Shown here in pieces: positions 1-64,000 of a stretch of 64,000 nucleotides of DNA. The notes beneath the pieces were generated by a model. It was not told where the DNA came from, made no database searches, and saw nothing but the letters and a program-made list of their open reading frames with translations. Origin of the DNA: Myxococcales bacterium (GTDB lineage: Bacteria; Myxococcota_A; Polyangia; Polyangiales; Polyangiaceae); the NCBI GenBank assembly GCA_016703425.1, contig JADJCA010000011.1, positions 58,050-122,049 of the forward strand, given 5' to 3'. The position numbers and the translations under genes were made by a program. The number at the start of each line of letters is the position of its first letter. Within the stretch, counting starts at the first letter, position 1.

Positions 1-11
1 GCATCTCGATC

Positions 12-359
12 GTGGCGGACCCCAACTATGACGCGAGGCGCTGCCTCTACGCGCCACCGCCGGGCGGCCGAGCCGAAGTCGTCATCACCTTCAAGAACGT
101 GAAGTTCGGCGACGTGCTCCACGGCCACCACGGGCTCTACGTCGAGGCGGAGCACACGCCCGACGGCGCTCCCGTCACGCTCAACTTCAAGGCCGGAGAG
201 CGCCACGTCGGCAAGCTCATCCACCGTGACGGAGAAGGCTGGAAGGGCTTCGATCTGCCGACCAGCGAGCTGAAAGGTCAAGAGGGCGATCTGACCGCCG
301 AAGTGAGCGCGCCGAACGGCAACCGACGGATGTACTGCTTTGAAGGGATCACGCGATGA
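12..359 (+). CDS. hypothetical protein, probably 5'-partial (frame open to window start)
   Basis: GTG at 12 but no in-frame stop upstream to position 1. High GC3. Stop overlaps the next gene's ATG (ATGA at 356-359), suggesting an operon. No recognisable motifs. Confidence 0.4.
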   Translation: MADPNYDARRCLYAPPPGGRAEVVITFKNVKFGDVLHGHHGLYVEAEHTPDGAPVTLNFKAGERHVGKLIHRDGEGWKGFDLPTSELKGQEGDLTAEVSAPNGNRRMYCFEGITR

Positions 360-2215
360 GCGACGATCCGAAAGACGCGGCGTCTGTGGACGAGCCGAAG
401 AGCGAACAGACGGAGGGCGCCGCACCCGAGGCTGCGACCTCGGGCTCCGAAGAAGCCCCAGTCACCGCGACCTCGACCTCGACCTCGACCTCGACCTCGA
501 CCTCGACCTCGACCTCGACCTCGACCTCCGCCTCCTCGTGGTGGGTTCTCCCGCCCGCCATCGGTTGGCGCGATCACGTCATCGGGGCGACTTTCGCCGT
601 CGTGCTCGTGGCGTGGCTCTTGTCGACGGCGCGGGGTCTCGGGTTTGCGCGTGACGAGGGGTTCTACTTCTACTCGGCGTCGAGTTACGCGGGCTGGTTC
701 GAGGAGCTCTTCAAGAACGGCAAGAGCGCCATGGAGCAGGGCGTCGTCGATCGGTATTGGTCGGCGAACCACGAACACCCGTCGCTCATGAAGAGCCTCT
801 TCGCGCTCTCGTGGATGTTCCTCCACAAGAAGCACGCGATCTTCGCCGACGCGAGCACGGCCTTTCGCTTCCCGGGCATGGCCATGGCGGGCTTCGCTTT
901 GTGGATCACCTACATCTTCGGCGCGCGGCTGTTCTCACGGCCCGCCGGTGCCGTCGCGGCGGCGCTCTTGGCGCTGATGCCCCACCTCTTCTACAACGCG
1001 CACCTCGCGTGTTTCGACGTGCCCATCGTCACGATGTGGCTGCTCTCCGTCTACGTGTTCTATCGGAGCAGCCAGACGGGAACGTTCGCCTGGGCCATCG
1101 CCGCCGGCGTCGTCTACGGGCTCACCCTCGAGACGAAGCACAACGCATGGATCTTGCCGGCGGTCTTCGTGCCGCACGTGCTCTTCACCTACGCGCGCGG
1201 CTTTATGGGCGGCCCAAAGCCCGCCGCGAAGGTGCCCTGGAACCTCATCGCGATGGCCACCGTGGGGCCGCTGGTCTTTCGCGCGCTCTGGCCGTGGATC
1301 TGGTTCGACACGGAGGCGCGCGTCACCGAGTACGTGAACTTCCACGTCAACCACGAGTATTACAACATCGAGTTTTTGGGCCGGAACTACTTCGGACCGC
1401 CGTCGCCGCCGCTCTACGCGCCGCTGCTCATCTTGGCGTCGGTGCCCACCGTCACGATCCTCCTCTTCCTCTTGGGCGCCGCCGACCGCACGAGAGACAG
1501 CATCACCGCGCTCAAGGCCTTCTTTGCGTCGAAGGAAGGCCGCAAGGACGCGGGACCGCACGACGCGGCCGCCGACCTCCTGCTCGCGCTCGCGTTCTCC
1601 GCGCCGCTCGCCGTGTTCTTCCTGCCCAAGACCCCGATCTTCGGCGGCACCAAGCACTGGATGCCGGCCTACCCATTCCTCGCGCTCTTCGCGGGCCGGG
1701 GCTTCGCCCTCGCTTGTGGCGCCGTCCGCCAGCTCATGGCCGAGAGGCCTCGGTGGGAGCCCCACGCCAAGGTCGCGCCGTGGGCGCTCGCCCTCGCGGC
1801 CATCTCGGGTCCATTCTTCATCACGCGCCACTCGCATCCCTTCGGCCTGTCGACGTACGTGCCCCTCGTCGGTGGCACGGCGGGCGGGGCTGACCTGGGC
1901 CTCAATCGCCAGTTTTGGGGCTACACGACGGAGAGCTTGGGGCCGTGGCTCCAAGCCAACGCGCCGAAACACGCCGCCATCTTCATCCACGACACGGCGT
2001 GGCAATCCTGGGAGCGCCTCCTCGCCGAGAAGCGCCTGAGGCCCGATCTGCGCGGCGTTGGCAGCCCCACCGAGGCGCTCTTCTCGATCGTTCACCATGA
2101 GCTCCACATGAACGAGGTCGACTACTCGATCTGGGCAGCGTACGAGACCGTGAGCCCGGTCTACATCCTCGCCCACGACGGGGTCCCCATCATCAGCCTC
2201 TATCGGCGCAAGTAG
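356..2215 (+). CDS. GT-C family membrane glycosyltransferase (PMT/ArnT-like, dolichyl-phosphate-mannose-protein mannosyltransferase family)
   Basis: 619 aa with many predicted TM helices. N-terminal loop with a DEGFYFYSA-type acidic motif typical of GT39/GT83 enzymes. An N-terminal (Thr-Ser)10 linker is encoded by a hexanucleotide repeat. High GC3 throughout. Confidence 0.7.
   Translation: MSDDPKDAASVDEPKSEQTEGAAPEAATSGSEEAPVTATSTSTSTSTSTSTSTSTSTSASSWWVLPPAIGWRDHVIGATFAVVLVAWLLSTARGLGFARDEGFYFYSASSYAGWFEELFKNGKSAMEQGVVDRYWSANHEHPSLMKSLFALSWMFLHKKHAIFADASTAFRFPGMAMAGFALWITYIFGARLFSRPAGAVAAALLALMPHLFYNAHLACFDVPIVTMWLLSVYVFYRSSQTGTFAWAIAAGVVYGLTLETKHNAWILPAVFVPHVLFTYARGFMGGPKPAAKVPWNLIAMATVGPLVFRALWPWIWFDTEARVTEYVNFHVNHEYYNIEFLGRNYFGPPSPPLYAPLLILASVPTVTILLFLLGAADRTRDSITALKAFFASKEGRKDAGPHDAAADLLLALAFSAPLAVFFLPKTPIFGGTKHWMPAYPFLALFAGRGFALACGAVRQLMAERPRWEPHAKVAPWALALAAISGPFFITRHSHPFGLSTYVPLVGGTAGGADLGLNRQFWGYTTESLGPWLQANAPKHAAIFIHDTAWQSWERLLAEKRLRPDLRGVGSPTEALFSIVHHELHMNEVDYSIWAAYETVSPVYILAHDGVPIISLYRRK
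469..528 (+). repeat. perfect (GACCTC)10 hexanucleotide tandem repeat inside the glycosyltransferase CDS, encoding (TS)10
   Basis: Read directly: ten head-to-tail gacctc units. Flanking near-copies (gacctcgg upstream, cgcctcctcg downstream). Confidence 0.95.
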
Positions 2216-3118
2216 ATGCGCCGCCGCACCGCCGCACGGCTCGTTCTCTTTGGCGCTCTGACGGTCGCGACCGGTTGCGTGGCCCTCGGGCGAACGCCGC
2301 CGCCGCACCGGGGCGAGTCTTGGGCACAGGAACGAACCGACGAAGGGGCGCGCGCGCTCTTCGCGGAGGCCGGTGTCGAAGGTGCGTTCGTCGTGCTCGA
2401 CGAACGTCGCGCCGTGCGCACGGTCGTCAACGGCGAGGAGGCCGCAACGAGGCACGTGCCCGCGTCGACCTTCAAGATCGCCAGCACGCTCATCGGCCTC
2501 GAGACCGGCGTCATTGCCGGCGAACACTTTTCGCTGCCCTGGGACGGCCGCGAGCACGCCATCGCCGCGTGGAACGGAAACCACGATCTCAGAAGCGCCA
2601 TCCGGCACTCGGTCGTGTGGTTCTATCAAGAGGTGGCTCGGCGCGTCGGCGCGGCGCGCATGAGGCACTGGCTCAACGCCTTTGACTACGGCGACAAGAA
2701 CATGGGCGGCGCCGTCGATACGTTCTGGCTCGATGACACCCTTCACATCTCGCCGCGCGAACAGGTCGAGTTCCTACGCCGCCTCCACGCCCGCGAGCTT
2801 CCCGTCAAGGACGAGCACGCGGCCTTGACGGTGAAGCTCCTCGTCTCCGAAGAGTGGCCGACGCCCGACGGTCCGGCGAGCATTCGCGCAAAGACCGGCT
2901 GGTCCACCGAGGGCGACCGCGCCGTCCTTTGGCTCGTAGGCTTCGTCGAACGCGGCATGGATCGCTACACCTTCGCGACGCTGCTGCTCTGCCCGAAGGC
3001 CGCTGCCGACGAGAAGGCGGCGCTCAGGTGGTCTCTCTCGAAGCGCCTCTTGGTGCGCGCCGGCGCGCTCCCCGTCTTGCCGAAGCGTGACGGATGCGAA
3101 CTTCCATGCGAGAAATAG
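2216..3118 (+). CDS. class D (OXA-type) beta-lactamase / BlaR1-sensor-like penicillin-binding lipoprotein
   Basis: All class D signature motifs present: STFK (S-x-x-K), YGD (YGN position), KTGWS (K-T-G) and FWL. Signal peptide with lipobox LTVATGC. Confidence 0.8.
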   Translation: MRRRTAARLVLFGALTVATGCVALGRTPPPHRGESWAQERTDEGARALFAEAGVEGAFVVLDERRAVRTVVNGEEAATRHVPASTFKIASTLIGLETGVIAGEHFSLPWDGREHAIAAWNGNHDLRSAIRHSVVWFYQEVARRVGAARMRHWLNAFDYGDKNMGGAVDTFWLDDTLHISPREQVEFLRRLHARELPVKDEHAALTVKLLVSEEWPTPDGPASIRAKTGWSTEGDRAVLWLVGFVERGMDRYTFATLLLCPKAAADEKAALRWSLSKRLLVRAGALPVLPKRDGCELPCEK

Positions 3119-3930
3119 CCACCGTGCGAATCATCCCGAGCCTCGCCGCCGCGTCTGCCCTCTCGCTGTCCGCAGGGCTTGCGTCCGCGGCGCCGCCGTT
3201 GGTCGAACGGCGGCAGACCGTTCCCGCCAAGGAGGTCGACGTCGACGCGGCCCTCGGCGTCGCGCGTTTCGACTTGGGCCCTGGCACGAGCGGCACCGGA
3301 GCCGGCGGCAACTTCGACATCGGCATCGGCCTGAAGCAACACCTCGAGCTCGGCGTGTCGCTCGGCATGCGCTTCGGCACCGATGGGAAATTTTCCTCCG
3401 CCGACAACTACGCGAAGCTCGCCGACTACCGCACGTTCGGCGCCGACGGCAACGCGACCTTCACGCCGGAGGTCCGCCTGAAGAGCCAGGTCGTCGACCT
3501 CTCCGCCTTTGAGTTCTCCCTCGAACTGCGCGGGGGCTTGTCGGTCGGCGACAGCCCGCCGCAAGCGCTCGGCGAGGGGACCACCCGTCCGTCACTTCGA
3601 GGCGGCGCGCCCATCGCCCTCCACGTCGGCTCCATCCTGCGCCTCGACTCGGGCGTCTTCGCGCGCGTCGTCTTCGCGAACCAAGTGCGCACCGGCGTCC
3701 TCTTGCCGGCCGAGCTTTGGATCCAACCGACGAGCAAGTTCTGGGTGGGGCCTCGCACCGGCCTCTTAATCTCGAGCCCCGGCGGCGGCACCGACGTGCA
3801 GGCGGGCCTCGGCGTGGGCTACCAGGTGACGAGCGCCATCGACCTCAAGGCGGGCTTCCTCTTGCCCGCCGTCGACAAAACGACCGAGAACTGGGGCGTC
3901 GGCGTCGGCGCTCAATTCCGCGTGGAGTGA
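3106..3930 (+). CDS. hypothetical secreted protein
   Basis: Signal peptide (IPSLAAASALSLSAGLASA) and high GC3. Start could be ATG 3094, ATG 3106 or GTG 3124. 3094 would overlap the upstream gene. Confidence 0.45.
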   Translation: MREIATVRIIPSLAAASALSLSAGLASAAPPLVERRQTVPAKEVDVDAALGVARFDLGPGTSGTGAGGNFDIGIGLKQHLELGVSLGMRFGTDGKFSSADNYAKLADYRTFGADGNATFTPEVRLKSQVVDLSAFEFSLELRGGLSVGDSPPQALGEGTTRPSLRGGAPIALHVGSILRLDSGVFARVVFANQVRTGVLLPAELWIQPTSKFWVGPRTGLLISSPGGGTDVQAGLGVGYQVTSAIDLKAGFLLPAVDKTTENWGVGVGAQFRVE

Positions 3931-3976
3931 GCGGGCCGCCGGGCGCCCCGTCGGTGATCGAGGTCGCGGTGCCCGT

Positions 3977-5464
3977 CTACCCCTCGAGGCGTTGCTCGAG
4001 CGCCTGAACGATGGTCTTCAAGATCTTGATTCGGGCGAAGTACTTGTCGTTCGCCTCCACCACGGTCCAGGGCGACGAAGCCGTGCTCGTTCGATCGATC
4101 ATGTCGCAGACGGCGACCTCGTAGTCGTCCCAGCGCTTGCGGTTGCGCCAATCCTCCGCGGTAATCTTGTGCCGCTTGAAGGCCGTGCGTTCGCGGGCCT
4201 TGAAGCGCCTCTGTTGTTCGTCCTTGCCGATGGCGAGCCAAAATTTGGCGACCACCATGCCGTGGCGCACAAGATCTGACTCGAAATCGTTGATCTCCGA
4301 ATAGGCTCGCATCCAATCGGCTTCGGCGCAGAAGCCTTCGACGCGCTCCACAAGGACGCGGCCGTACCAAGAGCGGTCGAAGATCACGAAACGCCGCCGG
4401 CGCGGCATGTGACGCCAGAAGCGCCACAAGTAGGGCTGCGCCCGCTCTTCCTCTGTGGGCGCCGCCACCGGCACCGTCGAGTAGAGGCGCGCGTCGAGGG
4501 CGCCCGTGACGCGACGAATGGCCCCGCCTTTCCCGGCTGCGTCGTTGCCTTCGAAGACGAGGACGACGCTCGTCTCCTTGAAGCGCTTGTGACGCGTCAA
4601 GAGCGCGAGCTTGCCTTGCCACTGGGAGAGCTCGTTTTCGTACTTCTTCTTGGAAACGGCTCGCGTGAGGTCGAGGGCGCGAATGACGTTCAGGTGATCG
4701 ACCGGCGGCACCAGCGGAGGGTTGCGGTCGGGGAGGCGCTTGACGGGCTTCTCGTCGAGGCGCTCGCGAAGCGCGGCGAGCAACGTCTTGCCGACCATGA
4801 GCGAGCGGTAACGGGCGTCGGCGCCCGCGACCACGATCCACGGGCACTCGCCGGTGCTCGTGTGCCGCGTGAAGTTCTCGGCGACACGCGCGAAGCGATC
4901 GTAGCGACGGAAGTACTTCCAGTCGGTCTCCGTGACGCGCCAGCGCGTCTCGGGATCTTTCGCGAGCGTCGTCAGGCGTTTTCGTTGCTGCTCCTTGGTC
5001 AGATGAAACCAAAACTTGAGAAGCAGCGTGCCTTCGTCGCTGAGCATGCGCTCGAAGCGGAGGATCTCAGCGATGCGCTGGTCGATGTCGGCGCGGCCGA
5101 TGCGTCCCATGACGCGATCGACGATGGGCGCCGAGTGCCACGCTCCGAAGTGGATGCCCACGCGTCCCTTCGGTGGCAACGTGCGCCAATAGCGCCACAT
5201 GACGGGACGCTCCGCCTCTTCGTCGGAAGGCTCGGAGAAGGCCGTCGTCGAGAGCAGCCGCGGATCCATCCACTCGTTGAGCAAGTTCACCGTCTCGCTC
5301 TTGCCGGCGCCTTCGACGCCGCCGATGACGATGAGCAGAGGGAAGCGTGCTGCATCGGCGAGATCGTATTGAGCTTGGAGGAGCGCCGCGCGGAGCTTGG
5401 GCGCTTCCTTTTCAAAGGTCGCCTTGTCGACGGAGTGCTCGAGGTTGGCTGAGTTGAACATCAA
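3977..5464 (-). CDS. ppk2: two-domain polyphosphate kinase 2 (polyphosphate:AMP phosphotransferase-type PPK2)
   Basis: 495 aa with two tandem PPK2 domains, each with a Walker A-like P-loop (GVEGAGKSE and GNDAAGKGG) and PPK2 lid motifs (WYxR). Confidence 0.85.
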   Translation of the reverse strand: MMFNSANLEHSVDKATFEKEAPKLRAALLQAQYDLADAARFPLLIVIGGVEGAGKSETVNLLNEWMDPRLLSTTAFSEPSDEEAERPVMWRYWRTLPPKGRVGIHFGAWHSAPIVDRVMGRIGRADIDQRIAEILRFERMLSDEGTLLLKFWFHLTKEQQRKRLTTLAKDPETRWRVTETDWKYFRRYDRFARVAENFTRHTSTGECPWIVVAGADARYRSLMVGKTLLAALRERLDEKPVKRLPDRNPPLVPPVDHLNVIRALDLTRAVSKKKYENELSQWQGKLALLTRHKRFKETSVVLVFEGNDAAGKGGAIRRVTGALDARLYSTVPVAAPTEEERAQPYLWRFWRHMPRRRRFVIFDRSWYGRVLVERVEGFCAEADWMRAYSEINDFESDLVRHGMVVAKFWLAIGKDEQQRRFKARERTAFKRHKITAEDWRNRKRWDDYEVAVCDMIDRTSTASSPWTVVEANDKYFARIKILKTIVQALEQRLEG

Positions 5465-5560
5465 GCCATGGTAGACCGTTCAGGCGGCGTGGCGTGGGCG
5501 CGCTCACGCCGCCCGCGATGAATCTTTTGCCGCAAACTGCGCGAAAAGTGCGCGGTAGCT

Positions 5561-6520
5561 TCACCAGCCGGTGCACACATGGCGCGACGCTGCGCTGGGC
5601 GCGTGGTTGTCGTCCATCAGCTGGTAGAGGGCGCCGCCTCGGTCGATGGCGATGGCCTCGTTCGTCACGTGACCGGGGACGTCGATGCGAGCGAGCTCGC
5701 CGCTCGCCTCGTCGACGACGTAGCTCTTCGAACCTCCGTGGACGTTCGTCGTGACGACGAGGGTCCGCTCGGCCGCTCCGCCAGCGGCGCCGAAGGCGCA
5801 GTCCGAGAGCGCCTTGTCGGGAAGCGCGAGGGCGAGCGCCGGCTTCAGCGGATCGATGCGCAGGTGGCCACCTTCCTCGACGACGCAGTGGAGCGCACCG
5901 TCTGTCTTGCTCGCCGCGTAGCCGGCGCAACGCGCGGTGATGGACTCGGCGCGGAGGCAGAGGCCTTCCCAATTCTTGCCGCAGTTCGCGTCGTTGAGTC
6001 GCGGGCACGAGTGGGGCGGTGGTCCGATCACGTACGGAGCCCCCGTCGCCACGAGCGCCTCGCCGTGGAAGGCGAAGCGGCGTACGACGCCGGACGACGT
6101 GAGCGTGTAGAGCGCGCCGCCACGCGCAGCCACGCCTTCAACGTCGTCGCTTCGAAGGTCCCCGAGGGGCAGCTTGCCCGCCTCGAGCTTCCGCTCGTCG
6201 GCGACTCCCGAGAGCGGCACACGCAGCAGAGCTCCGTCATTGCCCGAATCGGAGACGACGAAGAGCACCTCGGCGTCCCGAGCACCTGCAGGCAGCAGCG
6301 CCGCGCCCGAGGCTTCGGCGATGGGCAGCTCTCGCGGGAAGGCGCCGTCGGCCTGGCACCGCACCTTGGCAATGACCTCGGCGGCGACGGCTGGAAGGGG
6401 CACTGCGACCGAAGGCTGCCGACGCGAAGGCGCGCCGTCGCAGCAGCACCCGACGCCGACGAAGAGGAGCACCGGAAGAAGGAACGAGCACCGGGCGGAC
6501 GGGCCTGTCTTCGGTACCAT
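5561..6520 (-). CDS. hypothetical lipoprotein (beta-propeller-like secreted protein)
   Basis: Track ORF runs to 6928, but the first 136 aa are low-GC3 junk. I trimmed to the ATG at 6520, giving MVPKTGPSARCSFLLPVLLFVGVGC (signal peptide plus lipobox). Confidence 0.5.
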   Translation of the reverse strand: MVPKTGPSARCSFLLPVLLFVGVGCCCDGAPSRRQPSVAVPLPAVAAEVIAKVRCQADGAFPRELPIAEASGAALLPAGARDAEVLFVVSDSGNDGALLRVPLSGVADERKLEAGKLPLGDLRSDDVEGVAARGGALYTLTSSGVVRRFAFHGEALVATGAPYVIGPPPHSCPRLNDANCGKNWEGLCLRAESITARCAGYAASKTDGALHCVVEEGGHLRIDPLKPALALALPDKALSDCAFGAAGGAAERTLVVTTNVHGGSKSYVVDEASGELARIDVPGHVTNEAIAIDRGGALYQLMDDNHAPSAASRHVCTGW

Positions 6521-6887
6521 CGCGGGGTGCGCCAAAGTACGACAGGCCTCGCCGGTGGGCACGCGCGATCTTGCTTCGAGCCGCGGCGCTTCCGGCGGCC
6601 GGCGCGAGCCGCAGACCCCGCCGCCTTCTTCCTCCTTCGGTCGCCACCCTCGTTGCCGACAATTCGACCGTAGGCGTCGTGGAGCGCTCTTCGGCTCGAA
6701 CCAATGCTTGTGCAGCTTGTGGTCCTCAGATAGAAACGAGGCTCCCGTCGGACCAAGTCGCTCGTCTCCTCCCCTCACGTGGAGAGCGGGCCACGCACGA
6801 CGAGACGTTTGAAACGAACACTCGGCGGCGGGAGTCGCGCGAGGATAGGCCGGCGGGGCGAGGAGACCGCGCGGCGGAGGCTCGAAG

Positions 6888-7367
6888 ATGGTCAACCCCC
6901 AGATGGTGATGTACGAGGAGGAGTTCAATCAGATCCAGGCGGTCGTCGACCGACTGGTTCGCGACGCGAACGCCAAGGTCGTCTTCATCGTCGACAAGAA
7001 TGGGCAACTCATCGCTGCTGGCGGTGACATCGATCACGTGGACACCACGAGCCTCGCGTCACTGACGGCAGGCAACGTGGCGGCAACGGGAGGCATGGCG
7101 AAGCTCCTGAAGGAGAACGAGTTCGCCACCCAGTTCCACGAGGGCGAGAAGGCCAACATCCACATCCAGCTCGTCGGCAACCGGGTCATCCTCGTCGTCA
7201 TCTTCGACTCCCGCTCGAGCTTGGGCCTGGTCCGGCTCCGCGTGAAGAAGTCCAGCGAGGAGCTCAACCGAATCTTCGAGGAGCTGCTCAAGAAGGCCCA
7301 AGAACCCGCCGATTCTCCCTTCGCGGAGATCAGCGACGAGGACATCGACAACCTCTTCAGCGACTGA
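6888..7367 (+). CDS. mglB: MglB, Roadblock/LC7-domain GTPase-activating protein of MglA
   Basis: 159 aa Roadblock/LC7 fold sequence with an acidic C-terminal tail, immediately upstream of mglA. GGAGG RBS 7 nt upstream of the ATG. Confidence 0.9.
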   Translation: MVNPQMVMYEEEFNQIQAVVDRLVRDANAKVVFIVDKNGQLIAAGGDIDHVDTTSLASLTAGNVAATGGMAKLLKENEFATQFHEGEKANIHIQLVGNRVILVVIFDSRSSLGLVRLRVKKSSEELNRIFEELLKKAQEPADSPFAEISDEDIDNLFSD

Positions 7368-7483
7368 TCCAAGCCCGCCGGTTCGGCCTCCACCGCGAAA
7401 GCGAGGAGGCTTAGTGGGCCGGTGCGCTGGGCAAGCTTTTTGGAGGTCCAGGCGGGAGCCGGTTAGACTGGGGAACGAATGGA

Positions 7484-8077
7484 ATGAGTTTCATCAACTA
7501 CATGGCCAGGGAGATCAACTGCAAGTTGGTCTACTACGGGCCCGGTCTTTGCGGAAAGACCACCAATCTCCAGTACATCTACGAACGCACCAATCCGGAT
7601 GCGAAGGGGAAGATGATCAGCCTCGCGACGGAAACGGAGCGAACGCTGTTCTTCGACTTCCTGCCGCTGTCGCTCGGTGAAATCCGCGGGTTCAAGACGC
7701 GCTTTCACCTCTACACGGTGCCCGGGCAAGTCTTCTACGACGCCTCGCGGAAGCTGATCCTGAAGGGCGTCGACGGCGTCGTCTTCGTCGCCGACTCCCA
7801 AGTCGAGCGCACCGAGGCAAACCTCGAGTCGGTCGAGAACTTGCGCACGAACCTCGCGGAGCAGGGCTACTCGCTCGACAAGATTCCGTACTGCGTGCAG
7901 TACAACAAGCGCGACCTCCCGAACGCCGTGACCGTCGAAGAGCTCCGCCAGATGCTGAACACGACCAACGTGCCCGACTTCGAGGCCGTTGCGCGCACCG
8001 GCGTAGGCGTCTTCGACACGCTCAAGGCCATCGCGAAGCTCGTCCTCACGGAGCTCAAAAAGGGCGGCGGCGGCTGA
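7484..8077 (+). CDS. mglA: MglA, Ras-like small GTPase controlling motility polarity
   Basis: 197 aa, near-identical over long stretches to M. xanthus MglA from memory ([97 protein letters not shown]). Confidence 0.97.
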
Positions 8078-8112
8078 GGCTGCTTGCGATAGGGCTTCGA
8101 AGCCAAAACGAC

Positions 8113-8150
8113 GAAGAGCCGGCTCCGCGAGGGACCGGCTCTTTTCGTTT
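8113..8150 (+). terminator. rho-independent terminator after mglA (possibly bidirectional)
   Basis: gaagagccgg-(12 nt loop)-ccggctcttt stem followed by tttcgtttgtctg, 35 nt after the mglA stop. Confidence 0.55.
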
Positions 8151-8197
8151 GTCTGCTCGGCCCTCGACGTCGCGCGAGGAGCGCGGACTGGAGCGCT

Positions 8198-8320
8198 CTA
8201 GCTCTTCCAGGCGAACAGGCGCGCACGGCGAGCCTTGTTCTTCGCCTTCTCCTTGGCGCGGAAGCGCTTGGTCTTGGAGCGGTTCGTCTTCCGGGGCTTC
8301 TTCGAGAGCATGAGGAACAT
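8198..8320 (-). CDS. small highly basic protein (about 40 aa, MFLMLSKKPRKTNRSKTKRFRAKEKAKNKARRARLFAWKS), possibly ribosomal-protein-like
   Basis: Not in the track (<60 aa). GC3 about 37/39. GAAGGA RBS 7 nt upstream of ATG 8320 (alternative ATG 8311). Lys/Arg-rich, resembling C-terminal tails of small ribosomal proteins. Confidence 0.45.
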   Translation of the reverse strand: MFLMLSKKPRKTNRSKTKRFRAKEKAKNKARRARLFAWKS

Positions 8321-8456
8321 GGCGCGTCCTTCTGATTGCGGCTCCGAGGAGCGCGGTGCGTGGAGGTTACTCGAGCGGCCCCGGACGGGGCCCTAAAAAG
8401 CGGGGGCGAACTATTACCGGAGCCTCGCTTTTTGTGCAACTGTGGCCGCTCAATCG

Positions 8457-8819
8457 ATGAACGTCAGGCTCGTCCACGAGTTCCGCTTCGAATCCGCCCA
8501 CTACCTCCCCAAGGTTCCGCCGGGGCACAAGTGCATGCGGCTTCATGGCCATTCCTTCAAAGTTGAGCTGTCGGTCGACGGCCCCGTGAACCCGGAGACC
8601 GGCTGGTTTCTCGACTTTGGCGAGCTCTACAAGCTCTGGAGCCCGCTCCACGACGTGCTCGACCACAACTACTTGAACGACGTTCCCGGCCTGGAGAACC
8701 CGACGAGCGAGAACCTCGCCAAGTGGATTTGGGACAAGCTCTTGCCGAGTCTGCCGTCGCTCGCCCAGGTCACCGTCTTCGAGACGTGCGACGCGCGGTG
8801 CGAGTACCGCGGAGGCTGA
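8457..8819 (+). CDS. queD: 6-carboxy-5,6,7,8-tetrahydropterin synthase (QueD/PTPS family)
   Basis: CMRLHGHSF motif (C-x3-HGH zinc and catalytic site) and a 120-aa PTPS fold. GTG 8442 is an alternative start. Confidence 0.85.
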   Translation: MNVRLVHEFRFESAHYLPKVPPGHKCMRLHGHSFKVELSVDGPVNPETGWFLDFGELYKLWSPLHDVLDHNYLNDVPGLENPTSENLAKWIWDKLLPSLPSLAQVTVFETCDARCEYRGG

Positions 8820-8822
8820 GCC

Positions 8823-9119
8823 GTGGGAAAAACGCTGGTTTGTCGCTGCGAGGACGTGACGCTTCACGAGCTCGAAGAGGCCATCGCGCGCGGCCACGAC
8901 GATCTCGAGTCCCTCAAGCGCTACACGGGTTTCGGGACCGGCTGGTGCCAGGGCAAGTCCTGCGTCGCTCTGTGCGCTGGGCTCCTCGCAGCGCGCGGTG
9001 GCTCCGCTGGCCTGCCCATCACGCCGAGGCCGCCGTTCCATCCGGTGTGCCTCGCGGATCTCGCAGGCCTCGCAGCCGTGGCCGACGACGACGCCACCAA
9101 GGGTCGCGAGCCGGTTTAG
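8823..9119 (+). CDS. BFD-like (2Fe-2S)-binding domain protein
   Basis: CRCEDVT...GTGWCQGKSC cysteine pattern of bacterioferritin-associated ferredoxin-like domains. GGAGG RBS before the GTG. Confidence 0.7.
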   Translation: MGKTLVCRCEDVTLHELEEAIARGHDDLESLKRYTGFGTGWCQGKSCVALCAGLLAARGGSAGLPITPRPPFHPVCLADLAGLAAVADDDATKGREPV

Positions 9120-9279
9120 CCGCTCGCCCCCCCCCGGCTCGCTGGCCTGAACGGATCGTCAGCCCCGGGTACGTCAGTTCGTGGACGCGGGGTCCCAGAT
9201 TTCCATACGCTACGGGTTCTGCGGCAGTGGGCGCCGCGACAACCGTTCGCCGGCGGCGAAGAGGAAGAACCTAGGGGCG

Positions 9280-12200
9280 ATGGCACGCGGCATCGGAGCT
9301 CGTCCGGAACGACGCGAGAAGGTCTTGATCGTGGTGGGCAACGTGACCCACGCGATGGACCTTACGCTCGCCTTCGAGACCGCGGGCTTCGTGGTCACGA
9401 GCTGCGGCACCGTCGGCGCCGGGTGCGAAGCCGTCTCCGAGAATCGCTTCGATGTCCTCGTGATGGAGCACGAGCTCCCCGACGGCTACAGCGCGCTCTT
9501 GTTGCGCCTCGTGCGCGCGATGCCGGGAACGGCGAAGCTGCCCATCATCGCGCTCTGCCGCGAGGACGAGCTCAAGGGCAGCTCCGTCGGCGTATCGCTG
9601 TCGCCGATCGCATTTCTCGAGCCTTCGCTCTCGAGTGGTGACGTCGTCGAGGCCGCTGAGCGCTTGCTGCGACCGAGACCGGCGCAGCCGGTTATCGTCC
9701 CGAAGCGCGGCACGACAGCGCCGCAAGCCCGCCCCAGTCTGCCGCCCTTGGCGCGAAGTCCCGCGCCCGCACCGGTACCCTCGATGCCGCCGGCCTCGGC
9801 CGCGGGCCCTTCGTCGGTGCGCGCGCAGCAGCAAGTCGCATCGGAGCGACCGGCCAAGGGCGCCAACAAGGCCGCGCGGATCCTGTGCGTCGACGACAGC
9901 GCGACGTACCGGTACTCGCTGAAGAAGCTCCTCACGGCGGAAGGTTACGACGTGCTCATGGCGTCGTCCGGCGAGGACGCGCTCGAGCGCCTGGGCCGCG
10001 AGCTCGTCGATTGCGTCTTGCTCGACCGCATGATGCCCGGGCTCGGTGGTCTCGAGACCTGCAAGATCATCAAGCAGACACCCGAGTGGCGAAACGTCCC
10101 CGTCGTCATGCTGACGGCGACGGAGAAGCGGGAAGCCATCATCGAGGGCCTGAACGCGGGCGCCGACGACTACATCGCGAAGTCCAGCGACGCGGAGGTC
10201 CTTCGCGGTCGCGTGCGCGCGCAGGTGCGGCGTCGTCACTTCGAAGACGAGAACCGCGCGATTCGCGAGGAGCTGCACAAGAAGGACATCGAGACCGCGC
10301 GCGAGCAGGCCGCCAACCGGGCCAAGAGCGTCTTCCTCGCCGTCATGAGCCACGAGATCCGCACGCCGATGAACAGCATCATCGGCATGACAGAACTCGT
10401 CTTGAAGACCGACCTCTCGGACGAACAGCGAGACCTTCTGAGCTCGGTCATGACGTCGGCTGAGTCCTTGCTCTACCTGCTCAACGACATCCTCGATTTC
10501 TCGAAGATCGAGGCGGGCAAGCTCGAGCTCGATCCCATCGACTATCGCCTGCGCTACGCCCTCGGCGATGTCATGAACGCGCTGGCGATCCAGGCTTCGA
10601 CGAAGGGCCTCGAGCTCGGCGCCCACGTGGCCCCCAACGTCCCCGACGGCCTCATCGGCGATCCGGGGCGCCTCCGGCAGATCATCGTCAACCTCATCGG
10701 CAACGCCATCAAGTTCACCGACAAGGGCGAAGTCGTTGTCTCGGTCGTCGTCGAGGAGCAGCGTCAAGATTCGGTGCTCCTCCATTTTGCCGTACGCGAT
10801 ACCGGCATCGGCATCGACCCGATGAAGCAGAAGGTCATCTTCCAGCCCTTCGAACAGGCCGACGGAACCACGACGCGGCGCTACGGCGGAACAGGCCTCG
10901 GTCTCGCCATTTCGGCGAAGCTCGTCGAGATGATGCAGGGCCGCATCTGGGTCGAGAGCACGCCCACCAAGGCGAGCACCTTCCACTTCACGGCGCACTT
11001 TGGCCTCCAGGCCAACACCGGCGTCGGTGATGCGCCATCCCTCGCGGAGCGGGTCCGCGGCACGCGCGTCCTCGTCGTCGACGACAGCGCCACGCAACGC
11101 ACCATCCTCCAGGACATGTTGACGCAGTTTGCGTCGCGCGTCTTTGTCGTCGAAGACGGCGCCACGGCGCTCACGCACATGGAGCGTGCGTTGTCGGAGG
11201 GCGAGCCCTTCGAGATTGTGCTCATCGACAGCGACATGCCGGGCATGTCAGGCATCGAGCTCACCGAGCAGATCCGGATTCGGCCAGCCCACGCGCGCAC
11301 ATCGCTCATCCTCCTCAACCAGTCAGGCATGCGCGGTGACGCCTCGAAGTGGCGCGAGCTCGGCATCGCTTCGTCGCTGCGAAAGCCGGTGAAACACTCG
11401 GACCTGCTCGACGCGATCCTCCTCGCGCTCGACGCGAACGTACGAACAGCGCCGCGGGCGCACCCCACGGCAGCGCCCTCGACCTCGTCTCAGCCCCCGA
11501 GCTTGCCGGCCGCGGCGGCGGCCCCGAAGCCGTCGACGCCACCGCGGCTCACCCGATCGCTGCGGCTCCTCTTGGCCGAAGACAACGCCGTCAACCGCAA
11601 GTTCGCGACGCTGCTCCTCGAGAAGATGGGCCACCGGCTAACGGTCGCCGTCAACGGTCGCGAGGCCGTCGAGATGATGAAGGCCCAGAGCTTCGACGTC
11701 ATCTTGATGGACGTGCAGATGCCCGAGATGGACGGCCTCGAGGCTACCGGCGCCATCCGTGCCCTGGAGAAGACGACGGGCGATCATATTCCCATCATCG
11801 CCATGACCGCAGAGGCGCTGAAGGGCGACCGCGAGCGTTGCCTCGACGCCGGCTGCGACGACTACCTCACCAAGCCCATTCGGTCCGAGGAGCTCGCCGG
11901 GGCCCTTGAGCGGTGGGGCAAGGGACGCGGCGAGTCGCTGGCGGACGGACCCGAGTCCGCCACGCCAGCCTCGGTGCCGACGAAGAGTCATGGCGGCGTG
12001 CCAGCGATCAAGGGCCTGCCGCCCCCGCGCCTCCCGTCACTCCGGCCGGCGAGCTTCACGCCGGCGCCGCCGCCGTCAGCGCCCTCCTTGGGGCATCAGG
12101 CACCGCCGTCGGTGCAGCCGCGCACCTCCCCCGTGAGCGCATCGGCGGCCCCGCGTCCGGCGACTCCGGCGCCGCCGCACGTGTCGCCACGCAGCGCTCC

Positions 12201-12630
12201 CCAACCCGTGCCTCCCGCGCCAGCGTCCTCGCAGTCGCTGCCCCCGGTTGTACGGACCTCCCACGACGAGCCTCGCTCCTCGAAGCCGCAGCCGCCGCGC
12301 CCCGGGCCGCCACCACCTCCGGTGCCCAGCGCGCCGAGGCTCGGTCCGCCGCCGCTACCGGCGGCGGCGCGCAAGGCCGAGCCGCCCAAGGTTTGCGGCC
12401 CCCAGACCGCCGGCGCCGCCGGCTCCGGCCCGACCGCAAGCGCCGCGGCCCGCAGCGCCCGAGCCGACCGTCGAGTCGACGCTTCACGACTACAAGATCG
12501 CCGACACACCCCCTCCCCCTCCCCAAACGCCGCCCGCGCCCGCGCCAGCGCCAGCGCCGGAGGTCGTGGACTACAGCAAGCCCGCGTTCATTCTCCACGA
12601 AGCGTTGACGCGCGCCGCCGGCGACGCTGA
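9280..12630 (+). CDS. hybrid sensor histidine kinase: pseudo-receiver, Pro-rich linker, REC, coiled coil, HisKA, HATPase_c, REC, REC, long Pro/Ala-rich linker. Frame-1 tail after about 12400 looks non-coding.
   Basis: H-box [19 protein letters not shown] plus N/G-box (HATPase). Three canonical receivers with DD...D...K. The N-terminal receiver-like domain has Glu at the phospho-Asp position. The C-terminal frame-1 stretch (about 12400-12630) has low GC3, while frame +1 is coding there. Confidence 0.75.
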
Positions 12631-12919
12631 CCTCTTGAAGGAGGCCATTGGCATTCTCCTCGAAGATGCGCCGCTACAGCTTCGCACGCTGCGCGACGCC
12701 TACGGCGCGCACGACCTGCAGACCGTGCAGCGCCTCGCCCACGGCCTCCAGGGCGCCGTGGCGAACCTCGGCGCCAGCTCCATGGCCGCTGGCCTTCGCG
12801 ATCTCTCACACGCGGCCCGCGACAAGCGTGAGGACGCCATCGACCCGCTGCTCGATCGCGCACACCGCGACTGGACCGCTCTTGAACGAGAGCTTCGCAC
12901 CTGGGTGGCGAGTCCATGA
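12566..12919 (+). CDS. Hpt (histidine phosphotransfer) domain, either the true C-terminus of the hybrid HK via a +1 frame change near 12380-12440, or a stand-alone Hpt protein from an internal GTG
   Basis: Frame-2 ORF 12248-12919 is coding (high GC3) from about 12420. The Pro-rich linker continues in this frame and ends in an Hpt-like four-helix region ([34 protein letters not shown]). The GGAGG before GTG 12566 is only 2 nt away, a poor RBS, which favours the frameshift reading. Confidence 0.5.
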
Positions 12920-13860
12920 AGGTGCTTGTCGTCGAGGACGACGTCACCACACGCCTCCTGCTCAGCGGCACGCTGCGGAAGTGGGGCTACGAGGTGACGA
13001 CGTGCGCCGACGGCGAAGACGCTTGGGAGGAGGTGAAGAAGCGAGAGACTCGCCTCGTCATCACCGACTGGGAGATGCCTCGCCTCGACGGCGCAGGACT
13101 CTGCAAACGGATTCGTACGCAGCTCGGCTCGACCTACGTCTACGTGCTTCTTTTGACGAACTACAAAGACGCCGATCACATCGTGCAAGGGCTGAGCGCC
13201 GGCGCCGACGATTTCATCTCCAAGCCCTTCAATCCGCTCGAACTGCAAGCGCGGATGGCGGTCGGTCAGCGCATCCTGCTCTTGCAGGATGACTTGGTGG
13301 AGAAGCACCGCGAGCTCGAACGCCTCAATCAACAACTGGCGCGCATCGCGGCGACCGACGCGCTCACGCAACTCGGCAACCGCCGAAGCTTCGATGAAGC
13401 GCTCGCGCGAGCCCACTCGCTCGCGCTTCGTCACGGCCGCGCCTACGGCGTCCTGATGGCCGACCTCGATCACTTCAAGAGCATCAACGATCGCTTCGGC
13501 CACGCCATCGGCGACAAGGTCCTCGCAGAAGTGTCGGCCGCCTTTCGCAACGCCACGCGGAGCGAAGACGAGCTCTTTCGCTACGGTGGCGAGGAGATCG
13601 TCATCCTCACGCGGGAGCAGACGACGGCGGGCCTCACCTCCTTATGCGATCGGCTGACGACGGCGGCCGCGGCCGTGAGGATCACGGCGGCGGACCACGT
13701 GCCGGTCGCGATCACGGTGAGCGTGGGCGCTGCGCTCTACGACGGCCGAGAGCGCGTAGAAGGCGTCGCGCTGGTGGGCCGCGCCGACGACGCGCTCTAT
13801 CAAGCCAAACACGCGGGGCGAAACCGCTTCGTCCTCTGGGACGAGACGCCCGCGACTTAG
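12916..13860 (+). CDS. response regulator with receiver and GGDEF domains (PleD-like diguanylate cyclase)
   Basis: REC (VLVVEDD..D..MP..DG..KPF) followed by GGDEF with an RYGGEEI active-site motif. Its ATG overlaps the Hpt stop (ATGA at 12916-12919). Confidence 0.85.
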   Translation: MKVLVVEDDVTTRLLLSGTLRKWGYEVTTCADGEDAWEEVKKRETRLVITDWEMPRLDGAGLCKRIRTQLGSTYVYVLLLTNYKDADHIVQGLSAGADDFISKPFNPLELQARMAVGQRILLLQDDLVEKHRELERLNQQLARIAATDALTQLGNRRSFDEALARAHSLALRHGRAYGVLMADLDHFKSINDRFGHAIGDKVLAEVSAAFRNATRSEDELFRYGGEEIVILTREQTTAGLTSLCDRLTTAAAAVRITAADHVPVAITVSVGAALYDGRERVEGVALVGRADDALYQAKHAGRNRFVLWDETPAT

Positions 13861-13916
13861 ATTGCCGTTTGGAATCCGCCTCCGGCCGGCGGCGCCCGCG
13901 CGAGGCGCGTTTCGCC

Positions 13917-15161
13917 TTAACTGCCGAGCTTCGCCTGGAGACTGCGGAGTCGGTCGATCAGGAGATCGTAGGTCGCGGGGCGCTTGCCGGCCTCTTGGTC
14001 GAGCATCCAGCGCACGACGTCGACGAACTCGTGCGCGTAGCCCGGGATCGTGTCGGGAATGGTGACCGGCTCGTAGCGCGCCTTGCGGCCCGTGGTGCGG
14101 TCGCGCTCCGTCGAGAAGGGAGGCTTGCCGGTGGCGCCGTGCAGCATCGTGACGCCCAACGCGTAGACGTCGACCCGGAAGTCGACCTTGTCAGGCTGGG
14201 AGACGGCTTCCGGCGCCATGTAGCCGCGCGTGCCGACGACGGTGCGGCGCACGCGATCGAGGGAGCTCGGATCGATCGTCGTCGGAGTGGCGAGACCGAG
14301 GTCGACGATCTTGGTCATGCCGTCTTTGGCGAGCATGATGTTCGCGGGCTTGATGTCCCGGTGGATGAGGCCTTGCGCCAGGCCCGCCTTGAGCCCCACG
14401 GCCACGTCGAGCGCGACGCGCAGGAGCGCTGCGGGAGGCAGCGGACCGTCGCTGGAGATCGCCTTCGAGAGCGTTCGGCCCTCGATGTATTCCATGACGA
14501 CGTAGGTGATGTTCTTCGTGTGCGTGACATCGAAGACGCGAACGACGTTGGGGTGATTGATCTTCGCCGCGAAGCGAGCCTCTTCGCAGAGGCGGTCGGC
14601 CAGCTCGGGGTTCTTTCGCACGACCTTCGAGCGAAGAAGCTTCAAGGCCACAGGCATGTGCAAGAGCAGGTGGGTCGCGCGGAAGACTGCGGCGAAGCCC
14701 CCGGTCCCGAGGAGCTCTTCGATGCGGTACTTGTCGATGATCGCGCCGACGCCGGGGAGGTCCGTCTCGACGGGCGCGACCGCGGTCCGGGGGCGCGTCT
14801 TGTCGGTTGCCTTCTTCTTTCGACGCGCCAGCGATGCGATGCTCTTGGGCCGCATCTCCGGCGTAACCGGCGGCGCTGCCGTGAGCACCTCCGCCGGCGA
14901 GTAGGTCGACGCGGGCAGCACGAAGGCATCGGTCGGCAGGACAGGGTCGATGGGCAGGAGCGCCGCGAGCGTCACCTCACGCGGGCGGACAATGTCCGAA
15001 CGAAAGAGACCGTGCAGGCTCCCCTCGATCCGTTGCGACTCGTCGACGGACTCGCCGAGCGACTCCACCGAGTCTTGGCCGCCGGACTCTTGCTCCGTGC
15101 CCAGCGGCTGCGAGACGCGTTCGATGGCTGCCCGGGCGCCGCCTTGAATGTTCGGATCCAT
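13917..15161 (-). CDS. Hanks-type Ser/Thr protein kinase (last gene of the che operon)
   Basis: Track ORF trimmed to the ATG at 15161 with a GGAGGAGCGAGG RBS. Kinase subdomains present: GxGxxAxV (GTGGFAAV), VALK, HRDIKPAN, DLG, GTRGYMAPE. Confidence 0.8.
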   Translation of the reverse strand: MDPNIQGGARAAIERVSQPLGTEQESGGQDSVESLGESVDESQRIEGSLHGLFRSDIVRPREVTLAALLPIDPVLPTDAFVLPASTYSPAEVLTAAPPVTPEMRPKSIASLARRKKKATDKTRPRTAVAPVETDLPGVGAIIDKYRIEELLGTGGFAAVFRATHLLLHMPVALKLLRSKVVRKNPELADRLCEEARFAAKINHPNVVRVFDVTHTKNITYVVMEYIEGRTLSKAISSDGPLPPAALLRVALDVAVGLKAGLAQGLIHRDIKPANIMLAKDGMTKIVDLGLATPTTIDPSSLDRVRRTVVGTRGYMAPEAVSQPDKVDFRVDVYALGVTMLHGATGKPPFSTERDRTTGRKARYEPVTIPDTIPGYAHEFVDVVRWMLDQEAGKRPATYDLLIDRLRSLQAKLGS

Positions 15162-15220
15162 GCCTCGCTCCTCCGGCCTGGCAGGCGGCACCCCGCCCGC
15201 GCCATTTCCGCCTTGCTGAC

Positions 15221-16711
15221 TCACGTCTTCGCTCCGCTCGCGCCGCGACCCCAGAGCTTGATGCCGTCGACCAGCAGGTTGCGAAGCTCGGCGTGGCCGA
15301 CGCCAAGCTCCCCTTGCACCACGCGCACGGCGGAGCCGCCGTCCTGGATGGCCGACAGCTCGCTCACGTTGCCCTCGAGCGCCGCATTGCCAACCCACAG
15401 CGTCGACGGCGGGATGAAGTGGCGGAGCCAGCCTTCAAGGTCGACGCGCGCCTTGGTGCCCACGGCGAGGAAGTCACCGTCGGGCGGCGCGATGAGCACG
15501 AACGAAGGGACGCGGTGGAGGTGCGCCCGAAACGCGTTGGGGTTGCGCACGTCGACGAGCACGATGTCGACGAGGCGTTCGTGACGCAGGAAGAAGGAGA
15601 GGCCGAAGGCCTTGCTCTTCTCGGACAAGCTCCCCAAGACCCACTTCTCCGTCGGCGGCGCTGCGATCGAGAGCATCGCGGAGACACCGGCGGCAAGATC
15701 GGCGAGAAAGAGCACGTGCAGTCGGTCGCGTCCGCCTTCGACGCGAGTCCACTTGGCGAGCTCTTCGTAGGTGAAGAGGCGCAGCTCACCGAGGGTGAAG
15801 CCATCGCCGACGCCGAGCTCGAACTGCGCCGCAACGAGGCGCGTTGGCGTGAGCGGTGACACGAGCTCGGCGTCGCCGCCAAGCGAGGGGCGCGGCGGTC
15901 GATGCGTCGTGCGCACGGGAGCGCCGGTGAGCTGTTGCGAGTGACGTTCCGTGTCGAGGAGGCGAGCGCCCTCCATGATGAGGCCCGTGACGGACTCCTC
16001 GATGGTGAAGGAGTCGACGGTCACTTCGCAGGGCCCGGGCAAGAACTCGAACTGTCCTTGGCCCTCGGCCATGAGCTTGAAGAACGCCTCGGAGCCCACG
16101 AGATTTCCGTAGACCGCGTGAACGACGCGGCCTTCGTTGAAGAAGACTTCGCCGACGGCGCGGCGGGTGCCAACGGCGAGCGTGCCGGTTCGTCGCCCCA
16201 TCTCGAGGATAACGACGAGGTCAGGGAACGCGATGGCGGAGAAGTCGCCGGCGAGGTTGTAGGCGCGGCGTCGCCATGCGTCGCGGACGCGCCGCTGGCG
16301 CCCAATTTGCGCGTCGACGCGGGCCACGAGCTCCGCCTGATCGCAGGGCTTGACGAGGAAGTCGTCGGCGCCGGCACGCAGTGCGAGCACCTTCGTGGTC
16401 ACGCGACTGTCGGCGGAGAGGAAGACGACAGGGATGTTCCGGAGGCGGCTCTCTTGCGCCAAGCGGCGCACGAGCTGAACCCCGTTCATATCGCGGAGGT
16501 CGGTCTCGGTGATGATGAGGTCGACGAGCTGATTGCGGAGGATATCGATGGCGCCGGCGGCGTCTTCGACAGTCTCAACGGCAAAATTTCCCGCCTTCGA
16601 AAGGGCGCCTTCGACGAAACGTCTTGAGACACCGTCAGGATCCACGACGAGGACGGTCGCCGGGCCATCCTCAGGCACCGGCGAATTGTCAGGGGCTGAC
16701 GACCTCGTCAT
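15221..16711 (-). CDS. response regulator with N-terminal receiver, PATAN/DUF4388 domain, and a C-terminal domain of unknown function
   Basis: REC with a phospho-Asp context (VDLIITETDLRDMNG) then a DUF4388-like segment (DLVVILEMGRRTGTLAVGTRRAVGEVFFNEGRVVHAVYG...GSEAFFKLM). Confidence 0.65.
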   Translation of the reverse strand: MTRSSAPDNSPVPEDGPATVLVVDPDGVSRRFVEGALSKAGNFAVETVEDAAGAIDILRNQLVDLIITETDLRDMNGVQLVRRLAQESRLRNIPVVFLSADSRVTTKVLALRAGADDFLVKPCDQAELVARVDAQIGRQRRVRDAWRRRAYNLAGDFSAIAFPDLVVILEMGRRTGTLAVGTRRAVGEVFFNEGRVVHAVYGNLVGSEAFFKLMAEGQGQFEFLPGPCEVTVDSFTIEESVTGLIMEGARLLDTERHSQQLTGAPVRTTHRPPRPSLGGDAELVSPLTPTRLVAAQFELGVGDGFTLGELRLFTYEELAKWTRVEGGRDRLHVLFLADLAAGVSAMLSIAAPPTEKWVLGSLSEKSKAFGLSFFLRHERLVDIVLVDVRNPNAFRAHLHRVPSFVLIAPPDGDFLAVGTKARVDLEGWLRHFIPPSTLWVGNAALEGNVSELSAIQDGGSAVRVVQGELGVGHAELRNLLVDGIKLWGRGASGAKT

Positions 16712-16718
16712 CGTTCAA

Positions 16719-17309
16719 TTATCTCTCTTTTCCCTTCTGGCGTGCTCCGGAGAGAATCGCGGCCGAGGCGCTAAGCTCGCTCGTCGTCCAAAGACGACTG
16801 GGGTCGAGGACCAAGCCGACGGCAGACTGAGTTCCCGGCCCTGCTCGATCGCCGAGCTGGGAGGACGGGAAGCCGTGGCTTAGCGCTTGGGGCCGAATAC
16901 GGAACACACCAGGGGGCAGCGGAATCGTCGCACCGAGCGGAGCTACGAACAAGCATTCTCCGGTGCCGACAGCCATGGGCACCTCTGAGCCGAGGTGGGG
17001 TACACGGAGGAGAACCCAGGCGATTTGCGGGATATCCAGCTCCAGCAGCGCGCCGAGCTGCCACGACGCGTAACGTTGACCAGCGACCTCAAGGAGGCCC
17101 GGAGACAGCTCTTCTGCATCAGCCTCGGCCGGAACGATGAGCGTCTGCGTTTGGATCGGCAAAACGAGGCGATCAATCCACTGGGCGGGCAGCGCGCCGA
17201 CAAAGTCCCCACACTGGAGGAAGACGCACAGCTCAGCCTTATCCGCGTCGGGTTGGGCGCCGCCCCAAGTCGAGAGGCTTGCGCCACCGCTGGAGGTCGA
17301 CGCCGTCAT
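16719..17309 (-). CDS. CheW-like coupling protein (divergent)
   Basis: About 190 aa, CheW-like core by position and weak motif similarity. ATG overlaps the cheA stop (ATGA). Confidence 0.55.
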   Translation of the reverse strand: MTASTSSGGASLSTWGGAQPDADKAELCVFLQCGDFVGALPAQWIDRLVLPIQTQTLIVPAEADAEELSPGLLEVAGQRYASWQLGALLELDIPQIAWVLLRVPHLGSEVPMAVGTGECLFVAPLGATIPLPPGVFRIRPQALSHGFPSSQLGDRAGPGTQSAVGLVLDPSRLWTTSELSASAAILSGARQKGKER

Positions 17310-20300
17310 TGCGAGTCACCCGAGTCTTGCGAGTGCGACTGCGAGTCATCACCAGCGCCCTGAGCGCCGACGGGCTTCTTCTTCGGTCCGTACTTCTCGA
17401 GAGCGCCCTCGAGCTGTCGGGCGTTGAAGGGCTTGGTCAGGTAGTCGGTGCACCCGAGCGCGCGCGCCTGATCTTGGTGCTTCTGCCCCGAGCGGCTCGA
17501 CACGACGATGATCGGGAGGTCTTGGTACGCCGGCAGGAACCGGAGCTCACGAATGAGATCGTAGCCGTGCATGCGCGGCATCTCGAGGTCCGTGAAGATG
17601 AGGTCGTAGTGACCTTCGCGAAGCTTCGACATGGCGTCGAGACCGTCGACGGCGGTGGTGACATCGGTGCCGAGGTTCGTGAGCTCCTTCTCGGCGATCT
17701 TGCGGACCGAGAGCGAGTCGTCGACGAAGAGGACGCGCACCTTGCGTTGGACCGCGGGCATCCGAAGCTGGGTGGCCTTCTTCGGGCGCTCGAGGCTCGT
17801 CGTCGTCGGCTGGAAGCGCGGACCGCCACCCGAGAGTGCGCGGCCTGCGTGGGCTTCGACGACGCCGGGGATGTCGAGGATGAGCGAGAGCTCGCCGGTA
17901 CCGCGAATCGTGACGCCGGCGAGCACCGGGTGACCCGTGAGCAGGTCGCCGAGGCTCTTTACGACGATCTCCTCTTGGCCGATCACGGCATCGACCTGGA
18001 GCATCAATCGCTGGTCACCGACGCGAAGCACGATGACAGGCCCGCGCTTCTCGGCGCTGGAGCGATCCGTGACGCCGAAGAGCTCGTCCATCGTGAGCAC
18101 CGAGACGTAGGTCTCGTCGAGCTTCACGCGACGAATGCCCGCCGACTCGACGATCACGCCTTCCTCCGCATCGAGGATGTGCTGCGCGAAGTAGAGCGGG
18201 ATGGCGTACGAGCGACCGCGACTCGACACCAAGAGGGCCTTGGTGATGGCGAGCGTGAGCGGCAAGGTGACCAAGAACGCGGTGCCCTTACCCGGCATGG
18301 TGTCGACGCGAATCGAACCGTTGAGACGGTCGACGGCGCGACGAACCACGTTGCCGCCGACACCGCGGCCGGCGACGTTACCAACGGTCGCCTTGGTGCT
18401 GAGGCCCGCGGCGAACACGAGGTCCTTGACGACTTGGTCGTTGACCGAGGTCTCGGCGGGAATGACGCCCATCTGCACGCCCTTGGCATGCAGCGCGGCG
18501 AGGTCGAGGCCGTTGCCGTCGTCGCGAACTTCAAGGACGATCTGCCCCGACTCTTGCCGTGCGGCGAGGGTGAGCGTTCCCGTCTCCTTCTTGCCGGTGG
18601 CCTGACGCGCGTTGGGCGCTTCGATGCCGTGCACCACGGCGTTGCGCACCAGGTGCAGCATCGGACCGAAGAGCGCGTCGGCGATGGTCTTGTCGATGTT
18701 GACGTCTTCACCGGAGGTGACGACGCGAACCTCTTTGCCTTCGCGGGCCGCGGCGTCGCGGACCGGGAGGCGGAGGCGCTGGAAGAGGAACTCGAGGGGA
18801 ACCATGCGAGCGCGGGTGACCTCGCTCTGGATGCCCGTCACGATGCTGCCGTGCGCTTCCGAGTCGGCCGCGAAGGCGGAGAGCTCGCGATAGAGCTGGC
18901 CGTACATTTCGTTGAAGTCGTTGCTCATCTCCGCGAGGCTTCGCGCGAGGACGTTGACGTCGTCGTAGCGGTCGAGCTCGGCGTCGCTGAAGGCGCCCAT
19001 CTGATCTTCCGAGGTGAGCTTCGCGAGCGCTGTGGCAGCGCCCTCCGCAGGCCGGTTCGCCAGTTGGGCGACCGTCTGCTGGTAGGCCGCGTGCATCTCG
19101 CCGGGGCGGCGATAGGTGAACTCGTGTTCCTCTCGGAACGACTCGACCGTATCCATGAGGCGACGACGGCTGCGTCCGAGCTCGAGTTGCAGTTGCTTCA
19201 AGACGTCGATGCGGCTCATGAGCCGCGAACGGCTGACGACGAGCTCGCCGGCGAGGTTCATGAGGGCGTCGAGGCGCTCTGTTGAAACGCGGATGAAGCG
19301 ACGATCGGCCGCGTCGGCTGGCGCGCCCGGCGCGAGCGACTCGGCGTCGCCGCTGCCCCCACCGGTGTCGACGTTGATGATGCTGACGCTGGAACCACCG
19401 GTGTGGCTGACGGGCTCGTAGGCCGCCTTGCTGCCGGCGAGGACGTTCCCGATGCGCGACTCGACGCGCGCGATGGAGGTCTCGACATAACCGTCGGCGG
19501 CCTGCCGGAGGTTGCGGCGAACGTCCTGCTGCACCTCCAAGAGGAAGGTCGCGACGGCCTTCATCGACGGAAGGATCGTCGCCTCGATGAGGCCTTCGAG
19601 GAAGGTCTCGACGCGGTGCAGGATCGCTCCCGTGGGACCGAGACCGATGGTGTTCACGGCGCCCTTGAGCGTGTGCGTAAGGCGCATCAAGGTCTCGATG
19701 GCGGCCTTAGGCTGGTTCGTCTCCTCGAGGGCGAGGATGGCGCGATCGAGCTGATCGAGCAGCTCCGAACACTCCTGGTTGAAGGCGTCGACGAGGTCCG
19801 GCTCGGCGGGTAGCTGAACGCGCTCGCGCACGACGGCTTCCTTCACGCGAGGCGCCTTGGCGGGCTTCTTCGCCGCGGCGCTGGAGAACGACGGCTCCTC
19901 GGCACGCTCCGACTGGAGCAGCTGGGTCACGCGAGCGAGGCCGCGCTGCAGAACGGCGGCCGAGGTCTTGTCGGCGCTCGCGAGCGACTGAAGGCGGGCC
20001 GCCTCCGTCGCGATGGCGTCCTCGGCGACGACGAGCGCCGAACCCTTGAGCCGGTGGAACAACTTGCCCAACTCACCGCGAACTTCGCGCGCGCGAGGGT
20101 CGGCGGCCTTGGCGAGCTCGTCCAAGTATTGGCCCGCTCGCTCGCAGAGCTCCTTGGCCTCTTCCATGAAGAACTTCTTCGCGTCACCGACTTCGCTCGG
20201 CGGCTCAGCGGCCGACGCGGGCTCCTTCGGGGACTTCGCGACGTCGAGCTCGGGGAGGTTGGCGAGCTTGAGCAAGCGACGCGTGTCGCCGAGGAGGTTC

Positions 20301-22318
20301 TTGAGGAATTGCTCGTCGACGTCGGTGCCCGATTCGAGGACCTCCTCCATGCGCTTCTGGAGGCTCTCGGCGATCTTGCTGACTTCCTTCAGGCCGACCG
20401 TCGCGGCCGCGCCCTTGAGCGTGTGATAGATGCGCTCGACGTGGTCGGCGCTGGCCACGTTGGTCGGGTCTGCGAGGAGCGCTTGCAAGTGCCCCTGGAG
20501 CGCGACGACGAGCTCGCGGGCTTCCTCTTGGAAGATCGCCTGAAGCTCCTTGTCGATCTCTGCCGACTCTTCGCCGCTCGGCGACTCCTCGGCGAAGGAG
20601 AACTCCGCGCCTTCCTCGCCGCTCGGGCTGTCACCTGACATCGGCGGCGGCGAAAGCGTGATGGGCTTGAGGTCGACCTTGCGAAGGAGGCTGTTGGACT
20701 CGAGGGCGAAGGCCGCCAGCGTGTCTTCCCCGGCATCGAGGCGCCCGTCGGCGACGTCCTTCATCATCTTCGAGCAATCGGCGGCGGCGCTCGCGTATTG
20801 CGGGAGGTCGTTCTTCTGCGCGAGGACGTTGAGCTCGCCAAACATGCGCTCCAGCTTGCGCGCCGCCGAAAGGTCCGTGGCATCGACCGAGAGCGCGCTC
20901 ACGCACTCCTGCACGCCGTAGAGGATCCCTTTGGCTTGCTCCAAGAATTCGCGATGCTGCACGGCGTGAATCGGCTCCGGCCCCGTCGCGCGCGACGGCG
21001 GCGGCCCCGGCTCTTCTTCGGCGAACGAGAACTCTTCGCCGCGGCTCGTGGCGACGGCGATCTCCGGCAGGTTCACCTGACGCAAGATTCGGTTCGTGTC
21101 GCGGGCAACTTGCTCGAGGAACCCGTGTGTCACGGGCGTCGTGTGCTCGACGACCCCCATCATGCGCGCCTGGAGCTCGGAGGCGGCTTCGCTCACGTTG
21201 CTGAGACCGGCAAACGAGGCGCTCCCCTTGAGGGTGTGAAAAATGCGCTCGACGCTCTTCGACGACGACTCGTCCTTGGGGTTCTCGAGCAACTTCTGCA
21301 GGTAGCCCTGCAGCGGCACCAACAGGTCGCGAGCCTCGTCGTGGAACATCGTGTCGAGCTCGCCCTCCGGGACGACCTCGAGCTCTTCGCTCGGGAGGTC
21401 GGTCACTTCTTCGGCGGGCGCTGCCACGTACATGACGCCGAGGCGCGGCGCGCCGGCCATGTGGAGCATGCGCTCGAGGTCGCGGATCTGCTGTTCGATG
21501 AACGCCGGCGTGATGCTCGTCGAACCGATGATGACACCCTCGAAGTTGCGGCGAAGCTGCTCCGAGAGCTTGTGAACCTCAGGGAAGCCGGCGGCGCCAG
21601 CGCCACCCTTGATGCCGTGGAGGATGCGCTCGATGTGACCCGCGGCGACCATTTTGTCGGCATCATCGATGAACGCTTGCACGTGGCGAGCGAGCGCTTC
21701 GCCGGACTCGCGGACCTCTTCACGGAAGATGACCTGAAGCTCTTCGTCGAAGACGGGCGCCTGCGACGGCGGGGCGCTGACGTCGTTCGGGTCGACGGTC
21801 GAGGCGGGGGCCGACGCGGCGAGGCTCGCGCGAACCTCGGCGTCGTAGGCGGGCCCTTCGACCTTCTCGGCGAACGGTGCGCCGACGACGTCGGCGAGCT
21901 TGTCGCGAAACGCGAGGAGGAGCCACTCGGCCTCGTCGCTGTCGTGCTTCAGCTCGAGGTCGAGCATGGCGCGCATCTCGGTGGCGCCTTCCGCGCAATG
22001 TTGCGCGATGCGCCGCGCCTCCTTCGCGTGAGCCTCGATGGCGCGGACCTCTTCAAGGCCCTTGCCGGCCAGATGCTCGAGCATCCGGGCGCTCTCGGCC
22101 AGCGAGTTCGCCTGAACGAGGCTCGAGGTGCCGCTGACGGCATGCGCGAAGTCGCCGACCTTCTCAAAGAGCGGCGCGCCGTTGATGTCCTTCAGCGACG
22201 TCTGGTCGAGCGACGGGGAGGCGAGAAGCGCTCGTGCCGCTTCTTCGATTCGACCCAGGAAGTTCGTGATGTCCGTCGTGAACGTCTCGCGGACATCGTC
22301 GATTGAGAATCCTGACAT
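17306..22318 (-). CDS. ChpA-like multi-Hpt CheA histidine kinase with a C-terminal receiver (5 Hpt, dimerisation, HATPase, CheW-like, REC)
   Basis: 1670 aa. Five Hpt boxes (LHGIKGGAG, FHTLKGSASFAG, YHTLKGAAATVG, FHRLKGSALVV, THTLKGAVNTIG). CheA ATPase N, G1 and G2 boxes (HLVRNAVVHGIE, RDDGNGLD, GRGVGG). CheW-like domain. C-terminal REC (RVLFVDDS...DLIFTDLEMPRMHGYDL...KPF). Confidence 0.9.
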   Translation of the reverse strand: MSGFSIDDVRETFTTDITNFLGRIEEAARALLASPSLDQTSLKDINGAPLFEKVGDFAHAVSGTSSLVQANSLAESARMLEHLAGKGLEEVRAIEAHAKEARRIAQHCAEGATEMRAMLDLELKHDSDEAEWLLLAFRDKLADVVGAPFAEKVEGPAYDAEVRASLAASAPASTVDPNDVSAPPSQAPVFDEELQVIFREEVRESGEALARHVQAFIDDADKMVAAGHIERILHGIKGGAGAAGFPEVHKLSEQLRRNFEGVIIGSTSITPAFIEQQIRDLERMLHMAGAPRLGVMYVAAPAEEVTDLPSEELEVVPEGELDTMFHDEARDLLVPLQGYLQKLLENPKDESSSKSVERIFHTLKGSASFAGLSNVSEAASELQARMMGVVEHTTPVTHGFLEQVARDTNRILRQVNLPEIAVATSRGEEFSFAEEEPGPPPSRATGPEPIHAVQHREFLEQAKGILYGVQECVSALSVDATDLSAARKLERMFGELNVLAQKNDLPQYASAAADCSKMMKDVADGRLDAGEDTLAAFALESNSLLRKVDLKPITLSPPPMSGDSPSGEEGAEFSFAEESPSGEESAEIDKELQAIFQEEARELVVALQGHLQALLADPTNVASADHVERIYHTLKGAAATVGLKEVSKIAESLQKRMEEVLESGTDVDEQFLKNLLGDTRRLLKLANLPELDVAKSPKEPASAAEPPSEVGDAKKFFMEEAKELCERAGQYLDELAKAADPRAREVRGELGKLFHRLKGSALVVAEDAIATEAARLQSLASADKTSAAVLQRGLARVTQLLQSERAEEPSFSSAAAKKPAKAPRVKEAVVRERVQLPAEPDLVDAFNQECSELLDQLDRAILALEETNQPKAAIETLMRLTHTLKGAVNTIGLGPTGAILHRVETFLEGLIEATILPSMKAVATFLLEVQQDVRRNLRQAADGYVETSIARVESRIGNVLAGSKAAYEPVSHTGGSSVSIINVDTGGGSGDAESLAPGAPADAADRRFIRVSTERLDALMNLAGELVVSRSRLMSRIDVLKQLQLELGRSRRRLMDTVESFREEHEFTYRRPGEMHAAYQQTVAQLANRPAEGAATALAKLTSEDQMGAFSDAELDRYDDVNVLARSLAEMSNDFNEMYGQLYRELSAFAADSEAHGSIVTGIQSEVTRARMVPLEFLFQRLRLPVRDAAAREGKEVRVVTSGEDVNIDKTIADALFGPMLHLVRNAVVHGIEAPNARQATGKKETGTLTLAARQESGQIVLEVRDDGNGLDLAALHAKGVQMGVIPAETSVNDQVVKDLVFAAGLSTKATVGNVAGRGVGGNVVRRAVDRLNGSIRVDTMPGKGTAFLVTLPLTLAITKALLVSSRGRSYAIPLYFAQHILDAEEGVIVESAGIRRVKLDETYVSVLTMDELFGVTDRSSAEKRGPVIVLRVGDQRLMLQVDAVIGQEEIVVKSLGDLLTGHPVLAGVTIRGTGELSLILDIPGVVEAHAGRALSGGGPRFQPTTTSLERPKKATQLRMPAVQRKVRVLFVDDSLSVRKIAEKELTNLGTDVTTAVDGLDAMSKLREGHYDLIFTDLEMPRMHGYDLIRELRFLPAYQDLPIIVVSSRSGQKHQDQARALGCTDYLTKPFNARQLEGALEKYGPKKKPVGAQGAGDDSQSHSQDSGDSQ

Positions 22319-22388
22319 ACCAGCCCCTCACGCTCGGCCAGGCCGAGAAAAACCGGGAAGCAAAAAGTGTCGAAAACCGTGGGCGGCC

Positions 22389-24665
22389 TCAGGCCACCTT
22401 GAACTGACGGATGTTCTGCGTGATTTGCTCGGTGAGCGAGATGAGCTCGCCGACCGTGGCCACGGTTCCGTCAGCGCCCTTCTGCGTCTGCTGGGCGATG
22501 GCGGTGACCTCTTCCATCGTGCGCACCATGGTCTGCGTGCCCTCGACCTGCGCCTTCGCGACGGTAGCGATGTGAGCGACGAGGCCGGCCGACTCGGTGG
22601 ACACCTGGCGAATCTTGCCAAGCGACACGCCGGCTTCGGCGACCAGCTGCGACTCCTGCTCAACGACCTGCGTCTGCCGCTCGATGGCTTCGGCGGTTTC
22701 CTTCGTCTCGGCGTGGATGGCCTTGACGAGCTTGTCGATTTCCTTGGTGGCGGCGGCCGTTCGTTCGGCGAGCTTGCGCACCTCTTCGGCAACGACGTGG
22801 AAGCCGCGGCCGTGTTCGCCGGCGAGCGCGGCTTCGATGGCGGCGTTCAGCGCGAGGAGGTTGGTCTTCTCGCTGATGCGGCTGATGGTGGCGACGATGC
22901 CCGTGATCTCGAGGGACCGATCGCCGAGAATCTTCATGCGCTTGGCACCGGCCTGAACGCTTGCGCGAAGCTCGTTCATCGTCGAGATGACGTTCTCGAC
23001 GCGCTCGGCGCCTTCGATGGCTGACGCCTCGGTGCGCTGTGCGGCGGTCGCCGCCGTGAGGGCGTCCTGGCTGACGCGAGAGTTCTCTTCGCTCATCTGC
23101 ATGACGAGCTGGCGAGCGGTGAGGATGTCCTTCGCTTGGTTGGTGGCGCCGTTGGCCATGCCCTTCGCGAGGCTCGAGATCTCGACGACGGCGCGGTTGG
23201 AACGCTCCAGCTGTTGCTGGATGCGACCGATAAGGTTCTGCATGCTCTCGAGGAGGTTGTTGAAGCCGTCGGCCACGTTACCGAGGGCTCCTTCCGTCAC
23301 GCGGGCGCGGACCGTGAGGTTTCCGTCGGCGGCGTCCGAGACGACCTGCAGCAAGTCGAAGATGTTCTCTTGGAGCTGGCGGTTCTCGTCTTCAACGCGG
23401 TTCTTGAGCGTACGAGCTTCGACGAGGGCGTCGTTGATCTGGCCGTATTGCGTGCCGATCTGACCGAGCTCGTCTTGCGCGTCGAGGCGGAGTTGCTCTT
23501 CCATGGTGCCGGCGATCATGCGGCCCGTCGCGGAGCCGAGGACGGCGATGGAGCGCTGAACCGAGAGGAAGAAGCCTACGAACAAGTACGCGAGCGCGAG
23601 GGCCGCGAAGACGGCGATGCCGAGGGCGAGGTTTCGGTCGAAGGTATAGCCGTCGACGCGGTCTTCGATGAGGGCGTCGAGCTGGGGACCGATGCGGCGC
23701 CAGAGCTCAACGGTCTGCAGCGCGTTCTCAAGCGTCGCCGTGACGATGGGGCGGAGCGCGTCCTGGTTCGGCTTTTCTTTCGCCGTGAGGAACTTGGTGC
23801 GGACCATCTCGGCGTGCTGGTTGAGCTTGTCGAGGGACTTCTCGGCGAGCTTCAACGTCTGCGCGACGTTTTGACCGCGCTTCTTGGCGGCTTCGCGGAA
23901 GCCGGCAAAGTTGGTCTTGTCGAGCTCCGTCGTTTGATTGAGGAACTGCTTGTAGATACCGGCGAGTTCGACGTTTCGTTCCGCTTCGGCCTGCTCGTCG
24001 GGCTGCGGCCTCATGCCGAGCGTCGCCGAGCGCGCGATGCTGTCGACGAGCGACGGCATCTTGCGGAGGTAGGCGTCCATCAAGAAGTAGCTCTCGAGCT
24101 CTTGGTCGAGGACGAGGTTGGAGTTCGAGCCGGCTTGGTTGAGTACCAGGTCGATCATCAAAGAGGCGATGTCGGCGTGGTACTTGTCGGCCTCGTCGGC
24201 CGTGGCGAGCTTCTGCTTCTGGAGCCCCTCCCAGAGGGTCTTCGCCTGCTTCCACTTCTTCGTGGTGCGAAGCTCGTCGCCGACCTCGGCATCCTGCTCG
24301 TCGACCTTCTTGACGGCCTTGTTGGCCTCTTCCGTGGCCGCCGTGACGTCGCCGCTAAAGCCCGTCAAGCCCAACGCCACGCCGACCGAGGCCACGCGCC
24401 GTCGCTCGATTTGGTAGAGGAACTCGCGCGCCGGCTCGACCCAGCGAACGCCGCTTCGCTCCTTCTCGTTGAACTCGATGCGCTCTTGCGAGATGGCGTT
24501 CTGGAGGAAGAGGACGTAGCCGAGCGGGACCGCTACGAGCACGCCGATGATCAAGAATTTCCAGACGTATTTCAGTCTGTTCATCAAGGCCATGGAAGGC
24601 TGAAAGAGGAACGAGACCATCCCCCACACCTGTCCGAACCCGCTCGGCGTCCCGCCAGCATTCAT
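22389..24665 (-). CDS. methyl-accepting chemotaxis protein, PilJ-like (TM1, about 290-aa periplasmic region, TM2, HAMP, MCP signalling domain)
   Basis: Highly conserved MCP signalling hairpin ([36 protein letters not shown]). Two TM segments flank a large periplasmic domain. Strong AGGAGAAG RBS before ATG 24665. Confidence 0.85.
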
Positions 24666-24820
24666 GGTCGTCTTCTCCTAAAACTCGAAACTCTCAAATC
24701 GCACCGGCAGCGCGGGAAGCGCGTGGCTGAGTGGCCGCTCCGCCGGTGAAAAACTCTTTGTCGCCCCGCCAGAACCCCCGGAGGTCTCTGGCCCCATCCC
24801 CTAAGCCGCTATCTTCCTCG

Positions 24821-25438
24821 CTACTGATATTTCAGTTGCTCCAGTCGCTGCAAAAGAGCGGCTGTGTCGAGCACCGTGACGAAGAGGCCTCCACGGTTGT
24901 CGGCCTCCAAGAATCCCTGGACGAGCGGGTTGTCGCCGCCGGCTTTCGGCCGGCTGAGGACGCCCGGTCCGATCTCGAGGACGATCTCCATCCGGTCGAT
25001 GAGGACGCCCGCCATGAGGTTGCTCGCTCGAATCACGAGGACCGGGTACGGCTTTCCGTCACCGACCGTGATTTCCGAGCGTTTGCTGGCAGGGATCTCG
25101 AGAATTTCAGCCAGGTCGATCAGCGCCAGCGGTGTTCCGCGGAAGTTGAACAGGCCGAGCATGGCCGACTTGGACAGCGGCACGGGAGCCAATTGGTCGA
25201 CTGTCACCAGCTCGCCAACGAGGCCGATGTCGAGGGCGAAGCAGTCGCCGCAGAGCCAGAACGCGCACACGCGCTGGACCCCGCCGCCCTTGTTGGCAGC
25301 GCCTTGTGATCCCCCCGACCCGCCGGACCCCTTGCCGCTGCTCTGACCGCTGCCGGAACGGCCGGAGGAGCCCGAGCCGCTTCCGCCTTTCGAGGAGCCG
25401 CGCGAGCGGGAGGAACCTTTGGAAGACTCAGTTGCCAT
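24821..25438 (-). CDS. CheW-like protein with a 50-aa Gly/Ser-rich N-terminal extension
   Basis: CheW core (LVTVDQLAPVPLS...GLFNFRGTPLALIDLAEIL...VLVIRASNLMAGVLIDRMEIV). GAAGGGA RBS. Confidence 0.8.
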   Translation of the reverse strand: MATESSKGSSRSRGSSKGGSGSGSSGRSGSGQSSGKGSGGSGGSQGAANKGGGVQRVCAFWLCGDCFALDIGLVGELVTVDQLAPVPLSKSAMLGLFNFRGTPLALIDLAEILEIPASKRSEITVGDGKPYPVLVIRASNLMAGVLIDRMEIVLEIGPGVLSRPKAGGDNPLVQGFLEADNRGGLFVTVLDTAALLQRLEQLKYQ

Positions 25439-25457
25439 GGTTTCCCTTCAGCTGACT

Positions 25458-25820
25458 TCAGCCGACGTAACGCTTGATGATTGCTTGGAGCGTGTCGGGG
25501 GTGAACGGCTTCGCGACGTGGTCGTCGGCGCCTTGTTTCTGGCCCCAGAAGCGGTCGCTGTCGCCGCCCTTGGACGTCACGAGGACGACCGGAATCTTGG
25601 AGGTGTCGGGGTCGGTCTTGAGCTTGCGGCAGGCGTGAAAGCCGTTCATCGACGGCATCACGACGTCGAGGAAGATGAGCTGCGGCTTCACCTCTTTGGC
25701 CCGGGCGAGCGCCTCGCTGCCGTCGGTGGCGTATTCAGGCTTGTGACCGGACGACGTCACGACGCGGCCGATGAGCTCGCGGTCGGTCTGTACGTCGTCA
25801 ACGATGAGAATGGTTCCCAT
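25458..25820 (-). CDS. single-domain CheY-like response regulator (PilG/PilH-like)
   Basis: 120 aa REC: ILIVDD, D at LIFLDVVMPSMNG, T, KPF. Confidence 0.85.
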   Translation of the reverse strand: MGTILIVDDVQTDRELIGRVVTSSGHKPEYATDGSEALARAKEVKPQLIFLDVVMPSMNGFHACRKLKTDPDTSKIPVVLVTSKGGDSDRFWGQKQGADDHVAKPFTPDTLQAIIKRYVG

Positions 25821-25848
25821 GGAGTCCTCGGAATTGGGCAGGCGGCGT

Positions 25849-27624
25849 TCAGGCGACGAGCAAGCGCTCTAGGTCAACATACGTAATGGGCTTTGTCAGT
25901 ACGGAATCAAAACCGGCGGCCGAGAGCTCGTCGACCTTCTCGCGAGAAGGCGTGTCGAGCACCGCGACGACCGCCAGATGGGAGAGATCGTCGGCCTTTC
26001 GGACCTGGGCCACGGCGCGTACCGCAGCGTCGCCGGCGGCGTCCGCGTTGAGGATGACCATCCGCGGCCTCTCCCTGAGGATCGCGGCGAAGATGTCTTT
26101 GTCGGAGTCGAAGGCCACGAGCGACAGGGGCTCGGCGCGGTTCTGAAGCAGCTTGGTGAGCGGCGCCTGGAACCCTTCGACGTCGGGCTCGAGGATCATG
26201 ACGGCGCTGGGTCGCTTGGTCTCGGCGGCGACCGCTGCGACGTGCCGCTCGCGGATGAGCCCCACGTGGAGGAGCCTCGCGACGATGTGGGCGGCCTCGC
26301 GCGCCGGTAGGCCGCTGCGGTTCGTCAGCGTCTGAACGCTGTTGCCACCACCCACGAGGCTGAGAATGCGGCGCTCCTCGGCGGAGAGCTCGAAGTCGCG
26401 AAGGCGGCGGCTGAAGTTCTCGGCGCGCTCGAAGACCGCCTCGGTCTTGGGCAGACGCGCCTCGACGGTCGCGCGGCCAGAAGGCCGACGGAACAGCTCG
26501 AGCTCGAGCTGGTCGACCGAGATGCGAAGGCCGTAGGCGTCGACGTAAGAAGGGTGCGTCGGCCGCTCGCGCCAGAAAAAGCGCACCGAGCTCGCCTCGA
26601 TGATGTCGAGGAGCGAGCGCTTTCCCTGCCTTTGAAGCAACGGCGCGAGATCGGTCGTCGGCAGGTAGCCGCGCTCGGCGAGGGTCACGAAGAACGGCTT
26701 GCCGCTCGAGCGCTGGTCGGCTTCTGCGCGCTCGCGCACGTCGGCGGCGAGGGCCGGCAGCGCGACCTTCGCGTCGCGGCAGTAGTCGATGGGATCGTGG
26801 CTCGTGGCGAGGAGGACTTCGCCGCGGCGAAGGTACGCGACGACCTTGCGGCTGCCGGCGGCGAGCCAAAGCTCGCCCGTTTGACCCGAGGCACGGATCA
26901 TCTTCACGATGTCCGTGGGGGACCAGCCGGTGGCCTTGCCGGAGAGCGACCCCTCGCCCTCTTCGACCGGCTCCGCGGGGCCAGCGCCGCCGAGCACTTC
27001 TTTGAAGACCGGCACGAGGGCGTCGAGCACTTGTCCGACGAGCTCGGGCGTCAAAAACTTTCGCGCAAAGTAGGGCGCCGGTTGGTTGGCGCCGAGCTGC
27101 GCCATCCAGTCGGGGATGCGCGCAAACTGCGGCCGCAGCGACGCGAAGAGCGACTTCGCCGCCGTCTCCTTCTGGCGAAAGGAGAAGAGCGAGACGCTGG
27201 CCGGCGCCGGCGGACGCGACGGCCTCAGCGACGCCGTCGCCGCTTGCGCCTTCTTGTCGAGCACCGCTTGCACACGCGTGACGATGTCGTCGGGCGAAAA
27301 CGGCTTCGAGACGTAGTCGACCTGCGCGCGCATCCCCTTGAAGAGCTCGCGGACGTTCTCGTCCTTCGCCGTCATCAAGATGATCGGTACGTTGGCCGTG
27401 CGCGCATCCTGACTAAGCCGCTGCGCGACATCGATGCCACGCATGTCGGGGAGGACGAAGTCGAGGAGAATGAGCTCGGGGATGCCGTGGTGATGCGTCG
27501 CCTTGAGCAGGCCCTCATGGCCCGTCGTGGCGTAGTCGATGGTGGCATCGATGTTCTTGAGCGCCAGGCCGACGGCCTTGCGAACGGTGAGGCTGTCGTC
27601 GATGACGAGGAGACGCGACGTCAT
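25849..27624 (-). CDS. multidomain response regulator: receiver, PATAN/DUF4388-like, middle domain, C-terminal pseudo-receiver
   Basis: Trimmed to ATG 27624, which overlaps the upstream stop (ATGA). N-terminal REC (LLVIDDSLTV...ELILLDFVLPDMRG...SKPF). DUF4388-like segment (GQTGELWLAAGSRKVVAYLRRGEVLLATSHD). C-terminal REC-like fold without a clear acid pocket. Confidence 0.6.
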   Translation of the reverse strand: MTSRLLVIDDSLTVRKAVGLALKNIDATIDYATTGHEGLLKATHHHGIPELILLDFVLPDMRGIDVAQRLSQDARTANVPIILMTAKDENVRELFKGMRAQVDYVSKPFSPDDIVTRVQAVLDKKAQAATASLRPSRPPAPASVSLFSFRQKETAAKSLFASLRPQFARIPDWMAQLGANQPAPYFARKFLTPELVGQVLDALVPVFKEVLGGAGPAEPVEEGEGSLSGKATGWSPTDIVKMIRASGQTGELWLAAGSRKVVAYLRRGEVLLATSHDPIDYCRDAKVALPALAADVRERAEADQRSSGKPFFVTLAERGYLPTTDLAPLLQRQGKRSLLDIIEASSVRFFWRERPTHPSYVDAYGLRISVDQLELELFRRPSGRATVEARLPKTEAVFERAENFSRRLRDFELSAEERRILSLVGGGNSVQTLTNRSGLPAREAAHIVARLLHVGLIRERHVAAVAAETKRPSAVMILEPDVEGFQAPLTKLLQNRAEPLSLVAFDSDKDIFAAILRERPRMVILNADAAGDAAVRAVAQVRKADDLSHLAVVAVLDTPSREKVDELSAAGFDSVLTKPITYVDLERLLVA

Positions 27625-28676
27625 CAGCGCACCTCCGCGACAATGCCAGAGACCTTGCGCGGGCCTTGGCGAAGGCGCCCGGTAAGCAAATCGAGGACCG
27701 CCGGCCCACCTTCGGCGACGGCCTTGGCGATATCGTCTTCCGCGCCCGACGCGCCCGTCAGCGCGACGACAACGTCGCCGCTCGCGGCTCCAAAACGCAT
27801 CATGAGGGAACCCGTCTTTCCGAAAGCGTTGGAGAGGTTGTACGCGTTGGGCAGTCGCATCGGCGAAAGGATGCGAAGCGGCACTTCGGGCCCCGCCGGC
27901 CAATAGACGATCCAGTCTTCACCGTCGGGCGCGAGGTGCAGCGCGGCGTAGCTGCCGCCGAGCATGTCACGGAGCTTGCGCTCCTTCTCGTCGTCGGGCT
28001 CTTCGCGGCGCATGGCGTCGGCCACGCGGGCCGCTTCCGCGTCGACGAGCAACGGTGCGCCCGGGTCAACGCGAAGGAGAGCCGTGAGCCCCTCGGTCGT
28101 GCCTTGCACAACGAGCGGCAACGAATCGCTGGGGGTGTCACCGCCACACGTCATGGCGCCGACCCAACCGTTGGCGTGTTGACGCTCGCTCGTGCGGACG
28201 GGACCGTGGCGGGCGTCGGCGGGCCCGGCACCGAGGAGGCTCCCGGTGGCGCTCACAGTGTTGGCGGTGAGGGCTCGAATGCGCGCGGCGATGCGCCCCG
28301 CAGACAGCGGCGGAGAGAGCAGCGTCACGCGGCCGCTCTGAATCGTCACCGTCGGTCGCACGAGCGGCTCTTCGCAGAGGAGCAAGAGCGAGATCGTCGG
28401 CATGCTGCGCGTCATGAGCTCGACGATGTCGTCGGGCACGCGACGCTCACCAGCGGCGAGCCACGCGACGAGCAGCGCCGGCGGCGGAGCACCGGTGGCC
28501 GCGAGCCACGAGACGAGCTGCGTGGCCGGTGCAGCGGTTGCGTCGCCAGTCCAAAGGAAACGGCGGACGCCCGCTGCTTCACACGCGCCGACGATGTCGC
28601 CGAGCAACGACTCGGGCATGCGGTGCGATGCCACCACGACGGTGGACTTGCTCTCTTCGGGCGATTGATTGGTCAC
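27624..28676 (-). CDS. hypothetical protein in che operon
   Basis: High GC3. GTG 28676 lies 2 nt after the CheW stop. Alternative ATG 28619. No recognised motifs. Confidence 0.4.
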   Translation of the reverse strand: MTNQSPEESKSTVVVASHRMPESLLGDIVGACEAAGVRRFLWTGDATAAPATQLVSWLAATGAPPPALLVAWLAAGERRVPDDIVELMTRSMPTISLLLLCEEPLVRPTVTIQSGRVTLLSPPLSAGRIAARIRALTANTVSATGSLLGAGPADARHGPVRTSERQHANGWVGAMTCGGDTPSDSLPLVVQGTTEGLTALLRVDPGAPLLVDAEAARVADAMRREEPDDEKERKLRDMLGGSYAALHLAPDGEDWIVYWPAGPEVPLRILSPMRLPNAYNLSNAFGKTGSLMMRFGAASGDVVVALTGASGAEDDIAKAVAEGGPAVLDLLTGRLRQGPRKVSGIVAEVR

Positions 28677-28677
28677 G

Positions 28678-29145
28678 TCAGACCCCCACGAAATCGCTTG
28701 AACCGACGAGGTCCTTGAGGAGCGTCGGAACGTCGAGCCAACCGATGGAACGGTTGTCGATGGTTCGAGCCGCCGAGATCCACGGCGGCAACTTGTCACT
28801 GCCCGGTTGGTCGCGCTTCGCGCGCACGGTCGCTTGAACCATTCCAACGACGCTCAAGACTTCGAGCGCCCATCCGATGTCGGACTCGTCGGCGCTGACG
28901 ACGATGCCCTCTGTCTCCTTGCGACGTGGAGCGTCGGGAGCGCGATCACCGATGAGCGCAACGGAGATGATGATGCGCCCCTGATAGACGGCGAGACCAC
29001 CGACCCAACGACGCGCCAACTGCAGCGGCGTCGTTTCGTACTGGATGATTTGATAGACGGAGTCGACGGGAACAGCGACGCGAGCTCTCCCGATGGAGAA
29101 CTCGAGACCCGTCTGGATCGGCGCCTCGGTCGACGTGTCGCTCAT
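28678..29145 (-). CDS. CheW-like coupling protein (first gene of che operon)
   Basis: 155 aa CheW fold (EFSIGRARVAVPVDSVYQIIQ...GLAVYQGRIIISVAL). AAGGAG about 18 nt upstream. Confidence 0.7.
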   Translation of the reverse strand: MSDTSTEAPIQTGLEFSIGRARVAVPVDSVYQIIQYETTPLQLARRWVGGLAVYQGRIIISVALIGDRAPDAPRRKETEGIVVSADESDIGWALEVLSVVGMVQATVRAKRDQPGSDKLPPWISAARTIDNRSIGWLDVPTLLKDLVGSSDFVGV

Positions 29146-29385
29146 AATGGCGGCACAACGTACTCCTTAGTTTCTTCCGCGATCAAGCCTGCGGCATGTG
29201 TTTCTTTGGAGCGCAAGCGCGAGCGATGAAGGCGCAAATGTGGGTGGAGGAAGGCGTGTCACGCGACACCCGCGCAGGACAAAACGCAAAGCGCCCCGAC
29301 CGCGAGGTCGAGGCGCTTGCAGAATGCAGCGGTCCGAACGGCTTAGCTGGCAGAGCGGGACCGCGTGGGTGCCTCGCGCGCCGCG

Positions 29386-30753
29386 CTACCCCTTCTTCGG
29401 GGCCGCCGGCGCCGCCGCCGCGGGTTTGGCCTGCGCGCCCTGGAAGAACGCCTTCAGATCGTTGACGGGAACCCAGGAGCCGTCTTTGGCCCCCGTGATC
29501 CAGACCTTGTCGAGGCCCTGATTGTCGGCAGCGCCGAAGGTGACCGGCGCGCCGAGACCCGGGTCCCAGTCACGAATCGAGGCGAGCGAGGTCTGGAACT
29601 TCGCTCGCGTGAGATCTTTGCCCGAGCGCTTGAGGGCTTCGACCAAGACCTTCGCGTTCACGAAACCCTCAAGGGCCCCGAAGCTGTAGCGCAGCGAGCG
29701 ATAGTTGGGGTCCTGGAGGTCCGCCGGCGGCGTCGGGTTGCGCTTGTCGACGAGGTTTCGGTACTCGGCGACGACGGGGACTTCAACGGCCTCCCACGAC
29801 GGAACCACCTGGGTGTTGATGAGGTTGGTCGTGACCTTCTTGCCCGAGTCCTTCTCGTACTGGTTGAGCATGCGGATCAGCGTGTCGGCGCCGACGAAGC
29901 TCACGTTCGAGATGGGAGCCTGGTAGCCGGCGTTGCGAGCGTCACGAACGAAGCCGGCGCACGCCTGGTACGCGCCCACGGAGACAATCGCGTCGACGCC
30001 CTTGGCCTTGAGCTCTTCGACCTGCTTCGCGTTCGAGACGTCGAACTTCTGCCCACGCTCGTACCGCGTGACGACGACCTCCGGCAACTTGAGGGTGGGG
30101 TCCTTTTCGTTGAGCTGCCGAACCGCCAACTTCGTGCCCGAAAGGCCGGCCTCGCCGTAGGCGTCGTTTTGGATGAAGACGCCGATCTTTCGATGGCCGA
30201 GCTTGATGTAGTTCTCGACGCTCTCGCGGGTCTCCTGGTTGTACCCAGCGCGGACGTTGTAAACCTGCTCGAGGAAGGGCGCCTCGCGCTGCTTCTGACC
30301 GCCCGTGAAATTTCCGAGGAGCACGAGCTTCTGCTCCTTCGTCTTCTCGAGCTCCGGCAAGACTGCGTAGAGCGTCGGCGTGCCGACGGAGTTGAAGAGC
30401 GCGAAGACCTTGTCTTCGCCCATCAGCTTCTTGAAGGCCTCGACGGCGGGCTCGGGGTTGTAGGTGTCGTCGCGAGAGATGAGCTCGATCTTGCGGTCGT
30501 GAACGCCACCGTTTGCGTTGACCTCTGCGATGTACGCTGTCGCGCCGCGCCACACCTCGGTCCCGAGGCCTGCCGACGGGCCACGGAAGACGGCGAACTG
30601 GCCGATGATGACCTTGTCGTCGAAGACGCCGACGTCGGTTTGCTTCTTTTCTTGCGAGGGATCGGGATCCATCTCGACGGCACGCCTCTTCTTGCCGCAA
30701 CCCGCCAAGAGAACGACCGTCGAGGCAACAAGGAGCCAGCCGAGTTTTCGCAT
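29386..30753 (-). CDS. ABC transporter substrate-binding lipoprotein, periplasmic-binding-protein type I (branched-chain amino acid / LivJ-like)
   Basis: Lipobox LLAGC. Type I PBP fold with a LivJ-family-like sequence. 455 aa. Confidence 0.75.
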   Translation of the reverse strand: MRKLGWLLVASTVVLLAGCGKKRRAVEMDPDPSQEKKQTDVGVFDDKVIIGQFAVFRGPSAGLGTEVWRGATAYIAEVNANGGVHDRKIELISRDDTYNPEPAVEAFKKLMGEDKVFALFNSVGTPTLYAVLPELEKTKEQKLVLLGNFTGGQKQREAPFLEQVYNVRAGYNQETRESVENYIKLGHRKIGVFIQNDAYGEAGLSGTKLAVRQLNEKDPTLKLPEVVVTRYERGQKFDVSNAKQVEELKAKGVDAIVSVGAYQACAGFVRDARNAGYQAPISNVSFVGADTLIRMLNQYEKDSGKKVTTNLINTQVVPSWEAVEVPVVAEYRNLVDKRNPTPPADLQDPNYRSLRYSFGALEGFVNAKVLVEALKRSGKDLTRAKFQTSLASIRDWDPGLGAPVTFGAADNQGLDKVWITGAKDGSWVPVNDLKAFFQGAQAKPAAAAPAAPKKG

Positions 30754-31478
30754 GAGAATCCCTTTCCGGTGGTGCGCGCTCTTGGCTCAAAGCCGGGCGC
30801 GCGATTTCGCCTGCAACAGACAAAGCGGCGACCATGCAACTTTACACGGGCACCCAGGAAGGCCGTCAAGATTCGGGCGCGTGGGCCCGCACGATTTATC
30901 GCTCCTTGTGAAGCGTTCGGCGGCGCCGACCTACAGCGAAACCGACGAGCTCCTCGTCGACGGTCGGCCCTCTCCCCGTTGAACGTGAACGTGCCCGCTC
31001 CCGGTCCGATCTCGGCCAGCCGGCTCAACCGCAAGGGCGCGCAGACCTCTTGCACACTGCACCTTTTCAAACTGGGCACGAGGTCGCATGAAGTGCGTAT
31101 GCACAATCGCTTCGCCGAAGCGTTGACACTTGGAAAGCTCCGTTGTTAGCGTCGCGGCTGCGCTGGTCAAAAGCCGGCGCAGTTGCGGCAGCGCCTTCGC
31201 AGGCCGCACACGCATCGACCGCGAGCGTTGTCCCGAGTCCCGCACTCGAACTCACGGTGAAGCGAGCAACGAGCTGCGAACCCCGGTTCGCTCCCCTGCG
31301 TAAGCTCTCACTCGATGCGCGAACGTTTCACAGAAGTTTGTCCATAAACATCGAACTGGGTTATCCGTTACGCCAGCCTGCTTTGGTGCTTTCGCCGAAA
31401 GCGGTCAGGCACTCTTCGGAACCAAAAGCGCAGCTGTAGGCCACAAAAGCTGCGTTTCACTGTGCGAAAGGTGGAGAC

Positions 31479-33173
31479 ATGTTTGAGCGCTTCGGATCGC
31501 CGTGTGTGATCGCCGCCGCTTCTGTCATTGTGCTGGCTGCGACCCCTGCCGCGGCGCAGGGAACGCCTCCTGCGCCTCCCGGCGGGGATGCGCCGCCTGC
31601 TGCTGCCCCGGCCCCTGCGCCGGCGGCGGGAGCTTCGGCGGGTGGGTCGCTTTCAACGGGGGGCTTGACGCTCGGCGGTAGCGCCGACGTTCCGCCGCCT
31701 CCACCGGCCGGCGGCAGCGCCGACGGGAAGCCAGAGGAAAAGTGGGAAGCCCCCACCGCCGGGTACAACGGCGCGTTCTACGTCAAGAGCAAGAACGACT
31801 GGTTTCATCTGTATTTCAACGGACGCCTGCAGTTCGACTTCACGGCGCCGTTCGCCGCGGGTGCCTACCAGGCGAACCTCTTCCCCGGGTTTCTCGTGCG
31901 CCGCATGCGCATCGAGAACAGCGGCTGCTTCGGCGACAACTTCTGTTACTCGATGCAGCCGGACTTCGGCCCGACCTCAGTGACGGGCACGAACCAAGCG
32001 GCCGCGCCGCGCACGTCGAGCATCATGGCGACGGCCTTCGTGAACTACAAGGCGCATGACCTCCTGCAGGTCATGATGGGTATCGTTCAGACGCCCTTCG
32101 GCCTCGAGGCTCGCACGACGTCGAAGTACAAGGATTTCCTCGAAGACGGCATCTCGACCAAGTTCGCCGTCCCGAACGCCACCGAGCAAGGCGTCACGCT
32201 CTGGGGCGCTACCGACAAGAACATGTTCAACTACGAAGTTGGCGTGTTCGGCGGCGATGGCGCTGCGCGCACCAACGCCGACGGTCGCTTCGACTTCATC
32301 GGTCGCGTCTTCGCGATCCCGATGGCCGGGTCGAAGGGCCCGGTGGAGAACCTTCAGATCGGCGTCTCCGGCAAGTACGGGTCGCGCGACACGAAGAAGG
32401 TCAACTACGACATGCACAGCATCACGACCGGCAACGGCGTGGCGCTCTGGAGCCCGACCTACGCGGCGGGCGCTGCTGGAACGACCCGCATTCTCCCCGC
32501 TGGCGGCCAGATGGCCTTCGGTGGTGAGCTCCGCGTTCCCGTCGAGAACTTCGACCTCACCGGTGAGTTCCACTACGTGAGCAACAAGACCCGCGAAGAG
32601 CTCGACAGCCGCCTCGGCTCGGGCAACTTCGAACGTTACGGCGAGCTCTCGGGCATCGCCTACTACGCGCAAGCCAGCTACTGGTTCGGCAAGCGCGACA
32701 TCAACGGCCAGCCGGGCTACTTCCGCATCGCGAAGATGAAGTTCAAGAAGCCCGAGGCTCCGAAGGCTGGCGACAAGCCGAAGGGTCCCGACACGGCGTG
32801 GCGCGTCCGCGTTCGCTACGACCAGGTCATGGCGAAGTACGAAGGCGCGAAGGACAACGGCGCTGTCACGCAACGCGCCGTGAACGGCGTCCAGGTTCCC
32901 TTCTACGACGGCGACATCAACATCCGGTCGCTCCAGGCGGGCGTCGACTACTTCTTCACGAAGCACGTCGGCATGCGCCTGAACTACGGCCTCTACGTTA
33001 CGCCGGACTCGGCACCGGCGACGCCGGAGCCGGGCTCCATCGCCCCGGTTGCCACGGAGAAGCAGCGCGCTGCCGTTCCCGGTAACCGTCTCGCTGCGGG
33101 CCTCAACGACGACGCTCGTCGCGGAGCCCACTCGATCCACGAGCTCATCCTGCGCGCCCAGGTTGCCTTCTGA
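31479..33173 (+). CDS. outer-membrane porin, probably OprO/OprP-like phosphate-selective porin family, with a Pro/Ala/Gly-rich N-terminal extension
   Basis: Signal peptide. About 100 aa low-complexity region (PPAPPGGDAPPAAAPAPAPAAG). Long beta-rich body. C-terminal aromatic residue (..RAQVAF). GGTGGAG RBS. Family call made from overall pattern only. Confidence 0.5.
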   Translation: MFERFGSPCVIAAASVIVLAATPAAAQGTPPAPPGGDAPPAAAPAPAPAAGASAGGSLSTGGLTLGGSADVPPPPPAGGSADGKPEEKWEAPTAGYNGAFYVKSKNDWFHLYFNGRLQFDFTAPFAAGAYQANLFPGFLVRRMRIENSGCFGDNFCYSMQPDFGPTSVTGTNQAAAPRTSSIMATAFVNYKAHDLLQVMMGIVQTPFGLEARTTSKYKDFLEDGISTKFAVPNATEQGVTLWGATDKNMFNYEVGVFGGDGAARTNADGRFDFIGRVFAIPMAGSKGPVENLQIGVSGKYGSRDTKKVNYDMHSITTGNGVALWSPTYAAGAAGTTRILPAGGQMAFGGELRVPVENFDLTGEFHYVSNKTREELDSRLGSGNFERYGELSGIAYYAQASYWFGKRDINGQPGYFRIAKMKFKKPEAPKAGDKPKGPDTAWRVRVRYDQVMAKYEGAKDNGAVTQRAVNGVQVPFYDGDINIRSLQAGVDYFFTKHVGMRLNYGLYVTPDSAPATPEPGSIAPVATEKQRAAVPGNRLAAGLNDDARRGAHSIHELILRAQVAF

Positions 33174-33178
33174 GGAGA

Positions 33179-33463
33179 ATGGCCAACATGACCACCAAGA
33201 AGACTCTGATTGCACTTACCGCGAGCTTGGGCCTCGGCGTTCTCAGCGTCGTCGCGCTCACCGCCTGCGGCGACAACCCGACGGACATCAATCCCTTCGA
33301 CGCCGGCAGCGATGCGCGGCCCGACACCGGGACCGATGCCGGCTCCGATGCCGCCAAGACGGACGGCGGCGGTGACGGTGGCGGCGCCGGTGACGGCGGC
33401 GGCAAGTCCGACAGCGGCGGCGGCGGCTCCGATGCCTCCAGCGACGCGCCGACGGGCGGCTGA
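33179..33463 (+). CDS. small Gly/Asp-rich lipoprotein
   Basis: Signal peptide plus lipobox (ALTAC). Mature part is D/G/S-rich low complexity. High GC3. Confidence 0.4.
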   Translation: MANMTTKKTLIALTASLGLGVLSVVALTACGDNPTDINPFDAGSDARPDTGTDAGSDAAKTDGGGDGGGAGDGGGKSDSGGGGSDASSDAPTGG

Positions 33464-33515
33464 CAAGTAGCTGACGCGACCACAAGTCCCGATTCGTCGG
33501 GACCGACCCGAAGAA

Positions 33516-33545
33516 GGGAGCCTCCGAAACGAGGCTCCCTTTTTC
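33516..33545 (+). terminator. rho-independent terminator
   Basis: gggagcctc-cgaaac-gaggctccc perfect 9-bp stem followed by ttttt. Confidence 0.75.
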
Positions 33546-33634
33546 CATTTCGGCGCGTGGTGGAGGTTCGTTTTGGACAGCGATCCGTGCGAGACTTGGG
33601 AGGGTCGCTCTCGGCGCGAGCGCCCCCTTCATTC

Positions 33635-34537
33635 ATGGCTCCCGACGACGACGAGGTTACAAAGGTCGGTGTTACCGCCGACATCATCCCGGGCGCGCGC
33701 AGCCGCGACAAGGCGTACCTCGTAGCGCTCTCCGGCGAGACCATCGGCCAGCTCTACCCCCTTCCCGCCGGCGAGACGGTCGTCGGGCGCGGCACGCAGG
33801 CGACCGTGAAGCTCAACGACGACGGCATCTCGCGCAAGCATGCGCGGCTCCTTCGGCGCGGCGGCGAGGTGCTCGTCGAAGACATGCAGAGCGCCAACGG
33901 AACCTACGTCAACGACGAAGAGGTCCGCGGCCAACGGCTCCTCCGCGATGGCGACAAGATTCGCCTCGGTGCGACGACGGTGCTCAAGTTCACCTACCAC
34001 GACGAGGTCGAGGAGAACTACCGGCAGCGGATGTACGACGCGGCGCTCCGTGACGGCCTCACCAACGCCTTCAACAAGAAGTTCTTCCTCGACCGCTTGA
34101 ACACCGAGCTGTCCTATGCGCGAAGGCACAACAGTCCGCTCTCGCTCGTGATGTTCGACGTCGACTTCTTCAAGCGACTGAACGACTCCTTCGGCCACCT
34201 CGCCGGCGACGACGTCCTCGTGAAGCTCGCGGCCATCGGACACCAGTCCGTCCGCACGGAGGACGTCTTCGCGCGCTACGGCGGCGAGGAGTTCGCCGTC
34301 CTCTGCCGCGCTTGCCCTCTGCACCACGCCGGCGCCTTCGCCGAACGGCTGCGCGCGCTCGTCGCCACCACGTCCTTCGAGTGGAACGGGACGCGGCTGC
34401 CGGTGACCATTAGCTGCGGCGTCGCCGGGTATCCCGAGTGCGGCGCCCAGGCGCCCGAGCAGCTCATCATGGCGGCCGACGCGGCGCTCTACGAAGCGAA
34501 GCGCGCCGGCCGCGACCGCGTCATCGTCCGCTCGTAG
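33635..34537 (+). CDS. FHA domain and GGDEF domain protein (diguanylate cyclase)
   Basis: FHA (VVGRG..ATVKLNDDGISRKHARL...GEVLVEDMQSANGTYVNDE) followed by GGDEF with RYGGEEF. ATG 33635 preferred over GTG 33557, which sits 12 nt after the terminator. Confidence 0.8.
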   Translation: MAPDDDEVTKVGVTADIIPGARSRDKAYLVALSGETIGQLYPLPAGETVVGRGTQATVKLNDDGISRKHARLLRRGGEVLVEDMQSANGTYVNDEEVRGQRLLRDGDKIRLGATTVLKFTYHDEVEENYRQRMYDAALRDGLTNAFNKKFFLDRLNTELSYARRHNSPLSLVMFDVDFFKRLNDSFGHLAGDDVLVKLAAIGHQSVRTEDVFARYGGEEFAVLCRACPLHHAGAFAERLRALVATTSFEWNGTRLPVTISCGVAGYPECGAQAPEQLIMAADAALYEAKRAGRDRVIVRS

Positions 34538-35498
34538 CGAGCTCGACGCCCGCGTCCGCCGACGCTCGAGCCGGAGCGCGAGGAGCTTGTGTGCGCGCTT
34601 CCGCCCAGAGGAAGACGAACGCGAGCCACAATCCGTCGGCGACGAAGAGATGCACGAGCTGGAGCCACACGGGGGCCAAGAGCGCGACATTCACGAGGCC
34701 GAGAGCGAACTGCACGACGACGAGGGCGGTGACGGCGCGCGACCAAAAGACAGCTACCGGCGAAGCGGAGCTGCCGCGCATGAGCGCCGCGAGCGCCAGC
34801 GCCGCGAGGCTCACCGCCGAGGCGAAGAGCGGATGGAGAATGCGCAAGCGGAGCAGGACGTGCGCGCTCGACTGGAGCTCGGCGGCGAGACCTTCAGAGA
34901 AGCTCGTGGCGGGAAACAAGGTGTCGCCGAGGGCAGCGATGCCGCCGCTCATACCGACGACCATGAGGCCCGCCGCAACAAGCGGGAGCAGCGCGCGTTG
35001 GAGCAGCGGCAACCGTGAAGGCGACACCTCGCGAGACGCATCCGGTGGGACGCGACCGCCATGAATCGCCAGCGCAATGGCCGCCAGCAAGAGGAACGTG
35101 TTGCCCAGGTGCAGCACCATCGAGAGGGCGCGCTTGAGCGACGCGTTTTGGGCTACCAGCTCGAAGAGCACCAGGAAGCGACCGATGAGCGCCTCCACGA
35201 TCGTCAACAAGAGGACCGCTACCGACGCGATGCGAGGCAGCGCGCCGCGGGGAAACGAGCGAAAGGCCTGCACCATCAGCGCGAGCGCGAAGAAGAGAAC
35301 CAGGCCACTGGTCACGCGATGCGACAACTCGATTACGGTCTTTTGGGCGGGCGCCACCGGCAAGGCGACGCCATTGCAGAGCGGCCAGTGTGCGCCGCAG
35401 CCCGCGCCGGAGCCGCTCGCGCGAACGTAGGCGCCCCAGACGATGACCAAGAGCGTGTACCCGAGGGTCGCCCACGCGAGCTTTTGGAAGCGGCTCAT
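34521..35498 (-). CDS. ctaA: heme A synthase (CtaA/COX15 family)
   Basis: N-terminal LVIVWGAYVRASGSGAGCGAHWPLCNG motif and eight predicted TM helices, typical of CtaA. Trimmed to ATG 35498. Confidence 0.8.
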   Translation of the reverse strand: MSRFQKLAWATLGYTLLVIVWGAYVRASGSGAGCGAHWPLCNGVALPVAPAQKTVIELSHRVTSGLVLFFALALMVQAFRSFPRGALPRIASVAVLLLTIVEALIGRFLVLFELVAQNASLKRALSMVLHLGNTFLLLAAIALAIHGGRVPPDASREVSPSRLPLLQRALLPLVAAGLMVVGMSGGIAALGDTLFPATSFSEGLAAELQSSAHVLLRLRILHPLFASAVSLAALALAALMRGSSASPVAVFWSRAVTALVVVQFALGLVNVALLAPVWLQLVHLFVADGLWLAFVFLWAEARTQAPRAPARASADAGVELATSGR

Positions 35499-35562
35499 CG
35501 GGGCCTGCTCTACTACGCCTGCGCGGTGACGCAAGCCGGGCCCCGGGCCCCGAGCGAGCGTC

Positions 35563-35787
35563 TCACGGACGCAAGGAGCGCCGCTCCGCGCGCGCGAAGA
35601 GCGCTTCGCGGACGACCACGACGAGGAACATGAGAAACGACAGCGTTCCGAGCCCTTGCCCGAGCGAGAGCGCGAGCAAGATGGGCCACACGGTTGGATT
35701 GAAGACCGACCACACCATGAGCGGCAAGGCGACGATGGCCAACACGGCGGCGGCGCGAATGAGTCGCTCGTTCGAGGGTATTTTCAC
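35563..35787 (-). CDS. small hydrophobic membrane protein (about 74 aa), tentative
   Basis: GTG overlapping the upstream stop (GTGA). Two hydrophobic helices (AAVLAIVALPLMVWSV, PILLALSLGQGLGTLSFLMFLVVVV). High GC3. Confidence 0.3.
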   Translation of the reverse strand: MKIPSNERLIRAAAVLAIVALPLMVWSVFNPTVWPILLALSLGQGLGTLSFLMFLVVVVREALFARAERRSLRP

Positions 35788-36479
35788 GGGTGGCCCCCAT
35801 CGGCGGCGGGCGCCGGCATGGCATCGCGCGGAAGCCCGCCGTCTTCGAGGAGCTCTTTGCCGAGTTTGGTGACGGGATGGGCGAAGCCATGGCAGCCCGG
35901 GCTCGCGCAAGAGACCTGACCGCTTCGAAGGTCCGCTAGGGAGGACGCGTGGTCGGCCTTCTGAAGCCACCGGGGAGCTGTCATCGTGTGGCAACTGACG
36001 CAGTTGGCGTTGGGCAAGGGCCGAAGAATGCGGATCTCGTGCTTCGCCCGCTCAAGCGGCACGTTGCGAAAATCTTTCAGGTAGAGGGCCACGTGCCTCA
36101 TGCCGCCGAGTTTCGTGACGACGAAGCCATACATGCCGTAGTCCTGGTGGCAGTTGTAGCAATTGCTCGCGCCGAAGGAGCGGCTTCTCGCGTGAATGCC
36201 CGCGAGCGATGTAGTGTTCGGGTCGCTTGAATCGTTGGCGTGGGGCTCCATCACGTGGCACGAGCCGCAGAACGCGCGGGACTGGGTCGCCTGAAAACCA
36301 CTGACGTTGGCAAAGAGCGCGGTAGCGATGGGAAACACGAAGAGGCCGAAGAGCAGCCAGAGCTTCGTGGCCAGCGTAAACGCGGGCCGCCGCACGAGGT
36401 ATGTGACCAAGATTGCGATGGCGATCGACGCGCAGGCGAGCGCCAGCCATTCGATCCATGTGGCGCCGTGGTGTTGCAT
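35784..36479 (-). CDS. membrane-anchored tetraheme c-type cytochrome, NapC/NirT/NrfH-like (3 CxxCH plus 1 Cx4CH)
   Basis: Trimmed to ATG 36479. Two N-terminal hydrophobic helices, then CGSCH, CYNCH, CVSCH and CASPGCH. Confidence 0.7.
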   Translation of the reverse strand: MQHHGATWIEWLALACASIAIAILVTYLVRRPAFTLATKLWLLFGLFVFPIATALFANVSGFQATQSRAFCGSCHVMEPHANDSSDPNTTSLAGIHARSRSFGASNCYNCHQDYGMYGFVVTKLGGMRHVALYLKDFRNVPLERAKHEIRILRPLPNANCVSCHTMTAPRWLQKADHASSLADLRSGQVSCASPGCHGFAHPVTKLGKELLEDGGLPRDAMPAPAADGGHP

Positions 36480-36497
36480 CGTCGTCGGGGTGTGGCC

Positions 36498-37760
36498 ATG
36501 AAAGCGGGCCCGCAGCGCCAATGCAAGGTGCGTGAGCGAAGTCGCGTGTCGCCCCGTGACGTCCTCGCCCTCTCTGCACTCGCCGCGTCCACCCTCGTCG
36601 CGGGCGTCGCCGGGGCCGATCCGCTCCGATTGCGCGGCGACGCGCTGGTGCAAACTCGCTCCCCCGCCCCGACGGGGCTCTTGGTCCTCCGCGGCGAAGA
36701 CGGAAAGAGATTCGGCAAGACCATCGTCGACGCGGAGACCGTCGCGTGGCTCGGCGCCTTCAGTGGTGACGACGCCTCCGTAGGAGACGTCCTGACGCTC
36801 TCGGTGCGAGCGCGTCACGCGCCGACCGGTTCTGAGCTGCGCGCGGGCCGCATGGTCGTCACCATGGGAGCCATTCGCCCGACCCACGTGGACGGCGCGC
36901 GCGGGCTCGTGCGGGCCTTCGGCGGTACGACGCTCGAGGCCTTCGCCGGCGCCCCGGTGGCGCGGCGCTTCGACTACCGCACCTTCGATTTTGCGACCGG
37001 CGGTCGACTTGGTCAGTCGGTCGGTGACGCCGCGGCCGTCGGGGTGTCCTACGCGCAGCGGCACAATGGCGCGAGCCTCGCCGACGAGGAGGTTGGCGCG
37101 GACGTGGCGGTCGCGCCAGTTCCCTGGTTGTCGCTAGCGGGCCGCAGCGCCATGGATCTCGTGAGCCGCGGCGTAACCGACGCGCTTGGCTCGCTCTCGC
37201 TCACGGGCCAGCGAACGAAGGCGGAGCTCTTCGCCACGCACCGTTCGCCAGGACGGCTCCTGCCGGCCACGTCGCTCTTCTCCGTGCTGGGCGACTACGC
37301 CGCGACGAGTGCCGGCACCACGCTTCGCCTCCGCGCGTTCCCGCGCCTCGACTTGATCGCGAGCGGCGTGGTGCAAACGCAGGCAAAGGACGTCGGGGGG
37401 CAGGGCTCGGGGCGCGTGGTGCTCGCCCTCGACGACGATTGGAATGGTTCCATCTTGCTCGAAGGTCGGCGCGTCACGTTGGGACAGGCGCGTTGGAGCG
37501 GAGTCCGAACGGCGGCCGTCATTCCCCTCAGTCGCGCCTACCGACTCGGCACCGAGATCGAACTGGTGCGGCCCGACGATCCGCGCGGTCGTGGCTCGCT
37601 GTGGCCTTGGGCCTTCGTCAGCATGAGCCGTCGCTCCGCGTCGGGTCTCGAATTTGGCGTCGGCGTCGAGGCCTCAAGCGGCCCCGATCGCCGTGAAGAG
37701 GTCGTGGCGCTCGGGCGCGTATCGGTCGAGTGGGACTCGCTGCGGGGCGCGACGCGATGA
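36498..37760 (+). CDS. secreted beta-strand-rich protein, candidate outer-membrane porin-like partner of the downstream cytochromes
   Basis: Trimmed to ATG 36498 (signal peptide LALSALAASTLVAGVAGA). Many short amphipathic alternating segments. Stop overlaps the next ATG (ATGA). The start is only 18 bp from the divergent NrfH-like start, so one of the two starts may be wrong. Confidence 0.5.
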   Translation: MKAGPQRQCKVRERSRVSPRDVLALSALAASTLVAGVAGADPLRLRGDALVQTRSPAPTGLLVLRGEDGKRFGKTIVDAETVAWLGAFSGDDASVGDVLTLSVRARHAPTGSELRAGRMVVTMGAIRPTHVDGARGLVRAFGGTTLEAFAGAPVARRFDYRTFDFATGGRLGQSVGDAAAVGVSYAQRHNGASLADEEVGADVAVAPVPWLSLAGRSAMDLVSRGVTDALGSLSLTGQRTKAELFATHRSPGRLLPATSLFSVLGDYAATSAGTTLRLRAFPRLDLIASGVVQTQAKDVGGQGSGRVVLALDDDWNGSILLEGRRVTLGQARWSGVRTAAVIPLSRAYRLGTEIELVRPDDPRGRGSLWPWAFVSMSRRSASGLEFGVGVEASSGPDRREEVVALGRVSVEWDSLRGATR

Positions 37761-38791
37761 GAACAGGGTGGCTCTTCGCGTGCCTCGGCCTCGCGTCTTG
37801 CGCGGGCCTTTTGGGCATCAAATCCAGCGACCGAGAGCGCAGCTTCGAGCACCGCGCTCACCTCGTGCGCGGCGTGTCTTGCACGAGCTGCCACCTCGGG
37901 ATGGGCCAAGCTGGCGACACTGGGCCCCTCCATCTTCCGAGCAAGACGCGCTGCCTCGAGTGCCACACCGCTGCCCACGACCCTGGCGACTGCGCGAGCT
38001 GCCACGGGCGATCAAGCGCTCGGCAGGGGGCGGAGCTCGCCAAGCGGCATCTCGTCTTCGATCATCGCTCGCACATCGCGCGTCAGGACGGCCAGTGCGT
38101 GCGCTGCCACACGGAGGCCGGCAGCAAAGACGCGCCTTCGCTGCGGCCCGCCATGGCTGTTTGCTTGTCGTGCCACGCGCACAAGGATCAATGGAAGACT
38201 CGCGAGTGTGACGCGTGCCACGTTGATCTTCCGGCGGAGCTGGCGAAGCCGTCGAGCCACGTGGTGCACGAAGGAGACTTTCTTCGTGAGCACGGCGTGC
38301 GAGCTGCGAGCAGTCGCGATCTCTGCGCGACGTGCCACGCGGAGCCCTTCTGCGCCGCTTGCCACGGCACCACGGCGCCCACGCTGCCGCATCGCCTCGA
38401 CTTCGGGAAGACCACGAGCCCGTCCTTGCATCGCGCCGGCTTCCGTCTCAGGCACGCCGACGAAGCGCGCGCGAACCCGGGCCTCTGCACGACCTGCCAC
38501 AGCGACGAGCGCACGTGCAGCGACTGCCACGCAGCGAGGCGCGTGGGCGCAGCGCCCGGCATCCGAACACCACACCCGCCCGGGTGGGTCCGCGCTCGCG
38601 GTGGCGAACACGGGCGCGCCGCACGCATGGAGCCGGGCTCCTGCGCCGCGTGTCACGGCGGCGCCGGTGAAGCCCTGTGCGTTGGCTGTCACAAGGTCGG
38701 AGGCCCCGGTGGCAACCCGCACGGTCCGGGCTTCGGTAGTGCGCTCGACAAGGGGCGCGATCAACCGTGCCGGCAGTGTCACGCGCCATGA
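37757..38791 (+). CDS. multiheme c-type cytochrome lipoprotein, 13 CxxCH motifs
   Basis: Lipobox FACLGLASC. 13 canonical CxxCH in about 340 aa. Translationally coupled on both sides (ATGA). Confidence 0.8.
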   Translation: MRTGWLFACLGLASCAGLLGIKSSDRERSFEHRAHLVRGVSCTSCHLGMGQAGDTGPLHLPSKTRCLECHTAAHDPGDCASCHGRSSARQGAELAKRHLVFDHRSHIARQDGQCVRCHTEAGSKDAPSLRPAMAVCLSCHAHKDQWKTRECDACHVDLPAELAKPSSHVVHEGDFLREHGVRAASSRDLCATCHAEPFCAACHGTTAPTLPHRLDFGKTTSPSLHRAGFRLRHADEARANPGLCTTCHSDERTCSDCHAARRVGAAPGIRTPHPPGWVRARGGEHGRAARMEPGSCAACHGGAGEALCVGCHKVGGPGGNPHGPGFGSALDKGRDQPCRQCHAP

Positions 38792-40587
38792 AGAAATGGC
38801 GCGTTCTTTTGCTCGTGATCCTGGTCGCGGCGCTCGCTCTGGCGTTCGCGTCTTTTCGCACCGTCGTGGAGCGTCCCGCGCCCGTCACGCCGACTCAGTT
38901 CATCCCGCCCACCTGGTCCGAGGCACGCAAGTCTCCGATGCACGAGGCTCACGTCGGCAAGCGAAAGATCGCCTGCGCCGAGTGCCACGGCGCGGGCTCC
39001 GAAGCGGGCTCTGAAGCGCGCTTCGACGCGCCACCCGACCTGGCCGCTTGCGCGCGCAGCGACTGCCACGCGGAGGCGAGCGCCCGGGCCCACGTGGGGA
39101 GCACGTCGCAGAAGACCACGTGCCTGACGTGCCACAGTTTTGCGGCGACGCCGACGACAACGCCGTGCGTCGGATGCCACGAGAAGAAGCCGCTCGATGG
39201 CGGCGCCGCCGGAGTGGCGGCAAACCTCGCGCATCATGCGACGCCGGACGCGAAGTGTGGCGCTTGCCACAAGGTGCATGCGGCCGCCGACGCCGGTCGA
39301 CGAAAGAACGGCGACTGCTCGGGCTGCCACGCCGACGCCGGCGACGGCCATGGGGCCCAGGCGCGCAAAGAGCCTGACGCGTCGCTCGATCCGGCGACGT
39401 GCGCCAGTTGCCACGGACCCCACGAGGGGAAGGCCGCCGCAACGCAGCGCTGCGTCTCGTGCCACGCGCCGACCGAAGCGCGCGGTCCGGCGTCCGCGCG
39501 CCACGGGCTCGCGGGCCAGAACGCTCCCCGCGTGCTCGTCGCGAACATCGGGCCGCGGAGCCACGAAGCGTGCACGAGCTGCCATGCGCCGCACGACACG
39601 AAGCTCGAGCACATAAAGCCGTGCGCCGGCTGTCACGAGCGCCAACGCGGCGCGCTTCGCCCGGGCCACGACCAGTGCGTCGGCTGCCACAAACCCCACG
39701 AGAACGTCGATGCGGCGCGCGCGGCTTGCGCTTCCTGCCACACGGCGAAGGTCGCGCTCGCTGCGGCCCGCGTGCCCGAGCATGCACGCTGCGAGAGCTG
39801 CCACTCGCCCCACGCGGCGACGCCGGCGAAAGACGCGTGCCGCCGGTGCCACGAGCCCGTCTCCCATGGCGTCTCTCACGGCAAGGCAGGCGAGTGCGTC
39901 CAGTGTCACGTGCCTCACACGGCGCCGCCGAATCAAGGGGCGGCGCGCGCATCGGCCTGCGTCACTTGCCACAAGAACGTGCCGGCGGCGGCCCACGCCG
40001 CGAAGGCCACGTGCGTCGGATGCCACAAGCCGCATGGGTTTGGCGGTCTCCAGGCCTCCACCACGTTCTGCAGCAGCTGCCACCAAGAGGCGGCGAAGGC
40101 CGTGCGGACAGGCCATGGCGACTGCGCCAAGTGTCACGCGTCCGTTCACACACCGAAGCAGACGCAGCCGTGCGGCTCCTGCCACAAGGAGGAAGCGAAG
40201 ACTTCACCCAAGGGCCATCAGCGTTGCGAAAGCTGCCATGCCCCGCACCAAGGGAGCTCGCCAAAGGTTGCGAGTTGCACCGGTTGCCATCAAAAAAATG
40301 GCACCGGTCCCCACAAGAACCTCGCCAAAGGGTGCGCCACGTGTCACCGGCCTCACGGTCCGAAGGGCGTCGCGACGCCTCCCGCGTGCAAGACATGTCA
40401 CGTTCAATCGACGCTGCCCGGGCTTCACCAGAAGCCATCCCACGGCGCGTCATGCGAACGTTGCCACTCTTCGCACGAGGCGCCGCGAGCCGATCGAGCG
40501 TCGTGCACCGGCGGATGTCACACGGATCGTCGCGGGCACCAGCCCGATGCAAAGGTCTGCAACGGGTGCCACATCTTCAGCGATTGA
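38788..40587 (+). CDS. giant multiheme c-type cytochrome, about 27 heme-binding motifs (25 CxxCH, 1 Cx4CH, 1 Cx3CH) in about 600 aa, N-terminal signal/anchor
   Basis: Counted motifs directly in the translation (CAECH ... CNGCH). N-terminal hydrophobic segment (LLLVILVAALALAFASF). Confidence 0.8.
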   Translation: MKKWRVLLLVILVAALALAFASFRTVVERPAPVTPTQFIPPTWSEARKSPMHEAHVGKRKIACAECHGAGSEAGSEARFDAPPDLAACARSDCHAEASARAHVGSTSQKTTCLTCHSFAATPTTTPCVGCHEKKPLDGGAAGVAANLAHHATPDAKCGACHKVHAAADAGRRKNGDCSGCHADAGDGHGAQARKEPDASLDPATCASCHGPHEGKAAATQRCVSCHAPTEARGPASARHGLAGQNAPRVLVANIGPRSHEACTSCHAPHDTKLEHIKPCAGCHERQRGALRPGHDQCVGCHKPHENVDAARAACASCHTAKVALAAARVPEHARCESCHSPHAATPAKDACRRCHEPVSHGVSHGKAGECVQCHVPHTAPPNQGAARASACVTCHKNVPAAAHAAKATCVGCHKPHGFGGLQASTTFCSSCHQEAAKAVRTGHGDCAKCHASVHTPKQTQPCGSCHKEEAKTSPKGHQRCESCHAPHQGSSPKVASCTGCHQKNGTGPHKNLAKGCATCHRPHGPKGVATPPACKTCHVQSTLPGLHQKPSHGASCERCHSSHEAPRADRASCTGGCHTDRRGHQPDAKVCNGCHIFSD

Positions 40588-42112
40588 CGCGACCGTCGAC
40601 GTGGTTCTTCGCGCCCGCCGGCGTCAGCGAGAGCGTTCCGACAAAACCGCTCGTGAGGCCGCTGTGGCAAATGCTCCCTCCGCACTGGGTCGCCGCGGCG
40701 TGAGGAGGAGGCGGCGGCGTGGCGTGGCACGCGCCGCAGGCCCGGGCCGCCGGCCCGCTGTTCCACGCCGGCGTCTGAAGCGAACCGCCGACGCCCGTAT
40801 GGCAAGCGGTCTCGGAGCATGTCTTGGTCGCCGCGTCGTAGCGGGCGCGGGCGCCACCGGCGAGCGCCGGGCCTGCGAGGCGAACGACGGCACCGGCACC
40901 GACCGGATGTTTGCCGACGGGGATCACGTGGCACGTCGCGCACGCGACGGGCCGCGACGATGACGGCTTTGCGTGCGCGGTGTGAGCCCCCGTCGTGGGC
41001 CACGGATCGTCGCCGCTACCGTGGCAAGCGCCGCACTGCCCCGAGCCGTCGCCCAGGTCGATGCGGCCGTTCAAGTGTAGGCGAACAGGCTGCGTGAGCG
41101 AGGCGCCGTCGGCCGCCACTTCATGGTGACACTGTCGACAGGGTCCATCGTAGTGAGACGCGGGCGGCGAGCGATGGCAGTCGTTGCACCCCACGCTGGC
41201 CTCGCCCCATGCCGGCGTCTCGCGGTTGCCGCCCCGCGCGTGGCAACTTCCAGCGCAGCGCTTGGACGCTGGGTCGAAGGTGGCGCCACGGCCGGCGAGC
41301 GTCTCGTCGAGCCAAACTTCAACGTGACCGTCGCCGTGCGCGCCGGCCAACTCGAAGGTCGGCGGAACAGGATGACACGTCTTGCACGCGCGACCCTCCG
41401 CCTGCGTCGCCCCGGCATTGACATGCGCGCGATGCGAGTCGCGCGGCGTGCTCGGCGCCGCGCCGCATGAATTCTTCGGCGGGCTCGCGCGGTCGCCGTC
41501 GCCGTGGCACGTGCCGCAGGCGAGCGGTCCGCCCTCGCGCGAGTGGCATGAGGTGCACGCCGTCGCACCGGGCGCTGCGACGCGGCCCGGCGCCCCGCTC
41601 AGCGCTCCGCTGTTGGGGGCGCCTTGATGGCACTTGCCACACGCGTCGACATCCGCAGCGTCAAGCATCGGTCGGTAACGCGAGGCACGAAGGGTAGACG
41701 CATGCCCCTCCGGCAGCCTCGGATCGCCGTAGCGCGGCGAGTGCACGCCTCCCGCCGTCCCCGGTGCGCCTTCGTCGAGCCAGCGCGTGAGCAGCGCCCG
41801 CTCCTCGGCCGAGAGGAGCGCCGCGTGATCGGAGCGCGCGAGCGCATCGACGATGGCCGGCGGTTGGCCGGCGGTCGCCGATCGGCCCGCGGCAGTGCAG
41901 GACATAACGCTCACGTAAGAGTCAGCCTTCCATCCCGCCGCCGGTGCAGGGCCTGCGTGACACGGCGCGCATCGTGCGCCCAGAAGGGCGCCGACGCCGT
42001 CGCGATAGGAGACCACGGCCGGCCGTTCAACACGTTCGCTCGTGCACGCGGAACTGGCGCCCAGGGAAAACAAGAGCGATAAGGAGACCCTCTTGAGGCC
42101 CGGTCGAAACAC
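40577..42112 (-). CDS. multiheme c-type cytochrome, about 13 heme motifs (10 CxxCH, 1 Cx3CH, 2 Cx4CH), secreted
   Basis: Trimmed to GTG 42112 giving MFRPGLKRVSLSLLFSLGASSAC. Motifs CAPCH...CGGSICH. Convergent with the 27-heme gene (11-bp 3' overlap). Confidence 0.7.
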   Translation of the reverse strand: MFRPGLKRVSLSLLFSLGASSACTSERVERPAVVSYRDGVGALLGARCAPCHAGPAPAAGWKADSYVSVMSCTAAGRSATAGQPPAIVDALARSDHAALLSAEERALLTRWLDEGAPGTAGGVHSPRYGDPRLPEGHASTLRASRYRPMLDAADVDACGKCHQGAPNSGALSGAPGRVAAPGATACTSCHSREGGPLACGTCHGDGDRASPPKNSCGAAPSTPRDSHRAHVNAGATQAEGRACKTCHPVPPTFELAGAHGDGHVEVWLDETLAGRGATFDPASKRCAGSCHARGGNRETPAWGEASVGCNDCHRSPPASHYDGPCRQCHHEVAADGASLTQPVRLHLNGRIDLGDGSGQCGACHGSGDDPWPTTGAHTAHAKPSSSRPVACATCHVIPVGKHPVGAGAVVRLAGPALAGGARARYDAATKTCSETACHTGVGGSLQTPAWNSGPAARACGACHATPPPPPHAAATQCGGSICHSGLTSGFVGTLSLTPAGAKNHVDGRVNR

Positions 42113-42182
42113 ACCGCGAGGGTGCTCGGTGGGAACGACAAATGCAAGGCCCGGGCGGCGATTGATGAAAGGGAGCGCGGTT

Positions 42183-43508
42183 ATGATTCTGTCTCGATCA
42201 ACGGGGATCCTCTTTGCAGTTTCACTCGTGGGTCTGAGCGGCCTGGTGGGCTTCGCGTGCAGCGGAAACGACGGCAAGGACGGAGCTGCTGGCGCCCTCG
42301 GCGCTGCCGGCGTCGCGGGCCCGCAAGGACCGTCTGGCGCCCCGGGCGCCGTGGGCCCCGCCGGCGACGGCGGCGCCGGCGCAGTCCTCTCCGGTGCCTG
42401 CACGACGCCGTGCCACACCTTCAACGGCGTGGTCGATCAGTGGCGCTTCAGCAATCACTCGCACCCGCAGGAGAACGAGATCGGCGGCGGGGTCTGCGGC
42501 AACTGCCACGGCGTCGATGGCATCGAGCAGCGCGTGGGGGGCAACTACGTGCTCAGCGCGGACGCCGGTGCGCTCCCCACCAACGTCGCGCAAGGTCACA
42601 TCAACTACAAGACCGTGTCCGGGTCCTCGACGGAGATCACGTACGCGGGCGCATCGACCATCGGTCGCATCCACTGCGCGACGTGCCACGAGTTCAACTC
42701 AACGACCGATCCGCACGTGACGGGCAAATACACGGAGCGACAGGCGCCCATTCGTGTCGCCGGTGGCGCCAACGACGTGGCCTACATCGAAAAGACGCTC
42801 GCCGACGCGGGCGGCGCTGTCGTGGGTCAGTCGGTCGGATACAAGACCGCGAACGTCTGCATCTTCTGCCACAAGTCCCGCAAGGACATCTCGGTCTACA
42901 TCACCGCCAACAACAACCTGTCGCGCAACTGGGGACCGCACGAAGGTCCGCAAGCCGACATCTTCACGGGCAAGGGCGGCTACGAGTTCGCGGGCAAGAG
43001 CTACGGCACGGCCGTCCACACCACCATCGCGAACGGCTGCGTCGACTGCCACATGCAGGCGGTGGCCGGCAACAGCAACGTGCCGGACCACACGATGAAG
43101 CCCAAGGTGGCCTACTGCAAGACGTGCCACACGACGTACACCGGCACGGACTTCAACATCGATTCGGGCCGGACCATCGTGAAGGGGCTTCTCACGGAGC
43201 TTCAGCAACTCCTCGACGAGCGCGGCTTGCTCACGCGCACGCCCGCAGCGCCGTACCAAAACCTCACGGACGAGGAGAAGGCCGACGGGCAGTTCCACCT
43301 CGACAAAGCGAGGAAGCCGGCCGGCACCGTCGACGCGGATTTGGCGGGTGCACTCTACAACTACCTGCTCGCGGCGCGCGGCAAGGACCTCGGTGTCCAC
43401 AACCCGCGCTACACCAAGCAGTTGCTCTTCGACTCGATCGTGAAGCTCGGAACGCCGGGCGACGGCGGAACGTACACGCCGAAGACGCTCACCATCCGGC
43501 CGAACTGA
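42183..43508 (+). CDS. lipoprotein with collagen-like (Gly-X-Y)12 repeat fused to a hexaheme c-type cytochrome domain
   Basis: Lipobox LVGFAC. GKD-GAA-GAL-GAA-GVA-GPQ-GPS-GAP-GAV-GPA-GDG-GAG triplets. CTTPCH (Cx3CH) plus CGNCH, CATCH, CIFCH, CVDCH, CKTCH. AAAGGGAG RBS before ATG 42183 (ATG 42165 is an alternative). Confidence 0.75.
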   Translation: MILSRSTGILFAVSLVGLSGLVGFACSGNDGKDGAAGALGAAGVAGPQGPSGAPGAVGPAGDGGAGAVLSGACTTPCHTFNGVVDQWRFSNHSHPQENEIGGGVCGNCHGVDGIEQRVGGNYVLSADAGALPTNVAQGHINYKTVSGSSTEITYAGASTIGRIHCATCHEFNSTTDPHVTGKYTERQAPIRVAGGANDVAYIEKTLADAGGAVVGQSVGYKTANVCIFCHKSRKDISVYITANNNLSRNWGPHEGPQADIFTGKGGYEFAGKSYGTAVHTTIANGCVDCHMQAVAGNSNVPDHTMKPKVAYCKTCHTTYTGTDFNIDSGRTIVKGLLTELQQLLDERGLLTRTPAAPYQNLTDEEKADGQFHLDKARKPAGTVDADLAGALYNYLLAARGKDLGVHNPRYTKQLLFDSIVKLGTPGDGGTYTPKTLTIRPN

Positions 43509-43631
43509 GAGCGGCGTGACCGGCGGCCCGTGACCGGGACCGTGACCTCGCCGCGACGGCCGTTCGATCTGCGTGATTTCGAGGAGTTAGGGGCCGCTAT
43601 GTGTCGGCGCAGCGCTTGCTGACTCGAGCGC

Positions 43632-45404
43632 ATGCTCCGAACGTCAGCGGTCCCCTTCGTTCTCCTCGCGCATCTCGTTACCGCTTGCAGCACCGACATC
43701 CCGACTGACGCCGCCGCCGCGGGCGACGCGGACGAGGGTCCCGGCGGCGCCGTCGCGGTCGGCGACGTCGCGCCCCGGCCCATTGCGCCGCCGGAGGAAT
43801 CGCCGGTGGCCTGCGGCGGTGTGGACTGCACGAAGCTGCCTCACGTCGACCCGTCACGGGTCACCTGCCAACAAGGCCAGTGTCAGGTGGCAAGGGCCTG
43901 CGCTCCAGGCTGGGGCCACTGTGGCAACGATCCGACAACCGGCTGCGAGACCGACCTCACGGCGACCGCCAGCTGCGGCGCTTGCTCAGTCCAGTGCGGT
44001 GGCCCGACCCCTCTGTGCGTGCCCGAGGAGGGCGGCGCGGCGCGCTGCGTCTCCTCCTGCGAGGGCACCCGAACGCCCACGGCCTGCGGCAACACGTGCG
44101 TGGACACCCAGAACGACCCCCTTCACTGCGGGGGGTGCGCGCCCTGCGGCGTTACCCTGAACGGTTCGGCCACTTGCAGTGGAGGCCTCTGTGGGCTTGC
44201 TTGCAATCCCGGGTTTCACCGCTGCGGGTCGACCTGTCGCGAAGACACGAGCGTCACCGCCTGTGGCCCTTCGTGCGCGACCTGCGCCGCGCCGCCACAC
44301 AACGGTGTCGCCGCGTGTGTTGCGGGAGCGTGCACCGTCGCTTGCGACGCCGGCTTCTACGCCGATGGCGGCACGTGCAAGCCGACTTACACGGTGAGCG
44401 GCGCTGCCGCCAACGTCGTCGCCTTCGACGTCGACAGCGCGGGCGGTATGCTCGCCGTCGCGCGCGGCACGGGAGAGCTGCGCTTCCAATGCTTCAGCCC
44501 CAACGGCATCCCGATGGGACCCGACCAACAGCTGACCTCGTTCGATGCAGCAACGACGGCGCCCGGGCGGGTGATGGTGGCGCGCTCCCGGGTCACCAAG
44601 CAGTCGCTTGTGCTCTGGCACGTCAGCGGACCGTCGGCCCACGAGGCGCATTACGCGTACGTGAGTGCGTCATGTCAGATTCAGAAGTCCGCGCCCCTCG
44701 CCACGACCGGCGGCAACATCTACCTCCAAGGTGTGGCCATCGACGATCAAGGCTTAGGCGCCGCCCTCTTGAACCTCGCGGGGCCCAAGGTCCGAGAGTT
44801 GGTTCAGTTCGACAAGAGCGGTGCCCCCCTCTCGGTCAACGACTTCGAAGCGTTCGGCGCCTACGACAGCCACTTGGCCATGCGACGCACGACCGGCGAG
44901 ACGATCATCGTAACGTCCACCTACGTGGCGCCGAAGTTTGAGCGTCACTACCGCCGCTTCAGCGGCGCCGGCGCCGCCATCGACCCGGAGTTCATCGCGA
45001 TCAACGGCCTCCTCGGCTCCGGTAGCTACGTGCGCGTCGGCATGGACGACGACGGTGCCTTCGTCGTCCTCGGCGAGATGACACGAATCCCCAACGCATG
45101 GGGGGCGACGTTCCACAACGCGACGGGCGCCGTCGTCGCCACGCTACCGGCCGCTGGCATGGCGGGCTATGCCGACACATTCGTGCCCGTGACGAGCAGC
45201 GGCGACTTCGTTTGGCCCATTCGTACCGCCATCACTTCGGCGCGCGAGCGCCGTTCCCCGGCGGGAGTCTTGGCCGGCGCGTCACCGTGGGGGTCGCCCT
45301 ACGCCAACACGCTCGAGCTGCGCCTCGATGCGAACGACTCGACGTACATGATCCTCAGCGGTGGCACTGGACGCACCGTCAAGAAGGACCCCTTCGCGCT
45401 CTGA
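43632..45404 (+). CDS. Cys-rich repeat lipoprotein (myxobacterial cysteine-rich repeat-like N-terminus, beta-propeller-like C-terminus)
   Basis: Lipobox LVTAC. About 200 aa with regularly spaced Cys (CGxC/CxxC... repeats about 35-40 aa apart). High GC3. Confidence 0.65.
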   Translation: MLRTSAVPFVLLAHLVTACSTDIPTDAAAAGDADEGPGGAVAVGDVAPRPIAPPEESPVACGGVDCTKLPHVDPSRVTCQQGQCQVARACAPGWGHCGNDPTTGCETDLTATASCGACSVQCGGPTPLCVPEEGGAARCVSSCEGTRTPTACGNTCVDTQNDPLHCGGCAPCGVTLNGSATCSGGLCGLACNPGFHRCGSTCREDTSVTACGPSCATCAAPPHNGVAACVAGACTVACDAGFYADGGTCKPTYTVSGAAANVVAFDVDSAGGMLAVARGTGELRFQCFSPNGIPMGPDQQLTSFDAATTAPGRVMVARSRVTKQSLVLWHVSGPSAHEAHYAYVSASCQIQKSAPLATTGGNIYLQGVAIDDQGLGAALLNLAGPKVRELVQFDKSGAPLSVNDFEAFGAYDSHLAMRRTTGETIIVTSTYVAPKFERHYRRFSGAGAAIDPEFIAINGLLGSGSYVRVGMDDDGAFVVLGEMTRIPNAWGATFHNATGAVVATLPAAGMAGYADTFVPVTSSGDFVWPIRTAITSARERRSPAGVLAGASPWGSPYANTLELRLDANDSTYMILSGGTGRTVKKDPFAL

Positions 45405-45443
45405 GCACGCTGAAAGGCTCTCCGCCGCAGACCCCAGCTCTGC

Positions 45444-46409
45444 CTACTTCACCTTAAACTTCTTGCAAGCTGCATCGAACACGCCGAGCGCGTTTTCGAG
45501 CGGCTTGACGAGGTCGCCGAGGCAGATGTTCCCAAGGACAGCGTTCTGGCCTGTCTTCGCGACGAAGTCCTTGAGGCGCGTGGCCTCCCCGGCCTGCCCA
45601 AAGCCCGATGAACAGTTCGTCGGGCCGGCGATGACGGCCGCAGCCCAGCGCTCGCGGCCGCCCTTCACCGCGTCGAGGGCGCTCACGTAATCGTCGACCG
45701 CTGCGTAACCCGGCGTGCCGGGCGGGCACGTGTCGTCTTTGATCGTGAAGTCGTTGTCGGTTCGCGAGCAGTCATCTTCATCGGTCAGGATCATGACGCC
45801 GAGCAGCGCGTCGTCGCGCAAGAAGCCCGCGTTGGCGCTGTCTCCCATGCGCGTCGTTACAGCGAGCCGAAGCGACTCGAGGGGCATCTCGAGCGCCGGC
45901 CCGCCGGCCCCGACGTTGGCGACGCAAGAGAAGTTCGATGACAGATCGGGCTCCCCGCGCTCGAGCCACGTGTGGCTCATCGAACAAGCGCGACGGAAGC
46001 GGCCGTCGTCGCCTTTGTCGTTCACATCGAGCGTCGGCAAGGGAGGCATGCCGGGCAGCTCGGGGGTCATCTTGTAGCGCGCGCTCCGGCCCGTGGTGGT
46101 GACGGCGATGCGGTAGTCGAGCTGGGCGCCCGACGCCGTCGTGTATTGGTCGAGGCGTTGCGTCAGGACGGCGAAGTTGGCGGCGAGGTTCGCCTGCTCC
46201 TCCTTCATGGACCCGGAGTTGTCGACGACGAGGAGGATGTCCATCTTGGAGCACGCGTCGTCGGGTAAGACGGAAGCGCTCGGCGAAACGACGACGGGCG
46301 CCGCTCCTCCGGCGTCAGGGGAGGCCGGGAGTGCGTCGCGCTGGTCGGCGCCGCAGGCGAATGCGAAGGCCGCGAGGAGCGGAGCCGCGAGGGCAGGACT
46401 TCGAGACAT
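45444..46409 (-). CDS. von Willebrand factor A (VWA) domain lipoprotein
   Basis: Trimmed to ATG 46409 (signal peptide plus AFAFAC lipobox). MIDAS motif ILLVVDNSGSM. Confidence 0.7.
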   Translation of the reverse strand: MSRSPALAAPLLAAFAFACGADQRDALPASPDAGGAAPVVVSPSASVLPDDACSKMDILLVVDNSGSMKEEQANLAANFAVLTQRLDQYTTASGAQLDYRIAVTTTGRSARYKMTPELPGMPPLPTLDVNDKGDDGRFRRACSMSHTWLERGEPDLSSNFSCVANVGAGGPALEMPLESLRLAVTTRMGDSANAGFLRDDALLGVMILTDEDDCSRTDNDFTIKDDTCPPGTPGYAAVDDYVSALDAVKGGRERWAAAVIAGPTNCSSGFGQAGEATRLKDFVAKTGQNAVLGNICLGDLVKPLENALGVFDAACKKFKVK

Positions 46410-46521
46410 GGTGGGCGCGGCGTAGCAAAGGCCCCGGCAGACGCCAACGGACCATTGGGTCTCACGCCGCGCTTGGGAGGAGACACGCCGCAAAGTGGCG
46501 TAAAACCCGCGCCAGTTGCCG

Positions 46522-47265
46522 CTAGCGCGGGGCCACCGGCGGCGGCTTGCTCGACGTCTGGCGTCGCTCCGCGCGCGAGCGCGGATGCCGGATGTCCTTG
46601 CCGCGCGCCATGAAGACCACGAGCTCGGCGAGGTTGGTCGTGTGGTCGGCGATCCGCTCCAGGTATTTGGCGATCGATTGGGCCCGCGTGCATCGGTAGA
46701 TGTTGCGCGGGTTCTCCATCATGTAGGTCAATAGCTCGCGGAAAATCTGGGCGTAATAGGCATCGACCGTCGAGTCCCGTTCGATGACCTCTTGGGCCCG
46801 GTCGGCGTCGCCCTCCACGAACGCGTCGAGCGCCTCGCGAAGCATGGCCTGCGTGGCCTCCGCCATGTCGGAGAGGTTCGTGTACGGCTGGAGCGGCGGC
46901 TCTTCGTTGAGCTCGCGGACGCGTTCGCAGATGTTGACCGTCGAGTCGCCGATGCGTTCGATGTCGGTCGTGAGCTTGAGCGCCGTGGTGATGAAGCGGA
47001 GGTCTGACGCGACCGGCTGGCGACGCGCGAGGATGCGAAGGCATCGCTCGTCGATCTCCACCTCGAGCCGATTGATCTCTCGATCGCGCTCCATCGTTCG
47101 TTCGGCGAGCTCGCTGTCGCGATCAATGAGGGCCTTCATGGCCGAGACCAACATCTCTTCGACCTTGGAGCCCATGAGGATGAGGCGCTCTCGAAGGGTT
47201 CGGAGCTCGGCTTCGTATTGGAGGTCGGTATGGCTCTTCACGACGTGGTCCTCATCATCACCCAA
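46522..47265 (-). CDS. phoU: phosphate signalling complex protein PhoU
   Basis: Two PhoU repeats (..[20 protein letters not shown].. and ..[17 protein letters not shown]..). Directly downstream of pstB. Confidence 0.85.
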
Positions 47266-48106
47266 ATCGGCCGGTGATGTACTCCTCGGTTCGCTGATTC
47301 GACGGCTTGGTGAAGAGGGTGTCGGTCGTGTCGTATTCGACGAGCTCGCCCATGTAGAAGAACGCCGTGAAGTCGCTCACGCGAGCCGCCTGCTGCATGC
47401 TGTGGGTCACGATGACGATCGTGTAGGTCGCCTTGAGCTCGTAGATGAGCTCCTCGATCTTCGTTGTCGCGATGGGATCGAGCGCCGAACACGGCTCGTC
47501 CATCAAGAGGACCTCGGGCTCGAGGGCGAGGGCGCGAGCGATGCACAGGCGCTGCTGCTGGCCGCCGGAGAGGCTCGTCCCGGACCTGTCGAGGCGGTCT
47601 TTGACCTCGTCCCAGAGCGCCGCTTGCCGGAGCGCCTTTTCGACGCGCGGCTTGGCGTCTGTGACTTTCATGCCGTTCAGCCGGAGGCCCGCCAGCACGT
47701 TGTCGGCGATCGACATGGTCGGGAACGGGTTCGGCTTCTGAAACACCATGCCGACGCGGCGCCGCACCTGTACCGGATCGGTGCCGCGCTCGTAGATGTC
47801 CTTGCCGTCGAGCAAGACGCGCCCTTTGGTGTGCGCGCCGTCGGTGACCTCATGCATCCGATTCAAGCACCGCACGAAGGTCGACTTGCCGCAGCCTGAG
47901 GGACCGATGACCGCGGTGACGCGCCGTTCTCGAATGCTGAGGCTCACGCGCTTGAGAGCCTCCGTTGGCCCGAAGAACGCCGAGAGGTGCTCCGAGCTCA
48001 TCTTCTCGGGGAACTCATCGGCGGCGGCCAGAGGCGGAATCGGCGTGAGGTAGGTCGCCACGCGCGACGACGACGGAACGGAGGACTCGGACGCTTCTTC
48101 TTGCAT
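47258..48106 (-). CDS. pstB: phosphate ABC transporter ATP-binding protein PstB
   Basis: Walker [13 protein letters not shown] signature LSGGQQQRL, Walker B LLMDEP. Track ORF trimmed. Start ATG sits 2 nt after the pstA stop. Confidence 0.9.
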
Positions 48107-48108
48107 GA

Positions 48109-48948
48109 TCAACGGCTCACACGGTGTCGAACGAGGAGGCGCGAGAGTATGTTCAAGCCAAGCACGAACGCGATGAGGACCAGGGCCGCGGCCCACGCTT
48201 GCTGGTGCCAGTCGTCGTAGGGCGCGACGGAATACTGGAATATTTGCACCGTGAGCGTCGACGTCGGCTGGTCGATGCCTTCGGGCCAGTTGCGGTTGTT
48301 CGCCGAGGTGAAGAGCAGCGGCGCCGTCTCGCCGGTGCCGCGCGCCACGGCCAACATGATGCCCGTCACAATGCCTGGTAGCGCCGTCCGCACGACGACA
48401 CGCAAGACGGTGCGCCAACGCGGCACGCCCAGCGCTAGGGCCGCCTCTCGGAGCGCGTTGGGGACGAGCTTCATGAGCTCTTCCGTCGTTCGGGCGATGG
48501 TCGGCAACATCAAGATCGCGATGGCGATGGAGCCGGCGATGGCCGACTGCCGCTTCATGGGAATGACGACGACGGCGTAGACGAACATGCCGACGACGAT
48601 GGACGGCACACCGGAGAGGACGTCGGCGGTGAAGCGAACGGCGTAGCCGAGGCGACTCTTGCCGTACTCCGCGAGGTAGACCCCCGCCAAGATCCCGGCG
48701 GGGATCGCCATCGCGCACGCCATGGCGACGATGGTGACGGTGCCGACGATGGCGTTTGCGACGCCGCCGCCGAGCTCGCCGACGGGCTTGGGCAAGTGCG
48801 TGAGGAAGTCGAGGCTGAGCCCCTTGATGCCTTCGCGGCCGACGAAGAGCAGGATGCTGATGAGCGGGATCATGGCGCACAGCGTCGCCACCAGGCACGC
48901 CCAGCGGAGCACGACGTCGAGCGTCTTGCGGGTGCGGTAGCTCGCCAC
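48109..48948 (-). CDS. pstA: phosphate ABC transporter permease PstA
   Basis: Six TM helices, a PstA-family sequence, and its position between pstC and pstB. Confidence 0.85.
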
Positions 48949-48949
48949 G

Positions 48950-49924
48950 CTAGCTCCTCGCCCCTTCCGGCAAGCGCCCCACGCGCCAGACGAGGAGGCG
49001 AGCCACCACGTTGAGCACGAAGGTCACGGCAAAGAGCAAGAGCCCGATCGTCGTGAGCGCCGTGAGATGAGCCCCCGAGGCGGCTTCTGCGTACTCGTTC
49101 GCGATGACGCTCGCCATCGTGTAGCTGGGCGCAAAGAGCGACGCGGAGATGTCGGCGCGGTTGCCGATGATCATCGTGACGGCCATGGTCTCGCCGAGGG
49201 CTCGGCCGAGGCCGAGCATCGTGGCGCCGACCATGCCGGAGCGCGCAAACGGCAAGACGACCTGCGATATCGCCTCGACGCGTGTGGCGCCGAGGGCCAA
49301 CGCGTTCTCTTTCAAGATCCCCGGCACCGCTACGAGGACTTCGCGCATGACCGACGAGATGGTCGGCAGGATCATGATGGCGAGGATGACGCCCGCCGTG
49401 AGCATGCCGTAGCCGAGGTGCGGGCCTTGAAAGAGCGGAAGGAAGCCCAGCGTGCTCTCGAGCTTCGGCTGCACCGTCTCACGCATCCACGGCGCGAGAA
49501 TGAAGATGCCCCACAGGCCGTAGACGACGCTGGGAACGGCCGCGAGCAGCTCGACGACGAAGCCCAAGGGACGTCGGATGCGGGGCGGCGCGAGCTCCGT
49601 CAGGTAGACCGCGATGCCGAGCGCCACGGGAACGGCCAAGAGGAGCGCCAAGAACGACGAGACCAAGGTCCCGAAGACGAACGGCGCCGCGCCGAAGCTC
49701 TCGCGCACCGGGTCCCAGTCGGTGCGCCAGAGGAACGCGATGCCGAAGCGGCTGAAGCCGCTCCGTGCGTCCGACGCCAAGGAGAGGATGATCCACGCGA
49801 TGAGTACGATGAGCAAAATGCCGAAGGCCGCGGTGACTCGTCGGAAGATCGAGTCGCCGCGGCTCGGGCGCGGGCCGCTCTCCGCAGGGGGAGCGGCCGC
49901 GTGAGCGGTGCTGGTCGTGTTCAC
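48950..49924 (-). CDS. pstC: phosphate ABC transporter permease PstC
   Basis: Six TM helices with an EAA-like loop. Sits between pstS and pstA. Confidence 0.85.
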   Translation of the reverse strand: MNTTSTAHAAAPPAESGPRPSRGDSIFRRVTAAFGILLIVLIAWIILSLASDARSGFSRFGIAFLWRTDWDPVRESFGAAPFVFGTLVSSFLALLLAVPVALGIAVYLTELAPPRIRRPLGFVVELLAAVPSVVYGLWGIFILAPWMRETVQPKLESTLGFLPLFQGPHLGYGMLTAGVILAIMILPTISSVMREVLVAVPGILKENALALGATRVEAISQVVLPFARSGMVGATMLGLGRALGETMAVTMIIGNRADISASLFAPSYTMASVIANEYAEAASGAHLTALTTIGLLLFAVTFVLNVVARLLVWRVGRLPEGARS

Positions 49925-49940
49925 GGTCGGGCTGCGCCGG

Positions 49941-51050
49941 TCACTTGCCGACGAGGAGCGCCTTTCCTTCGGCCTTAAGTAGCTTCACCTTGGCCTCGGC
50001 TTTGGCGACGACGGGAGCCGGGAGCTTGCCGTAGTGGAGCGCTTCGGCGTGCTCTTGCCCTTCGTGGAGACCCCACCAGAGGTAGTTGGCGAGCGCTTGG
50101 CCCTTCTGCGCGTTCGCGTTTTCTTCGTAGACGAGGACATAGGAAAACGCGGCGATGGGGTACGCCGCCTCGCCGGGTGCGTTGGTGATGGAGACGCGAA
50201 GGTCGTCCGGCATCTTGTCGGCGACGCTGGCAGCGGCGGCGGTGACCGATGCGAGGGCCGCGTCGGTGAACTTGCCTGCCTGGTTCTTGAGTGACGCCGT
50301 GGCGAGGTTATTTTGCTTGGCGTAGGCGAGCTCGACGTAGCCGATGGAGCCGGGCGTCGACTTCACGCTTCCCGTCACGCCTTCGTTGCCCTTGCTCGAG
50401 ATTCCGGCGGGCCACTTGACGCTCTTGCCAGCGCCGACCTTGTCTTTCCACGCGGGGCTGACCTTCGCGAGGTAGTCGGTGAACACCGCCGTCGTGCCGC
50501 TTCCGTCGGAGCGGGCCACCACCGTGATGTTGGTGGCGGGAAGCTTCGCGTCGGGGTTGTCCGCCACGAGCTTCGGGTCGTTCCACTTCTTGATCTCCCC
50601 CATGAAGACGCCCGTGAGCGCCTCGGGCGTTAGCTTGATGGCGGCCTTGGCATCGGGGACGTTGTACGTCACGACGACGGCGCCGAGGGTCATCGGCACG
50701 TGGTGCAGCTTGCCCTTCGCCTTGGCGAGTTCTTCGTCGCTCATGGGCGCGTCGCTGGCGCCGAAGTCGACGGTCTGGTCGGTGATCTGCTTGATGCCGG
50801 CGCCGGAGCCCACCGACTGGTAGTTGACCTTCACCTGGGGGTTCGCCTTGCCGAACTCGGAGATCCACTTCGAGTAGAGCGGGAACGGGAAGGTGGCGCC
50901 TGCGCCGTTTAGGCTGACGGTGTCGCTCTTGGGGGCGACGGCGACGGTCGTCGACGCGCTGCTGGAGGGGGTCGCGGAGCTCGAGTCGCTGCCTTTGCAG
51001 CCCATCACGAGGAGGCCAGCAGCAACGAGGACGGTGGAGGCGTTTCGCAT
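49941..51050 (-). CDS. pstS: phosphate-binding lipoprotein PstS
   Basis: Lipobox LVMGC. A PstS-family sequence (..GAGATFPFPLY.KW...SGSG..) with a Ser/Thr-rich tether. Confidence 0.9.
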   Translation of the reverse strand: MRNASTVLVAAGLLVMGCKGSDSSSATPSSSASTTVAVAPKSDTVSLNGAGATFPFPLYSKWISEFGKANPQVKVNYQSVGSGAGIKQITDQTVDFGASDAPMSDEELAKAKGKLHHVPMTLGAVVVTYNVPDAKAAIKLTPEALTGVFMGEIKKWNDPKLVADNPDAKLPATNITVVARSDGSGTTAVFTDYLAKVSPAWKDKVGAGKSVKWPAGISSKGNEGVTGSVKSTPGSIGYVELAYAKQNNLATASLKNQAGKFTDAALASVTAAAASVADKMPDDLRVSITNAPGEAAYPIAAFSYVLVYEENANAQKGQALANYLWWGLHEGQEHAEALHYGKLPAPVVAKAEAKVKLLKAEGKALLVGK

Positions 51051-51071
51051 GCGCGCACAAGTACGCGGCGA

Positions 51072-51092
51072 ATGTGACGATTGGGTGACAGC
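51072..51092 (-). promoter_or_regulatory. candidate Pho box upstream of pstS
   Basis: On the pstS strand: cTGTCACccaatcGTCACA, two TGTCA-like 7-mers with 11-bp periodicity, 25-45 nt upstream of the pstS ATG. Coordinates approximate to within a few nt. Confidence 0.35.
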
Positions 51093-51223
51093 AGCGTGAA
51101 ATGGCGGCGATTGAAGGGGTCGAGGGCTTCGTGAGTCGTCCCGCCTGGCAGGGCTGCCTCGGTCCCCTCTCCCCCGCGGCCTTCCCCAACCGATCTTTTT
51201 CCGCGTGCCTGGCTTTCGCTACA

Positions 51224-51517
51224 TTGGCGCCGGTGTCCGGCCAGCTTCTCCACCACGGCGACGACGCGCCGGAGCGGTGCGCCTTTTGCGGAAAGGAGGC
51301 GGCGGGCCCGTGCGCCACGTGTCAGCGCTCTGTGTGCGGCGATTGCTGCACCTTGACCGAAGGGGGCGTTCGGACGTGGGCCATCTGCCTCGAGTGCGAT
51401 CGCACGAAAGGGCGGTCCCTCAGCCGCGGATGGGCCGGACTCCTCCGGTTCATCGGCGCGATCTTGGCCGGGCTCTTCGCCGTCGTTGTCTTGCTCGCGT
51501 GGCTCTCGGGGCGCTGA
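51224..51517 (+). CDS. small Cys-rich (zinc-ribbon-like) protein with a C-terminal TM helix
   Basis: CAFCG...CATCQRSVCGDCC...CLEC cysteine pairs followed by a hydrophobic helix (FIGAILAGLFAVVVLLAWL). High GC3. Start TTG 51224, GTG 51233 or ATG 51101 is uncertain. Confidence 0.4.
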   Translation: MAPVSGQLLHHGDDAPERCAFCGKEAAGPCATCQRSVCGDCCTLTEGGVRTWAICLECDRTKGRSLSRGWAGLLRFIGAILAGLFAVVVLLAWLSGR

Positions 51518-51640
51518 AAGCCGCCGGCTGCACGGCGACGCCGCTTGTGGGCGCCCGCGCAACTCGCGAACCTGAGCGCGTGGCGAAATCGCGGGCCAGA
51601 AGGCGCTTGACGGAGCGAGTGAGACGCGAGGCGCCGGCAC

Positions 51641-53041
51641 CTACGGCTCGACGCCCGCGATGACCCAGATGCCGTTGTTCCCCTTGCCGTTCCCTGCCGC
51701 GATGAAGAGATCGGCGGCGCTGGTTGGCGTGCGACGCGCGACGACGAGGTCTTGGGCCCCGGGCAGGTTGGCGAGCTTGGTGGCCACGCCGGTGCTTGGT
51801 ATGACCTCGAAGACGTCCCCTTCGATGTTCGTCACGTAGTGATGCGTGGCGCCCAACGCGATGCCCACGAGGGGGGTCCCGGGAGGGATGTTGTAGAGGG
51901 GCACCGCGGAGACGGAAAGGGTGGCGGCGAAGGTGACCTTGTGAACTGTGGCTCCCTCGGAGAAGTAGGCGACGCCGCTGTGATCCGACTCGAGGTAGCT
52001 GTTGGCGTTCGGCGTGGGGAACGGCGAAGGGCTTGCGCTAACGGGAACGTTCAGCCCCTTGTCCAAAGGATTCGCCAGGAAGGCGTTCGCCGCGATCCCG
52101 ACGAGCAATGGGACGCCCCCCGAACTATCCGCCACGTCGACCGAAAAGGCGCCACCACTTGCACAACCGCGAGTCCTGAGCGAGGCCCACGTGGGCGAGT
52201 AGACCGTCACGCAGGTCGGTCCATTCTGAACGTCCGCGACGAAAGTCTCGGCACCGAACACCGCGATGCCGCGAAAGGTGTCGGATGGCACCCGCCGCTG
52301 GAAGGACGACGCGGGACCGGCGGAGGCCAGCGCGCTCCACGACTCGCCAAAGGCCCCCTGGTCGGTCGTCCAATAGAGTCCGTCGCCGTCGGCGGCGACA
52401 CCAAAGGCGGGCGAAGGCGTGGTGACGAGGTGCTGCGGCAACGCGTAACGCGGCGGTGGGGGAACCGACGTCCGGTCCGGGGCTGCGTCCGCTGACGCTT
52501 CGGCGCCCGCGTCGACACCGGTGAGCAAGCGCGCGTCGCACTCTTGGGTGGTGCTGCAAAACGCTGGGTCGTCGACATCGGCGGTGACGCATCGCCCGTC
52601 GACGCACGTTCGGTCCTCCGCGCACTTGATGCCGATGCACGCCGACGACAAGCGAACCCGCAGCTCGAGCGGCTCGTGAGGCACGAAGCGCAGGCGGCGG
52701 CGGGCCACGATGCACCCGGCGAAATCGGCTGCGGCGCACGCGTTGAGAGGCGAGGTCGCGCCGGCCACGACGGAGATCGAGACCACGTCGTCGCGTTTGC
52801 CGCTGGGCGCGATGACCAAAGAGCCGATCGTCCGAAGGGGGCCAGCGCCGCTGCAGTCGCGCGTGATCGTCACGGGGTCGTCGGTCGGCGCCCCTCCGAT
52901 GATGGCGGTACCACCGTGGCCAACGAGCTTGTCGCAGTCGACGTCGGTGTCGACCTGGAGCGTGATCTGCGTGGGCTCGCGGCATGCGCTGGCGCCCGCG
53001 CCGAGCGCCGCCGCGATTAAGAGCAGGACCGGTGCGCGCAC
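51641..53041 (-). CDS. hypothetical lipoprotein with a Cys-rich segment and beta-propeller-like C-terminus
   Basis: Trimmed to GTG 53041 giving MRAPVLLLIAAALGAGASAC (lipobox). High GC3. Confidence 0.55.
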   Translation of the reverse strand: MRAPVLLLIAAALGAGASACREPTQITLQVDTDVDCDKLVGHGGTAIIGGAPTDDPVTITRDCSGAGPLRTIGSLVIAPSGKRDDVVSISVVAGATSPLNACAAADFAGCIVARRRLRFVPHEPLELRVRLSSACIGIKCAEDRTCVDGRCVTADVDDPAFCSTTQECDARLLTGVDAGAEASADAAPDRTSVPPPPRYALPQHLVTTPSPAFGVAADGDGLYWTTDQGAFGESWSALASAGPASSFQRRVPSDTFRGIAVFGAETFVADVQNGPTCVTVYSPTWASLRTRGCASGGAFSVDVADSSGGVPLLVGIAANAFLANPLDKGLNVPVSASPSPFPTPNANSYLESDHSGVAYFSEGATVHKVTFAATLSVSAVPLYNIPPGTPLVGIALGATHHYVTNIEGDVFEVIPSTGVATKLANLPGAQDLVVARRTPTSAADLFIAAGNGKGNNGIWVIAGVEP

Positions 53042-53108
53042 GAGCCAAGCGCGAGTTCCCTGCGAGCGGCGAGCCGGCACTTCGCGGATTGTACTGTATG
53101 CTGGAGCC

Positions 53109-53882
53109 GTGCGCCGCTCGCTCGTCGCCTTCGCAGTGGGTGCGCTCGCGGGCTGCGGCTTCCTCGTAGACACGGGCGGCCTCGCGGGCGAGGGCGCCGC
53201 GCAAGACGCAGGCGCCGAAGGGGCCCGGGTCGTCGAACCCGCGCTCGACGCATCCGCTCCGCTGGAGGCGTCGACACAGCGTTTTTGCGATCGGGCCCCA
53301 CACGCCTTCTGCGCCGATTTCGAGGGCGCCGTGTTTCGCGACGGGTGGACCTCTGACAGCCAGGAACTCGGCGGCGCCCTGTCGCTCGTGAATCCGACCC
53401 CGGCACACCCCACCCAGGCCCTGCTCGCGAAGATGCCCCGACGCGAGACGGCCAAGGGGTCCGCTGCGCTGCGAAAAACGTTCGACATGCCGTGGCGACG
53501 CGTCGTCATGAACTTCGACGTCTACGTGGAGCGGCCTCTATTCCTGACTGGCGACCGCAACGCCGGGCTTGTTTGTTTCGCCTTCTACGCGGGGAGCCAG
53601 CTCGGCGGACTGTGCGTGTCCGTTGCAGGCGACTACGTCGCGTTCGGCGTCGACAAGCCGCCACTTCGGTACGACACCTGGCTGCACGCGACCTTCGACG
53701 TGGATCCCATCGGCAAGCTCGCGCGGGCCGAGATCGACGGCGTCGTCTTCCAGAGTCACTTTTCACCGCCCGCTACTGGCGAAGCTCAGCGAATGGAGAT
53801 CGAACTGGGCGTGCTGGGCTACAACGTGCCGGCGCCGGCCTTCGCGGTCACCTACGACGACATCACCATCGACTTGCCGTAG
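53109..53882 (+). CDS. hypothetical lipoprotein
   Basis: GTG 53109 giving MRRSLVAFAVGALAGCG (lipobox). Divergent from the 51641-53041 gene. Confidence 0.5.
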   Translation: MRRSLVAFAVGALAGCGFLVDTGGLAGEGAAQDAGAEGARVVEPALDASAPLEASTQRFCDRAPHAFCADFEGAVFRDGWTSDSQELGGALSLVNPTPAHPTQALLAKMPRRETAKGSAALRKTFDMPWRRVVMNFDVYVERPLFLTGDRNAGLVCFAFYAGSQLGGLCVSVAGDYVAFGVDKPPLRYDTWLHATFDVDPIGKLARAEIDGVVFQSHFSPPATGEAQRMEIELGVLGYNVPAPAFAVTYDDITIDLP

Positions 53883-53931
53883 GCGCTCGAGCGGCGCCCA
53901 CGGCGGCCTTGCATGTGGCCGCCGCAACGTC

Positions 53932-55056
53932 TCAGTCGAACTGGCAAACCTGCTGCTTGCACACGAGACCGGCGGGGCAATCGCTCGGGTCGTCGCAAGG
54001 CCATTGGAACGCATTGGGGTAACAAGTGTTGCCCATGCAATGCGCACCCGCGCCGCAATCGACGTCGGCGCCGCACGCGGACCCGCAGAAGAGGATCACC
54101 AAGCCCGGTCGATCGGCCTCCCCTGCTGCGCGCGCCTGGCGCCGAGGCTCCCTGCGCGCGGCGATGTCGCCGTTCACGCTGGTCGACGTGCCACCGCTCA
54201 AGGCGCGCGCAAGGAACCCAGAGCCACCGCCTCCGCTCCCGCAGCCCGCGGCGCTGGCATAACTGGCACCGCCCCCGCCGCCGAACCAGCCGGCCCCGCC
54301 CCCGCCGCCGCCCGCGGGGTGCGCCGCTGCGCCGCCGCCCGGGCTCGGTCCGCCGCCACCAACCCCGCCGATGGATGGGCCGCCGGCGGACGCTGGCGTG
54401 CCGACGCCTTCACCGAGGCCCGGCGCGCCGCCGGCGCTCGGCCCCCCGGCCCCTCCCCCAGCGGCGCCGCTGTTGTTGCCGTCGCCGGCTCGTCCGCTCG
54501 AACCGCCGCCCGCGCCGCCTTGGGCCTTCGCGCACGCGCCGCCGCCACCGCCCGCGACGAACCACAGCCCCGCGTCGCCAAGACTCGCGATCGCGCTCAT
54601 GCCTCCGCCCGCCGCACCGGCGATCGAGCCAACGCCGCCGGCCCCTCCACCTCCGGGAGCGCCGACCGTCACGCGAACCGTGCGCTCGCCCAGCGCGAGG
54701 GTCCCATAGGTGTATCCTGCAACGCCGCCACGCCGATTCTGATCCACGCTGCCGCCGCCGGCGCCCCAGAGCTTGGCCGTCGCGTGCACGCACGTGGGGT
54801 CGAAGTTGACGTCGTAGGTGCCCGGCTCGAAGAGCTCCAGTTCGAGCCCGTTGGCCTTCACCTCGATGCTCGCGTCAACGCCTCCGTCGCCGGCACCGTC
54901 GGGGGGAAGGACCACTTCCGCGACGTCCGCGAGCACGGCCTCGGGCCCCGCGTCAACGGGCTCCGTGCGAACGCCATCCGAGACGCCGTCCCACCCGAAC
55001 ACGAGCGAACACGCCGAAGCGCCCAAGAGTGACGCGGCAAGCGCGAGCCGCCTCAT
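53932..55056 (-). CDS. glycine-rich secreted lipoprotein with a C-terminal Cys-rich module
   Basis: Lipobox LLGASAC. Central region of over 50% Gly (GGGGAGGVGSIAGAAGGG...). C-terminus with 8 Cys (CGSACGADVDCGAGAHCMGNTCYP...CPAGLVCKQQVCQFD). Confidence 0.7.
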   Translation of the reverse strand: MRRLALAASLLGASACSLVFGWDGVSDGVRTEPVDAGPEAVLADVAEVVLPPDGAGDGGVDASIEVKANGLELELFEPGTYDVNFDPTCVHATAKLWGAGGGSVDQNRRGGVAGYTYGTLALGERTVRVTVGAPGGGGAGGVGSIAGAAGGGMSAIASLGDAGLWFVAGGGGGACAKAQGGAGGGSSGRAGDGNNSGAAGGGAGGPSAGGAPGLGEGVGTPASAGGPSIGGVGGGGPSPGGGAAAHPAGGGGGGAGWFGGGGGASYASAAGCGSGGGGSGFLARALSGGTSTSVNGDIAARREPRRQARAAGEADRPGLVILFCGSACGADVDCGAGAHCMGNTCYPNAFQWPCDDPSDCPAGLVCKQQVCQFD

Positions 55057-55112
55057 TGGGAAGCGCTCATGGCGGAATCGTCCCTCATCCGTGCATAATA
55101 GCCCGACCCGCC

Positions 55113-56414
55113 ATGGCCGACTTCGACGCGATCACGGAGCAGATGCTCGTGGGAGCCGCGCACGCTCCCGTTCGAGGGCAAGGTGTGGAGCTCGCCTTCG
55201 TCGAGGGCCCCAACCGGGGGGCCGTCGTGCGCATCGCGGAGCTGGCGCATCGTCGCGCGCTCGTCGGCTCGAGCGCTGCCTGCGAGATTCGCCTCGACGA
55301 TCGGACGGTGTCGCGCCGGCACGCCTCGCTGGAGCTCGAGGAAGGCGGTCTTCGCGTCCTTGACCTCGGCTCGAGAAACGGCGTCTACGTCGGAGGCGTA
55401 CGGGTTCGCGACGCCCTGCTGATCTCGGGCAACGAGTTCGTCGTCGGCGCCACGCGGATTCGCGTCGCCATCGGCGGCGAAGAGCGCGACATCGCCGCGT
55501 GGCAAACGGGCAAGTTCGGCCGCGTGCTCGGCGCGAGCCCTGCCATGCGCCGGCTTTATCCGGTGCTCGAGCGCCTCGCCAGCCAGTCGACGCCCGCGCT
55601 CATCGAAGGCGAGGCGGGCACCGGCAAAGAGCTGCTCGCCGAGTCGATTCACGAGGCGAGCCCCACGCCCGACGCGCCCTTCGTCGTCTTCGAGCCCGCC
55701 AGCGTGGCGCCCGAAGCCATCGAGCAGGAGCTCTTCGGCCTTCGCGGCGACGTCCACGGCGCAGGCGGTCTCATCCAAGCGGCGCGCGGGGGAACCTTGT
55801 TCTTGGACGAGGTCTCCGATCTCCCGACGCCGAGCCAACTGAAGCTCCTGCGGGTCCTCGAGCACGACGCCCGCGGCTCGAACGCGGGCGGCACGCCGCG
55901 CGTTCGGATCATCGCCTCGACGCGCCGCGATCTCGACCGCGAGGTTCAAGATCGCCGCTTTCGCGAGGATCTGCTGACGGCGCTCGCCACCGTGCGCGTC
56001 GAGCTTCCTCCGTTGCGCAAGCGCACCGGCGACATCGCCTTGCTCACGCACCACTTCTGGGCCGCGCTCGGCGGCGCCCCCGGCGAGCTCCCCGCCAATC
56101 TCGTCCAGCGCTTCGAGCAACACGAGTGGCCCGGCAACGTCCGCGAGCTTCAAGCGGCCGTCGGACGCGCCATCGTCACGGGAGAGCGCGACGTGGGCGC
56201 CAAGAAACGCGGCGCCGGTGGTGGCGCCGACGCCATCGCCGAGCTCATCGACCGAGGCCTCCCGTTGCCGCGCGCGCGCCAAGAGATCGTGCTGGAGCTC
56301 GAGCGCCGCTACACGCAAGCGATGCTCGATCGCCACGGCGGGAGCGTCGGCAAGGCGGCGGCGGCGAGCGGCATCGGGCGGCGGTATTTCCAGGCGATCC
56401 GCGCCAAGAAGTGA
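55113..56414 (+). CDS. sigma-54-dependent transcriptional activator with N-terminal FHA domain (FHA, AAA+ sigma-54 activator, HTH)
   Basis: FHA (VGSSAACEIRLDDRTVSRRHASLE...LGSRNGVYV). AAA+ Walker A GEAGTGKE, ..GGTLFLDEV.., Walker B and R-finger. C-terminal Fis-type HTH. The GAFTGA position reads GDVHGA (degenerate). Confidence 0.8.
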   Translation: MADFDAITEQMLVGAAHAPVRGQGVELAFVEGPNRGAVVRIAELAHRRALVGSSAACEIRLDDRTVSRRHASLELEEGGLRVLDLGSRNGVYVGGVRVRDALLISGNEFVVGATRIRVAIGGEERDIAAWQTGKFGRVLGASPAMRRLYPVLERLASQSTPALIEGEAGTGKELLAESIHEASPTPDAPFVVFEPASVAPEAIEQELFGLRGDVHGAGGLIQAARGGTLFLDEVSDLPTPSQLKLLRVLEHDARGSNAGGTPRVRIIASTRRDLDREVQDRRFREDLLTALATVRVELPPLRKRTGDIALLTHHFWAALGGAPGELPANLVQRFEQHEWPGNVRELQAAVGRAIVTGERDVGAKKRGAGGGADAIAELIDRGLPLPRARQEIVLELERRYTQAMLDRHGGSVGKAAAASGIGRRYFQAIRAKK

Positions 56415-56437
56415 CGTACCGAGACGCGGGGCCCGCC

Positions 56438-57211
56438 TCACTCGCCGCGTCCCTGAGGTTGGTGGGCGGGCTGGGTCAGGTGAACGGCCAGCGCGCCGGC
56501 GAGGGCCAACGCGCCGACGACGAGCGAAACGTCGGCGACGATGAACTGCGTCCGAATCCTCGACTCTTCGCCGGGCGGACACGTCGGCGCGCAGCGTTCG
56601 CGCGCGTCGGCGCGGTCCACGAGGCCGTGGATACCGAAGCCGGCAAACGAGCCGAGCGCGAGGACGCCGACCCCTGCCAGCGGCCACGCCCACGAACGCG
56701 GCGACTGAAGCGACGTCGATGGCGCGGAGCTCGACTCCTCGAGCGTCAGGAGCACGGGCCGGTTTCGCTCTCCGACGCGGACGACGATGGACGTCGAGGC
56801 GGGCTGGTACCCGGGGCTCTCGATGTGGAGCTGGTGCACGCCGGGATCAAGCTCGAGCGCGGCGCCGGCGTTCGTCGCGACGGGCTTTCCGTCGATGCGA
56901 ATCGAGAGGGCCACGATGTCACTCCCGTCGAGGCGGCGGGCGCCTGGGACGATGCTCGGAAGCTCGCGAAGGACGGCGGCCTCGCTCTCGGTGCAATCGG
57001 CGCGAACCAGCGCGGGGCATGTGGAGCGCGAGCAGACTACGAACTGGCCGCGCGCTTCACGGAGCGCGCCGCGGTCTCTTAGATCTTGCCCCCGATGGAA
57101 CGCGTCGAGACACTGATCGGTCGTCTGCGCCGAGGCGGCGCGCGAGGCGAGGCCAACGGCCGACGCGACAACCGAAGCGACGACGATTCGCGCGGCGATT
57201 CGTTGGCGCAT
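56438..57211 (-). CDS. secreted/membrane-anchored protein with PEGA-like domain
   Basis: Trimmed to ATG 57211 (signal peptide). PEGA-like beta-sandwich motif (HQLHIESPGYQPASTSIVVRVGE). C-terminal TM helix. Confidence 0.5.
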   Translation of the reverse strand: MRQRIAARIVVASVVASAVGLASRAASAQTTDQCLDAFHRGQDLRDRGALREARGQFVVCSRSTCPALVRADCTESEAAVLRELPSIVPGARRLDGSDIVALSIRIDGKPVATNAGAALELDPGVHQLHIESPGYQPASTSIVVRVGERNRPVLLTLEESSSAPSTSLQSPRSWAWPLAGVGVLALGSFAGFGIHGLVDRADARERCAPTCPPGEESRIRTQFIVADVSLVVGALALAGALAVHLTQPAHQPQGRGE

Positions 57212-57348
57212 ACCCGCCGCGAAGCGTACCAGAGGGCCGGGCGCGAGCGCGCCCGCTCTCCGTGGCCACATCGGCACCGACGTGGGTGTGGGCGGGCGGG
57301 TGCGGGCTGGTTGTCACGCGCCCAGAGGGCGATACTTCGCTTCTCCCC

Positions 57349-58890
57349 ATGGACGCCGCTGGCACGCCCACCAAGTCTGAGCCGCCGTACCGGCGCCTTG
57401 GAAAGTACGAGGTGTTTGGAGCGTTCGCGCAGGGCGGCATGGCGTCGGTCCACGTCGCGCGCATACGAGGCCCCTCCGGCTTCGCGAAGCTCGTGGCCGT
57501 CAAGGAGGTGAACCGGGCCTTCGCCGCGAGCGCGCGGCACGCGAAGATGCTCCTCGCCGAAGCCCGCCTCGGCGCGCGGATTCGAAGCCCCTACGCGATT
57601 CCCATCCTCGACGTCGTGCAAGAGGGCGATCAGCTTTGCATCGTCATGGAGCTCGTGCGCGGCGTATCGCTGAACGAGCTCATCCTGGCGGCGTCGGCGC
57701 GCCGCACGCGGATCGCCCCGGCCATCGTGTCGGCGATGCTCTCGGACGCCCTCCGCGGCCTTCACGCGGCGCACGAAGCGACGGGCGAGAACGGCCGCCC
57801 GCTGCAGATCATCCACCGCGATGTATCGCCGCAGAACTTGCTCGTGGGCGCCGACGGCATGACGCGCGTGCTCGACTTCGGCGTGGCCAAGGGCCTCGGC
57901 TCCGAGGGTGTTTCTCAAGTCGGCGAGGTCAAAGGAAAGATCGGCTACATGCCGCCAGAGCAGCTCACCGGCCACGTGACGCGGCAGTCGGACATCTACG
58001 CGGCGGGCGTCGTCTTGTGGGAGGCGCTCGTGGCGGCTCGGCTGCGCAAGAAGGCTGAGAAGTCGGCCATCGCGGCGATCGTGCAGACGGAGGCGATCGC
58101 GCCGAGCGCTGCCGGCGCCGAGGTCTCTGTGGCCGTCGACGACGTCGTGATGACCGCGCTCTCGCAAGACCCGAAGCGGCGCTTCGGCACCGCCGAGGCG
58201 ATGGCCATCGCGCTCGAAGAGGCGTGTCCCCCCGCGTCCCGCGACGAGGTCGCCCGACTCGTCGAAGATTATGGCTTTGAGTCGCTCCAGAAGCTCGACG
58301 AGCTCACCCGCGCGTGCGAGTCCGCGTCGGTCGGTGACGCGGTGCGCGAAGCGGTCGCGGCGCCCAGCGCCGAGGCCGACGCCGCGGCCACGACGGCGGT
58401 GGTGCGGCGCTCGCCACCGTGGCTTTGGCCCGCCGTCCCCGTCGTGGCCCTCGCGTTCATCGGCAGCGCGCTTGTCGCGAAGTCGCAACGGGCAGCGCCA
58501 CCTCGCGCCACGGAGTCGCGGCCCACGGAATCGATGCCCGTCGTCACGGCGCTAGCTCTTCCGGTGGGCGACGCCGACGGTGCGGCCCCCGCCGCCCGCT
58601 CCTTCGTCACCGATGCGGGCACCGATGCCTTCGGCTTCCGCGACCACCCCTGCGAGCGCGTCGCCGCCAGCGACGCTCCCAACGGCGCCGCCCAGCAGGG
58701 GCGTCGTGCGCCCCGCTCCGGTGGTGAAGCCCAGCTGTTCGCCGCCCTTCGAGTACGACGCGAACGGACGCAAGCGGTACAAGCGCGAGTGCTTTCCGTA
58801 AGGCGCGGCCGCGCATGCGCGATTCCTGCCTCCGCAACGGCCGGTCGCGCGCCTGCGAACGAACCCTTCGCGAAGGGGCCAAGGCCTTGA
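57349..58890 (+). CDS. Ser/Thr protein kinase with a TM helix and extracytoplasmic C-terminal region. C-terminal frame uncertain.
   Basis: Trimmed to ATG 57349. Kinase motifs VAVK, HRDVSPQNLL, DFG, GYMPPE. TM helix WLWPAVPVVALAFIGSALV. An alternative frame (58580-58801) is also coding-like at the 3' end. Confidence 0.7.
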   Translation: MDAAGTPTKSEPPYRRLGKYEVFGAFAQGGMASVHVARIRGPSGFAKLVAVKEVNRAFAASARHAKMLLAEARLGARIRSPYAIPILDVVQEGDQLCIVMELVRGVSLNELILAASARRTRIAPAIVSAMLSDALRGLHAAHEATGENGRPLQIIHRDVSPQNLLVGADGMTRVLDFGVAKGLGSEGVSQVGEVKGKIGYMPPEQLTGHVTRQSDIYAAGVVLWEALVAARLRKKAEKSAIAAIVQTEAIAPSAAGAEVSVAVDDVVMTALSQDPKRRFGTAEAMAIALEEACPPASRDEVARLVEDYGFESLQKLDELTRACESASVGDAVREAVAAPSAEADAAATTAVVRRSPPWLWPAVPVVALAFIGSALVAKSQRAAPPRATESRPTESMPVVTALALPVGDADGAAPAARSFVTDAGTDAFGFRDHPCERVAASDAPNGAAQQGRRAPRSGGEAQLFAALRVRRERTQAVQARVLSVRRGRACAIPASATAGRAPANEPFAKGPRP

Positions 58891-58948
58891 TTGCCTTGGC
58901 AAGGGCCCGTGGCACGCCCCCTGCTCTATCGCTTGGCGGAGGTTCCGC

Positions 58949-59860
58949 ATGCCCCGCACTTCTCTCGCCGCGATCCGCAACACGCTCTCTCCCGCAACCC
59001 TCGACGCCGTGCACGGCGGGGACGAAGGCTTCGAATACGAAGACCCCAGCTACGGGTCCTACGCCGACTACCGCGACTACGGCCCGGTGGCCGAGCCGGT
59101 GATGGACGTCGCGCCGGCTGAGGTCCCCTACGAGTCCTACGAGCCTGTCGCTCTCGAGACGGCTTCCTTCGCCGAGGCAACGGAGCCCGCGCTCTCGCAT
59201 GAGGTGCACGACGCGTTGCCGATGCCGGCGCACGACACGCCCCTTTCGGACGCGGGCCTCGACCCGGCCCACTGGCGCAGCGATGCGTCGCACGGCGTGG
59301 ACCCGAGCCCGACGGAGGACGCGGTCCGCCGCGCCTACGAGCTGACCGGCGGGCACCTCCCGCAAAATGCGAGCGGCGAGCAAGTCGCGCAACTTCGCAC
59401 GTACCTCAAGTCGCTGGACGCGGACACGCGCCAGGCCGTCACGCAAGCCTTCGACGCACGACGAGGCGCGGAGGTGGATCAAGCGCTGAGCGAGGCTGCG
59501 AAGGACGTCAGCATCAAGGGCAACGTCGACATTGGGCCCGTCCGGTTCGAAGGATCCTTGCAACCCGCCGAGGGAAAGTTTGGCTACGCAGTGAAGGCGG
59601 TGCCGGTCACCCTCGCGAGCGCCAGCGTTGGCGGGTTGAGATTCGACCTGCGGGTCGACGGCGGCGCAAGCAGCAGCACGGGAGCCACCTACAACGTGAT
59701 CGGCGCCGCGCAGGCGGGCCCCATCAAGGCCGGAGGGCAGTTCACAGCAAGCGAAGCCGGCGCGAGCCTGAAGCCCTTCGTTCAAGCGAACGGCGACGTT
59801 CCCCTCGCATCGTTCGGTTGGGCCGGTTTCGCGGCGGGTGTGTCGGTCAAGTACAAGTGA
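58949..59860 (+). CDS. hypothetical protein (acidic Tyr-rich N-terminus, Gly/Ala-rich C-terminus)
   Basis: High GC3. No recognised motifs. Confidence 0.45.
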   Translation: MPRTSLAAIRNTLSPATLDAVHGGDEGFEYEDPSYGSYADYRDYGPVAEPVMDVAPAEVPYESYEPVALETASFAEATEPALSHEVHDALPMPAHDTPLSDAGLDPAHWRSDASHGVDPSPTEDAVRRAYELTGGHLPQNASGEQVAQLRTYLKSLDADTRQAVTQAFDARRGAEVDQALSEAAKDVSIKGNVDIGPVRFEGSLQPAEGKFGYAVKAVPVTLASASVGGLRFDLRVDGGASSSTGATYNVIGAAQAGPIKAGGQFTASEAGASLKPFVQANGDVPLASFGWAGFAAGVSVKYK

Positions 59861-59873
59861 GGCGGTGAAGTCG

Positions 59874-60883
59874 TCAGTCGAGCCCGACGGCGAGCTGACA
59901 GGCGCGCGTAACCGAGATGGTGATGCGACTCGGTGAGGTCGCCGGGTAGACGGATTGCCCCGGATAGTCGGGAAGTCCGGCGGGCGGCTCCGCGGATCCT
60001 GCCGTGGTGATCCGGTAGTCGCCGGCGTGACCCGTGAAGGGATAGACCGCGGGGATGTTGGCCGTCTGGTTCGCGACGAGACCGTACGGGAGCGAGATCG
60101 ACGCGCCACCGCTCCCTTGAGGAGACGCCAACGTCATCTTCATGCTCACGCCGCGCGACGAGAAGTTCTTCACCTGAGAATTGGTGTTGAACGTGCCCGC
60201 GCAACCGTTGGCGGTGGCGACGCTGGCCGAGAGGATCTTCACGACCGCATCCCCAGGCATCCCGGGGACCGAGCCGGCTCCCGGCGGGCTCGGCATGTTG
60301 AGCCCTGGCGCGATACCACCAGAGGAGGAGTTGGACGGCGGGGGTGGCGGCGGCGGGTCAGCGGCGGCCGCGACCTCGTGTTTCGCGACGGCGCTAAAAG
60401 AGCAGGACGGCACCGTCTTCGCGGTCTTCGTGGGACCGTTGGCGATGTGGAGCGAGAACCGAGTGGGTGAACATCCATCGACGAGGCCGTGAGCGTCACC
60501 ACGACGACCGTCCGCGTGCCGTTGGCCGGGAGGTCGACAGGAAACACACCGAGCGACTTCTCGCCGGAGGTACCCGGCATCCGCTTGACCGAGAGCTGAG
60601 TCGACACCTGCGTCGCCGACGGATTCGAGATGCGAACGGCGTAGTAGATGGGACCGGTGCTATAGGCTCCCGTTCCGTTCGTTCGCTCGAATGAGACGAA
60701 CTGAAGGAGCACGCTCGGGTCGACCGTCGGCTTCGTGACCGAAACCGGCTTGGGCCTCGCGCCGGCCGCTTGAGGCGCCGTCCCCGTCGTCGGCGCAGCG
60801 GTGGGGGCCGCGAGCGCAGGAGAGGCGAGAACGCCGACAGTCAAAGAGAGGACACCGGCGACGCAAACACGAAAAGGGTCCAA
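59874..60883 (-). pseudogene. secreted protein split across two frames (frame change near 60450-60475). Either a frameshifted pseudogene or a sequencing indel.
   Basis: Frame A (60883 to about 60430) has a good signal peptide (MDPFRVCVAGVLSLTVGVLASPALA) and then decays to low GC3. Frame B is coding-like from about 60470 down to the stop at 59874. Confidence 0.4.
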
Positions 60884-61039
60884 CGAAACCTCCGCAGTGC
60901 GAAGTCTTTGACGGACTTCAAGTCGGTTTGATTCAAAACAGGCAACACCAACGAGGATACGGCGCCGCCGAGGGCGCGCATCTTTCGCCCTCGCTCTCCT
61001 GTACCGCTTCGGGGCATCCCGTCGACCCGAAATCGGCGC

Positions 61040-63193
61040 TCACGACTTCTTCTGAGTCACGACGGCGTCGATCGCCTCTCGCAGCGCCAGCATCGTGAAG
61101 GGCTTGGGGATGAACACCATCGGCGCGCCCGTGCGCAACAGCGGAGGCGCGTCCACGTGGCCGCTGATCATGACCACCGGAAGCAGGAGGCCGCGCGCGT
61201 CCACGGCCCTGACCAGCTCAACGCCGCTGATCTCGGGCATGGCAACGTCGGTGACGAGCAATCCAAACGACTCTCTCGCGAGGAGGTCGAGCGCCTCCGC
61301 TCCGCTCGCCACGGCGACGACCTCGTGACCAAGACGCTCCAAGAGGCGGCTCACGGAAATACGCACCAGGTCGTGGTCGTCCGAGAGGAGCACGCGAAGC
61401 CGCTGCGCCTTGACGGTGACCGGCGAGGCCGTCGCCGGCTCCTTCGCCGAGGCCCCGTCGGAGATGGGCAACCGAACGGTGAGGGTCGTGCCGGCGCCTG
61501 GTGAGCTCTGGATCTCGGCTCGGCCTCCGAAGCGGTGCGCGATGTCCGAGACCGTCGCGAGGCCGAGTCCCGTTCCCTCGGGTTTGGTCGTGAAGAATGG
61601 ATCGAAGACCTTGCGGCACGTGGCGTCATCCATGCCCACACCGGTGTCTTGAACGCTAAAGCGCGCCTCGTTGCCCTGACGAGCCACGACGAGCACGATG
61701 CGCCCTCCTTCGGGCATCGCCTCTTGAGCGTTGACGACGAGGTTGAGGACGATCTGCTCAAAGCTGCCCCGGGCGATATCGACAAAGAGGGGCTCCTTCG
61801 GCAGCTCCGTCTCGAGCATGATGGCGTCGCCTACGAGTCGACGGAGCGACGGCGCGAAGGCTGCGATCAGCTCGACGAGGTCGAGGCGCTCGGGCTGCGC
61901 CACCTGCTTGCGACTAAAGGCGAGGAGCTGGCGCGTCAGCAGCGTCGCGCGCTCGCACGCGTGGTCAAGACCATCGAGCAACTCACCGTCGACGTGCCCC
62001 GCGTGCCGGTGACGCAGCTCCTCCGACGTCGCCATCATGACGGAGAGCAGGTTGTTGAAGTCATGCGCAACACCCGTGGCGAGACGCCCCACGACCTCGA
62101 GCTTTTGCGCGCGCTCGGCGCGCTCGTTGGCGGAATCGCGCTCAAGGACGCTGCCGACGATGCCGGCCGCCGTGACGAGGAGCTGGAGGTCCGCCCCGGA
62201 GAAGACCCGCGGCGCGTCCGTCAAGATGCCGATGGCAGCGCGGAGCCCCGAGCGCCCCTGGACGCCAAGGACGCCGCCGCCACGGCTCGCCGAGCCGAGC
62301 GAATCGAGGATCGCGCGGCCGAGCTCGTCCTCGGAGCCGAGGAGGCGACCCGGCTCGGCCATGATCGCGACGGCCCGCGCCGGGACCTCTAGGTTCGTGG
62401 GCGGCACGAAGCCGACGGCCTCGATGACGCGAGCCGCCCCTCCTTCGCCGATGGCGAGCAGAAACGCCGTGTCGGCGCCGAGCGTGTCCTTCAGCAAGGT
62501 CAGCGTTTCGCGGAAGAACACGTCGGTCCCCGTCGCCGAGAGGGCACGCTCGGCGACCTCCGTCAACGCGCCGGCGAAGTGCGCGCGCGTCTCGTTGTCC
62601 TGTTGCGTCGCACGGAGCCGGTGGAGCGCCTCCGTCGAACGACGCGCCTCCGCGTCGATGCTGCGAACGGCCATGTGGTGCAGCAGCGCCGCGAGGATGA
62701 GCGTGACGGTGATGGCTATCCACGCGTTGGTGACGGTCACGGGCGCGAGGCTTGGCGGGAGGCGCCCCGAAACCTCGGCCCATCCAGCCATGCCACACAC
62801 GGCCGCCGCGAGGCCTGCCACCCAGATGGCCACACGACCACCAAGGGACGTGCCCGCCACCATCACGACGAGAATGAAGGCAACGGCGTTGTTGCCCATG
62901 AGACCCCCGAACACGAACACGACGGTGCTCACGAGGACAAAGAGCGCCACGGTGAGGACCCACGCCGCGTGCCGCGCACGGCCCGAACGAATGAGGGCTT
63001 GGCAGACGCCGAGCGCCGCGAAGATCGGCAAGAAGGTGCCGAGCACCATCGAAGCCGGGTTCTCCGCTTGAGCGAAGGAGACCGCGCAGGCACCCGCGGC
63101 GCCAACGAACGTGACGCGCACAATGCGCGCCACGAGCGCGTCTCCGCCGCGCTGGTGCTCCGTGTCGACCACGCGAAACGCCTCCGTTGCCAC
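61040..63193 (-). CDS. hybrid sensor histidine kinase (multi-TM sensor, GAF-like, HisKA, HATPase_c, C-terminal receiver)
   Basis: H-box GVAHDFNNLL. HATPase N/G boxes (NLVVNAQEAM, DTGVGMD, GTGLGLA). C-terminal REC (VLLSDDHDL...LLVTDVAMPEISG...PKPF). Exact start uncertain. Confidence 0.8.
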   Translation of the reverse strand: MATEAFRVVDTEHQRGGDALVARIVRVTFVGAAGACAVSFAQAENPASMVLGTFLPIFAALGVCQALIRSGRARHAAWVLTVALFVLVSTVVFVFGGLMGNNAVAFILVVMVAGTSLGGRVAIWVAGLAAAVCGMAGWAEVSGRLPPSLAPVTVTNAWIAITVTLILAALLHHMAVRSIDAEARRSTEALHRLRATQQDNETRAHFAGALTEVAERALSATGTDVFFRETLTLLKDTLGADTAFLLAIGEGGAARVIEAVGFVPPTNLEVPARAVAIMAEPGRLLGSEDELGRAILDSLGSASRGGGVLGVQGRSGLRAAIGILTDAPRVFSGADLQLLVTAAGIVGSVLERDSANERAERAQKLEVVGRLATGVAHDFNNLLSVMMATSEELRHRHAGHVDGELLDGLDHACERATLLTRQLLAFSRKQVAQPERLDLVELIAAFAPSLRRLVGDAIMLETELPKEPLFVDIARGSFEQIVLNLVVNAQEAMPEGGRIVLVVARQGNEARFSVQDTGVGMDDATCRKVFDPFFTTKPEGTGLGLATVSDIAHRFGGRAEIQSSPGAGTTLTVRLPISDGASAKEPATASPVTVKAQRLRVLLSDDHDLVRISVSRLLERLGHEVVAVASGAEALDLLARESFGLLVTDVAMPEISGVELVRAVDARGLLLPVVMISGHVDAPPLLRTGAPMVFIPKPFTMLALREAIDAVVTQKKS

Positions 63194-63345
63194 GGCTAGA
63201 GCCCCCCTCGGTGATGAAACGGCCGTTCGGCGGCGCGAGCAAGACCTTCGACGCGCTCGCGGCCTTCGGACGCGCCGATCCTAACGGGCACCTTCGTAGA
63301 ATTTCGTGAAGAAAGCGCGTACGCTCCGCGGTGCCAACATGGCAC

Positions 63346-63432
63346 GGAGGGGTGTCCGAGTGGTCTAAGGAACCGGTTTTGAAAACCGGCGATGGGGTAA
63401 CCCATCCAAGAGTTCGAATCTCTTCCCCTCCG
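63346..63432 (+). tRNA. tRNA-Ser (anticodon UGA), type II with long variable arm
   Basis: GGAGGGG acceptor stem paired with CCCCTCC. D-arm TCCGAGTGGTCTAAGGAAC. Anticodon stem CCGGT/ACCGG with loop TTTGAAA (U33, UGA, A37). 18-nt variable arm. T-arm AAGAGTTCGAATCTCTT. Discriminator G. No encoded CCA. Confidence 0.9.
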
Positions 63433-63453
63433 CAAATCGCCTCCGCAAATCGC
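63428..63453 (+). repeat. perfect 13-bp tandem direct repeat (ctccgcaaatcgc x2). The first copy overlaps the last 5 nt of tRNA-Ser.
   Basis: Read directly from the sequence. Cross-checked against the frame of track ORF 63331-63585. Confidence 0.85.
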
Positions 63454-63616
63454 CGGTCGGCGGGGCCACCACACTTCGGTAGCGCCGCGACCGCAACCCC
63501 ACACAACGCAAGCACGCCGGCGGCGCCGCTCGGTCGACGCGTGCCCTCGTGGGCGGCAGGGCCAGAAGTCGGTGCCAGTCGATGACGCACAAGGCCGCAC
63601 CTGCTACGAGCGCTCC

Positions 63617-64000
63617 GTGGCACTCCTTCGCGGCTCGCTCACCTACGCTCGCTACTTCGTCGCCGGCGAACTGCCCGACGATTTTCGCGACCGCTTCATG
63701 CGCTCGATTCGCCATCGCGTCATGAAGCCGCTCGAGCCCGACGACCAAGATCTCGAACGCTCCGGCTGGTGCCAGGTCGGCGACGGCAACGGCCTCGAAC
63801 TCGCCTACAGCGACGTCTTCTGGAACGAGTACATCAACCTCGGCATGCGCACCGATCGCTGGGCCATCCCCGGCGCGATGCTCCGCGCGAAGCTCAAGGA
63901 AGCGGAAGCCGCCTTGCTCGAGAAGCAGGGCCGCGAGCGGCTCTCGCGAAAAGAGAAGAGCGAGCTCAAAGAGTTCGTGGCGCGGCGCCTCCGCCACAAG
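63617..64000 (+). CDS. rdgC: recombination-associated protein RdgC, 3'-partial (continues beyond window)
   Basis: N-terminal RdgC-like region. IPGAMLRAKLKEAEAALLEKQGRERLSRKEKSELKEFV parallels E. coli RdgC [38 protein letters not shown] as I recall it. Start GTG 63617 (alternative GTG 63572). No stop before the window end. Confidence 0.55.
   Translation, partial: MALLRGSLTYARYFVAGELPDDFRDRFMRSIRHRVMKPLEPDDQDLERSGWCQVGDGNGLELAYSDVFWNEYINLGMRTDRWAIPGAMLRAKLKEAEAALLEKQGRERLSRKEKSELKEFVARRLRHK

Follow-up and report, generated by a model that had tools for sequence, protein, structure and literature searches.

Gene content and layout of the cytochrome island

In the 64-kb stretch of DNA analysed as a whole (the window), six genes at 35784–43508 form a module that runs from a minus-strand gene for a NapC/NirT-like tetraheme protein through plus-strand genes for a barrel protein, a 13-heme lipoprotein (c13) and a 27-heme protein (c27) to a minus-strand gene for another 13-heme lipoprotein (conv) and a plus-strand gene for a collagen-stalked hexaheme lipoprotein (coll6; Table 1). 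Motif scanning of the five cytochrome ORFs counted 56 CXXCH and seven CX3-4CH motifs, 63 in total, confirming the dense island of five cytochromes with ~63 heme motifs, at the same gene positions, of the initial annotation. As 56 of the 58 CXXCH motifs present in all six frames of the window fall within these ORFs, heme-motif density in the module is far above chance. The earlier descriptions of c13 as a 13-heme lipoprotein, of c27 as a ~27-heme protein and of coll6 as a collagen-like hexaheme lipoprotein were borne out; conv does carry the 13 motifs attributed to it, but only ten of them are canonical and three atypical. Lipoboxes were found on c13, conv and coll6, i.e. on three of the four multiheme cytochromes besides the NapC-like protein.

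Both ATGA overlaps claimed to couple the barrel, c13 and c27 genes are present, each 4 nt long (barrel stop/c13 start, 37757–37760; c13 stop/c27 start, 38788–38791), and the 3′ end of conv overlaps c27 by 11 bp. The start of conv is approximate (GTG at 42112, in an ORF open to 42424). The hairpin detected by a pattern scan at the c13/c27 junction is a candidate for a role in translational coupling. Elsewhere in the window, the reported mglBA pair was recovered as mglB and an mglA-like gene.

Table 1. Positions of module genes, sequence features and neighbouring genes in the window.
Feature	Position	Strand	Remarks
mglB and mglA-like gene	6849–8077		mglBA of the initial annotation
ctaA	34521–35534	−	PF02628, E=1.6e-31
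NapC/NirT-like tetraheme membrane cytochrome	35784–36479	−	3 CXXCH + CASPGCH
Barrel, 420-aa secreted protein	36498–37760	+	zero heme motifs; 20-strand model
RSPGRLLPxTSLFSVLGD, most conserved barrel-family motif	37242–37295	+	invariant columns R249–D266
c13, 344-aa 13-heme lipoprotein	37757–38791	+	13 CXXCH
Hairpin, 9-bp stem	38781–38804	+	ACGCGCCATGAAGAAATGGCGCGT; covers c13 stop and c27 start
c27, 599-aa protein	38788–40587	+	25 CXXCH + CARSDCH + CTGGCH
conv, ~511-aa lipoprotein cytochrome	40577 to ~42112	−	10 CXXCH + CAGSCH + CSETACH + CGGSICH
coll6, 447-aa collagen-stalked hexaheme lipoprotein	42165–43508	+	5 CXXCH + CTTPCH
Collagen-like segment of coll6	42264–42380	+	13 unbroken G-X-Y triplets directly after lipidated Cys

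Conservation and synteny of the module

Synteny of the module extends over about 80 Polyangia genomes, that of the cultured Labilithrix luteola DSM 27648 among them. Over 81 species-level loci, the barrel gene was found in 81, c13 in 73, the NapC-like gene in 66, c27 in 62, conv in 60 and coll6 in 47, with most missing members coinciding with contig ends. The short junctions recur as NTGA overlaps in 69/73 (barrel to c13) and 57/62 loci (c13 to c27). In the window the NapC-like gene neighbours the barrel gene and points away from it, as it does in most of the 66 loci having it; in L. luteola it lies ~1 kb from coll6 and not next to the barrel, and coll6 itself occurs on either strand across loci. 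The ctaA gene, noted previously as lying directly downstream, is real but an incidental neighbour, since none of the 81 syntenic loci has it; other flanking genes are likewise absent (0/81). Several MAGs carry two or three module copies, and the titles of host records name soil, lakes, peat and activated sludge.

Distant barrels are homologous to that of the module (hhalign probability 100%, E=3.6e-47), and their genes are followed, after a 4-nt overlap, by one for a 349-aa 12/13-heme cytochrome (32–33% identity to c13, E=1e-32 to 8e-51). A CX3-4CH-rich cytochrome is also kept beside distant barrels, and for one such cluster (L083) homology of the third gene to conv could be demonstrated (27% identity, E=3e-24, 11+4 hemes, lipobox). 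The c27 gene was not found in the distant clusters L082 and L083, and coll6 is missing from distant clusters that keep barrel and cytochromes. This distribution suggests a deepest core of barrel, c13 and the CX3-4CH-rich conv lipoprotein, with the NapC-like gene, c27 and coll6 as probable additions found in Polyangia. Of the roles initially assigned to the barrel–c13–c27 trio, the barrel–c13 core therefore stands, but its third member appears to be conv, c27 being a lineage-specific addition. The proposed Pcc-type organisation holds in that barrel–cytochrome pairing is conserved in about 80 genomes and in distant relatives. Judged by its sequences, the six-gene module is a conserved, unannotated version, in Labilithrix-like Polyangia, of the porin-cytochrome design by which metal-respiring bacteria move electrons over their outer membrane; its supposed novelty in myxobacteria extends to the six-gene configuration but not to the design as such, as a two-gene pcc cluster is known from Anaeromyxobacter (PMC4245776).

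Predicted properties of the encoded proteins

Structure prediction and Foldseek searches matched the 420-aa protein exclusively to outer-membrane or organelle β-barrel proteins and barrel complexes, with the usher translocation barrels FimD and PapC on top, in agreement with the outer-membrane barrel proposed earlier and not with a soluble protein. The model is Arg-rich and has neither plug nor constriction; a Pfam search matched the protein neither to usher nor to DUF560/Slam families, and TPR and plug domains were also not found. Modelling thus supports a predicted porin-like outer-membrane sheath. The most conserved motif of the family corresponds to a 20-residue loop, irregular and of low pLDDT in the model, that joins strands 11 and 12; shared by the distant barrel group as LPRTSIFSVF, it may face the lumen or contact a cytochrome.

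An NrfH/NapC-like identity of the tetraheme protein was upheld by PF03264 (42 bits, cut-off 24.1) but not by the NrfH equivalog TIGR03153 (40.5, cut-off 134.2), and two N-terminal hydrophobic segments, instead of the one assumed, occur throughout the homologues listed. All 43 homologues have CXXCHxM at heme 1, and the fourth motif was seen again as CAS[PA]GCH in the four listed, making the protein a putative quinol dehydrogenase.

In an alignment of 32 c13 sequences, all 13 CXXCH motifs are kept without exception, as is the lipobox Cys (LAAC), and ~16 more His are invariant or nearly so; because the hemes and the extra His are conserved alike, bis-His electron-transfer hemes fit c13. Thirteen hemes recur in 68 of 71 homologues. 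PF14522 (Cytochrome_C7) scores 53.8 bits on c13, whose family profile matches ACIII ActA (8k9e_A, 4.5e-10) and a GSU1996 fragment (3ouq, 2.8e-7). Its structure model has a pLDDT of 56, too low to read shape or barrel fit, and we propose c13, as the invariant barrel partner, to be a barrel-inserted wire. For c27, Pfam scores were 72 bits over six stretches (PF14522), 63 (PF14537) and 43 (PF02085). Its homologues mostly have 24–27 CXXCH (range 13–32), and its C-terminal half consists of units of ~18 residues per heme. Overall heme spacing amounts to 26.5 aa per heme in c13 and 22.2 in c27; at 22–26, both ratios are below the ~33 of MtrA, a value cited as a wire-like feature (PMC5566968). With a signal or anchor at its N-terminus, c27 is proposed to be a periplasmic wire or capacitor.

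TIGR01904 (CxxxxCH/CxxCH domain) matches conv at 61.7 bits (cut-off 27). Ten CXXCH are found in 37 of 58 conv homologues, among which lipobox-like N-termini also occur, and conv is a candidate OmcB-like surface cytochrome. Across 27 coll6 sequences, the lipobox Cys, CxxPCH, five CXXCH and six further His are invariant. The G-X-Y triplets (residues 34–72, GNDGKDGAAGALGAAGVAGPQGPSGAPGAVGPAGDGGAG) number 6–17 in homologues (mode 11–12); the family profile gives a BclA collagen match (4e-5), and Pfam Collagen reaches 22.4 bits (cut-off 27.2). This profile also weakly matches several NrfA chains over the C-terminal half (hemes 3–5 and C-terminal helices; 2e-4 to 1e-3), with Pfam Cytochrom_C552 at 19.3 (cut-off 24.1, E=6e-4), so that an enzymatic role, instead of one at the end of a wire, is conceivable for coll6. 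A motif scan found no CXXCK in coll6. Apart from this weakly NrfA-like half, profile and PDB searches placed no module cytochrome in the NrfA or Hao families, in keeping with the wire-like cytochromes envisaged originally.

Proposed electron path, alternatives and known systems

The most likely reading, which we hold with reasonable confidence, is a self-contained, vertically conserved Polyangia porin-cytochrome module leading electrons from the quinol pool to the cell exterior, beyond the outer membrane; at sequence level, a Pcc-like organisation, with the barrel translationally coupled to cytochromes and a NapC-type dehydrogenase beside them, is supported. Along this path, in which only folds and families are observed and each step is inferred, the NapC/NirT-type protein of the inner membrane would oxidise quinol, and c27, with its dense hemes and N-terminal signal or anchor, would carry or store the electrons in the periplasm. 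[quoted passage not shown] Fe(III)/Mn(IV) oxides or humics. A possible occasion is the exhaustion of oxygen in soil aggregates or sludge flocs. By analogy, c13 being a lipoprotein would count against an outward conduit, because MtrA and OmaB are, by description, soluble proteins of the periplasm; so would L. luteola, an aerobe that is not known to respire metals.

The same hardware might run inward for electron uptake or metal oxidation, like MtoAB-CymA (ES-1), PioAB and PCC3, with Fe(II), Mn(II), reduced humics or minerals feeding the quinone pool via the NapC-like protein, or oxidases. No feature of the sequences fixes electron direction, and an aerobic or microaerophilic life seems likely for the Polyangia hosts (soil, lakes, peat, activated sludge; L. 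luteola). These hosts are, however, known as heterotrophic predators, to which Fe(II) oxidation would bring an auxiliary benefit at most, and Cyc2, multicopper oxidase and a carbon-fixation context were not found within the 64-kb window. For Fe(II) oxidisers, CymA/NapC-partnered, very heme-rich porin-cytochrome clusters were put forward (PMC5566968). A lipoprotein cytochrome with atypical motifs, on the other hand, is described from reductive Geobacter Pcc (PMC4245776), and we regard inward flow as unlikely.

A branch confined to the periplasm seems improbable to us. Here, the NapC/NrfH-like protein would feed coll6 as terminal reductase of soluble nitrite, hydroxylamine, sulfite or tetrathionate, with c13 and c27 as relays or capacitors and the barrel as substrate porin, a scheme favoured by the NrfA and Cytochrom_C552 similarities of coll6, the NrfH-type CXXCHxM and the gene arrangement in L. 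luteola. Yet coll6 lacks the catalytic CXXCK, stays below the Pfam and NCBIfam NrfA cut-offs and has six invariant non-motif His for its six hemes, so that all-hexacoordinate hemes fit. It is moreover the least conserved member (47/81 loci vs. 73/81 for c13) and missing from distant clusters that retain barrel and cytochromes, and the barrel is 4-nt-coupled to c13, not coll6, and without the constriction or plug expected of a solute porin. A barrel specialised for export, taking lipoprotein cytochromes to the surface in usher or Slam manner without being a permanent wire sheath, would suit the lipoprotein nature of three of the four cytochromes and the FimD and PapC matches, but not the missing usher, DUF560/Slam, TPR and plug domains. 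As barrel and c13 genes are strictly 1:1 and translationally coupled, a stoichiometric complex is suggested, and an export pore strikes us as very improbable.

The preferred outward conduit resembles OmbB-OmaB-OmcB and OmbC-OmaC-OmcC of Geobacter sulfurreducens, where a porin-like barrel gene likewise adjoins multiheme cytochrome genes; the likeness is one of layout and size. By operational definition the module counts as a porin-cytochrome complex, and it falls within published Pcc size ranges, its 20 strands and 13 hemes comparing with barrels of 18–22 trans-membrane motifs and partner cytochromes of 5–14 hemes (PMC4245776). Geobacter Pcc and, by prediction, the module have a lipoprotein outer-membrane cytochrome with the atypical CX3-nCH motifs typical of Pcc (PMC4245776), and the multiple module copies in several MAGs recall Geobacter duplication. 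In contrast to Geobacter, the barrel partner is a 13-heme lipoprotein instead of an 8-heme soluble protein, a 27-heme protein, a collagen-stalked hexaheme and an adjoining NapC/NirT quinol dehydrogenase are added, and the hosts are Polyangia, probably aerobic. Likened by size and heme count, the Anaeromyxobacter pair (Group IV of Shi et al. 2014), a porin with the 338–344-aa 12-heme cytochrome Adeh_3392 and no outer-membrane cytochrome genes (PMC4245776), is the most likely true homologue. Both are from Myxococcota and join a barrel to one cytochrome of near-equal size (c13, 344 aa/13 hemes; distant, 349 aa/12–13), whereas the module links four further heme proteins; no Anaeromyxobacter locus is among the 80 loci listed for the module.

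Membership in MtrAB was rejected: a Pfam search gave no PF11854 (MtrB_PioB) match for the barrel, no MtrA chain was found among PDB sequence-search matches, those of the c13 family profile included, and strand number differs. The solved structure of MtrB has 26 strands. Its predicted trans-membrane motifs number 28 (PMC4245776), against 20 strands in the module barrel; the DmsE/MtrA decaheme family TIGR03508 is not matched by c13 and reaches only 26.7 bits on c27 (cut-off 192). PCC3/PCC4 of Fe(II) oxidisers are a precedent for porin-cytochrome types defined by gene clustering and, like the module, have very heme-rich repetitive cytochromes with low aa-per-heme ratios (PMC5566968). PCC3 differs in its larger porins (up to 42 predicted strands), an inner-membrane partner that is a 5-TM di-heme-b-like protein and not NapC/NirT, and its proteobacterial hosts (PMC5566968).

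With GSU1996, GSU2210 and ActA (Alternative Complex III), c13 and c27 share c7/c3-type heme-packing units, PF14522 being above threshold for both; unlike these proteins, they are genetically tied to a barrel. Like c27, GSU2210 has 27 hemes, and no TIGR04257 (nanowire_3heme) match was found in the module cytochromes. OcwA of Thermincola potens provides a precedent for an NrfA-related cell-surface EET cytochrome, as coll6 may be. This terminal reductase of the cell surface, NrfA-like in fold, comes from a Gram-positive host and carries nine hemes; unlike coll6, it has no lipid anchor or collagen-like stalk.

A conserved-architecture cytochrome cluster and its surroundings

The module comprises a NapC/NirT-family tetraheme membrane cytochrome (NapC-like), a secreted heme-free protein (barrel), a 13-heme lipoprotein (c13), a 27-heme protein (c27), a convergent lipoprotein with 13 motifs (conv) and a collagen-like hexaheme lipoprotein (coll6). 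The five cytochrome ORFs between positions 35784 and 43508 carry 63 heme sites in total, so that the inventory and the approximate motif number of the initial annotation were both reproduced. A six-frame count over the 64-kb window revealed 58 CXXCH motifs, 56 of them inside these five ORFs. The ATGA overlaps described for the plus-strand trio proved equally real, at the barrel/c13 junction (where the c13 start lies 4 nt ahead of the barrel stop) and at the c13/c27 junction. The latter ATGA, combining the c13 stop and the c27 start, is enclosed by a hairpin with a 9-bp stem, ACGCGCCATGAAGAAATGGCGCGT, which might render c27 translation strictly dependent on ribosomes completing c13.

Features of the cytochrome module and of neighboring genes in the window
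Feature	Coordinates	Strand	Remarks
MglB-like Roadblock/LC7 protein	6849-7367	+	E=8e-19
MglA-like Ras/Arf-like small GTPase	7415-8077	+	adjoins MglB-like gene
Porin_O_P (OprP-like) porin	31479-33173		upstream of module; PF07396 E=7e-14
FHA-GGDEF diguanylate cyclase	33557-34537	+	between OprP-like porin and ctaA; GGDEF E=2e-43, FHA E=5.5e-18
NapC-like	35784-36479	-	3 CXXCH + CASPGCH
barrel	36498-37760	+	420-aa ORF, heme-free
c13	37757-38791	+	13 CXXCH
Hairpin at c13/c27 junction	38781-38804	+
c27	38788-40587	+	25 CXXCH + CARSDCH + CTGGCH
c27/conv 3' overlap	40577-40587
conv	40577 to about 42112	-	10 CXXCH + CAGSCH, CSETACH, CGGSICH
coll6	42165-43508	+	5 CXXCH + CTTPCH
590-aa secreted cysteine-rich protein	43632-45404	+	just past coll6; sole match CPL1-like, weak, E=7.6e-4
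PhoU	46522-47265		downstream of module; E=5e-50
Three candidate pst transporter ORFs	about 48109-51218	-	after PhoU; by appearance

The 3' ends of the convergent genes c27 and conv share 11 bp, leaving no space for an intergenic terminator. The called starts of the divergent NapC-like and barrel genes are 18 bp apart (36479-36498); consequently, either both promoters lie inside the other gene or one start is located further in. As an N-terminal hydrophobic segment is kept in homologues, we argue that the long form of NapC-like is real. A scan for promoters and terminators was uninformative: it found no sigma-70-like sites, and its terminator-like matches fell mostly within coding sequence.

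The module sits between phosphate-related genes. The cysteine-rich protein encoded next to coll6 is not conserved with it. The MglB-like and MglA-like genes, to which the initial annotation had drawn attention as mglBA, form a pair that fits a myxobacterial origin of the window.

Conservation in Polyangia and an ancient core

A scan for barrel relatives, considering one genome per species, retrieved at least 114 loci. The best 80 of these 114 all belonged to Polyangia-type Myxococcota, namely Labilithrix, Polyangiaceae and Kofleriaceae MAGs and the cultured Labilithrix luteola DSM 27648. The c13 sequence of the window matches, at 100% identity, a protein from a 'Myxococcales bacterium' MAG (locus prefix IPG50_), and the nearest named relatives are Labilithrix species. 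When the window proteins were compared to the loci by tblastn, 81 syntenic loci were counted, with barrel present in all 81, c13 in 73, NapC-like in 66, c27 in 62, conv in 60 and coll6 in 47; contig ends account for most of the missing module genes. NapC-like was nearly always divergent from, and immediately upstream of, barrel, and a 4-nt NTGA overlap recurred at the barrel/c13 junction (69 of 73 loci) and the c13/c27 junction (57 of 62). In L. luteola (L001; barrel AKJ09_07126), the whole module is present in the same order, but with NapC-like placed ~1 kb beyond (downstream of) coll6.

None of the flanking window genes, among them ctaA, the OprP-like porin gene, the FHA-GGDEF gene and phoU, was encountered at the 81 syntenic loci, which argues for the module being a self-contained unit and for the adjacency of ctaA being incidental. 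The heme A synthase gene highlighted in the initial annotation is genuine in itself (PF02628 E=1.6e-31) but unrelated to the cytochromes, and we rejected ctaA as a part of the module.

The outer genes occur in two arrangements (L026-L064 vs. L001-L020). The genes coll6 and conv are divergent in Labilithrix-like genomes; in many Polyangiaceae, they share a strand, with coll6 upstream. At one locus (L031), the coll6 position is taken by a called ORF of 1004 aa with 15+4 heme motifs, which could represent a fusion or an ORF-calling artefact. Several Polyangia genomes harbor module paralogues in two or three copies: L053 and L061 on the same contig (CAWCPA010000009.1), L047, L054 and L060 in MAG JBKQKP01, L021 and L023 in JALHOE01, and L029 and L072 in CAWKAF01. 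In one paralogous pair, the copies are separated by 180 kb of the same contig. Such multiple copies are reminiscent of Geobacter, in which the cluster is duplicated as ombB-omaB-omcB and ombC-omaC-omcC.

An exhaustive barrel profile search yielded 557 representative clusters at 50% identity (E<=1e-3). A distant group of full-length barrels, ~20% identical, is clearly homologous to the barrel family, with an hhalign probability of 100% (E=3.6e-47), and has the LPRTSIFSVF motif in common with it. On two distant contigs, barrel overlaps by 4 nt with the next gene, which encodes a 349-aa cytochrome containing 12 or 13 CXXCH and sharing 32-33% identity with c13 over the full length (E=1e-32 and 8e-51). 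The third gene in these clusters encodes a CX3-4CH-rich cytochrome, in one case a lipoprotein with 11+4 motifs that is homologous to conv (27% identity, E=3e-24). The ancient unit therefore consists of a barrel, a 12-13-heme cytochrome of ~345 aa and a cytochrome with atypical motifs; in Polyangia, NapC-like, c27 and coll6 accompany it. A profile search with the distant barrels returned 10 matches, none of which is named and hence none identifiable by name as an Anaeromyxobacter or Geobacter protein; cluster look-ups for the distant representatives gave 'hypothetical protein' throughout. In one distant cluster (L082, 'bacterium K8I61', 12050-14261), genes for rhodanese-HTH, DsrE and FCSD-like flavoprotein domains follow the barrel-cytochrome genes, which hints at a tie to sulfur metabolism in that lineage.

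Predicted barrel fold and cytochrome families

Barrel lacked any Pfam or NCBIfam match at E<=0.1, the MtrB_PioB family included, and the database entries seen among its >800 homologues were all unnamed or 'hypothetical'; no plasmid match was found. An AlphaFold2 model built from an alignment of 33 homologues (mean pLDDT 72; 80-93 across most of the barrel) comprises an initial signal-peptide helix and, after it, 20 antiparallel strands connected by turns of mostly 2-4 residues. The strands alternate between a hydrophobic face (mean KD +1.34) and a polar face (-0.70). A Foldseek search of the model against the PDB agreed with this fold, ranking the usher barrels FimD and PapC first; the sequence profile had 0 matches among PDB sequences even at E<=10. 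The original assignment of the 420-aa protein as an outer-membrane beta-barrel is thus borne out by the model, and the alternative of a soluble, non-barrel protein is not.

The model contains neither a plug domain nor a regular insert; residues 34-65 and 253-266 are of low confidence and possibly constitute a folded-in segment. A 20-strand barrel without an obvious plug would form an open hole unless filled, and we infer that the partner cytochrome c13 occupies the lumen. Arginine makes up 11% of the protein, with many Arg residues invariant. Within the family, conservation peaks at the motif RSPGRLLPxTSLFSVLGD, situated in the sole long loop, which connects strands 11 and 12 over 20 residues.

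In c13, conservation is complete or nearly so for all 13 CXXCH, a lipobox Cys (LAAC) and about 16 further His residues, and this combination of conserved motifs and extra His fits bis-His electron-transfer hemes. Composed of c7-type units (PF14522, 53.8 bits), it retrieved ACIII ActA (4.5e-10) and a GSU1996 fragment (2.8e-7) in a profile search against the PDB; no MtrA chain was found in PDB sequence searches with the cytochromes. An AF2 model of c13 from a 32-sequence alignment (pLDDT 55.8, pTM 0.35) did not reach the quality needed for fold comparison. Heme packing amounts to 26.5 residues per heme in c13 and 22 in c27. The C-terminal half of c27 is a regular repeat of ~18 residues, in which CxxCHxPH alternates with CxxCH-x7-9-H, and its homologues mostly possess 24-27 CXXCH (range 13-32). 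The N-terminal part of c27, long and hydrophobic, is a signal or anchor, and in most homologues it is devoid of a lipobox.

Both conv (whose N-termini are lipobox-like) and coll6 carry lipoboxes. For conv, the CxxxxCH/CxxCH domain TIGR01904 scored 61.7 bits (cut-off 27). In coll6, the lipidated Cys is directly followed by 13 uninterrupted G-X-Y triplets (6-17 in homologues), for which a profile matched BclA at 4e-5, with Pfam Collagen remaining at 22.4, under its cut-off of 27.2. In the hexaheme head of coll6, five CXXCH accompany an invariant CxxPCH, and a further six His are invariant as well. NapC-like exceeded the gathering threshold of Pfam NapC/NirT (PF03264, 42 bits vs. 24.1) with its four heme sites and fell below the equivalog cut-offs for NrfH (TIGR03153, 40.5 bits vs. 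134.2), NapC and TorC. Among its homologues, CXXCHxM after heme 1 was found in 43 of 43; the fourth motif CAS[PA]GCH recurs in the four homologues listed for it, and two hydrophobic N-terminal segments are present in all of the homologues listed.

Proposed electron path and relation to known systems

It is through porin-cytochrome conduits that Gram-negative bacteria are known to pass electrons to and from minerals, humics, electrodes and partner cells; to our knowledge, they have been studied in few anaerobes and iron oxidizers only. The barrel fold, the gene pairing, the family assignments and the conservation of the cluster support, at the level of architecture, the Pcc-like reading put forward in the initial annotation, i.e. 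that the module specifies a putative porin-cytochrome conduit (Pcc, porin-cytochrome complex). From the same fold and family assignments and conservation data, we infer a probable path. Quinol would be oxidized by the NapC/NirT-type protein, and c27 would relay or store the electrons in the periplasm. Presumably lipid-anchored and co-translated stoichiometrically with barrel, c13 would span the outer membrane within the barrel lumen. As lipoproteins of the outer face, conv and coll6 would then reduce insoluble or macromolecular acceptors, coll6 being kept off the membrane by a collagen-like, perhaps trimeric stalk of about 10-11 nm (39 residues x ~0.29 nm rise).

The direction of electron flow cannot be read from sequence, and the main rival explanation is an inward mode, in which the same components would serve Fe(II) or Mn(II) oxidation or electron uptake; that the hosts appear aerobic speaks for it. 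A minority rival holds coll6 to be a reductase of soluble substrates. Its family profile matched several NrfA structures weakly yet repeatedly (E=2e-4 to 1e-3) over hemes 3-5 and the C-terminal helical part, and the C-terminal half may be a remote fold relative of NrfA, a type of relatedness for which OcwA, the surface reductase of Thermincola, is reportedly a case. At the family level, coll6 stayed below the NrfA thresholds (PF02335, 19.3 bits < 24.1; NF008339, 13.6 vs. 595). More generally, none of the five cytochromes reached the NrfA, Hao or octaheme family thresholds, CXXCK was absent from all five, and no NrfA gene to pair with NapC-like was found. We therefore rejected Nrf- or Hao-type enzymes, the catalytic multihemes considered as an alternative in the initial annotation, as an explanation for the cytochromes, the weak profile similarity at the coll6 C-terminus being the sole trace of such a relationship.

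The porin-cytochrome reading leads to a broader proposal, which we consider possible but rather unlikely: that the apparently aerobic, predatory Polyangia (Labilithrix and relatives) perform unrecognized, widespread extracellular electron transfer by a new structural solution, combining a 13-heme lipoprotein sheathed by a minimal 20-strand barrel, a buffering 27-heme periplasmic wire and a collagen-stalked hexaheme outer end. Labilithrix-type Polyangia are numerous in soil and peat as well as in lakes and activated sludge, and Polyangia are regarded as aerobic predators; we know of no association of this lineage with extracellular electron transfer. If true, mineral, humic or cell-to-cell electron exchange would extend to a major 'aerobic' group of soil bacteria. 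A functional module would change the view of myxobacterial redox flexibility in soils and wastewater flocs, and supply bioelectronic engineering with two further parts, a compact barrel-wire pair and a collagen-stalked cytochrome. As cultured L. luteola DSM 27648 holds the whole module, the hypothesis is directly testable.

The module is unannotated and widely distributed, and its unusual parts are the 13-heme lipoprotein partner, the 27-heme wire and the collagen-stalked hexaheme protein. In the literature on Labilithrix cytochromes, Myxococcota porin-cytochromes and collagen-like multihemes, we found no account of it; apart from a survey-level comment on the wealth of novel cytochrome clusters with a putative EET role in Myxococcota MAGs (bioRxiv 10.1101/2022.03.26.485925), no related report came up. 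The novelty claimed in the initial annotation needs tempering, as Pcc clusters are already known from Anaeromyxobacter.

Operationally, a porin-cytochrome complex is recognized by a barrel gene adjoining a multiheme cytochrome gene, an extracellular cytochrome and an inner-membrane redox protein being optional (PMC5566968). Under this definition (Shi 2014, He 2017), the adjoining barrel and c13 genes qualify, and lipoprotein cytochromes (conv and coll6) as well as a predicted quinol-active NapC/NirT protein are encoded in the same cluster. The module is distinct from MtrAB/MtoAB/PioAB: barrel did not match the PF11854 barrel family and has 20 strands, compared to the 28 trans-membrane motifs that MtrB is predicted to have (PMC4245776), and of the MtrA/DmsE decaheme family (TIGR03508) c13 showed no match and c27 only 26.7 bits vs. 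a cut-off of 192.2. Nor does it correspond to PCC3, which combines a very large porin with a conserved 5-TM inner-membrane protein bearing two HX13H motifs (He et al. 2017, PMC5566968), whereas the barrel described here is small, with only 20 strands, a NapC/NirT cytochrome serves as the inner-membrane partner and no 5-TM HX13H protein is among the six conserved genes. The closest published analogue, compared by its published description only, comes from Anaeromyxobacter, likewise a member of the Myxococcota, whose two-gene pcc cluster encodes a porin-like protein and a 338-344-aa 12-heme cytochrome, Adeh_3392 (PMC4245776). With 20 strands, 13 CXXCH in the partner and CX3-4CH motifs in conv, the module falls inside the ranges published for Pcc systems (18-22 trans-membrane motifs, a partner with 5-14 hemes and an outer-membrane cytochrome with atypical CX3-15CH motifs; PMC4245776), and in these described features it resembles the OmbB/OmaB/OmcB type of Geobacter.

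Follow-up and report, generated by a model that had tools for sequence, protein, structure and literature searches.

The window analysed here, a stretch of 64,000 nucleotides, carries on its forward strand a gene for a c-type cytochrome with 27 haem sites, and the genes around it encode a predicted outer-membrane beta-barrel, a membrane-bound tetrahaem cytochrome and three multihaem lipoproteins. The features of the cluster are, by window position:

35563-35787, minus strand: small 74-aa protein with two predicted membrane helices and no His; its start overlaps the NapC/NirT stop (GTGA)
35784-36440, minus strand: NapC/NirT/NrfH-type tetrahaem membrane cytochrome, candidate quinol dehydrogenase (PF03264, E 9e-11, four motifs)
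36498-37760, plus strand: predicted outer-membrane beta-barrel, 420 aa, secreted, 20 predicted strands
37757-38791, plus strand: 13-haem lipoprotein, 344 aa, lipobox GLASC (Pfam Cytochrome_C7 and Paired_CXXCH_1)
38788-40587, plus strand: 27-haem c-type cytochrome, 599 aa plus stop codon by translation
40577-42112, minus strand: 13-haem lipoprotein, 511 aa, lipobox GASSAC, TIGR01904 CxxxxCH/CxxCH domain
42165-43508, plus strand: hexahaem lipoprotein, lipobox VGFAC, with an uninterrupted collagen-like (G-x-y)13 run followed by a helical C-terminal region

The barrel, 13-haem and 27-haem genes of the plus strand are translationally coupled, because ATGA overlaps join the barrel stop to the ATG of the 344-aa lipoprotein gene, and the stop of the latter to the start of the 27-haem gene. 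At practically every related locus, this lipoprotein gene follows that of the barrel. The barrel protein features a cleavable-type signal peptide ending in AGA/D and an invariant loop (TSLFSVLGD); no Pfam or NCBIfam family matched it, and no sequence kinship with MtrB or any named family was detected. The NapC/NirT gene is divergent from the barrel operon and adjoins the cluster in related loci, and the matches of its product to TIGR03153 and TIGR02161 fall below the respective cutoffs. Genes homologous to that of the 74-aa protein are located downstream of NapC/NirT at loci L001, L084 and L085. The 511-aa lipoprotein, a candidate outer-face cytochrome, matches TIGR01904 with 58 bits (E 4e-16; cutoff 27 bits); its gene is convergent with the 27-haem gene (11-bp overlap) and is conserved at 12-15 haems. 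The collagen-like run is present in all 44 of the 44 homologues of the hexahaem lipoprotein. A PDB sequence search with a 13-haem lipoprotein gave a weak match to ActA of alternative complex III (E about 1e-4), and those with the other two neighbouring cytochromes gave no useful match. The adjacent COX15 gene was rejected as part of the system because it is missing from related loci.

Haem motifs, axial ligands and the dihaem module

The sequence-only reading of this DNA had counted about 27 haem motifs in about 600 residues, and the translation agrees: the 599 aa comprise 25 CxxCH motifs, one Cx4CH (CARSDCH, aa 88) and one Cx3CH (CTGGCH, aa 573). Each of the 54 Cys residues lies inside a haem motif, next to a content of 58 His and two Met. 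Motif starts are mostly 15-22 aa apart (maximum 40 aa), and the longest stretch without a motif is the N-terminal 62 aa, which includes a hydrophobic, anchor-like segment (aa 6-23) and a juxtamembrane segment with the invariant residues H52 and H55. Shuffling the protein's own residues in 2000 trials yielded 1.4 motifs on average and seven at most. With one haem per 22 aa and 2.30 kDa of peptide per haem, the protein matches or exceeds the density of the densest small cytochromes of the PDB search (STC, 4 haems in 91 aa; PpcA, 3 in 71 aa). No room is left for a non-haem domain, in line with the earlier view that almost no sequence could form one. Four Pfam profiles scored above their curated cutoffs (in brackets), namely PF14522 with 72.1 bits (24.8), PF14537 with 63.3 (25), PF02085 with 42.7 (22.9) and PF09699 (Paired_CXXCH_1) with 40.3 (20.6). 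These profiles, together with the 27 motifs and 27 conserved non-motif His, place the protein among the class III or c7/c3-type multihaem cytochromes. The AF2 model has a pLDDT of 76.5, a pTM of only 0.42 and a helix at aa 2-27.

The 27-haem ORF is a real, intact cytochrome gene and not a chimera, because more than 100 homologues retain its frame and 27 or 25 haems; a chimera or frameshift, which the sequence-only reading had itself raised as an objection, is thereby ruled out for the window ORF. Third-position GC is 0.80 for this frame as compared to 0.69 for a long antisense ORF.

The number of conserved non-motif His residues in the family is exactly 27, i.e. one per haem, and there is no conserved Met: of the two Met residues, one is the initiator (M1) and the other (M51) is kept in just 35% of sequences. 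Each of the 27 haems is predicted to have a second axial His as distal ligand (bis-His coordination). Eight motifs have the form CxxCHxPH, and in three further motifs a His follows 3-4 residues past the proximal His, as had been suggested earlier for minimal bis-His modules with a His soon after CxxCH. From haem 7 onwards the repeat unit is a dihaem module of about 35 aa, and inter-motif segments across 111 sequences have a mean similarity of about 9.4 at the even lags (2, 4, 6) versus about 4.9 at the odd ones (1, 3, 5). Insertions and deletions in the family likewise occur in units of two haems, and the 25-haem forms miss exactly one dihaem module. The haem number appears to be under selection, as it stays at 27 or 25 in proteins that vary between 514 and 705 aa in length. 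More distant relatives have 33-34 haems, and 27 is therefore not a universal ruler. Identity at positions other than Cys and His amounts to 45% at aa 521-599, 27-28% at aa 41-120 and 11-17% at aa 121-320; the ends are thus conserved and the middle is variable, with the C-terminal region of about 80 aa (haems 23-27) as the best-conserved part.

Cx3CH and Cx4CH swap freely with CxxCH at the same haem positions among homologues: haem 2 is Cx4CH in just 7 of 111 sequences, and the penultimate haem is Cx3CH in 65, CxxCH in 42 and Cx4CH in 4. The variants noticed earlier in neighbouring proteins were found again, namely CASPGCH at the fourth haem site of the NapC/NirT protein and CAGSCH, CSETACH and CGGSICH in the 511-aa 13-haem protein, and the hexahaem protein has CTTPCH. 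The proposal of a dedicated maturation context that had been attached to them was dropped, because the variants interchange with CxxCH across the 111 sequences and because the window encodes neither a haem-handling protein with a WWD motif (six-frame scan) nor cytochrome-maturation genes (the same scan and Pfam scans of 20 other ORFs). Nothing indicates a special haem maturation for this cluster; a tolerance of Ccm for CXXXCH and CXXXXCH motifs was reportedly described by Allen and co-workers in 2009. CX3CH and CX4CH have been named before as variant motifs (PMC11492766), and the CxxxxCH/CxxCH domain of the 511-aa neighbour is already covered by TIGR01904. Taken as a whole, the sequence-only reading recognised a dense bis-His cytochrome correctly, went astray on maturation, and overlooked the surroundings that account for the protein, namely its membrane anchor, the barrel and the conserved set of genes.

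A conserved gene set in Polyangia and its relation to known systems

The set of barrel, NapC/NirT and cytochrome genes is present at 57-59 of 60 loci from soil myxobacteria of the Polyangia, among them that of Labilithrix luteola, of which strain DSM 27648 is a cultured host. In this strain the cluster lies at 7.485-7.506 Mb of NZ_CP012333, with AKJ09_07126 as the barrel, and the 27-haem holoprotein would have a mass of about 79 kDa. A 25- or 27-haem ORF comes after the barrel and 13-haem genes in 57 of the 60 loci with enough flank and is split in two more. There is also a rearranged variant, in which the 27-haem gene is divergent from NapC/NirT and the barrel gene forms an operon of its own with genes for 12-haem and 15-haem proteins. 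L. luteola is an aerobe that is not known to respire metals. We did not find the cluster in the literature on porin-cytochrome and multihaem systems in Labilithrix, Polyangia, Haliangium and related taxa, and the electron-transfer chain it encodes is apparently undescribed so far.

Closest in concept are the PCC3 systems, in which a barrel gene lies beside that of a haem-rich (21, 24 or 27 haems), low-complexity, repeat-built periplasmic cytochrome, accompanied by extra outer cytochromes (PMC5566968, PMC10734462). The Polyangia cluster, too, has a barrel gene adjoining that of a cytochrome with at least 21 haems as well as further multihaem cytochromes. PCC3 has been reported in Alpha-, Beta- and Gammaproteobacteria, and the host clade of the present cluster is Polyangia. 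PCC3 features an inner-membrane protein of about 300 aa with five helices and two WX3HX13H motifs, whereas the Polyangia cluster has none and instead encodes the NapC/NirT tetrahaem protein and the His-free 74-aa protein. Unlike in PCC3, the 27-haem protein appears to have a membrane anchor of its own, and the outer cytochromes have 13, 13 and 6 haems as compared to a median of 34 for the extracellular cytochromes of PCC3.

The Geobacter proteins GSU1996 and GSU0592 (12 haems) and GSU2210 (27 haems) resemble the 27-haem protein as single polypeptides with closely spaced haems and c7/c3-type Pfam signatures, and GSU2210 has the same haem total. They consist of trihaem c7 domains in tandem, each of which has one His-Met haem (PMC10138318), whereas the protein described here has a two-haem repeat, no conserved Met and a putative membrane tether; a c7 trihaem repeat was rejected by the period of two in the lag analysis and by the two-haem indel unit. 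The protein does not belong to the decahaem DmsE/MtrA family (TIGR03508), for which it scores 26.7 bits against a cutoff of 192.2. Its top PDB sequence match is HmcA, the 16-haem high-molecular-weight cytochrome of Desulfovibrio and likewise a large multihaem periplasmic protein (E 3e-21), and structural similarity is local and confined to the linear-chain cytochromes STC and MtrA.

With respect to the conduits of the MtrCAB, Pcc and Ext types, the barrel differs in having 20 predicted strands in 420 aa without an MtrB_PioB signature. The Geobacter Pcc (OmaB-OmbB-OmcB) and Ext systems combine a porin-like protein of about 20 strands with periplasmic and lipoprotein cytochromes, a combination that is matched here in architecture only, on the basis of the predicted strands, the lipoboxes and the TIGR01904 domain of the outer cytochrome. 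In Mtr and Pcc systems, small soluble cytochromes carry electrons over the periplasm, not one anchored 27-haem chain.

A possible trans-periplasmic wire and alternative roles

At the N-terminus of members of the 27-haem family, about 20 residues (18 in the window protein) form a strongly hydrophobic segment, which usually ends in R, K or Q-R and has no small-x-small cleavage site. In about one third of the more distant members a lipobox replaces this segment, so that a membrane tether is always present. The N-terminus of the window protein looks like an uncleaved transmembrane anchor, and the protein is probably tethered to the inner membrane. Two features call for caution: the N-terminal segment of the window protein ends with ALAFA/SF, a possible signal-peptidase site, and the basic residues straight after the hydrophobic segment are unusual for the periplasmic side.

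With a probability of roughly 0.55, we propose that the 27-haem protein is an inner-membrane-anchored, peptide-minimised all-bis-His wire that reaches across the periplasm as the long middle link of a porin-cytochrome conduit. The N-terminal helix would retain the protein in the inner membrane while the haem chain reaches into the periplasm. Its membrane-proximal end would exchange electrons with the neighbouring NapC/NirT-type quinol dehydrogenase, and the conserved distal end (haems 23-27) would dock on an outer-membrane module made up of the 20-strand barrel and the coupled 13-haem lipoprotein. From there electrons may pass to the other 13-haem lipoprotein and to the hexahaem lipoprotein with its collagen-like stalk, and the whole assembly would form a conduit of about 63 haems that connects the quinone pool with a redox partner outside the cell or on its surface. 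Tetrahaem clusters of the c3 type are compact, and high haem density alone therefore does not impose a linear chain. A linear wire fits the present protein because its 2.30 kDa per haem puts it among the electron-transfer proteins with less than 5 kDa per haem, in which chain length is linear with haem number, and because about 27 haems were calculated to cross a periplasm of 200 Å (PMC7096707). A periplasm-spanning role has been proposed before, both for periplasmic PCC3 cytochromes (21-27 haems) and for periplasmic wires of Desulfuromonadia (PMC10734462, PMC5566968, PMC11492766). More tentatively, and with considerable doubt, the haem number of 27 or 25 might act as a molecular ruler matched to the width of the periplasm; the protein would then be the first fixed trans-periplasmic wire replacing diffusing shuttle cytochromes, and the porin-cytochrome complex supplied by it, with a collagen-stalked cytochrome at its end, would be of a type not described before.

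The crossing of the periplasm, which is about 20 nm wide, is an unsettled step of extracellular electron transfer, and the characterised systems use small diffusing cytochromes for it. A direct bridge has so far been a matter of calculation (about 27 haems, PMC7096707) and of suggestion for uncharacterised PCC3 and Desulfuromonadia proteins. The 27-haem family offers a clean test case, with a haem number at the calculated value, a clear tether, conserved ends around a variable middle, tightly conserved partner genes and a cultured host. Machinery of the electroactive type would extend to a large and ecologically abundant clade for which we found no such report, and 2.3 kDa per haem represents a very economical natural scaffold for protein-based electronic wires.

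A less probable role is that of a membrane-tethered periplasmic electron store, a capacitor that buffers electrons when acceptors are scarce and does not bridge the membranes. Such a function is the published proposal for the monomeric high-haem periplasmic cytochromes GSU1996, GSU0592 and the 27-haem GSU2210 (PMC10138318) and was also raised for PCC3 (PMC10734462), and the all-bis-His, peptide-minimised design would suit it. A pure store, however, would need no conserved tether, no strongly conserved distal end, no fixed haem number and no strict linkage to barrel and lipoprotein genes. The two roles are not exclusive.

We consider it rather improbable that the 27-haem protein is exported via the beta-barrel to act as a wire outside the cell or on its surface, in the manner of the very large extracellular cytochromes of PCC3. 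The coupling of its gene to the barrel and 13-haem genes, the possible AFA/SF cleavage site and the proposed passage of very thin haem wires through porins (PMC7096707) would be in agreement with export. However, the hydrophobic segment lacks a cleavage motif in most homologues and so points to retention in the inner membrane, two or three lipoprotein cytochromes of the cluster already fit the outer face, and rearranged clusters place the 27-haem gene at NapC/NirT, away from the barrel.

Polymerisation into conductive filaments of the OmcS, OmcE or OmcZ type, a comparison recommended by the sequence-only reading, is very improbable: apart from the high haem content it is favoured only by a match to OmcZ that is weak and at the level of motifs (E about 1e-4), whereas similarity to filament subunits in sequence or fold beyond this match was not detected, and an N-terminal membrane tether and a complete internal ligand set stand against it. 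The 27-haem protein is not OmcS-, OmcE- or OmcZ-like. That the ORF is an artefact of chimeric or frame-shifted assembly or a decaying pseudogene, as an extra C in a 99.8%-identical contig and split copies might suggest, can practically be dismissed, since the window copy is intact, as is a second copy, 97% identical, that was assembled independently from short reads, and since the frame, every Cys pair and the 54 ligand His residues are preserved in more than 100 homologues. The extra C of the 99.8%-identical MAG contig (GCA_964269505.1) lies within the motif of haem 10 and results in a frameshift after aa 281; split copies of the gene are present at several other loci.

Haem motifs, ligands and repeat unit

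The gene at window positions 38788-40587 on the forward strand translates into 599 residues with 27 haem motifs, 25 of them CxxCH, one Cx4CH (CARSDCH, residue 88) and one Cx3CH (CTGGCH, residue 573). All 54 cysteines lie within these motifs, the protein has 58 histidines and only 2 methionines, and shuffling of the same residues yields a mean of 1.4 and a maximum of 7 motifs. The sequence-only reading of an exceptionally haem-dense cytochrome with about 27 motifs including both variants was thus correct. Apart from the N-terminal 62 residues the longest motif-free stretch comprises 35 residues, which leaves no space for a domain devoid of haem. The frame has a third-position GC of 0.80 versus 0.69 for a long antisense ORF, and Pfam assigns the c7/c3/class III and Paired_CXXCH_1 families, every one above cutoff. 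With a peptide mass of 62.0 kDa (2.30 kDa per haem; one haem per 22 residues) the protein is as dense as the smallest cytochromes in our PDB search, STC (91 residues, 4 haems) and PpcA (71 residues, 3 haems), whereas MtrA (333 residues, 10 haems), HmcA (514-556 residues, 16 haems) and OmcZ (258 residues, 8 haems) are far less dense.

An alignment of 111 relatives contains 27 conserved histidines outside the motifs, most of them at 97% or more, which amounts to exactly one distal ligand for each of the 27 haems; two sit in an optional module and are kept wherever this module is present. Since no methionine is conserved in the 111 sequences, every haem is predicted to be bis-His coordinated. From haem 7 onwards two units alternate, CxxCH-x-P-H followed by 9-13 residues, and CxxCH followed by 4-13 (mostly 7-10) residues and a histidine. 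Similarity between inter-motif segments of the 111 proteins is about 9.4 at lags 2, 4 and 6 versus about 4.9 at lags 1, 3 and 5, which indicates a dihaem module of about 35 residues as the repeat. The 25-haem forms have one dihaem module fewer, exactly haems 10-11.

Relatives, reading frame and maturation

More than 300 relatives came up in a protein search, and almost all of the best 120 measure 514-705 residues, and the haem count is constant at 27, or 25 in forms of about 516 residues, despite this 190-residue variation. In an exhaustive HMMER search over 1.84 billion representatives, no more than 185 proteins fell below an E value of 1e-30; they form discrete classes of 25, 27 and 33-34 haems plus a single 73-haem protein, all near 21 residues per haem. 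Among the remoter relatives (proteins P0253-P0375), those with 33-34 haems (about 720 residues) again have N-terminal hydrophobic segments, and one of 1466 residues carries 73 motifs.

A MAG contig of 99.8% identity (GCA_964269505.1, CAXWNY010000014.1; locus L082) has one extra C within the CAGCH motif of haem 10 (window 39629; L082 6842), reading tgcgccgCgctgtcac versus tgc gcc ggc tgt cac in the window, which throws the MAG copy out of frame beyond residue 281. The concern that the window ORF itself might be chimeric or frame-shifted is answered by an intact copy of 97% identity in an independent short-read assembly and by the frame and haem count kept in relatives, which indicate that the window has the conserved frame and that its ORF is intact. 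Split genes also occur elsewhere, namely the barrel gene in homologous locus L001 and the 25-haem genes in L050 and L068; these breaks and the inserted C may reflect either faulty assembly or genuine gene decay.

Among homologues, Cx3CH and Cx4CH alternate with CxxCH at identical haem positions, and no haem-handling WWD protein is encoded in the 64-kb window; nothing in these data calls for a dedicated lyase, and the dedicated maturation formerly supposed for this region finds no support. Both spacings are recognised haem-motif variants (PMC11492766). The CxxxxCH domain of a neighbouring protein is already modelled by TIGR01904. Allen et al. in 2009 reportedly found the E. coli Ccm system tolerant of Cx3CH and Cx4CH spacings.

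The gene cluster and its conservation

Genes of the cluster (window coordinates)
35563-35787, reverse: 74-residue membrane protein, two hydrophobic helices, no His
35784-36440, reverse: NapC/NirT/NrfH-type tetrahaem cytochrome (PF03264)
36498-37760, forward: 420-residue beta-barrel, by fold prediction
37757-38791, forward: 13-haem lipoprotein, ATGA overlaps at both ends
38788-40587, forward: 27-haem cytochrome, by motif count
40577-42112, reverse: 13-haem lipoprotein with TIGR01904 domain, convergent to the 27-haem gene
42165-43508, forward: hexahaem lipoprotein with collagen-like run, (G-x-y)13

Together these genes encode 4 + 13 + 27 + 13 + 6 = 63 haem sites. ATGA overlaps couple the stop of the 420-residue protein gene to the start of the 13-haem lipoprotein gene, and the stop of the latter to the start of the 27-haem gene. 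The 420-residue protein belongs to no Pfam or NCBIfam family and shows 52-64% identity among homologues. Its invariant TSLFSVLGD segment (residues 258-266) and its conserved mature N-terminus DPLRLRGDALVQT (residues 41-55), both of low AF2 confidence, are candidate cytochrome contacts. The NapC/NirT gene is divergent from the barrel operon, and its stop overlaps the start of the 74-residue protein gene in a GTGA; because small genes occupy the same position in loci L001, L084 and L085, the 74-residue protein appears to be a seventh conserved component. Two hydrophobic segments, instead of the single helix usual in the family, lie at the N-terminus of the NapC/NirT homologue, and CASPGCH (Cx4CH) serves as its fourth haem site. 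In the convergent 13-haem lipoprotein, the Geobacter-type CxxxxCH/CxxCH domain TIGR01904 scores 58 bits against a cutoff of 27. The collagen-like run of the hexahaem lipoprotein, uninterrupted and directly behind the lipobox, recurs in 44 of 44 homologues in the fetched loci (6-19 triplets, median 11) and suggests a trimeric stalk that would hold the cytochrome off the membrane; the C-terminal part has a weak NrfA-like match (PF02335, E 7e-4).

A profile scan for the barrel, with one genome per species, gave 122 relatives, and 80 loci were fetched. Their labels are Labilithrix, Polyangiaceae, Kofleriaceae, Sandaracinaceae, Haliangium and Nannocystis or older ones (e.g. Myxococcales, Deltaproteobacteria, Proteobacteria), and the cultured species Labilithrix luteola DSM 27648 is among them. 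A 25- or 27-haem ORF directly follows the barrel and 13-haem genes in 57 of the 60 fetched loci with sufficient downstream sequence; it is frameshift-split in 2 and absent in 1. A lipoprotein subfamily has the same parts in rearranged order: the hexahaem, small-protein and NapC/NirT genes are divergent from the 27-haem gene, which thereby adjoins the gene of this candidate quinol dehydrogenase, and the genes for a secreted protein (in the barrel position) and for 12-haem and 15-haem proteins form a separate operon. The count of 27 is kept there while those of the neighbours shift. Loci L071-L075, L077 and L081 (Kofleriaceae, Haliangium) have extra 10-haem and 12-13-haem cytochrome genes and the 4-haem gene upstream, mostly on the strand of the barrel, unlike the window, where NapC/NirT is divergent. 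Literature searches on porin-cytochrome and multihaem systems found no description of this 63-haem cluster, and it apparently represents an undescribed porin-cytochrome system conserved in Polyangia.

A putative wire across the periplasm

The N-terminus of the window protein's subfamily is a hydrophobic run (median 20 residues), frequently containing aromatics and mostly ending in R, K or Q-R, in which no small-x-small cleavage motif was seen; a lipobox (e.g. LAAC) replaces it in about one third of more distant members. A membrane tether thus appears to be a constant feature of the family. The transmembrane helix of the window protein's subfamily would imply the inner membrane and presumably an uncleaved anchor. 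Residues 2-27 form a confident helix in the AF2 model (pTM 0.42); the run of the window protein itself ends in ALAFA followed by SF, a junction that could be a cleavage site. With Cys and His excluded, the protein shares 45% identity with the family at residues 521-599 (haems 23-27), 27-28% at residues 41-120 and only 11-17% at residues 121-320. Conserved ends and a variable middle are what one would expect of a wire that acts as spacer between two docking sites.

Electron transfer is the function of cytochromes with less than 5 kDa per haem; the length of their haem chain is linear with haem number, and about 27 haems would be needed to cross a periplasm of 200 Å (Edwards et al., PMC7096707). 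In view of this scaling, of the membrane tether, of the conservation at both ends and of the neighbouring genes, the 27-haem protein is best read as an inner-membrane-anchored wire that would span the periplasm as the bridge of a porin-cytochrome system in Polyangia, a reading to which we assign a probability of about 0.55. The wire, presumably linear, would exchange electrons with the NapC/NirT candidate quinol dehydrogenase, as acceptor or donor, and relay them to an outer-membrane module of barrel and 13-haem protein, from which they would reach the outer lipoprotein cytochromes. A role as capacitor, itself compatible with a periplasm-spanning wire, seems rather unlikely. Export of the protein through the barrel is disfavoured and quite improbable, and filament formation is hardly credible. 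The protein is unrelated to OmcS, OmcE and OmcZ, and the nanowire-type interpretation first given to its haem packing finds no support, the periplasmic bridge being the better explanation.

The closest system in concept is PCC3 of Proteobacteria, which pairs a porin with a 21-27-haem periplasmic cytochrome, for which a periplasm-spanning role has been proposed, and also comprises an extracellular cytochrome and an inner-membrane protein of five helices bearing HX13H motifs (PMC5566968, PMC10734462). By analogy the Polyangia cluster would work like PCC3 but misses one defining feature; it is without the five-helix protein, with NapC/NirT in its place, and differs in a wire with its own anchor, in its outer cytochromes and in its host. 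Membership in the Geobacter poly-c7 cytochromes (GSU1996/GSU2210) was rejected on a period of 2 instead of 3 and the lack of a His-Met haem, and membership in MtrA/DmsE on a score of 26.7 bits versus a cutoff of 192.

Behind the cluster, a gene at 43632-45404 (forward) that is not conserved beside it in other species encodes a 590-residue secreted protein with an N-terminal Cys-rich repeat region, the only match of which is weakly CPL1-like. The window also carries a Roadblock/LC7 and small-GTPase pair of MglB/MglA-like appearance (6849-8077) and a large chemosensory cluster (13917-27918) with an MCP, DUF4388 response regulators and a 1673-residue CheA-type kinase that has four Hpt domains; the pair and the cluster are each typical of myxobacteria.

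Follow-up and report, generated by a model that had tools for sequence, protein, structure and literature searches.

A gene in the window, by which we mean the whole 64-kb stretch of DNA that was analyzed, encodes a cytochrome in which a collagen-like Gly-X-Y tract lies between a lipobox and a six-haem head. We consider it probable that the mature protein is a homotrimeric, collagen-stalked six-haem lipoprotein that forms part of a multihaem conduit and likely serves as its distal reductase. After cleavage, each chain would run from a lipidated Cys through the Gly-X-Y segment to a six-haem head of the NrfA/OcwA/OmhA type. We infer that the Gly-X-Y segments of three chains wind into one collagen triple helix, so that the assembled homotrimer would be tethered by three lipid anchors and would bear 18 haems at its far end. 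The rod would be thin and stiff, and the triplet count would determine how long it is: with 0.286 nm for each residue, 13 triplets would span about 11 nm, and the stalks of most relatives about 7 to 9 nm. It would hold the redox head at a fixed distance off the anchoring membrane, across periplasm, cell wall, or lipopolysaccharide (LPS) layer, and the raised head could exchange electrons with partners or substrates beyond the reach of a membrane-hugging protein.

Domain architecture of the collagen-haem protein

The open reading frame extends on the forward strand from an ATG at 42183 to a TGA at 43506-43508 and specifies 441 amino acids. A Shine-Dalgarno-like GGGAG lies 8 nt 5' of the start codon, and the MxLxR N-terminus is common to orthologues. 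The signal peptide and lipobox, read from the sequence, occupy positions 42183-42260 (+; aa 1-26, MILSRSTGILFAVSLVGLSGLVGFA-C). The lipobox, V-G-F-A-C, conforms to the PROSITE rule, and cleavage is predicted to leave a lipidated Cys26 as the first residue of the mature protein. This Cys is invariant in 87 aligned orthologues, among which clearer lipoboxes (LAAC, LGAC, and AVAC) are found. The residue after the lipobox Cys (+2) is Ser in the window protein; most orthologues have Gly, Ser, or Thr there.

The collagen-like tract comprises 13 uninterrupted Gly-X-Y triplets at 42264-42380 (+; aa 28-66), namely GND GKD GAA GAL GAA GVA GPQ GPS GAP GAV GPA GDG GAG. The original prediction had recognized this tract but counted 12 triplets, omitting GND, and it had placed a six-haem domain directly behind it. 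The six haems are present, one of them as a Cx3CH motif, but a non-periodic linker of six residues, AVLSGA (42381-42398, +), intervenes between the tract and haem 1; the family consensus here is ..DGGxxLSGA. The tract is imino-acid-poor, with Pro at 4 of the 26 X/Y positions, and its last triplets, GDG GAG, place Gly in Y. Runs of at least 13 triplets are expected by chance at a level of about 1e-9, none arose in 200,000 shuffles of aa 27-72, and no other Gly-every-third run in the six frames of the window exceeds five. A search with the Pfam Collagen model (PF01391), which had been proposed as a check, fell short for the window protein itself (22.4 bits, E 1e-4, cut-off 27.2) but succeeded for relatives with longer tracts (P0177, 36.0 bits; P0122, 37.9 bits; P0145, 38.9 bits), and precomputed PF01391 matches exist on several orthologues.

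The six-haem head spans 42399-43505 (+; aa 73-441). Its first haem motif, CTTPCH (Cx3CH; 42399-42416, +), is invariant in the 87 aligned orthologues and is followed on the same strand by CGNCH (42495-42509; aa 105), CATCH (42675-42689; aa 165), CIFCH (42858-42872; aa 226), CVDCH (43038-43052; aa 286), and CKTCH (43116-43130; aa 312). All six motifs, five CxxCH and one Cx3CH, are invariant among orthologues, as are at least six further His residues in the head (H92/H94, H178, H253, H279, H303, and H406). Six conserved non-motif His would be enough to provide the second His ligand for all six haems. An AlphaFold2 (AF2) model places three long helices at the C-terminus (aa 326-423; 43158-43451, +), and three such helices serve as the module through which proteins of the NrfA/HAO/ONR superfamily oligomerise (PMC9250108). 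With its multiple haem motifs and a shared fold that includes this module, the head is a member of the NrfA/ONR/HAO/OcwA/OmhA superfamily. The presence of an oligomerisation-type three-helix module in the head was counted for the trimer reading.

When PDB sequences were searched with a profile of the Myxococcota orthologues, most matches were collagens, recovered through the tract, and NrfA appeared at E 0.04 to 0.1. A profile of the relatives matched OmhA over the whole six-haem region (E 5.5e-16) and OcwA (E 5.3e-14), with a weak match to MtrC domain IV (E 8.5e-12); the best sequence matches of the head are cell-surface reductases, not NrfA. OmhA (PDB 6qvm), an undecahaem S-layer protein of Carboxydothermus ferrireducens, and OcwA (PDB 6i5b), a nonahaem protein of Thermincola potens, share a homologous haem domain and a C-terminal three-helix bundle with the window protein, and the distal-pocket motif GVHHPQ of OmhA aligns with WGPH[H/E]GPQ of the collagen-haem family (WGPHEGPQ, aa 250-257, +, in the window protein). 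They differ in carrying 11 and 9 haems rather than 6, in lacking both a lipobox and Gly-X-Y repeats, and in belonging to Gram-positive thermophiles. NrfA (e.g., PDB 6v0a and 1qdb) is a pentahaem, soluble periplasmic dimer with neither a lipid anchor nor a collagen tract, and its active-site haem is bound by CxxCK. An assignment of the head to NrfA nitrite reductase proper was rejected, since the window protein has no CxxCK and its family scores fall below the cut-offs (NCBIfam NF008339, 13.6 against 595 bits; Pfam PF02335, 19.3 against 24.1 bits).

The gene cluster and the placement of the head

The collagen-haem gene lies in a cluster of multihaem cytochrome genes. The original prediction had it diverge from a 13-haem gene with about 70 bp between the starts, and both the 13 motifs and the 70-bp distance between the start codons are confirmed. 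That gene (40577-42112, -) encodes a 511-aa lipoprotein cytochrome with the lipobox ..GASSAC and 10 CxxCH, 1 Cx3CH, and 2 Cx4CH motifs, and it adjoins the collagen-haem gene in two Labilithrix loci (L001 and L002) as well. Beyond it lie the genes for a 27-haem cytochrome of 606 aa with an N-terminal hydrophobic segment (38767-40587, +), conserved in both Labilithrix loci, and for a 13-haem cytochrome of 353 aa (37730-38791, +), which is homologous (E 6e-26) to a 301-aa cytochrome encoded near the collagen-haem gene of locus L083. The next gene (36495-37760, +) encodes a 421-aa predicted beta-barrel with a signal peptide, and its position is conserved in L001 and L002. The AF2 model of this protein (pLDDT 75) has 20 strands over aa 76-412, and no Pfam model matches it; we regard it as a putative outer-membrane porin of the conduit. 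A NapC/NirT four-haem membrane cytochrome (35784-36479, -; PF03264, 42 bits; 3 CxxCH and 1 Cx4CH), also encoded in L001 and L002, is a putative quinol dehydrogenase. The GTG start of a gene for a 74-aa hydrophobic protein (35563-35787, -) overlaps its stop codon by 4 nt, and genes of 73 and 75 aa are likewise found downstream of NapC in Labilithrix.

Neighbourhoods were compared by reading maps by eye, with Pfam searches on representatives, as single-linkage clustering merged all cytochromes. The 421-aa barrel has no BLASTP similarity to a 402-aa protein of L083, and we therefore do not claim that the two belong to one family. The module of the 402-aa protein with the 301-aa or 13-haem cytochrome is shared by only 4 to 7 of the fetched loci and is thus not universal. 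In Bacteroidota, the neighbours include a DUF5777 barrel, a monohaem lipoprotein, NapC-like or NrfCD-like quinol modules, and a regulator of the CRP/FNR family.

The window cluster has a porin-cytochrome layout, combining a predicted barrel and cytochromes of 13 and 27 haems with a pair of lipoprotein cytochromes; MtrC/MtrF domain matches in the window are sub-threshold or weak. MtrC/OmcA of Shewanella and OmcB of Geobacter are similarly lipid-anchored multihaem cytochromes encoded beside barrel and periplasmic multihaem genes, but they differ in overall fold and haem number and have no collagen-like segment. The MtrB barrel has 26 strands, compared with the 20 predicted in the 421-aa barrel of the cluster. 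In a Labilithrix-like host of the Myxococcota, the collagen-haem protein would be one part of a conserved conduit, alongside a quinol dehydrogenase of the NapC/NirT family, cytochromes with 13, 27, and 13 haems, and the predicted barrel of 20 strands. The earlier suggestion that this protein is a reductase of the conduit gains support from its homology to OmhA and OcwA and from the conserved cluster of barrel, NapC/NirT, and three cytochromes. Because of this homology, its most likely role would be that of the distal, acceptor-facing reductase.

We infer the anchoring membrane, the side that the head faces, and the direction of electron flow, and a periplasm-facing arrangement of the same trimeric stalk retains a substantial minority chance. 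With its anchor in the cytoplasmic membrane (outer leaflet) or in the outer membrane (inner leaflet), the protein would act as a fixed-height relay linking the quinol dehydrogenase to the cytochromes embedded in the barrel, or as a reductase of a soluble substrate. Homologues in Actinomycetota and Chloroflexota can only anchor in the cytoplasmic membrane, the gene is always near quinol-oxidising modules (NapC/NirT, NrfCD-like, or cytochrome b561 type), and a typical periplasm is wider than a stalk of 7 to 11 nm. The cluster, on the other hand, also contains a second lipoprotein cytochrome and a predicted barrel, in keeping with a porin-cytochrome layout. The fold is NrfA-like, but the best matches are the surface reductases OmhA, OcwA, and MtrC domain IV, and the CxxCK haem is absent. 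A further point for the periplasm-facing arrangement is the alignment of WGPH(H/E)GPQ with the "HH" motif of OmhA. OcwA has a His-His motif over each open-coordination haem, these His are conserved in OcwA and OmhA (PMC6703420, PMC9250108), and OcwA reduces oxyanions as well (PMC7720022). A point against this arrangement is that the six conserved non-motif His would suffice to ligate all six haems.

The Gly-X-Y tract across relatives

The tract is retained in all 97 full-length orthologues analyzed (55 to 67% identical), in which it comprises 4 to 14 triplets with a mode of 10 to 11, and it begins 0 to 2 residues past the lipobox Cys in 86 of the 97. From its end to haem 1 there are 9 to 12 residues in most Myxococcota orthologues, and the median is 1 to 4 in other phyla. 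HMMER, run exhaustively with only the haem domain as the query, returned 919 cluster representatives, and a genome scan with a 10-sequence alignment as the query located at least 582 stretches encoding a relative. Relatives that are 30 to 45% identical also possess a lipobox Cys, a Gly-X-Y tract (3 to 23 triplets), and six haems; the hosts of the distant relatives include Bacteroidota, Ignavibacteriota, Kapabacteria, Chlorobiota, Latescibacterota, Chloroflexota, and Actinomycetota. The combination of lipobox, collagen tract, and six haems is encoded in several hundred stretches of genomic sequence, which represent at least 8 bacterial phyla. One carrier, Labilithrix luteola (WP_146651752.1, P0062), can be cultured. 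Conservation in orthologues had been named in advance as a check on whether the tract is genuine, and its presence in every full-length orthologue, and in distant phyla at low G+C, bears it out. Current annotation labels these proteins "hypothetical" or "collagen-like protein," and their redox role is consequently missed.

Tract and lipobox are coupled. At least four triplets are present in about 230 of the roughly 243 members of lipoprotein type, whereas no tract of this size occurs in the approximately 14 members whose signal is plain Sec (Phycisphaerae and some Anaerolineales), in raw counts uncorrected for shared ancestry; the tract is absent from every homologue without a lipobox (about 14 examined). 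The counts were obtained with a regular expression followed by hand correction of ten missed lipoboxes. Inspected by eye, nine of these members have a tract that is immediately preceded by a Cys (FYGC, LNSC, MMSC, etc.), and one, P0209, has a lipobox-like Cys and then Gly-X-Y near the N-terminus and was counted as lipoprotein-type. About 13 lipoprotein-type relatives have no tract or three triplets only, and these, along with the tractless soluble relatives, indicate that the head folds without the tract.

The composition of the tracts is collagen-like. Pro occupies X far more often than Y (0.45 versus 0.07 in the genome set; X = Pro fractions of 0.29 to 0.45 across the family sets), and aromatic residues are almost absent. 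Pairs of the form (K/R)-G-(D/E) are enriched 2- to 5-fold in three sets (46 observed versus 8.7 expected, 18 versus 8.1, and 7 versus 1.7), with the observed counts reached in 0 of 2,000 shuffles of each set; these residue statistics are likewise raw counts with shared ancestry uncorrected. The X and Y residues are not conserved among relatives, while the Gly periodicity is kept. Like Scl1/Scl2 of Streptococcus, BclA of Bacillus, and Lcl of Legionella, in which a globular head sits on a trimeric, envelope-fixed stalk, the family has an uninterrupted Gly-X-Y tract that lacks hydroxyproline, favors Pro in X, and contains charge pairs; in the collagen-haem protein, the trimer would be the corresponding element. 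Their anchors differ (LPXTG or exosporium versus an N-terminal lipid), as do their heads (adhesin or C1q-like versus redox). The stalks of Scl, BclA, and Lcl comprise roughly 20 to more than 80 triplets and are longer than the 4 to 23 triplets of the collagen-haem family.

It is unlikely, though worth weighing, that the Gly-X-Y segment is instead a monomeric, flexible tether of the polyproline-II type, with neither triple helix nor trimer. Unstructured tethers after a lipidated Cys are common in lipoproteins, and relatives of the P0150 type use a non-periodic tether of about 15 residues. A tether of that kind, however, would not require Gly to recur without a break at every third residue in hundreds of proteins from different phyla whose X and Y residues vary, and it gives no reason for the preference of Pro for X over Y or for the (K/R)-G-(D/E) enrichment. 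The window tract is Pro-poor and modeled with low confidence (pLDDT below 50 for aa 45-70), although the AF2 model is of a monomer and says nothing either way about a trimer. Taken alone, 13 triplets without hydroxyproline would be marginally stable. Collagen helices of ten triplets are stable once tethered to a trimeric domain, as in (GPP)10-foldon. The closest solved homologues are not trimers, and OcwA in solution is a mixture of monomer and dimer (PMC6703420).

A role of the tract mainly as a binding module, for a mineral, a matrix polymer, or another collagen-like chain in a hetero-trimer, is very improbable. Scl1/2 and Lcl, which would be the precedents, are named adhesins in NCBIfam, and the window tract matches the SclA, SclB, and Lcl models weakly. 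PgcA of Geobacter sulfurreducens, an extracellular trihaem lipoprotein, also has a repetitive Pro-rich segment that parts functional units, and its repeat regions have been proposed to bind Fe(III) oxides (PMC5732950). Those repeats are PTx/PAx rather than Gly-X-Y and lie between haem domains, circular dichroism found no collagen-like structure in PgcA, and there is no evidence that it trimerises (PMC5732950); no repeat-linker cytochrome besides PgcA was found in the literature. In the collagen-haem family, the tract lies 0 to 2 residues past the lipidated Cys and ends 1 to 11 residues before haem 1, so that membrane and head would enclose it on either side and leave little of its surface exposed. 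Its X and Y residues are unconserved, unlike those of a specific binding site, and the surroundings of the collagen-haem genes show no other collagen-like gene that is conserved.

That the tract is incidental low complexity of a G+C-rich genome, with no structural role, is refuted for practical purposes: the window has 67% G+C, the tract is Ala- and Gly-rich, and relatives with higher G+C tend to have longer tracts (rho 0.57), but tract-bearing loci range from 67% down to 30% G+C, the tract is strictly linked to the lipobox, and neither the rest of the window nor any shuffle yields a comparable run. Tandem-repeat expansion was also rejected as the origin of the tract, as the 9-bp periodicity detected by TRF at 42336-42381, spanning the last four or five triplets, is too weak to explain it.

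A possible class of stalked cytochromes and its significance

The original prediction knew of no such architecture for cytochromes, and we found neither a paper nor a curated family that describes a lipid-anchored, collagen-stalked cytochrome; the Tenderiales hexahaem and Thermincola TherJR_1122, mentioned in papers, lie outside this comparison. Functional analogies exist elsewhere. Braun's lipoprotein Lpp is a lipid-anchored, trimeric coiled-coil rod of fixed length that sets an envelope distance, and ColQ-acetylcholinesterase, C1q, and the collectins carry catalytic or recognition heads on collagen stalks. None of these has a sequence relationship to the collagen-haem protein, and the eukaryotic collagen stalks use hydroxyproline and carry no haem.

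More tentatively, and with considerable doubt, the family might represent an unrecognised class of lipid-anchored, collagen-stalked cytochromes that spans diderms and monoderms in at least 8 phyla, with clustered haem 1 groups and a stalk length tuned to the envelope. The triple helix would stop 1 to 11 residues before haem 1, and the three haem-1 groups would consequently cluster round the three-fold axis, joining three six-haem wires into an 18-haem unit. The number of triplets (4 to 23, or about 3 to 20 nm) may be tuned to the thickness of the periplasm, the peptidoglycan, or the LPS, and the 1.5-nm rod may even thread a partner barrel.

How electrons cross the fixed gaps of the envelope during extracellular electron transfer is still being worked out, and the routes recognized so far are periplasmic cytochromes that diffuse, cytochromes inserted in barrels, and filaments built of cytochromes. 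If the homotrimeric stalk holds true, a rigid stalk of defined length with a multihaem head would be a further solution, in a design that is present in many uncultured lineages of soil, sediment, and wastewater. Bacterial collagen-like proteins, familiar as adhesins of pathogens and as fibres of spores or phages, would then also include respiratory proteins, and among them would be very short natural triple helices (4 to 14 triplets), apparently stabilised by a lipid anchor and a globular head. The natural range of stalk lengths suggests, for bioengineering, a simple means of setting how far a redox centre stands from a membrane or electrode. Should the broader class be real, it would constitute a new structural answer to bridging fixed nanometre gaps in extracellular electron transfer.

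A collagen-like tract conserved behind the lipobox cysteine

The collagen-haem gene runs from an ATG at 42183 to a TGA at 43508 (+) and encodes 441 amino acids. We take this ATG as the start because a GGGAG motif lies 8 nt 5' of it, the N-terminus shares the pattern MxLxR with its orthologues, and a 70-bp spacer separates it from the divergent start of the neighboring 13-haem gene at 42112, the arrangement described in the original prediction. A signal peptide with the lipobox V-G-F-A-Cys26 is followed by a serine and 13 uninterrupted Gly-X-Y triplets (aa 28-66, nt 42264-42380, +): GND GKD GAA GAL GAA GVA GPQ GPS GAP GAV GPA GDG GAG. The original prediction recognized this run but counted 12 triplets, missing GND, and placed the six-haem domain directly behind it; the six haem sites are present, but a linker, AVLSGA, separates the tract from the first motif, CTTPCH, which precedes five CxxCH motifs. 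One of the six sites is of the Cx3CH type, invariant among 87 aligned orthologues.

The 13-triplet run is far beyond chance. Elsewhere in the window, the longest run of glycine at every third residue in any of the six frames is 5, about 1e-9 runs of at least 13 triplets are expected, and shuffling aa 27-72 200,000 times never gives 13. Two features weigh against a stable triple helix: the tract is proline poor (4 Pro among 26 X/Y positions), and its last two triplets are GDG GAG. The Pfam Collagen model (PF01391), suggested earlier as a check, scores the window protein below its cut-off (22.4 versus 27.2 bits), whereas relatives with longer tracts pass at 36.0 to 38.9 bits.

A word-seeded search returned 451 homologues, the best 120 of which are about 430 to 445 aa long with 55 to 67% identity; the few of these 120 with a taxonomic label belong to Labilithrix, other Myxococcales, or "Deltaproteobacteria." All 97 full-length orthologues analyzed carry an uninterrupted Gly-X-Y run of 4 to 14 triplets (mode, 10 to 11) after the lipobox Cys, beginning 0 to 2 residues past it in 86. 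In most, a nonperiodic linker of 9 to 12 residues (..DGGxxLSGA) then leads to an invariant CTxPCH. The period is fixed while the X and Y residues are free to vary, with GPA, GPQ, GAP, and GPP the most frequent triplets. Orthologues lacking the tract had been named as evidence against a collagen-like stalk; since all 97 retain it, that objection falls away.

Distribution of the tract and its coupling to the lipid anchor

Our exhaustive HMMER query comprised the haem domain only (aa 70-441), so the tract was unable to recruit matches. It identified 919 cluster representatives at an E value of ≤1e-3 and 298 at ≤1e-10. Many are six-haem proteins of 330 to 390 aa with 30 to 40% identity and low-G+C-type signal peptides, in which the lipobox Cys runs straight into EGPxGPxG... 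and the first CxxCH lies a few residues past the tract. Triplets number 8 in P0185, 16 in P0177 and P0249, 20 in P0145, and 23 in P0122. A scan of one genome per species confirmed at least 582 stretches encoding a relative, and translations of the best 80 reveal a lipobox Cys and 3 to 17 triplets in nearly all. Hosts among these 80 include Saprospiraceae, Bacteroidales, Prolixibacteraceae, and Lentimicrobiaceae on the Bacteroidota side; Ignavibacteria, Kapabacteria, Chlorobiota, and Latescibacterota; Anaerolineae, Dehalococcoidales, and Chloroflexia; and Acidimicrobiia, other Actinomycetota, Phycisphaerae, and Eisenbacteria. Because tract-bearing loci span 30 to 67% G+C, we ruled out the tract as a by-product of a G+C-rich genome. 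Among relatives in loci L003 to L085, triplet number rises with locus G+C (Spearman 0.57, n = 65), from a median of 8 below 45% to 9.5 at ≥55%; phylogeny, envelope type, or codon composition could be the source of this trend.

Five metagenomic nine-haem relatives of 455 to 535 aa (P0189, P0222, P0226, P0234, and P0251) carry a lipobox Cys and 5 to 10 triplets, with a nonhaem stretch of about 100 residues between the tract and the first haem motif in P0189 and P0222. P0209, a six-haem metagenomic relative, has two separate Gly-X-Y segments. These forms indicate that the stalk has been reused with different heads.

We pooled three sequence sets for the anchor analysis and reassigned ten lipobox-pattern calls by eye; in nine, the Cys visibly adjoins the tract, and P0209 has a lipobox-like Cys and a Gly-X-Y start near its N-terminus. 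As raw counts that ignore shared ancestry, at least 4 triplets are present in about 230 of about 243 lipoprotein-type members, and the roughly 14 members that have an ordinary Sec signal but lack the Cys are all tract-less. These 14 come from Phycisphaerae (five loci) and from Anaerolineales, Aggregatilineales, or Chloroflexia (three loci), together with several representatives from metagenomes. In the P0150 type, a minority among the lipoproteins, a nonperiodic tether of about 15 residues takes the place of the tract. The superfamily thus has three N-terminal designs: the dominant one pairs the lipid with a collagen tract, another pairs it with a short tether, and the third is soluble. Sec forms lacking the tract turn up in two or more unrelated phyla in which relatives possess it. 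That some relatives function without a tract is a weak point of the stalk reading.

The haem head and its gene neighborhood

An AF2 model built from 87 orthologues (pLDDT 79) defines the haem domain well; its low confidence over the tract is what one chain modeled alone would be expected to give. Comparison of the head yielded scores of 11.8 for NrfA (6v0a), 11.5 for the Thermincola potens nonahaem OcwA (6i5b; 25% identity), 11.2 for octahaem nitrite reductase (8rv0), 10.8 for the Carboxydothermus ferrireducens undecahaem OmhA (6qvm), and about 5 for HAO and MccA (6m0p and 4rkm). The profile of Bacteroidota-type relatives matches OmhA across the whole six-haem region (E = 5.5e-16), OcwA (5.3e-14), MtrC domain IV (8.5e-12), and NrfA (1e-9). 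The window protein contains no CxxCK haem and therefore is not an NrfA. In Gram-positive iron reducers, OmhA and OcwA serve as terminal reductases on the cell surface (PMC6703420, PMC9250108). The head ends in three long helices (aa 326-346, 385-400, and 408-423), and three C-terminal helices form the oligomerization module of its superfamily (PMC9250108).

A family-wide motif, WGPH(H/E)GPQ, reads WGPHEGPQ in the window protein (42930-42953, aa 250-257) and WGPHHGPQ in other phyla, and aligns to GVHHPQ of OmhA. In OcwA, a His-His motif lies over each five-coordinate haem, and these histidines are conserved in OmhA (PMC6703420, PMC9250108). One head haem may therefore have an open substrate site, which we offer as a lead only.

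The gene belongs to a conserved cluster that the window shares with L001 and L002, two loci from Labilithrix. In it, a NapC/NirT four-haem protein (35784-36479, -) precedes a 74-aa hydrophobic membrane protein (35563-35787, -), with a 4-nt overlap between the GTG start of the small gene and the NapC/NirT stop codon that points to translational coupling; the small gene also follows NapC in L001 and L002. A 421-aa protein without a Pfam match (36495-37760, +) is modeled by AF2 (pLDDT 75) as a signal helix and 20 antiparallel beta strands and is probably a barrel of the outer membrane. Of its 768 homologues, the few with a taxonomic label come from Labilithrix and other Myxococcota, and its gene adjoins the 13-haem gene in both Labilithrix loci examined. 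A 13-haem cytochrome (37730-38791, +), a 606-aa 27-haem cytochrome (38767-40587, +; 25 CxxCH, one Cx3CH, and one Cx4CH), and a 13-haem lipoprotein (40577-42112, -) complete the series. With an N-terminal hydrophobic segment and about one haem per 22 residues, the 606-aa cytochrome may be a long periplasmic haem wire. Judged from gene content, the cluster is laid out like a porin-cytochrome conduit that draws its electrons from quinols.

Directly 3' of the collagen-haem gene, a 590-aa secreted Cys-rich protein (43632-45404, +) matches the MXAN_6577-like Cys-rich family only weakly (23 bits versus a cut-off of 100), and its gene is not conserved beside the cytochrome gene in Labilithrix. Farther out lie a phosphate-selective porin O/P (31479-33173), an ORF that may be a GGDEF-type protein from its GGEEF motif (33557-34537), a CtaA/COX15 haem A synthase (34521-35534, -), and, by eye, a probable PhoU (46522-47265, -) and a probable PstB (from 47258, flank noted to 48898, -).

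In Bacteroidota-type loci, a CRP/FNR-family regulator precedes the collagen-haem gene. Behind it come genes for a monohaem lipoprotein, a beta-barrel of the DUF5777 family (Pfam, 234 bits), a seven-haem cytochrome accompanied by cytochrome b561, and a second seven-haem protein that is NapC-like; Saprospiraceae loci add NrfC-like and NrfD proteins. The monohaem lipoprotein (129 aa) occurs with the barrel and regulator in Bacteroidota and Chlorobiota relatives (L027 [9125-10437], L009, L023, L050, and L057). We found no mention of DUF5777 in the literature searched. By gene content, partners vary by phylum around a constant theme: multihaem cytochromes with a quinol-oxidizing module, joined in diderms by a barrel.

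A putative trimeric stalk

Pro occupies 45% of X and 7% of Y positions in the genome set and 29% and 25%, respectively, in the Myxococcota set; aromatic residues are nearly missing. (K/R)-G-(D/E) pairs, which form interchain ion pairs that stabilize triple helices lacking hydroxyproline, exceed expectation (46 versus 8.7, 18 versus 8.1, and 7 versus 1.7), the observed value being reached in 0 of 2,000 shuffles each, with phylogeny ignored. We know of no reason other than three-chain triple-helix packing for glycine at every third residue of a Pro-rich, X/Y-asymmetric segment. A polyproline-II bundle like that of the snow-flea antifreeze protein would require a turn about every 10 residues, and the tract has none.

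The sequences establish the architecture and its conservation, its coupling to the lipid anchor, the homology of the head, and the gene context. We infer that three chains form a parallel triple helix; the resulting homotrimer would carry 18 haems and be held by three acyl anchors. With a rise of 0.286 nm per residue, the stalk would measure about 11 nm in the window protein and about 7 to 9 nm in most relatives, P0122 having the longest at up to about 20 nm, and would keep the head at a fixed distance from the membrane. On their own, helices of ten triplets are marginal; attachment to a trimeric domain makes them stable, as (GPP)10-foldon illustrates. The window-type stalk would be tethered at both ends. 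Superfamily assemblies range from dimers (NrfA) through trimers (HAO and MccA) to hexamers (ONR), so oligomeric state is plastic. The closest relatives with solved structures occur as dimers or monomers (PMC6703420), a weak point of the trimer reading. For Actinomycetota and Chloroflexota members, the anchoring membrane must be the cytoplasmic one, and the head would extend into the wall.

A periplasmic relay or small-molecule reductase is a serious alternative for the head. From the resemblance of the head to OmhA, OcwA, and MtrC, we favor a distal role facing the acceptor.

The original prediction treated this architecture as unfamiliar among cytochromes. Our full-text literature searches likewise turned up no multihaem cytochrome described as having a collagen-like segment, the word "collagen" is absent from two surveys of multihaem cytochromes, and Pfam and NCBIfam have no whole-protein family. 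Public databases call such proteins "hypothetical protein" or "collagen-like protein." The closest published parallel is PgcA, a Geobacter lipoprotein cytochrome with a linker of Pro-Thr repeats (PMC5732950). The collagen-like stalk, lipoprotein anchor, and NrfA/OcwA-type head are all of known kinds; their combination is new and widespread.
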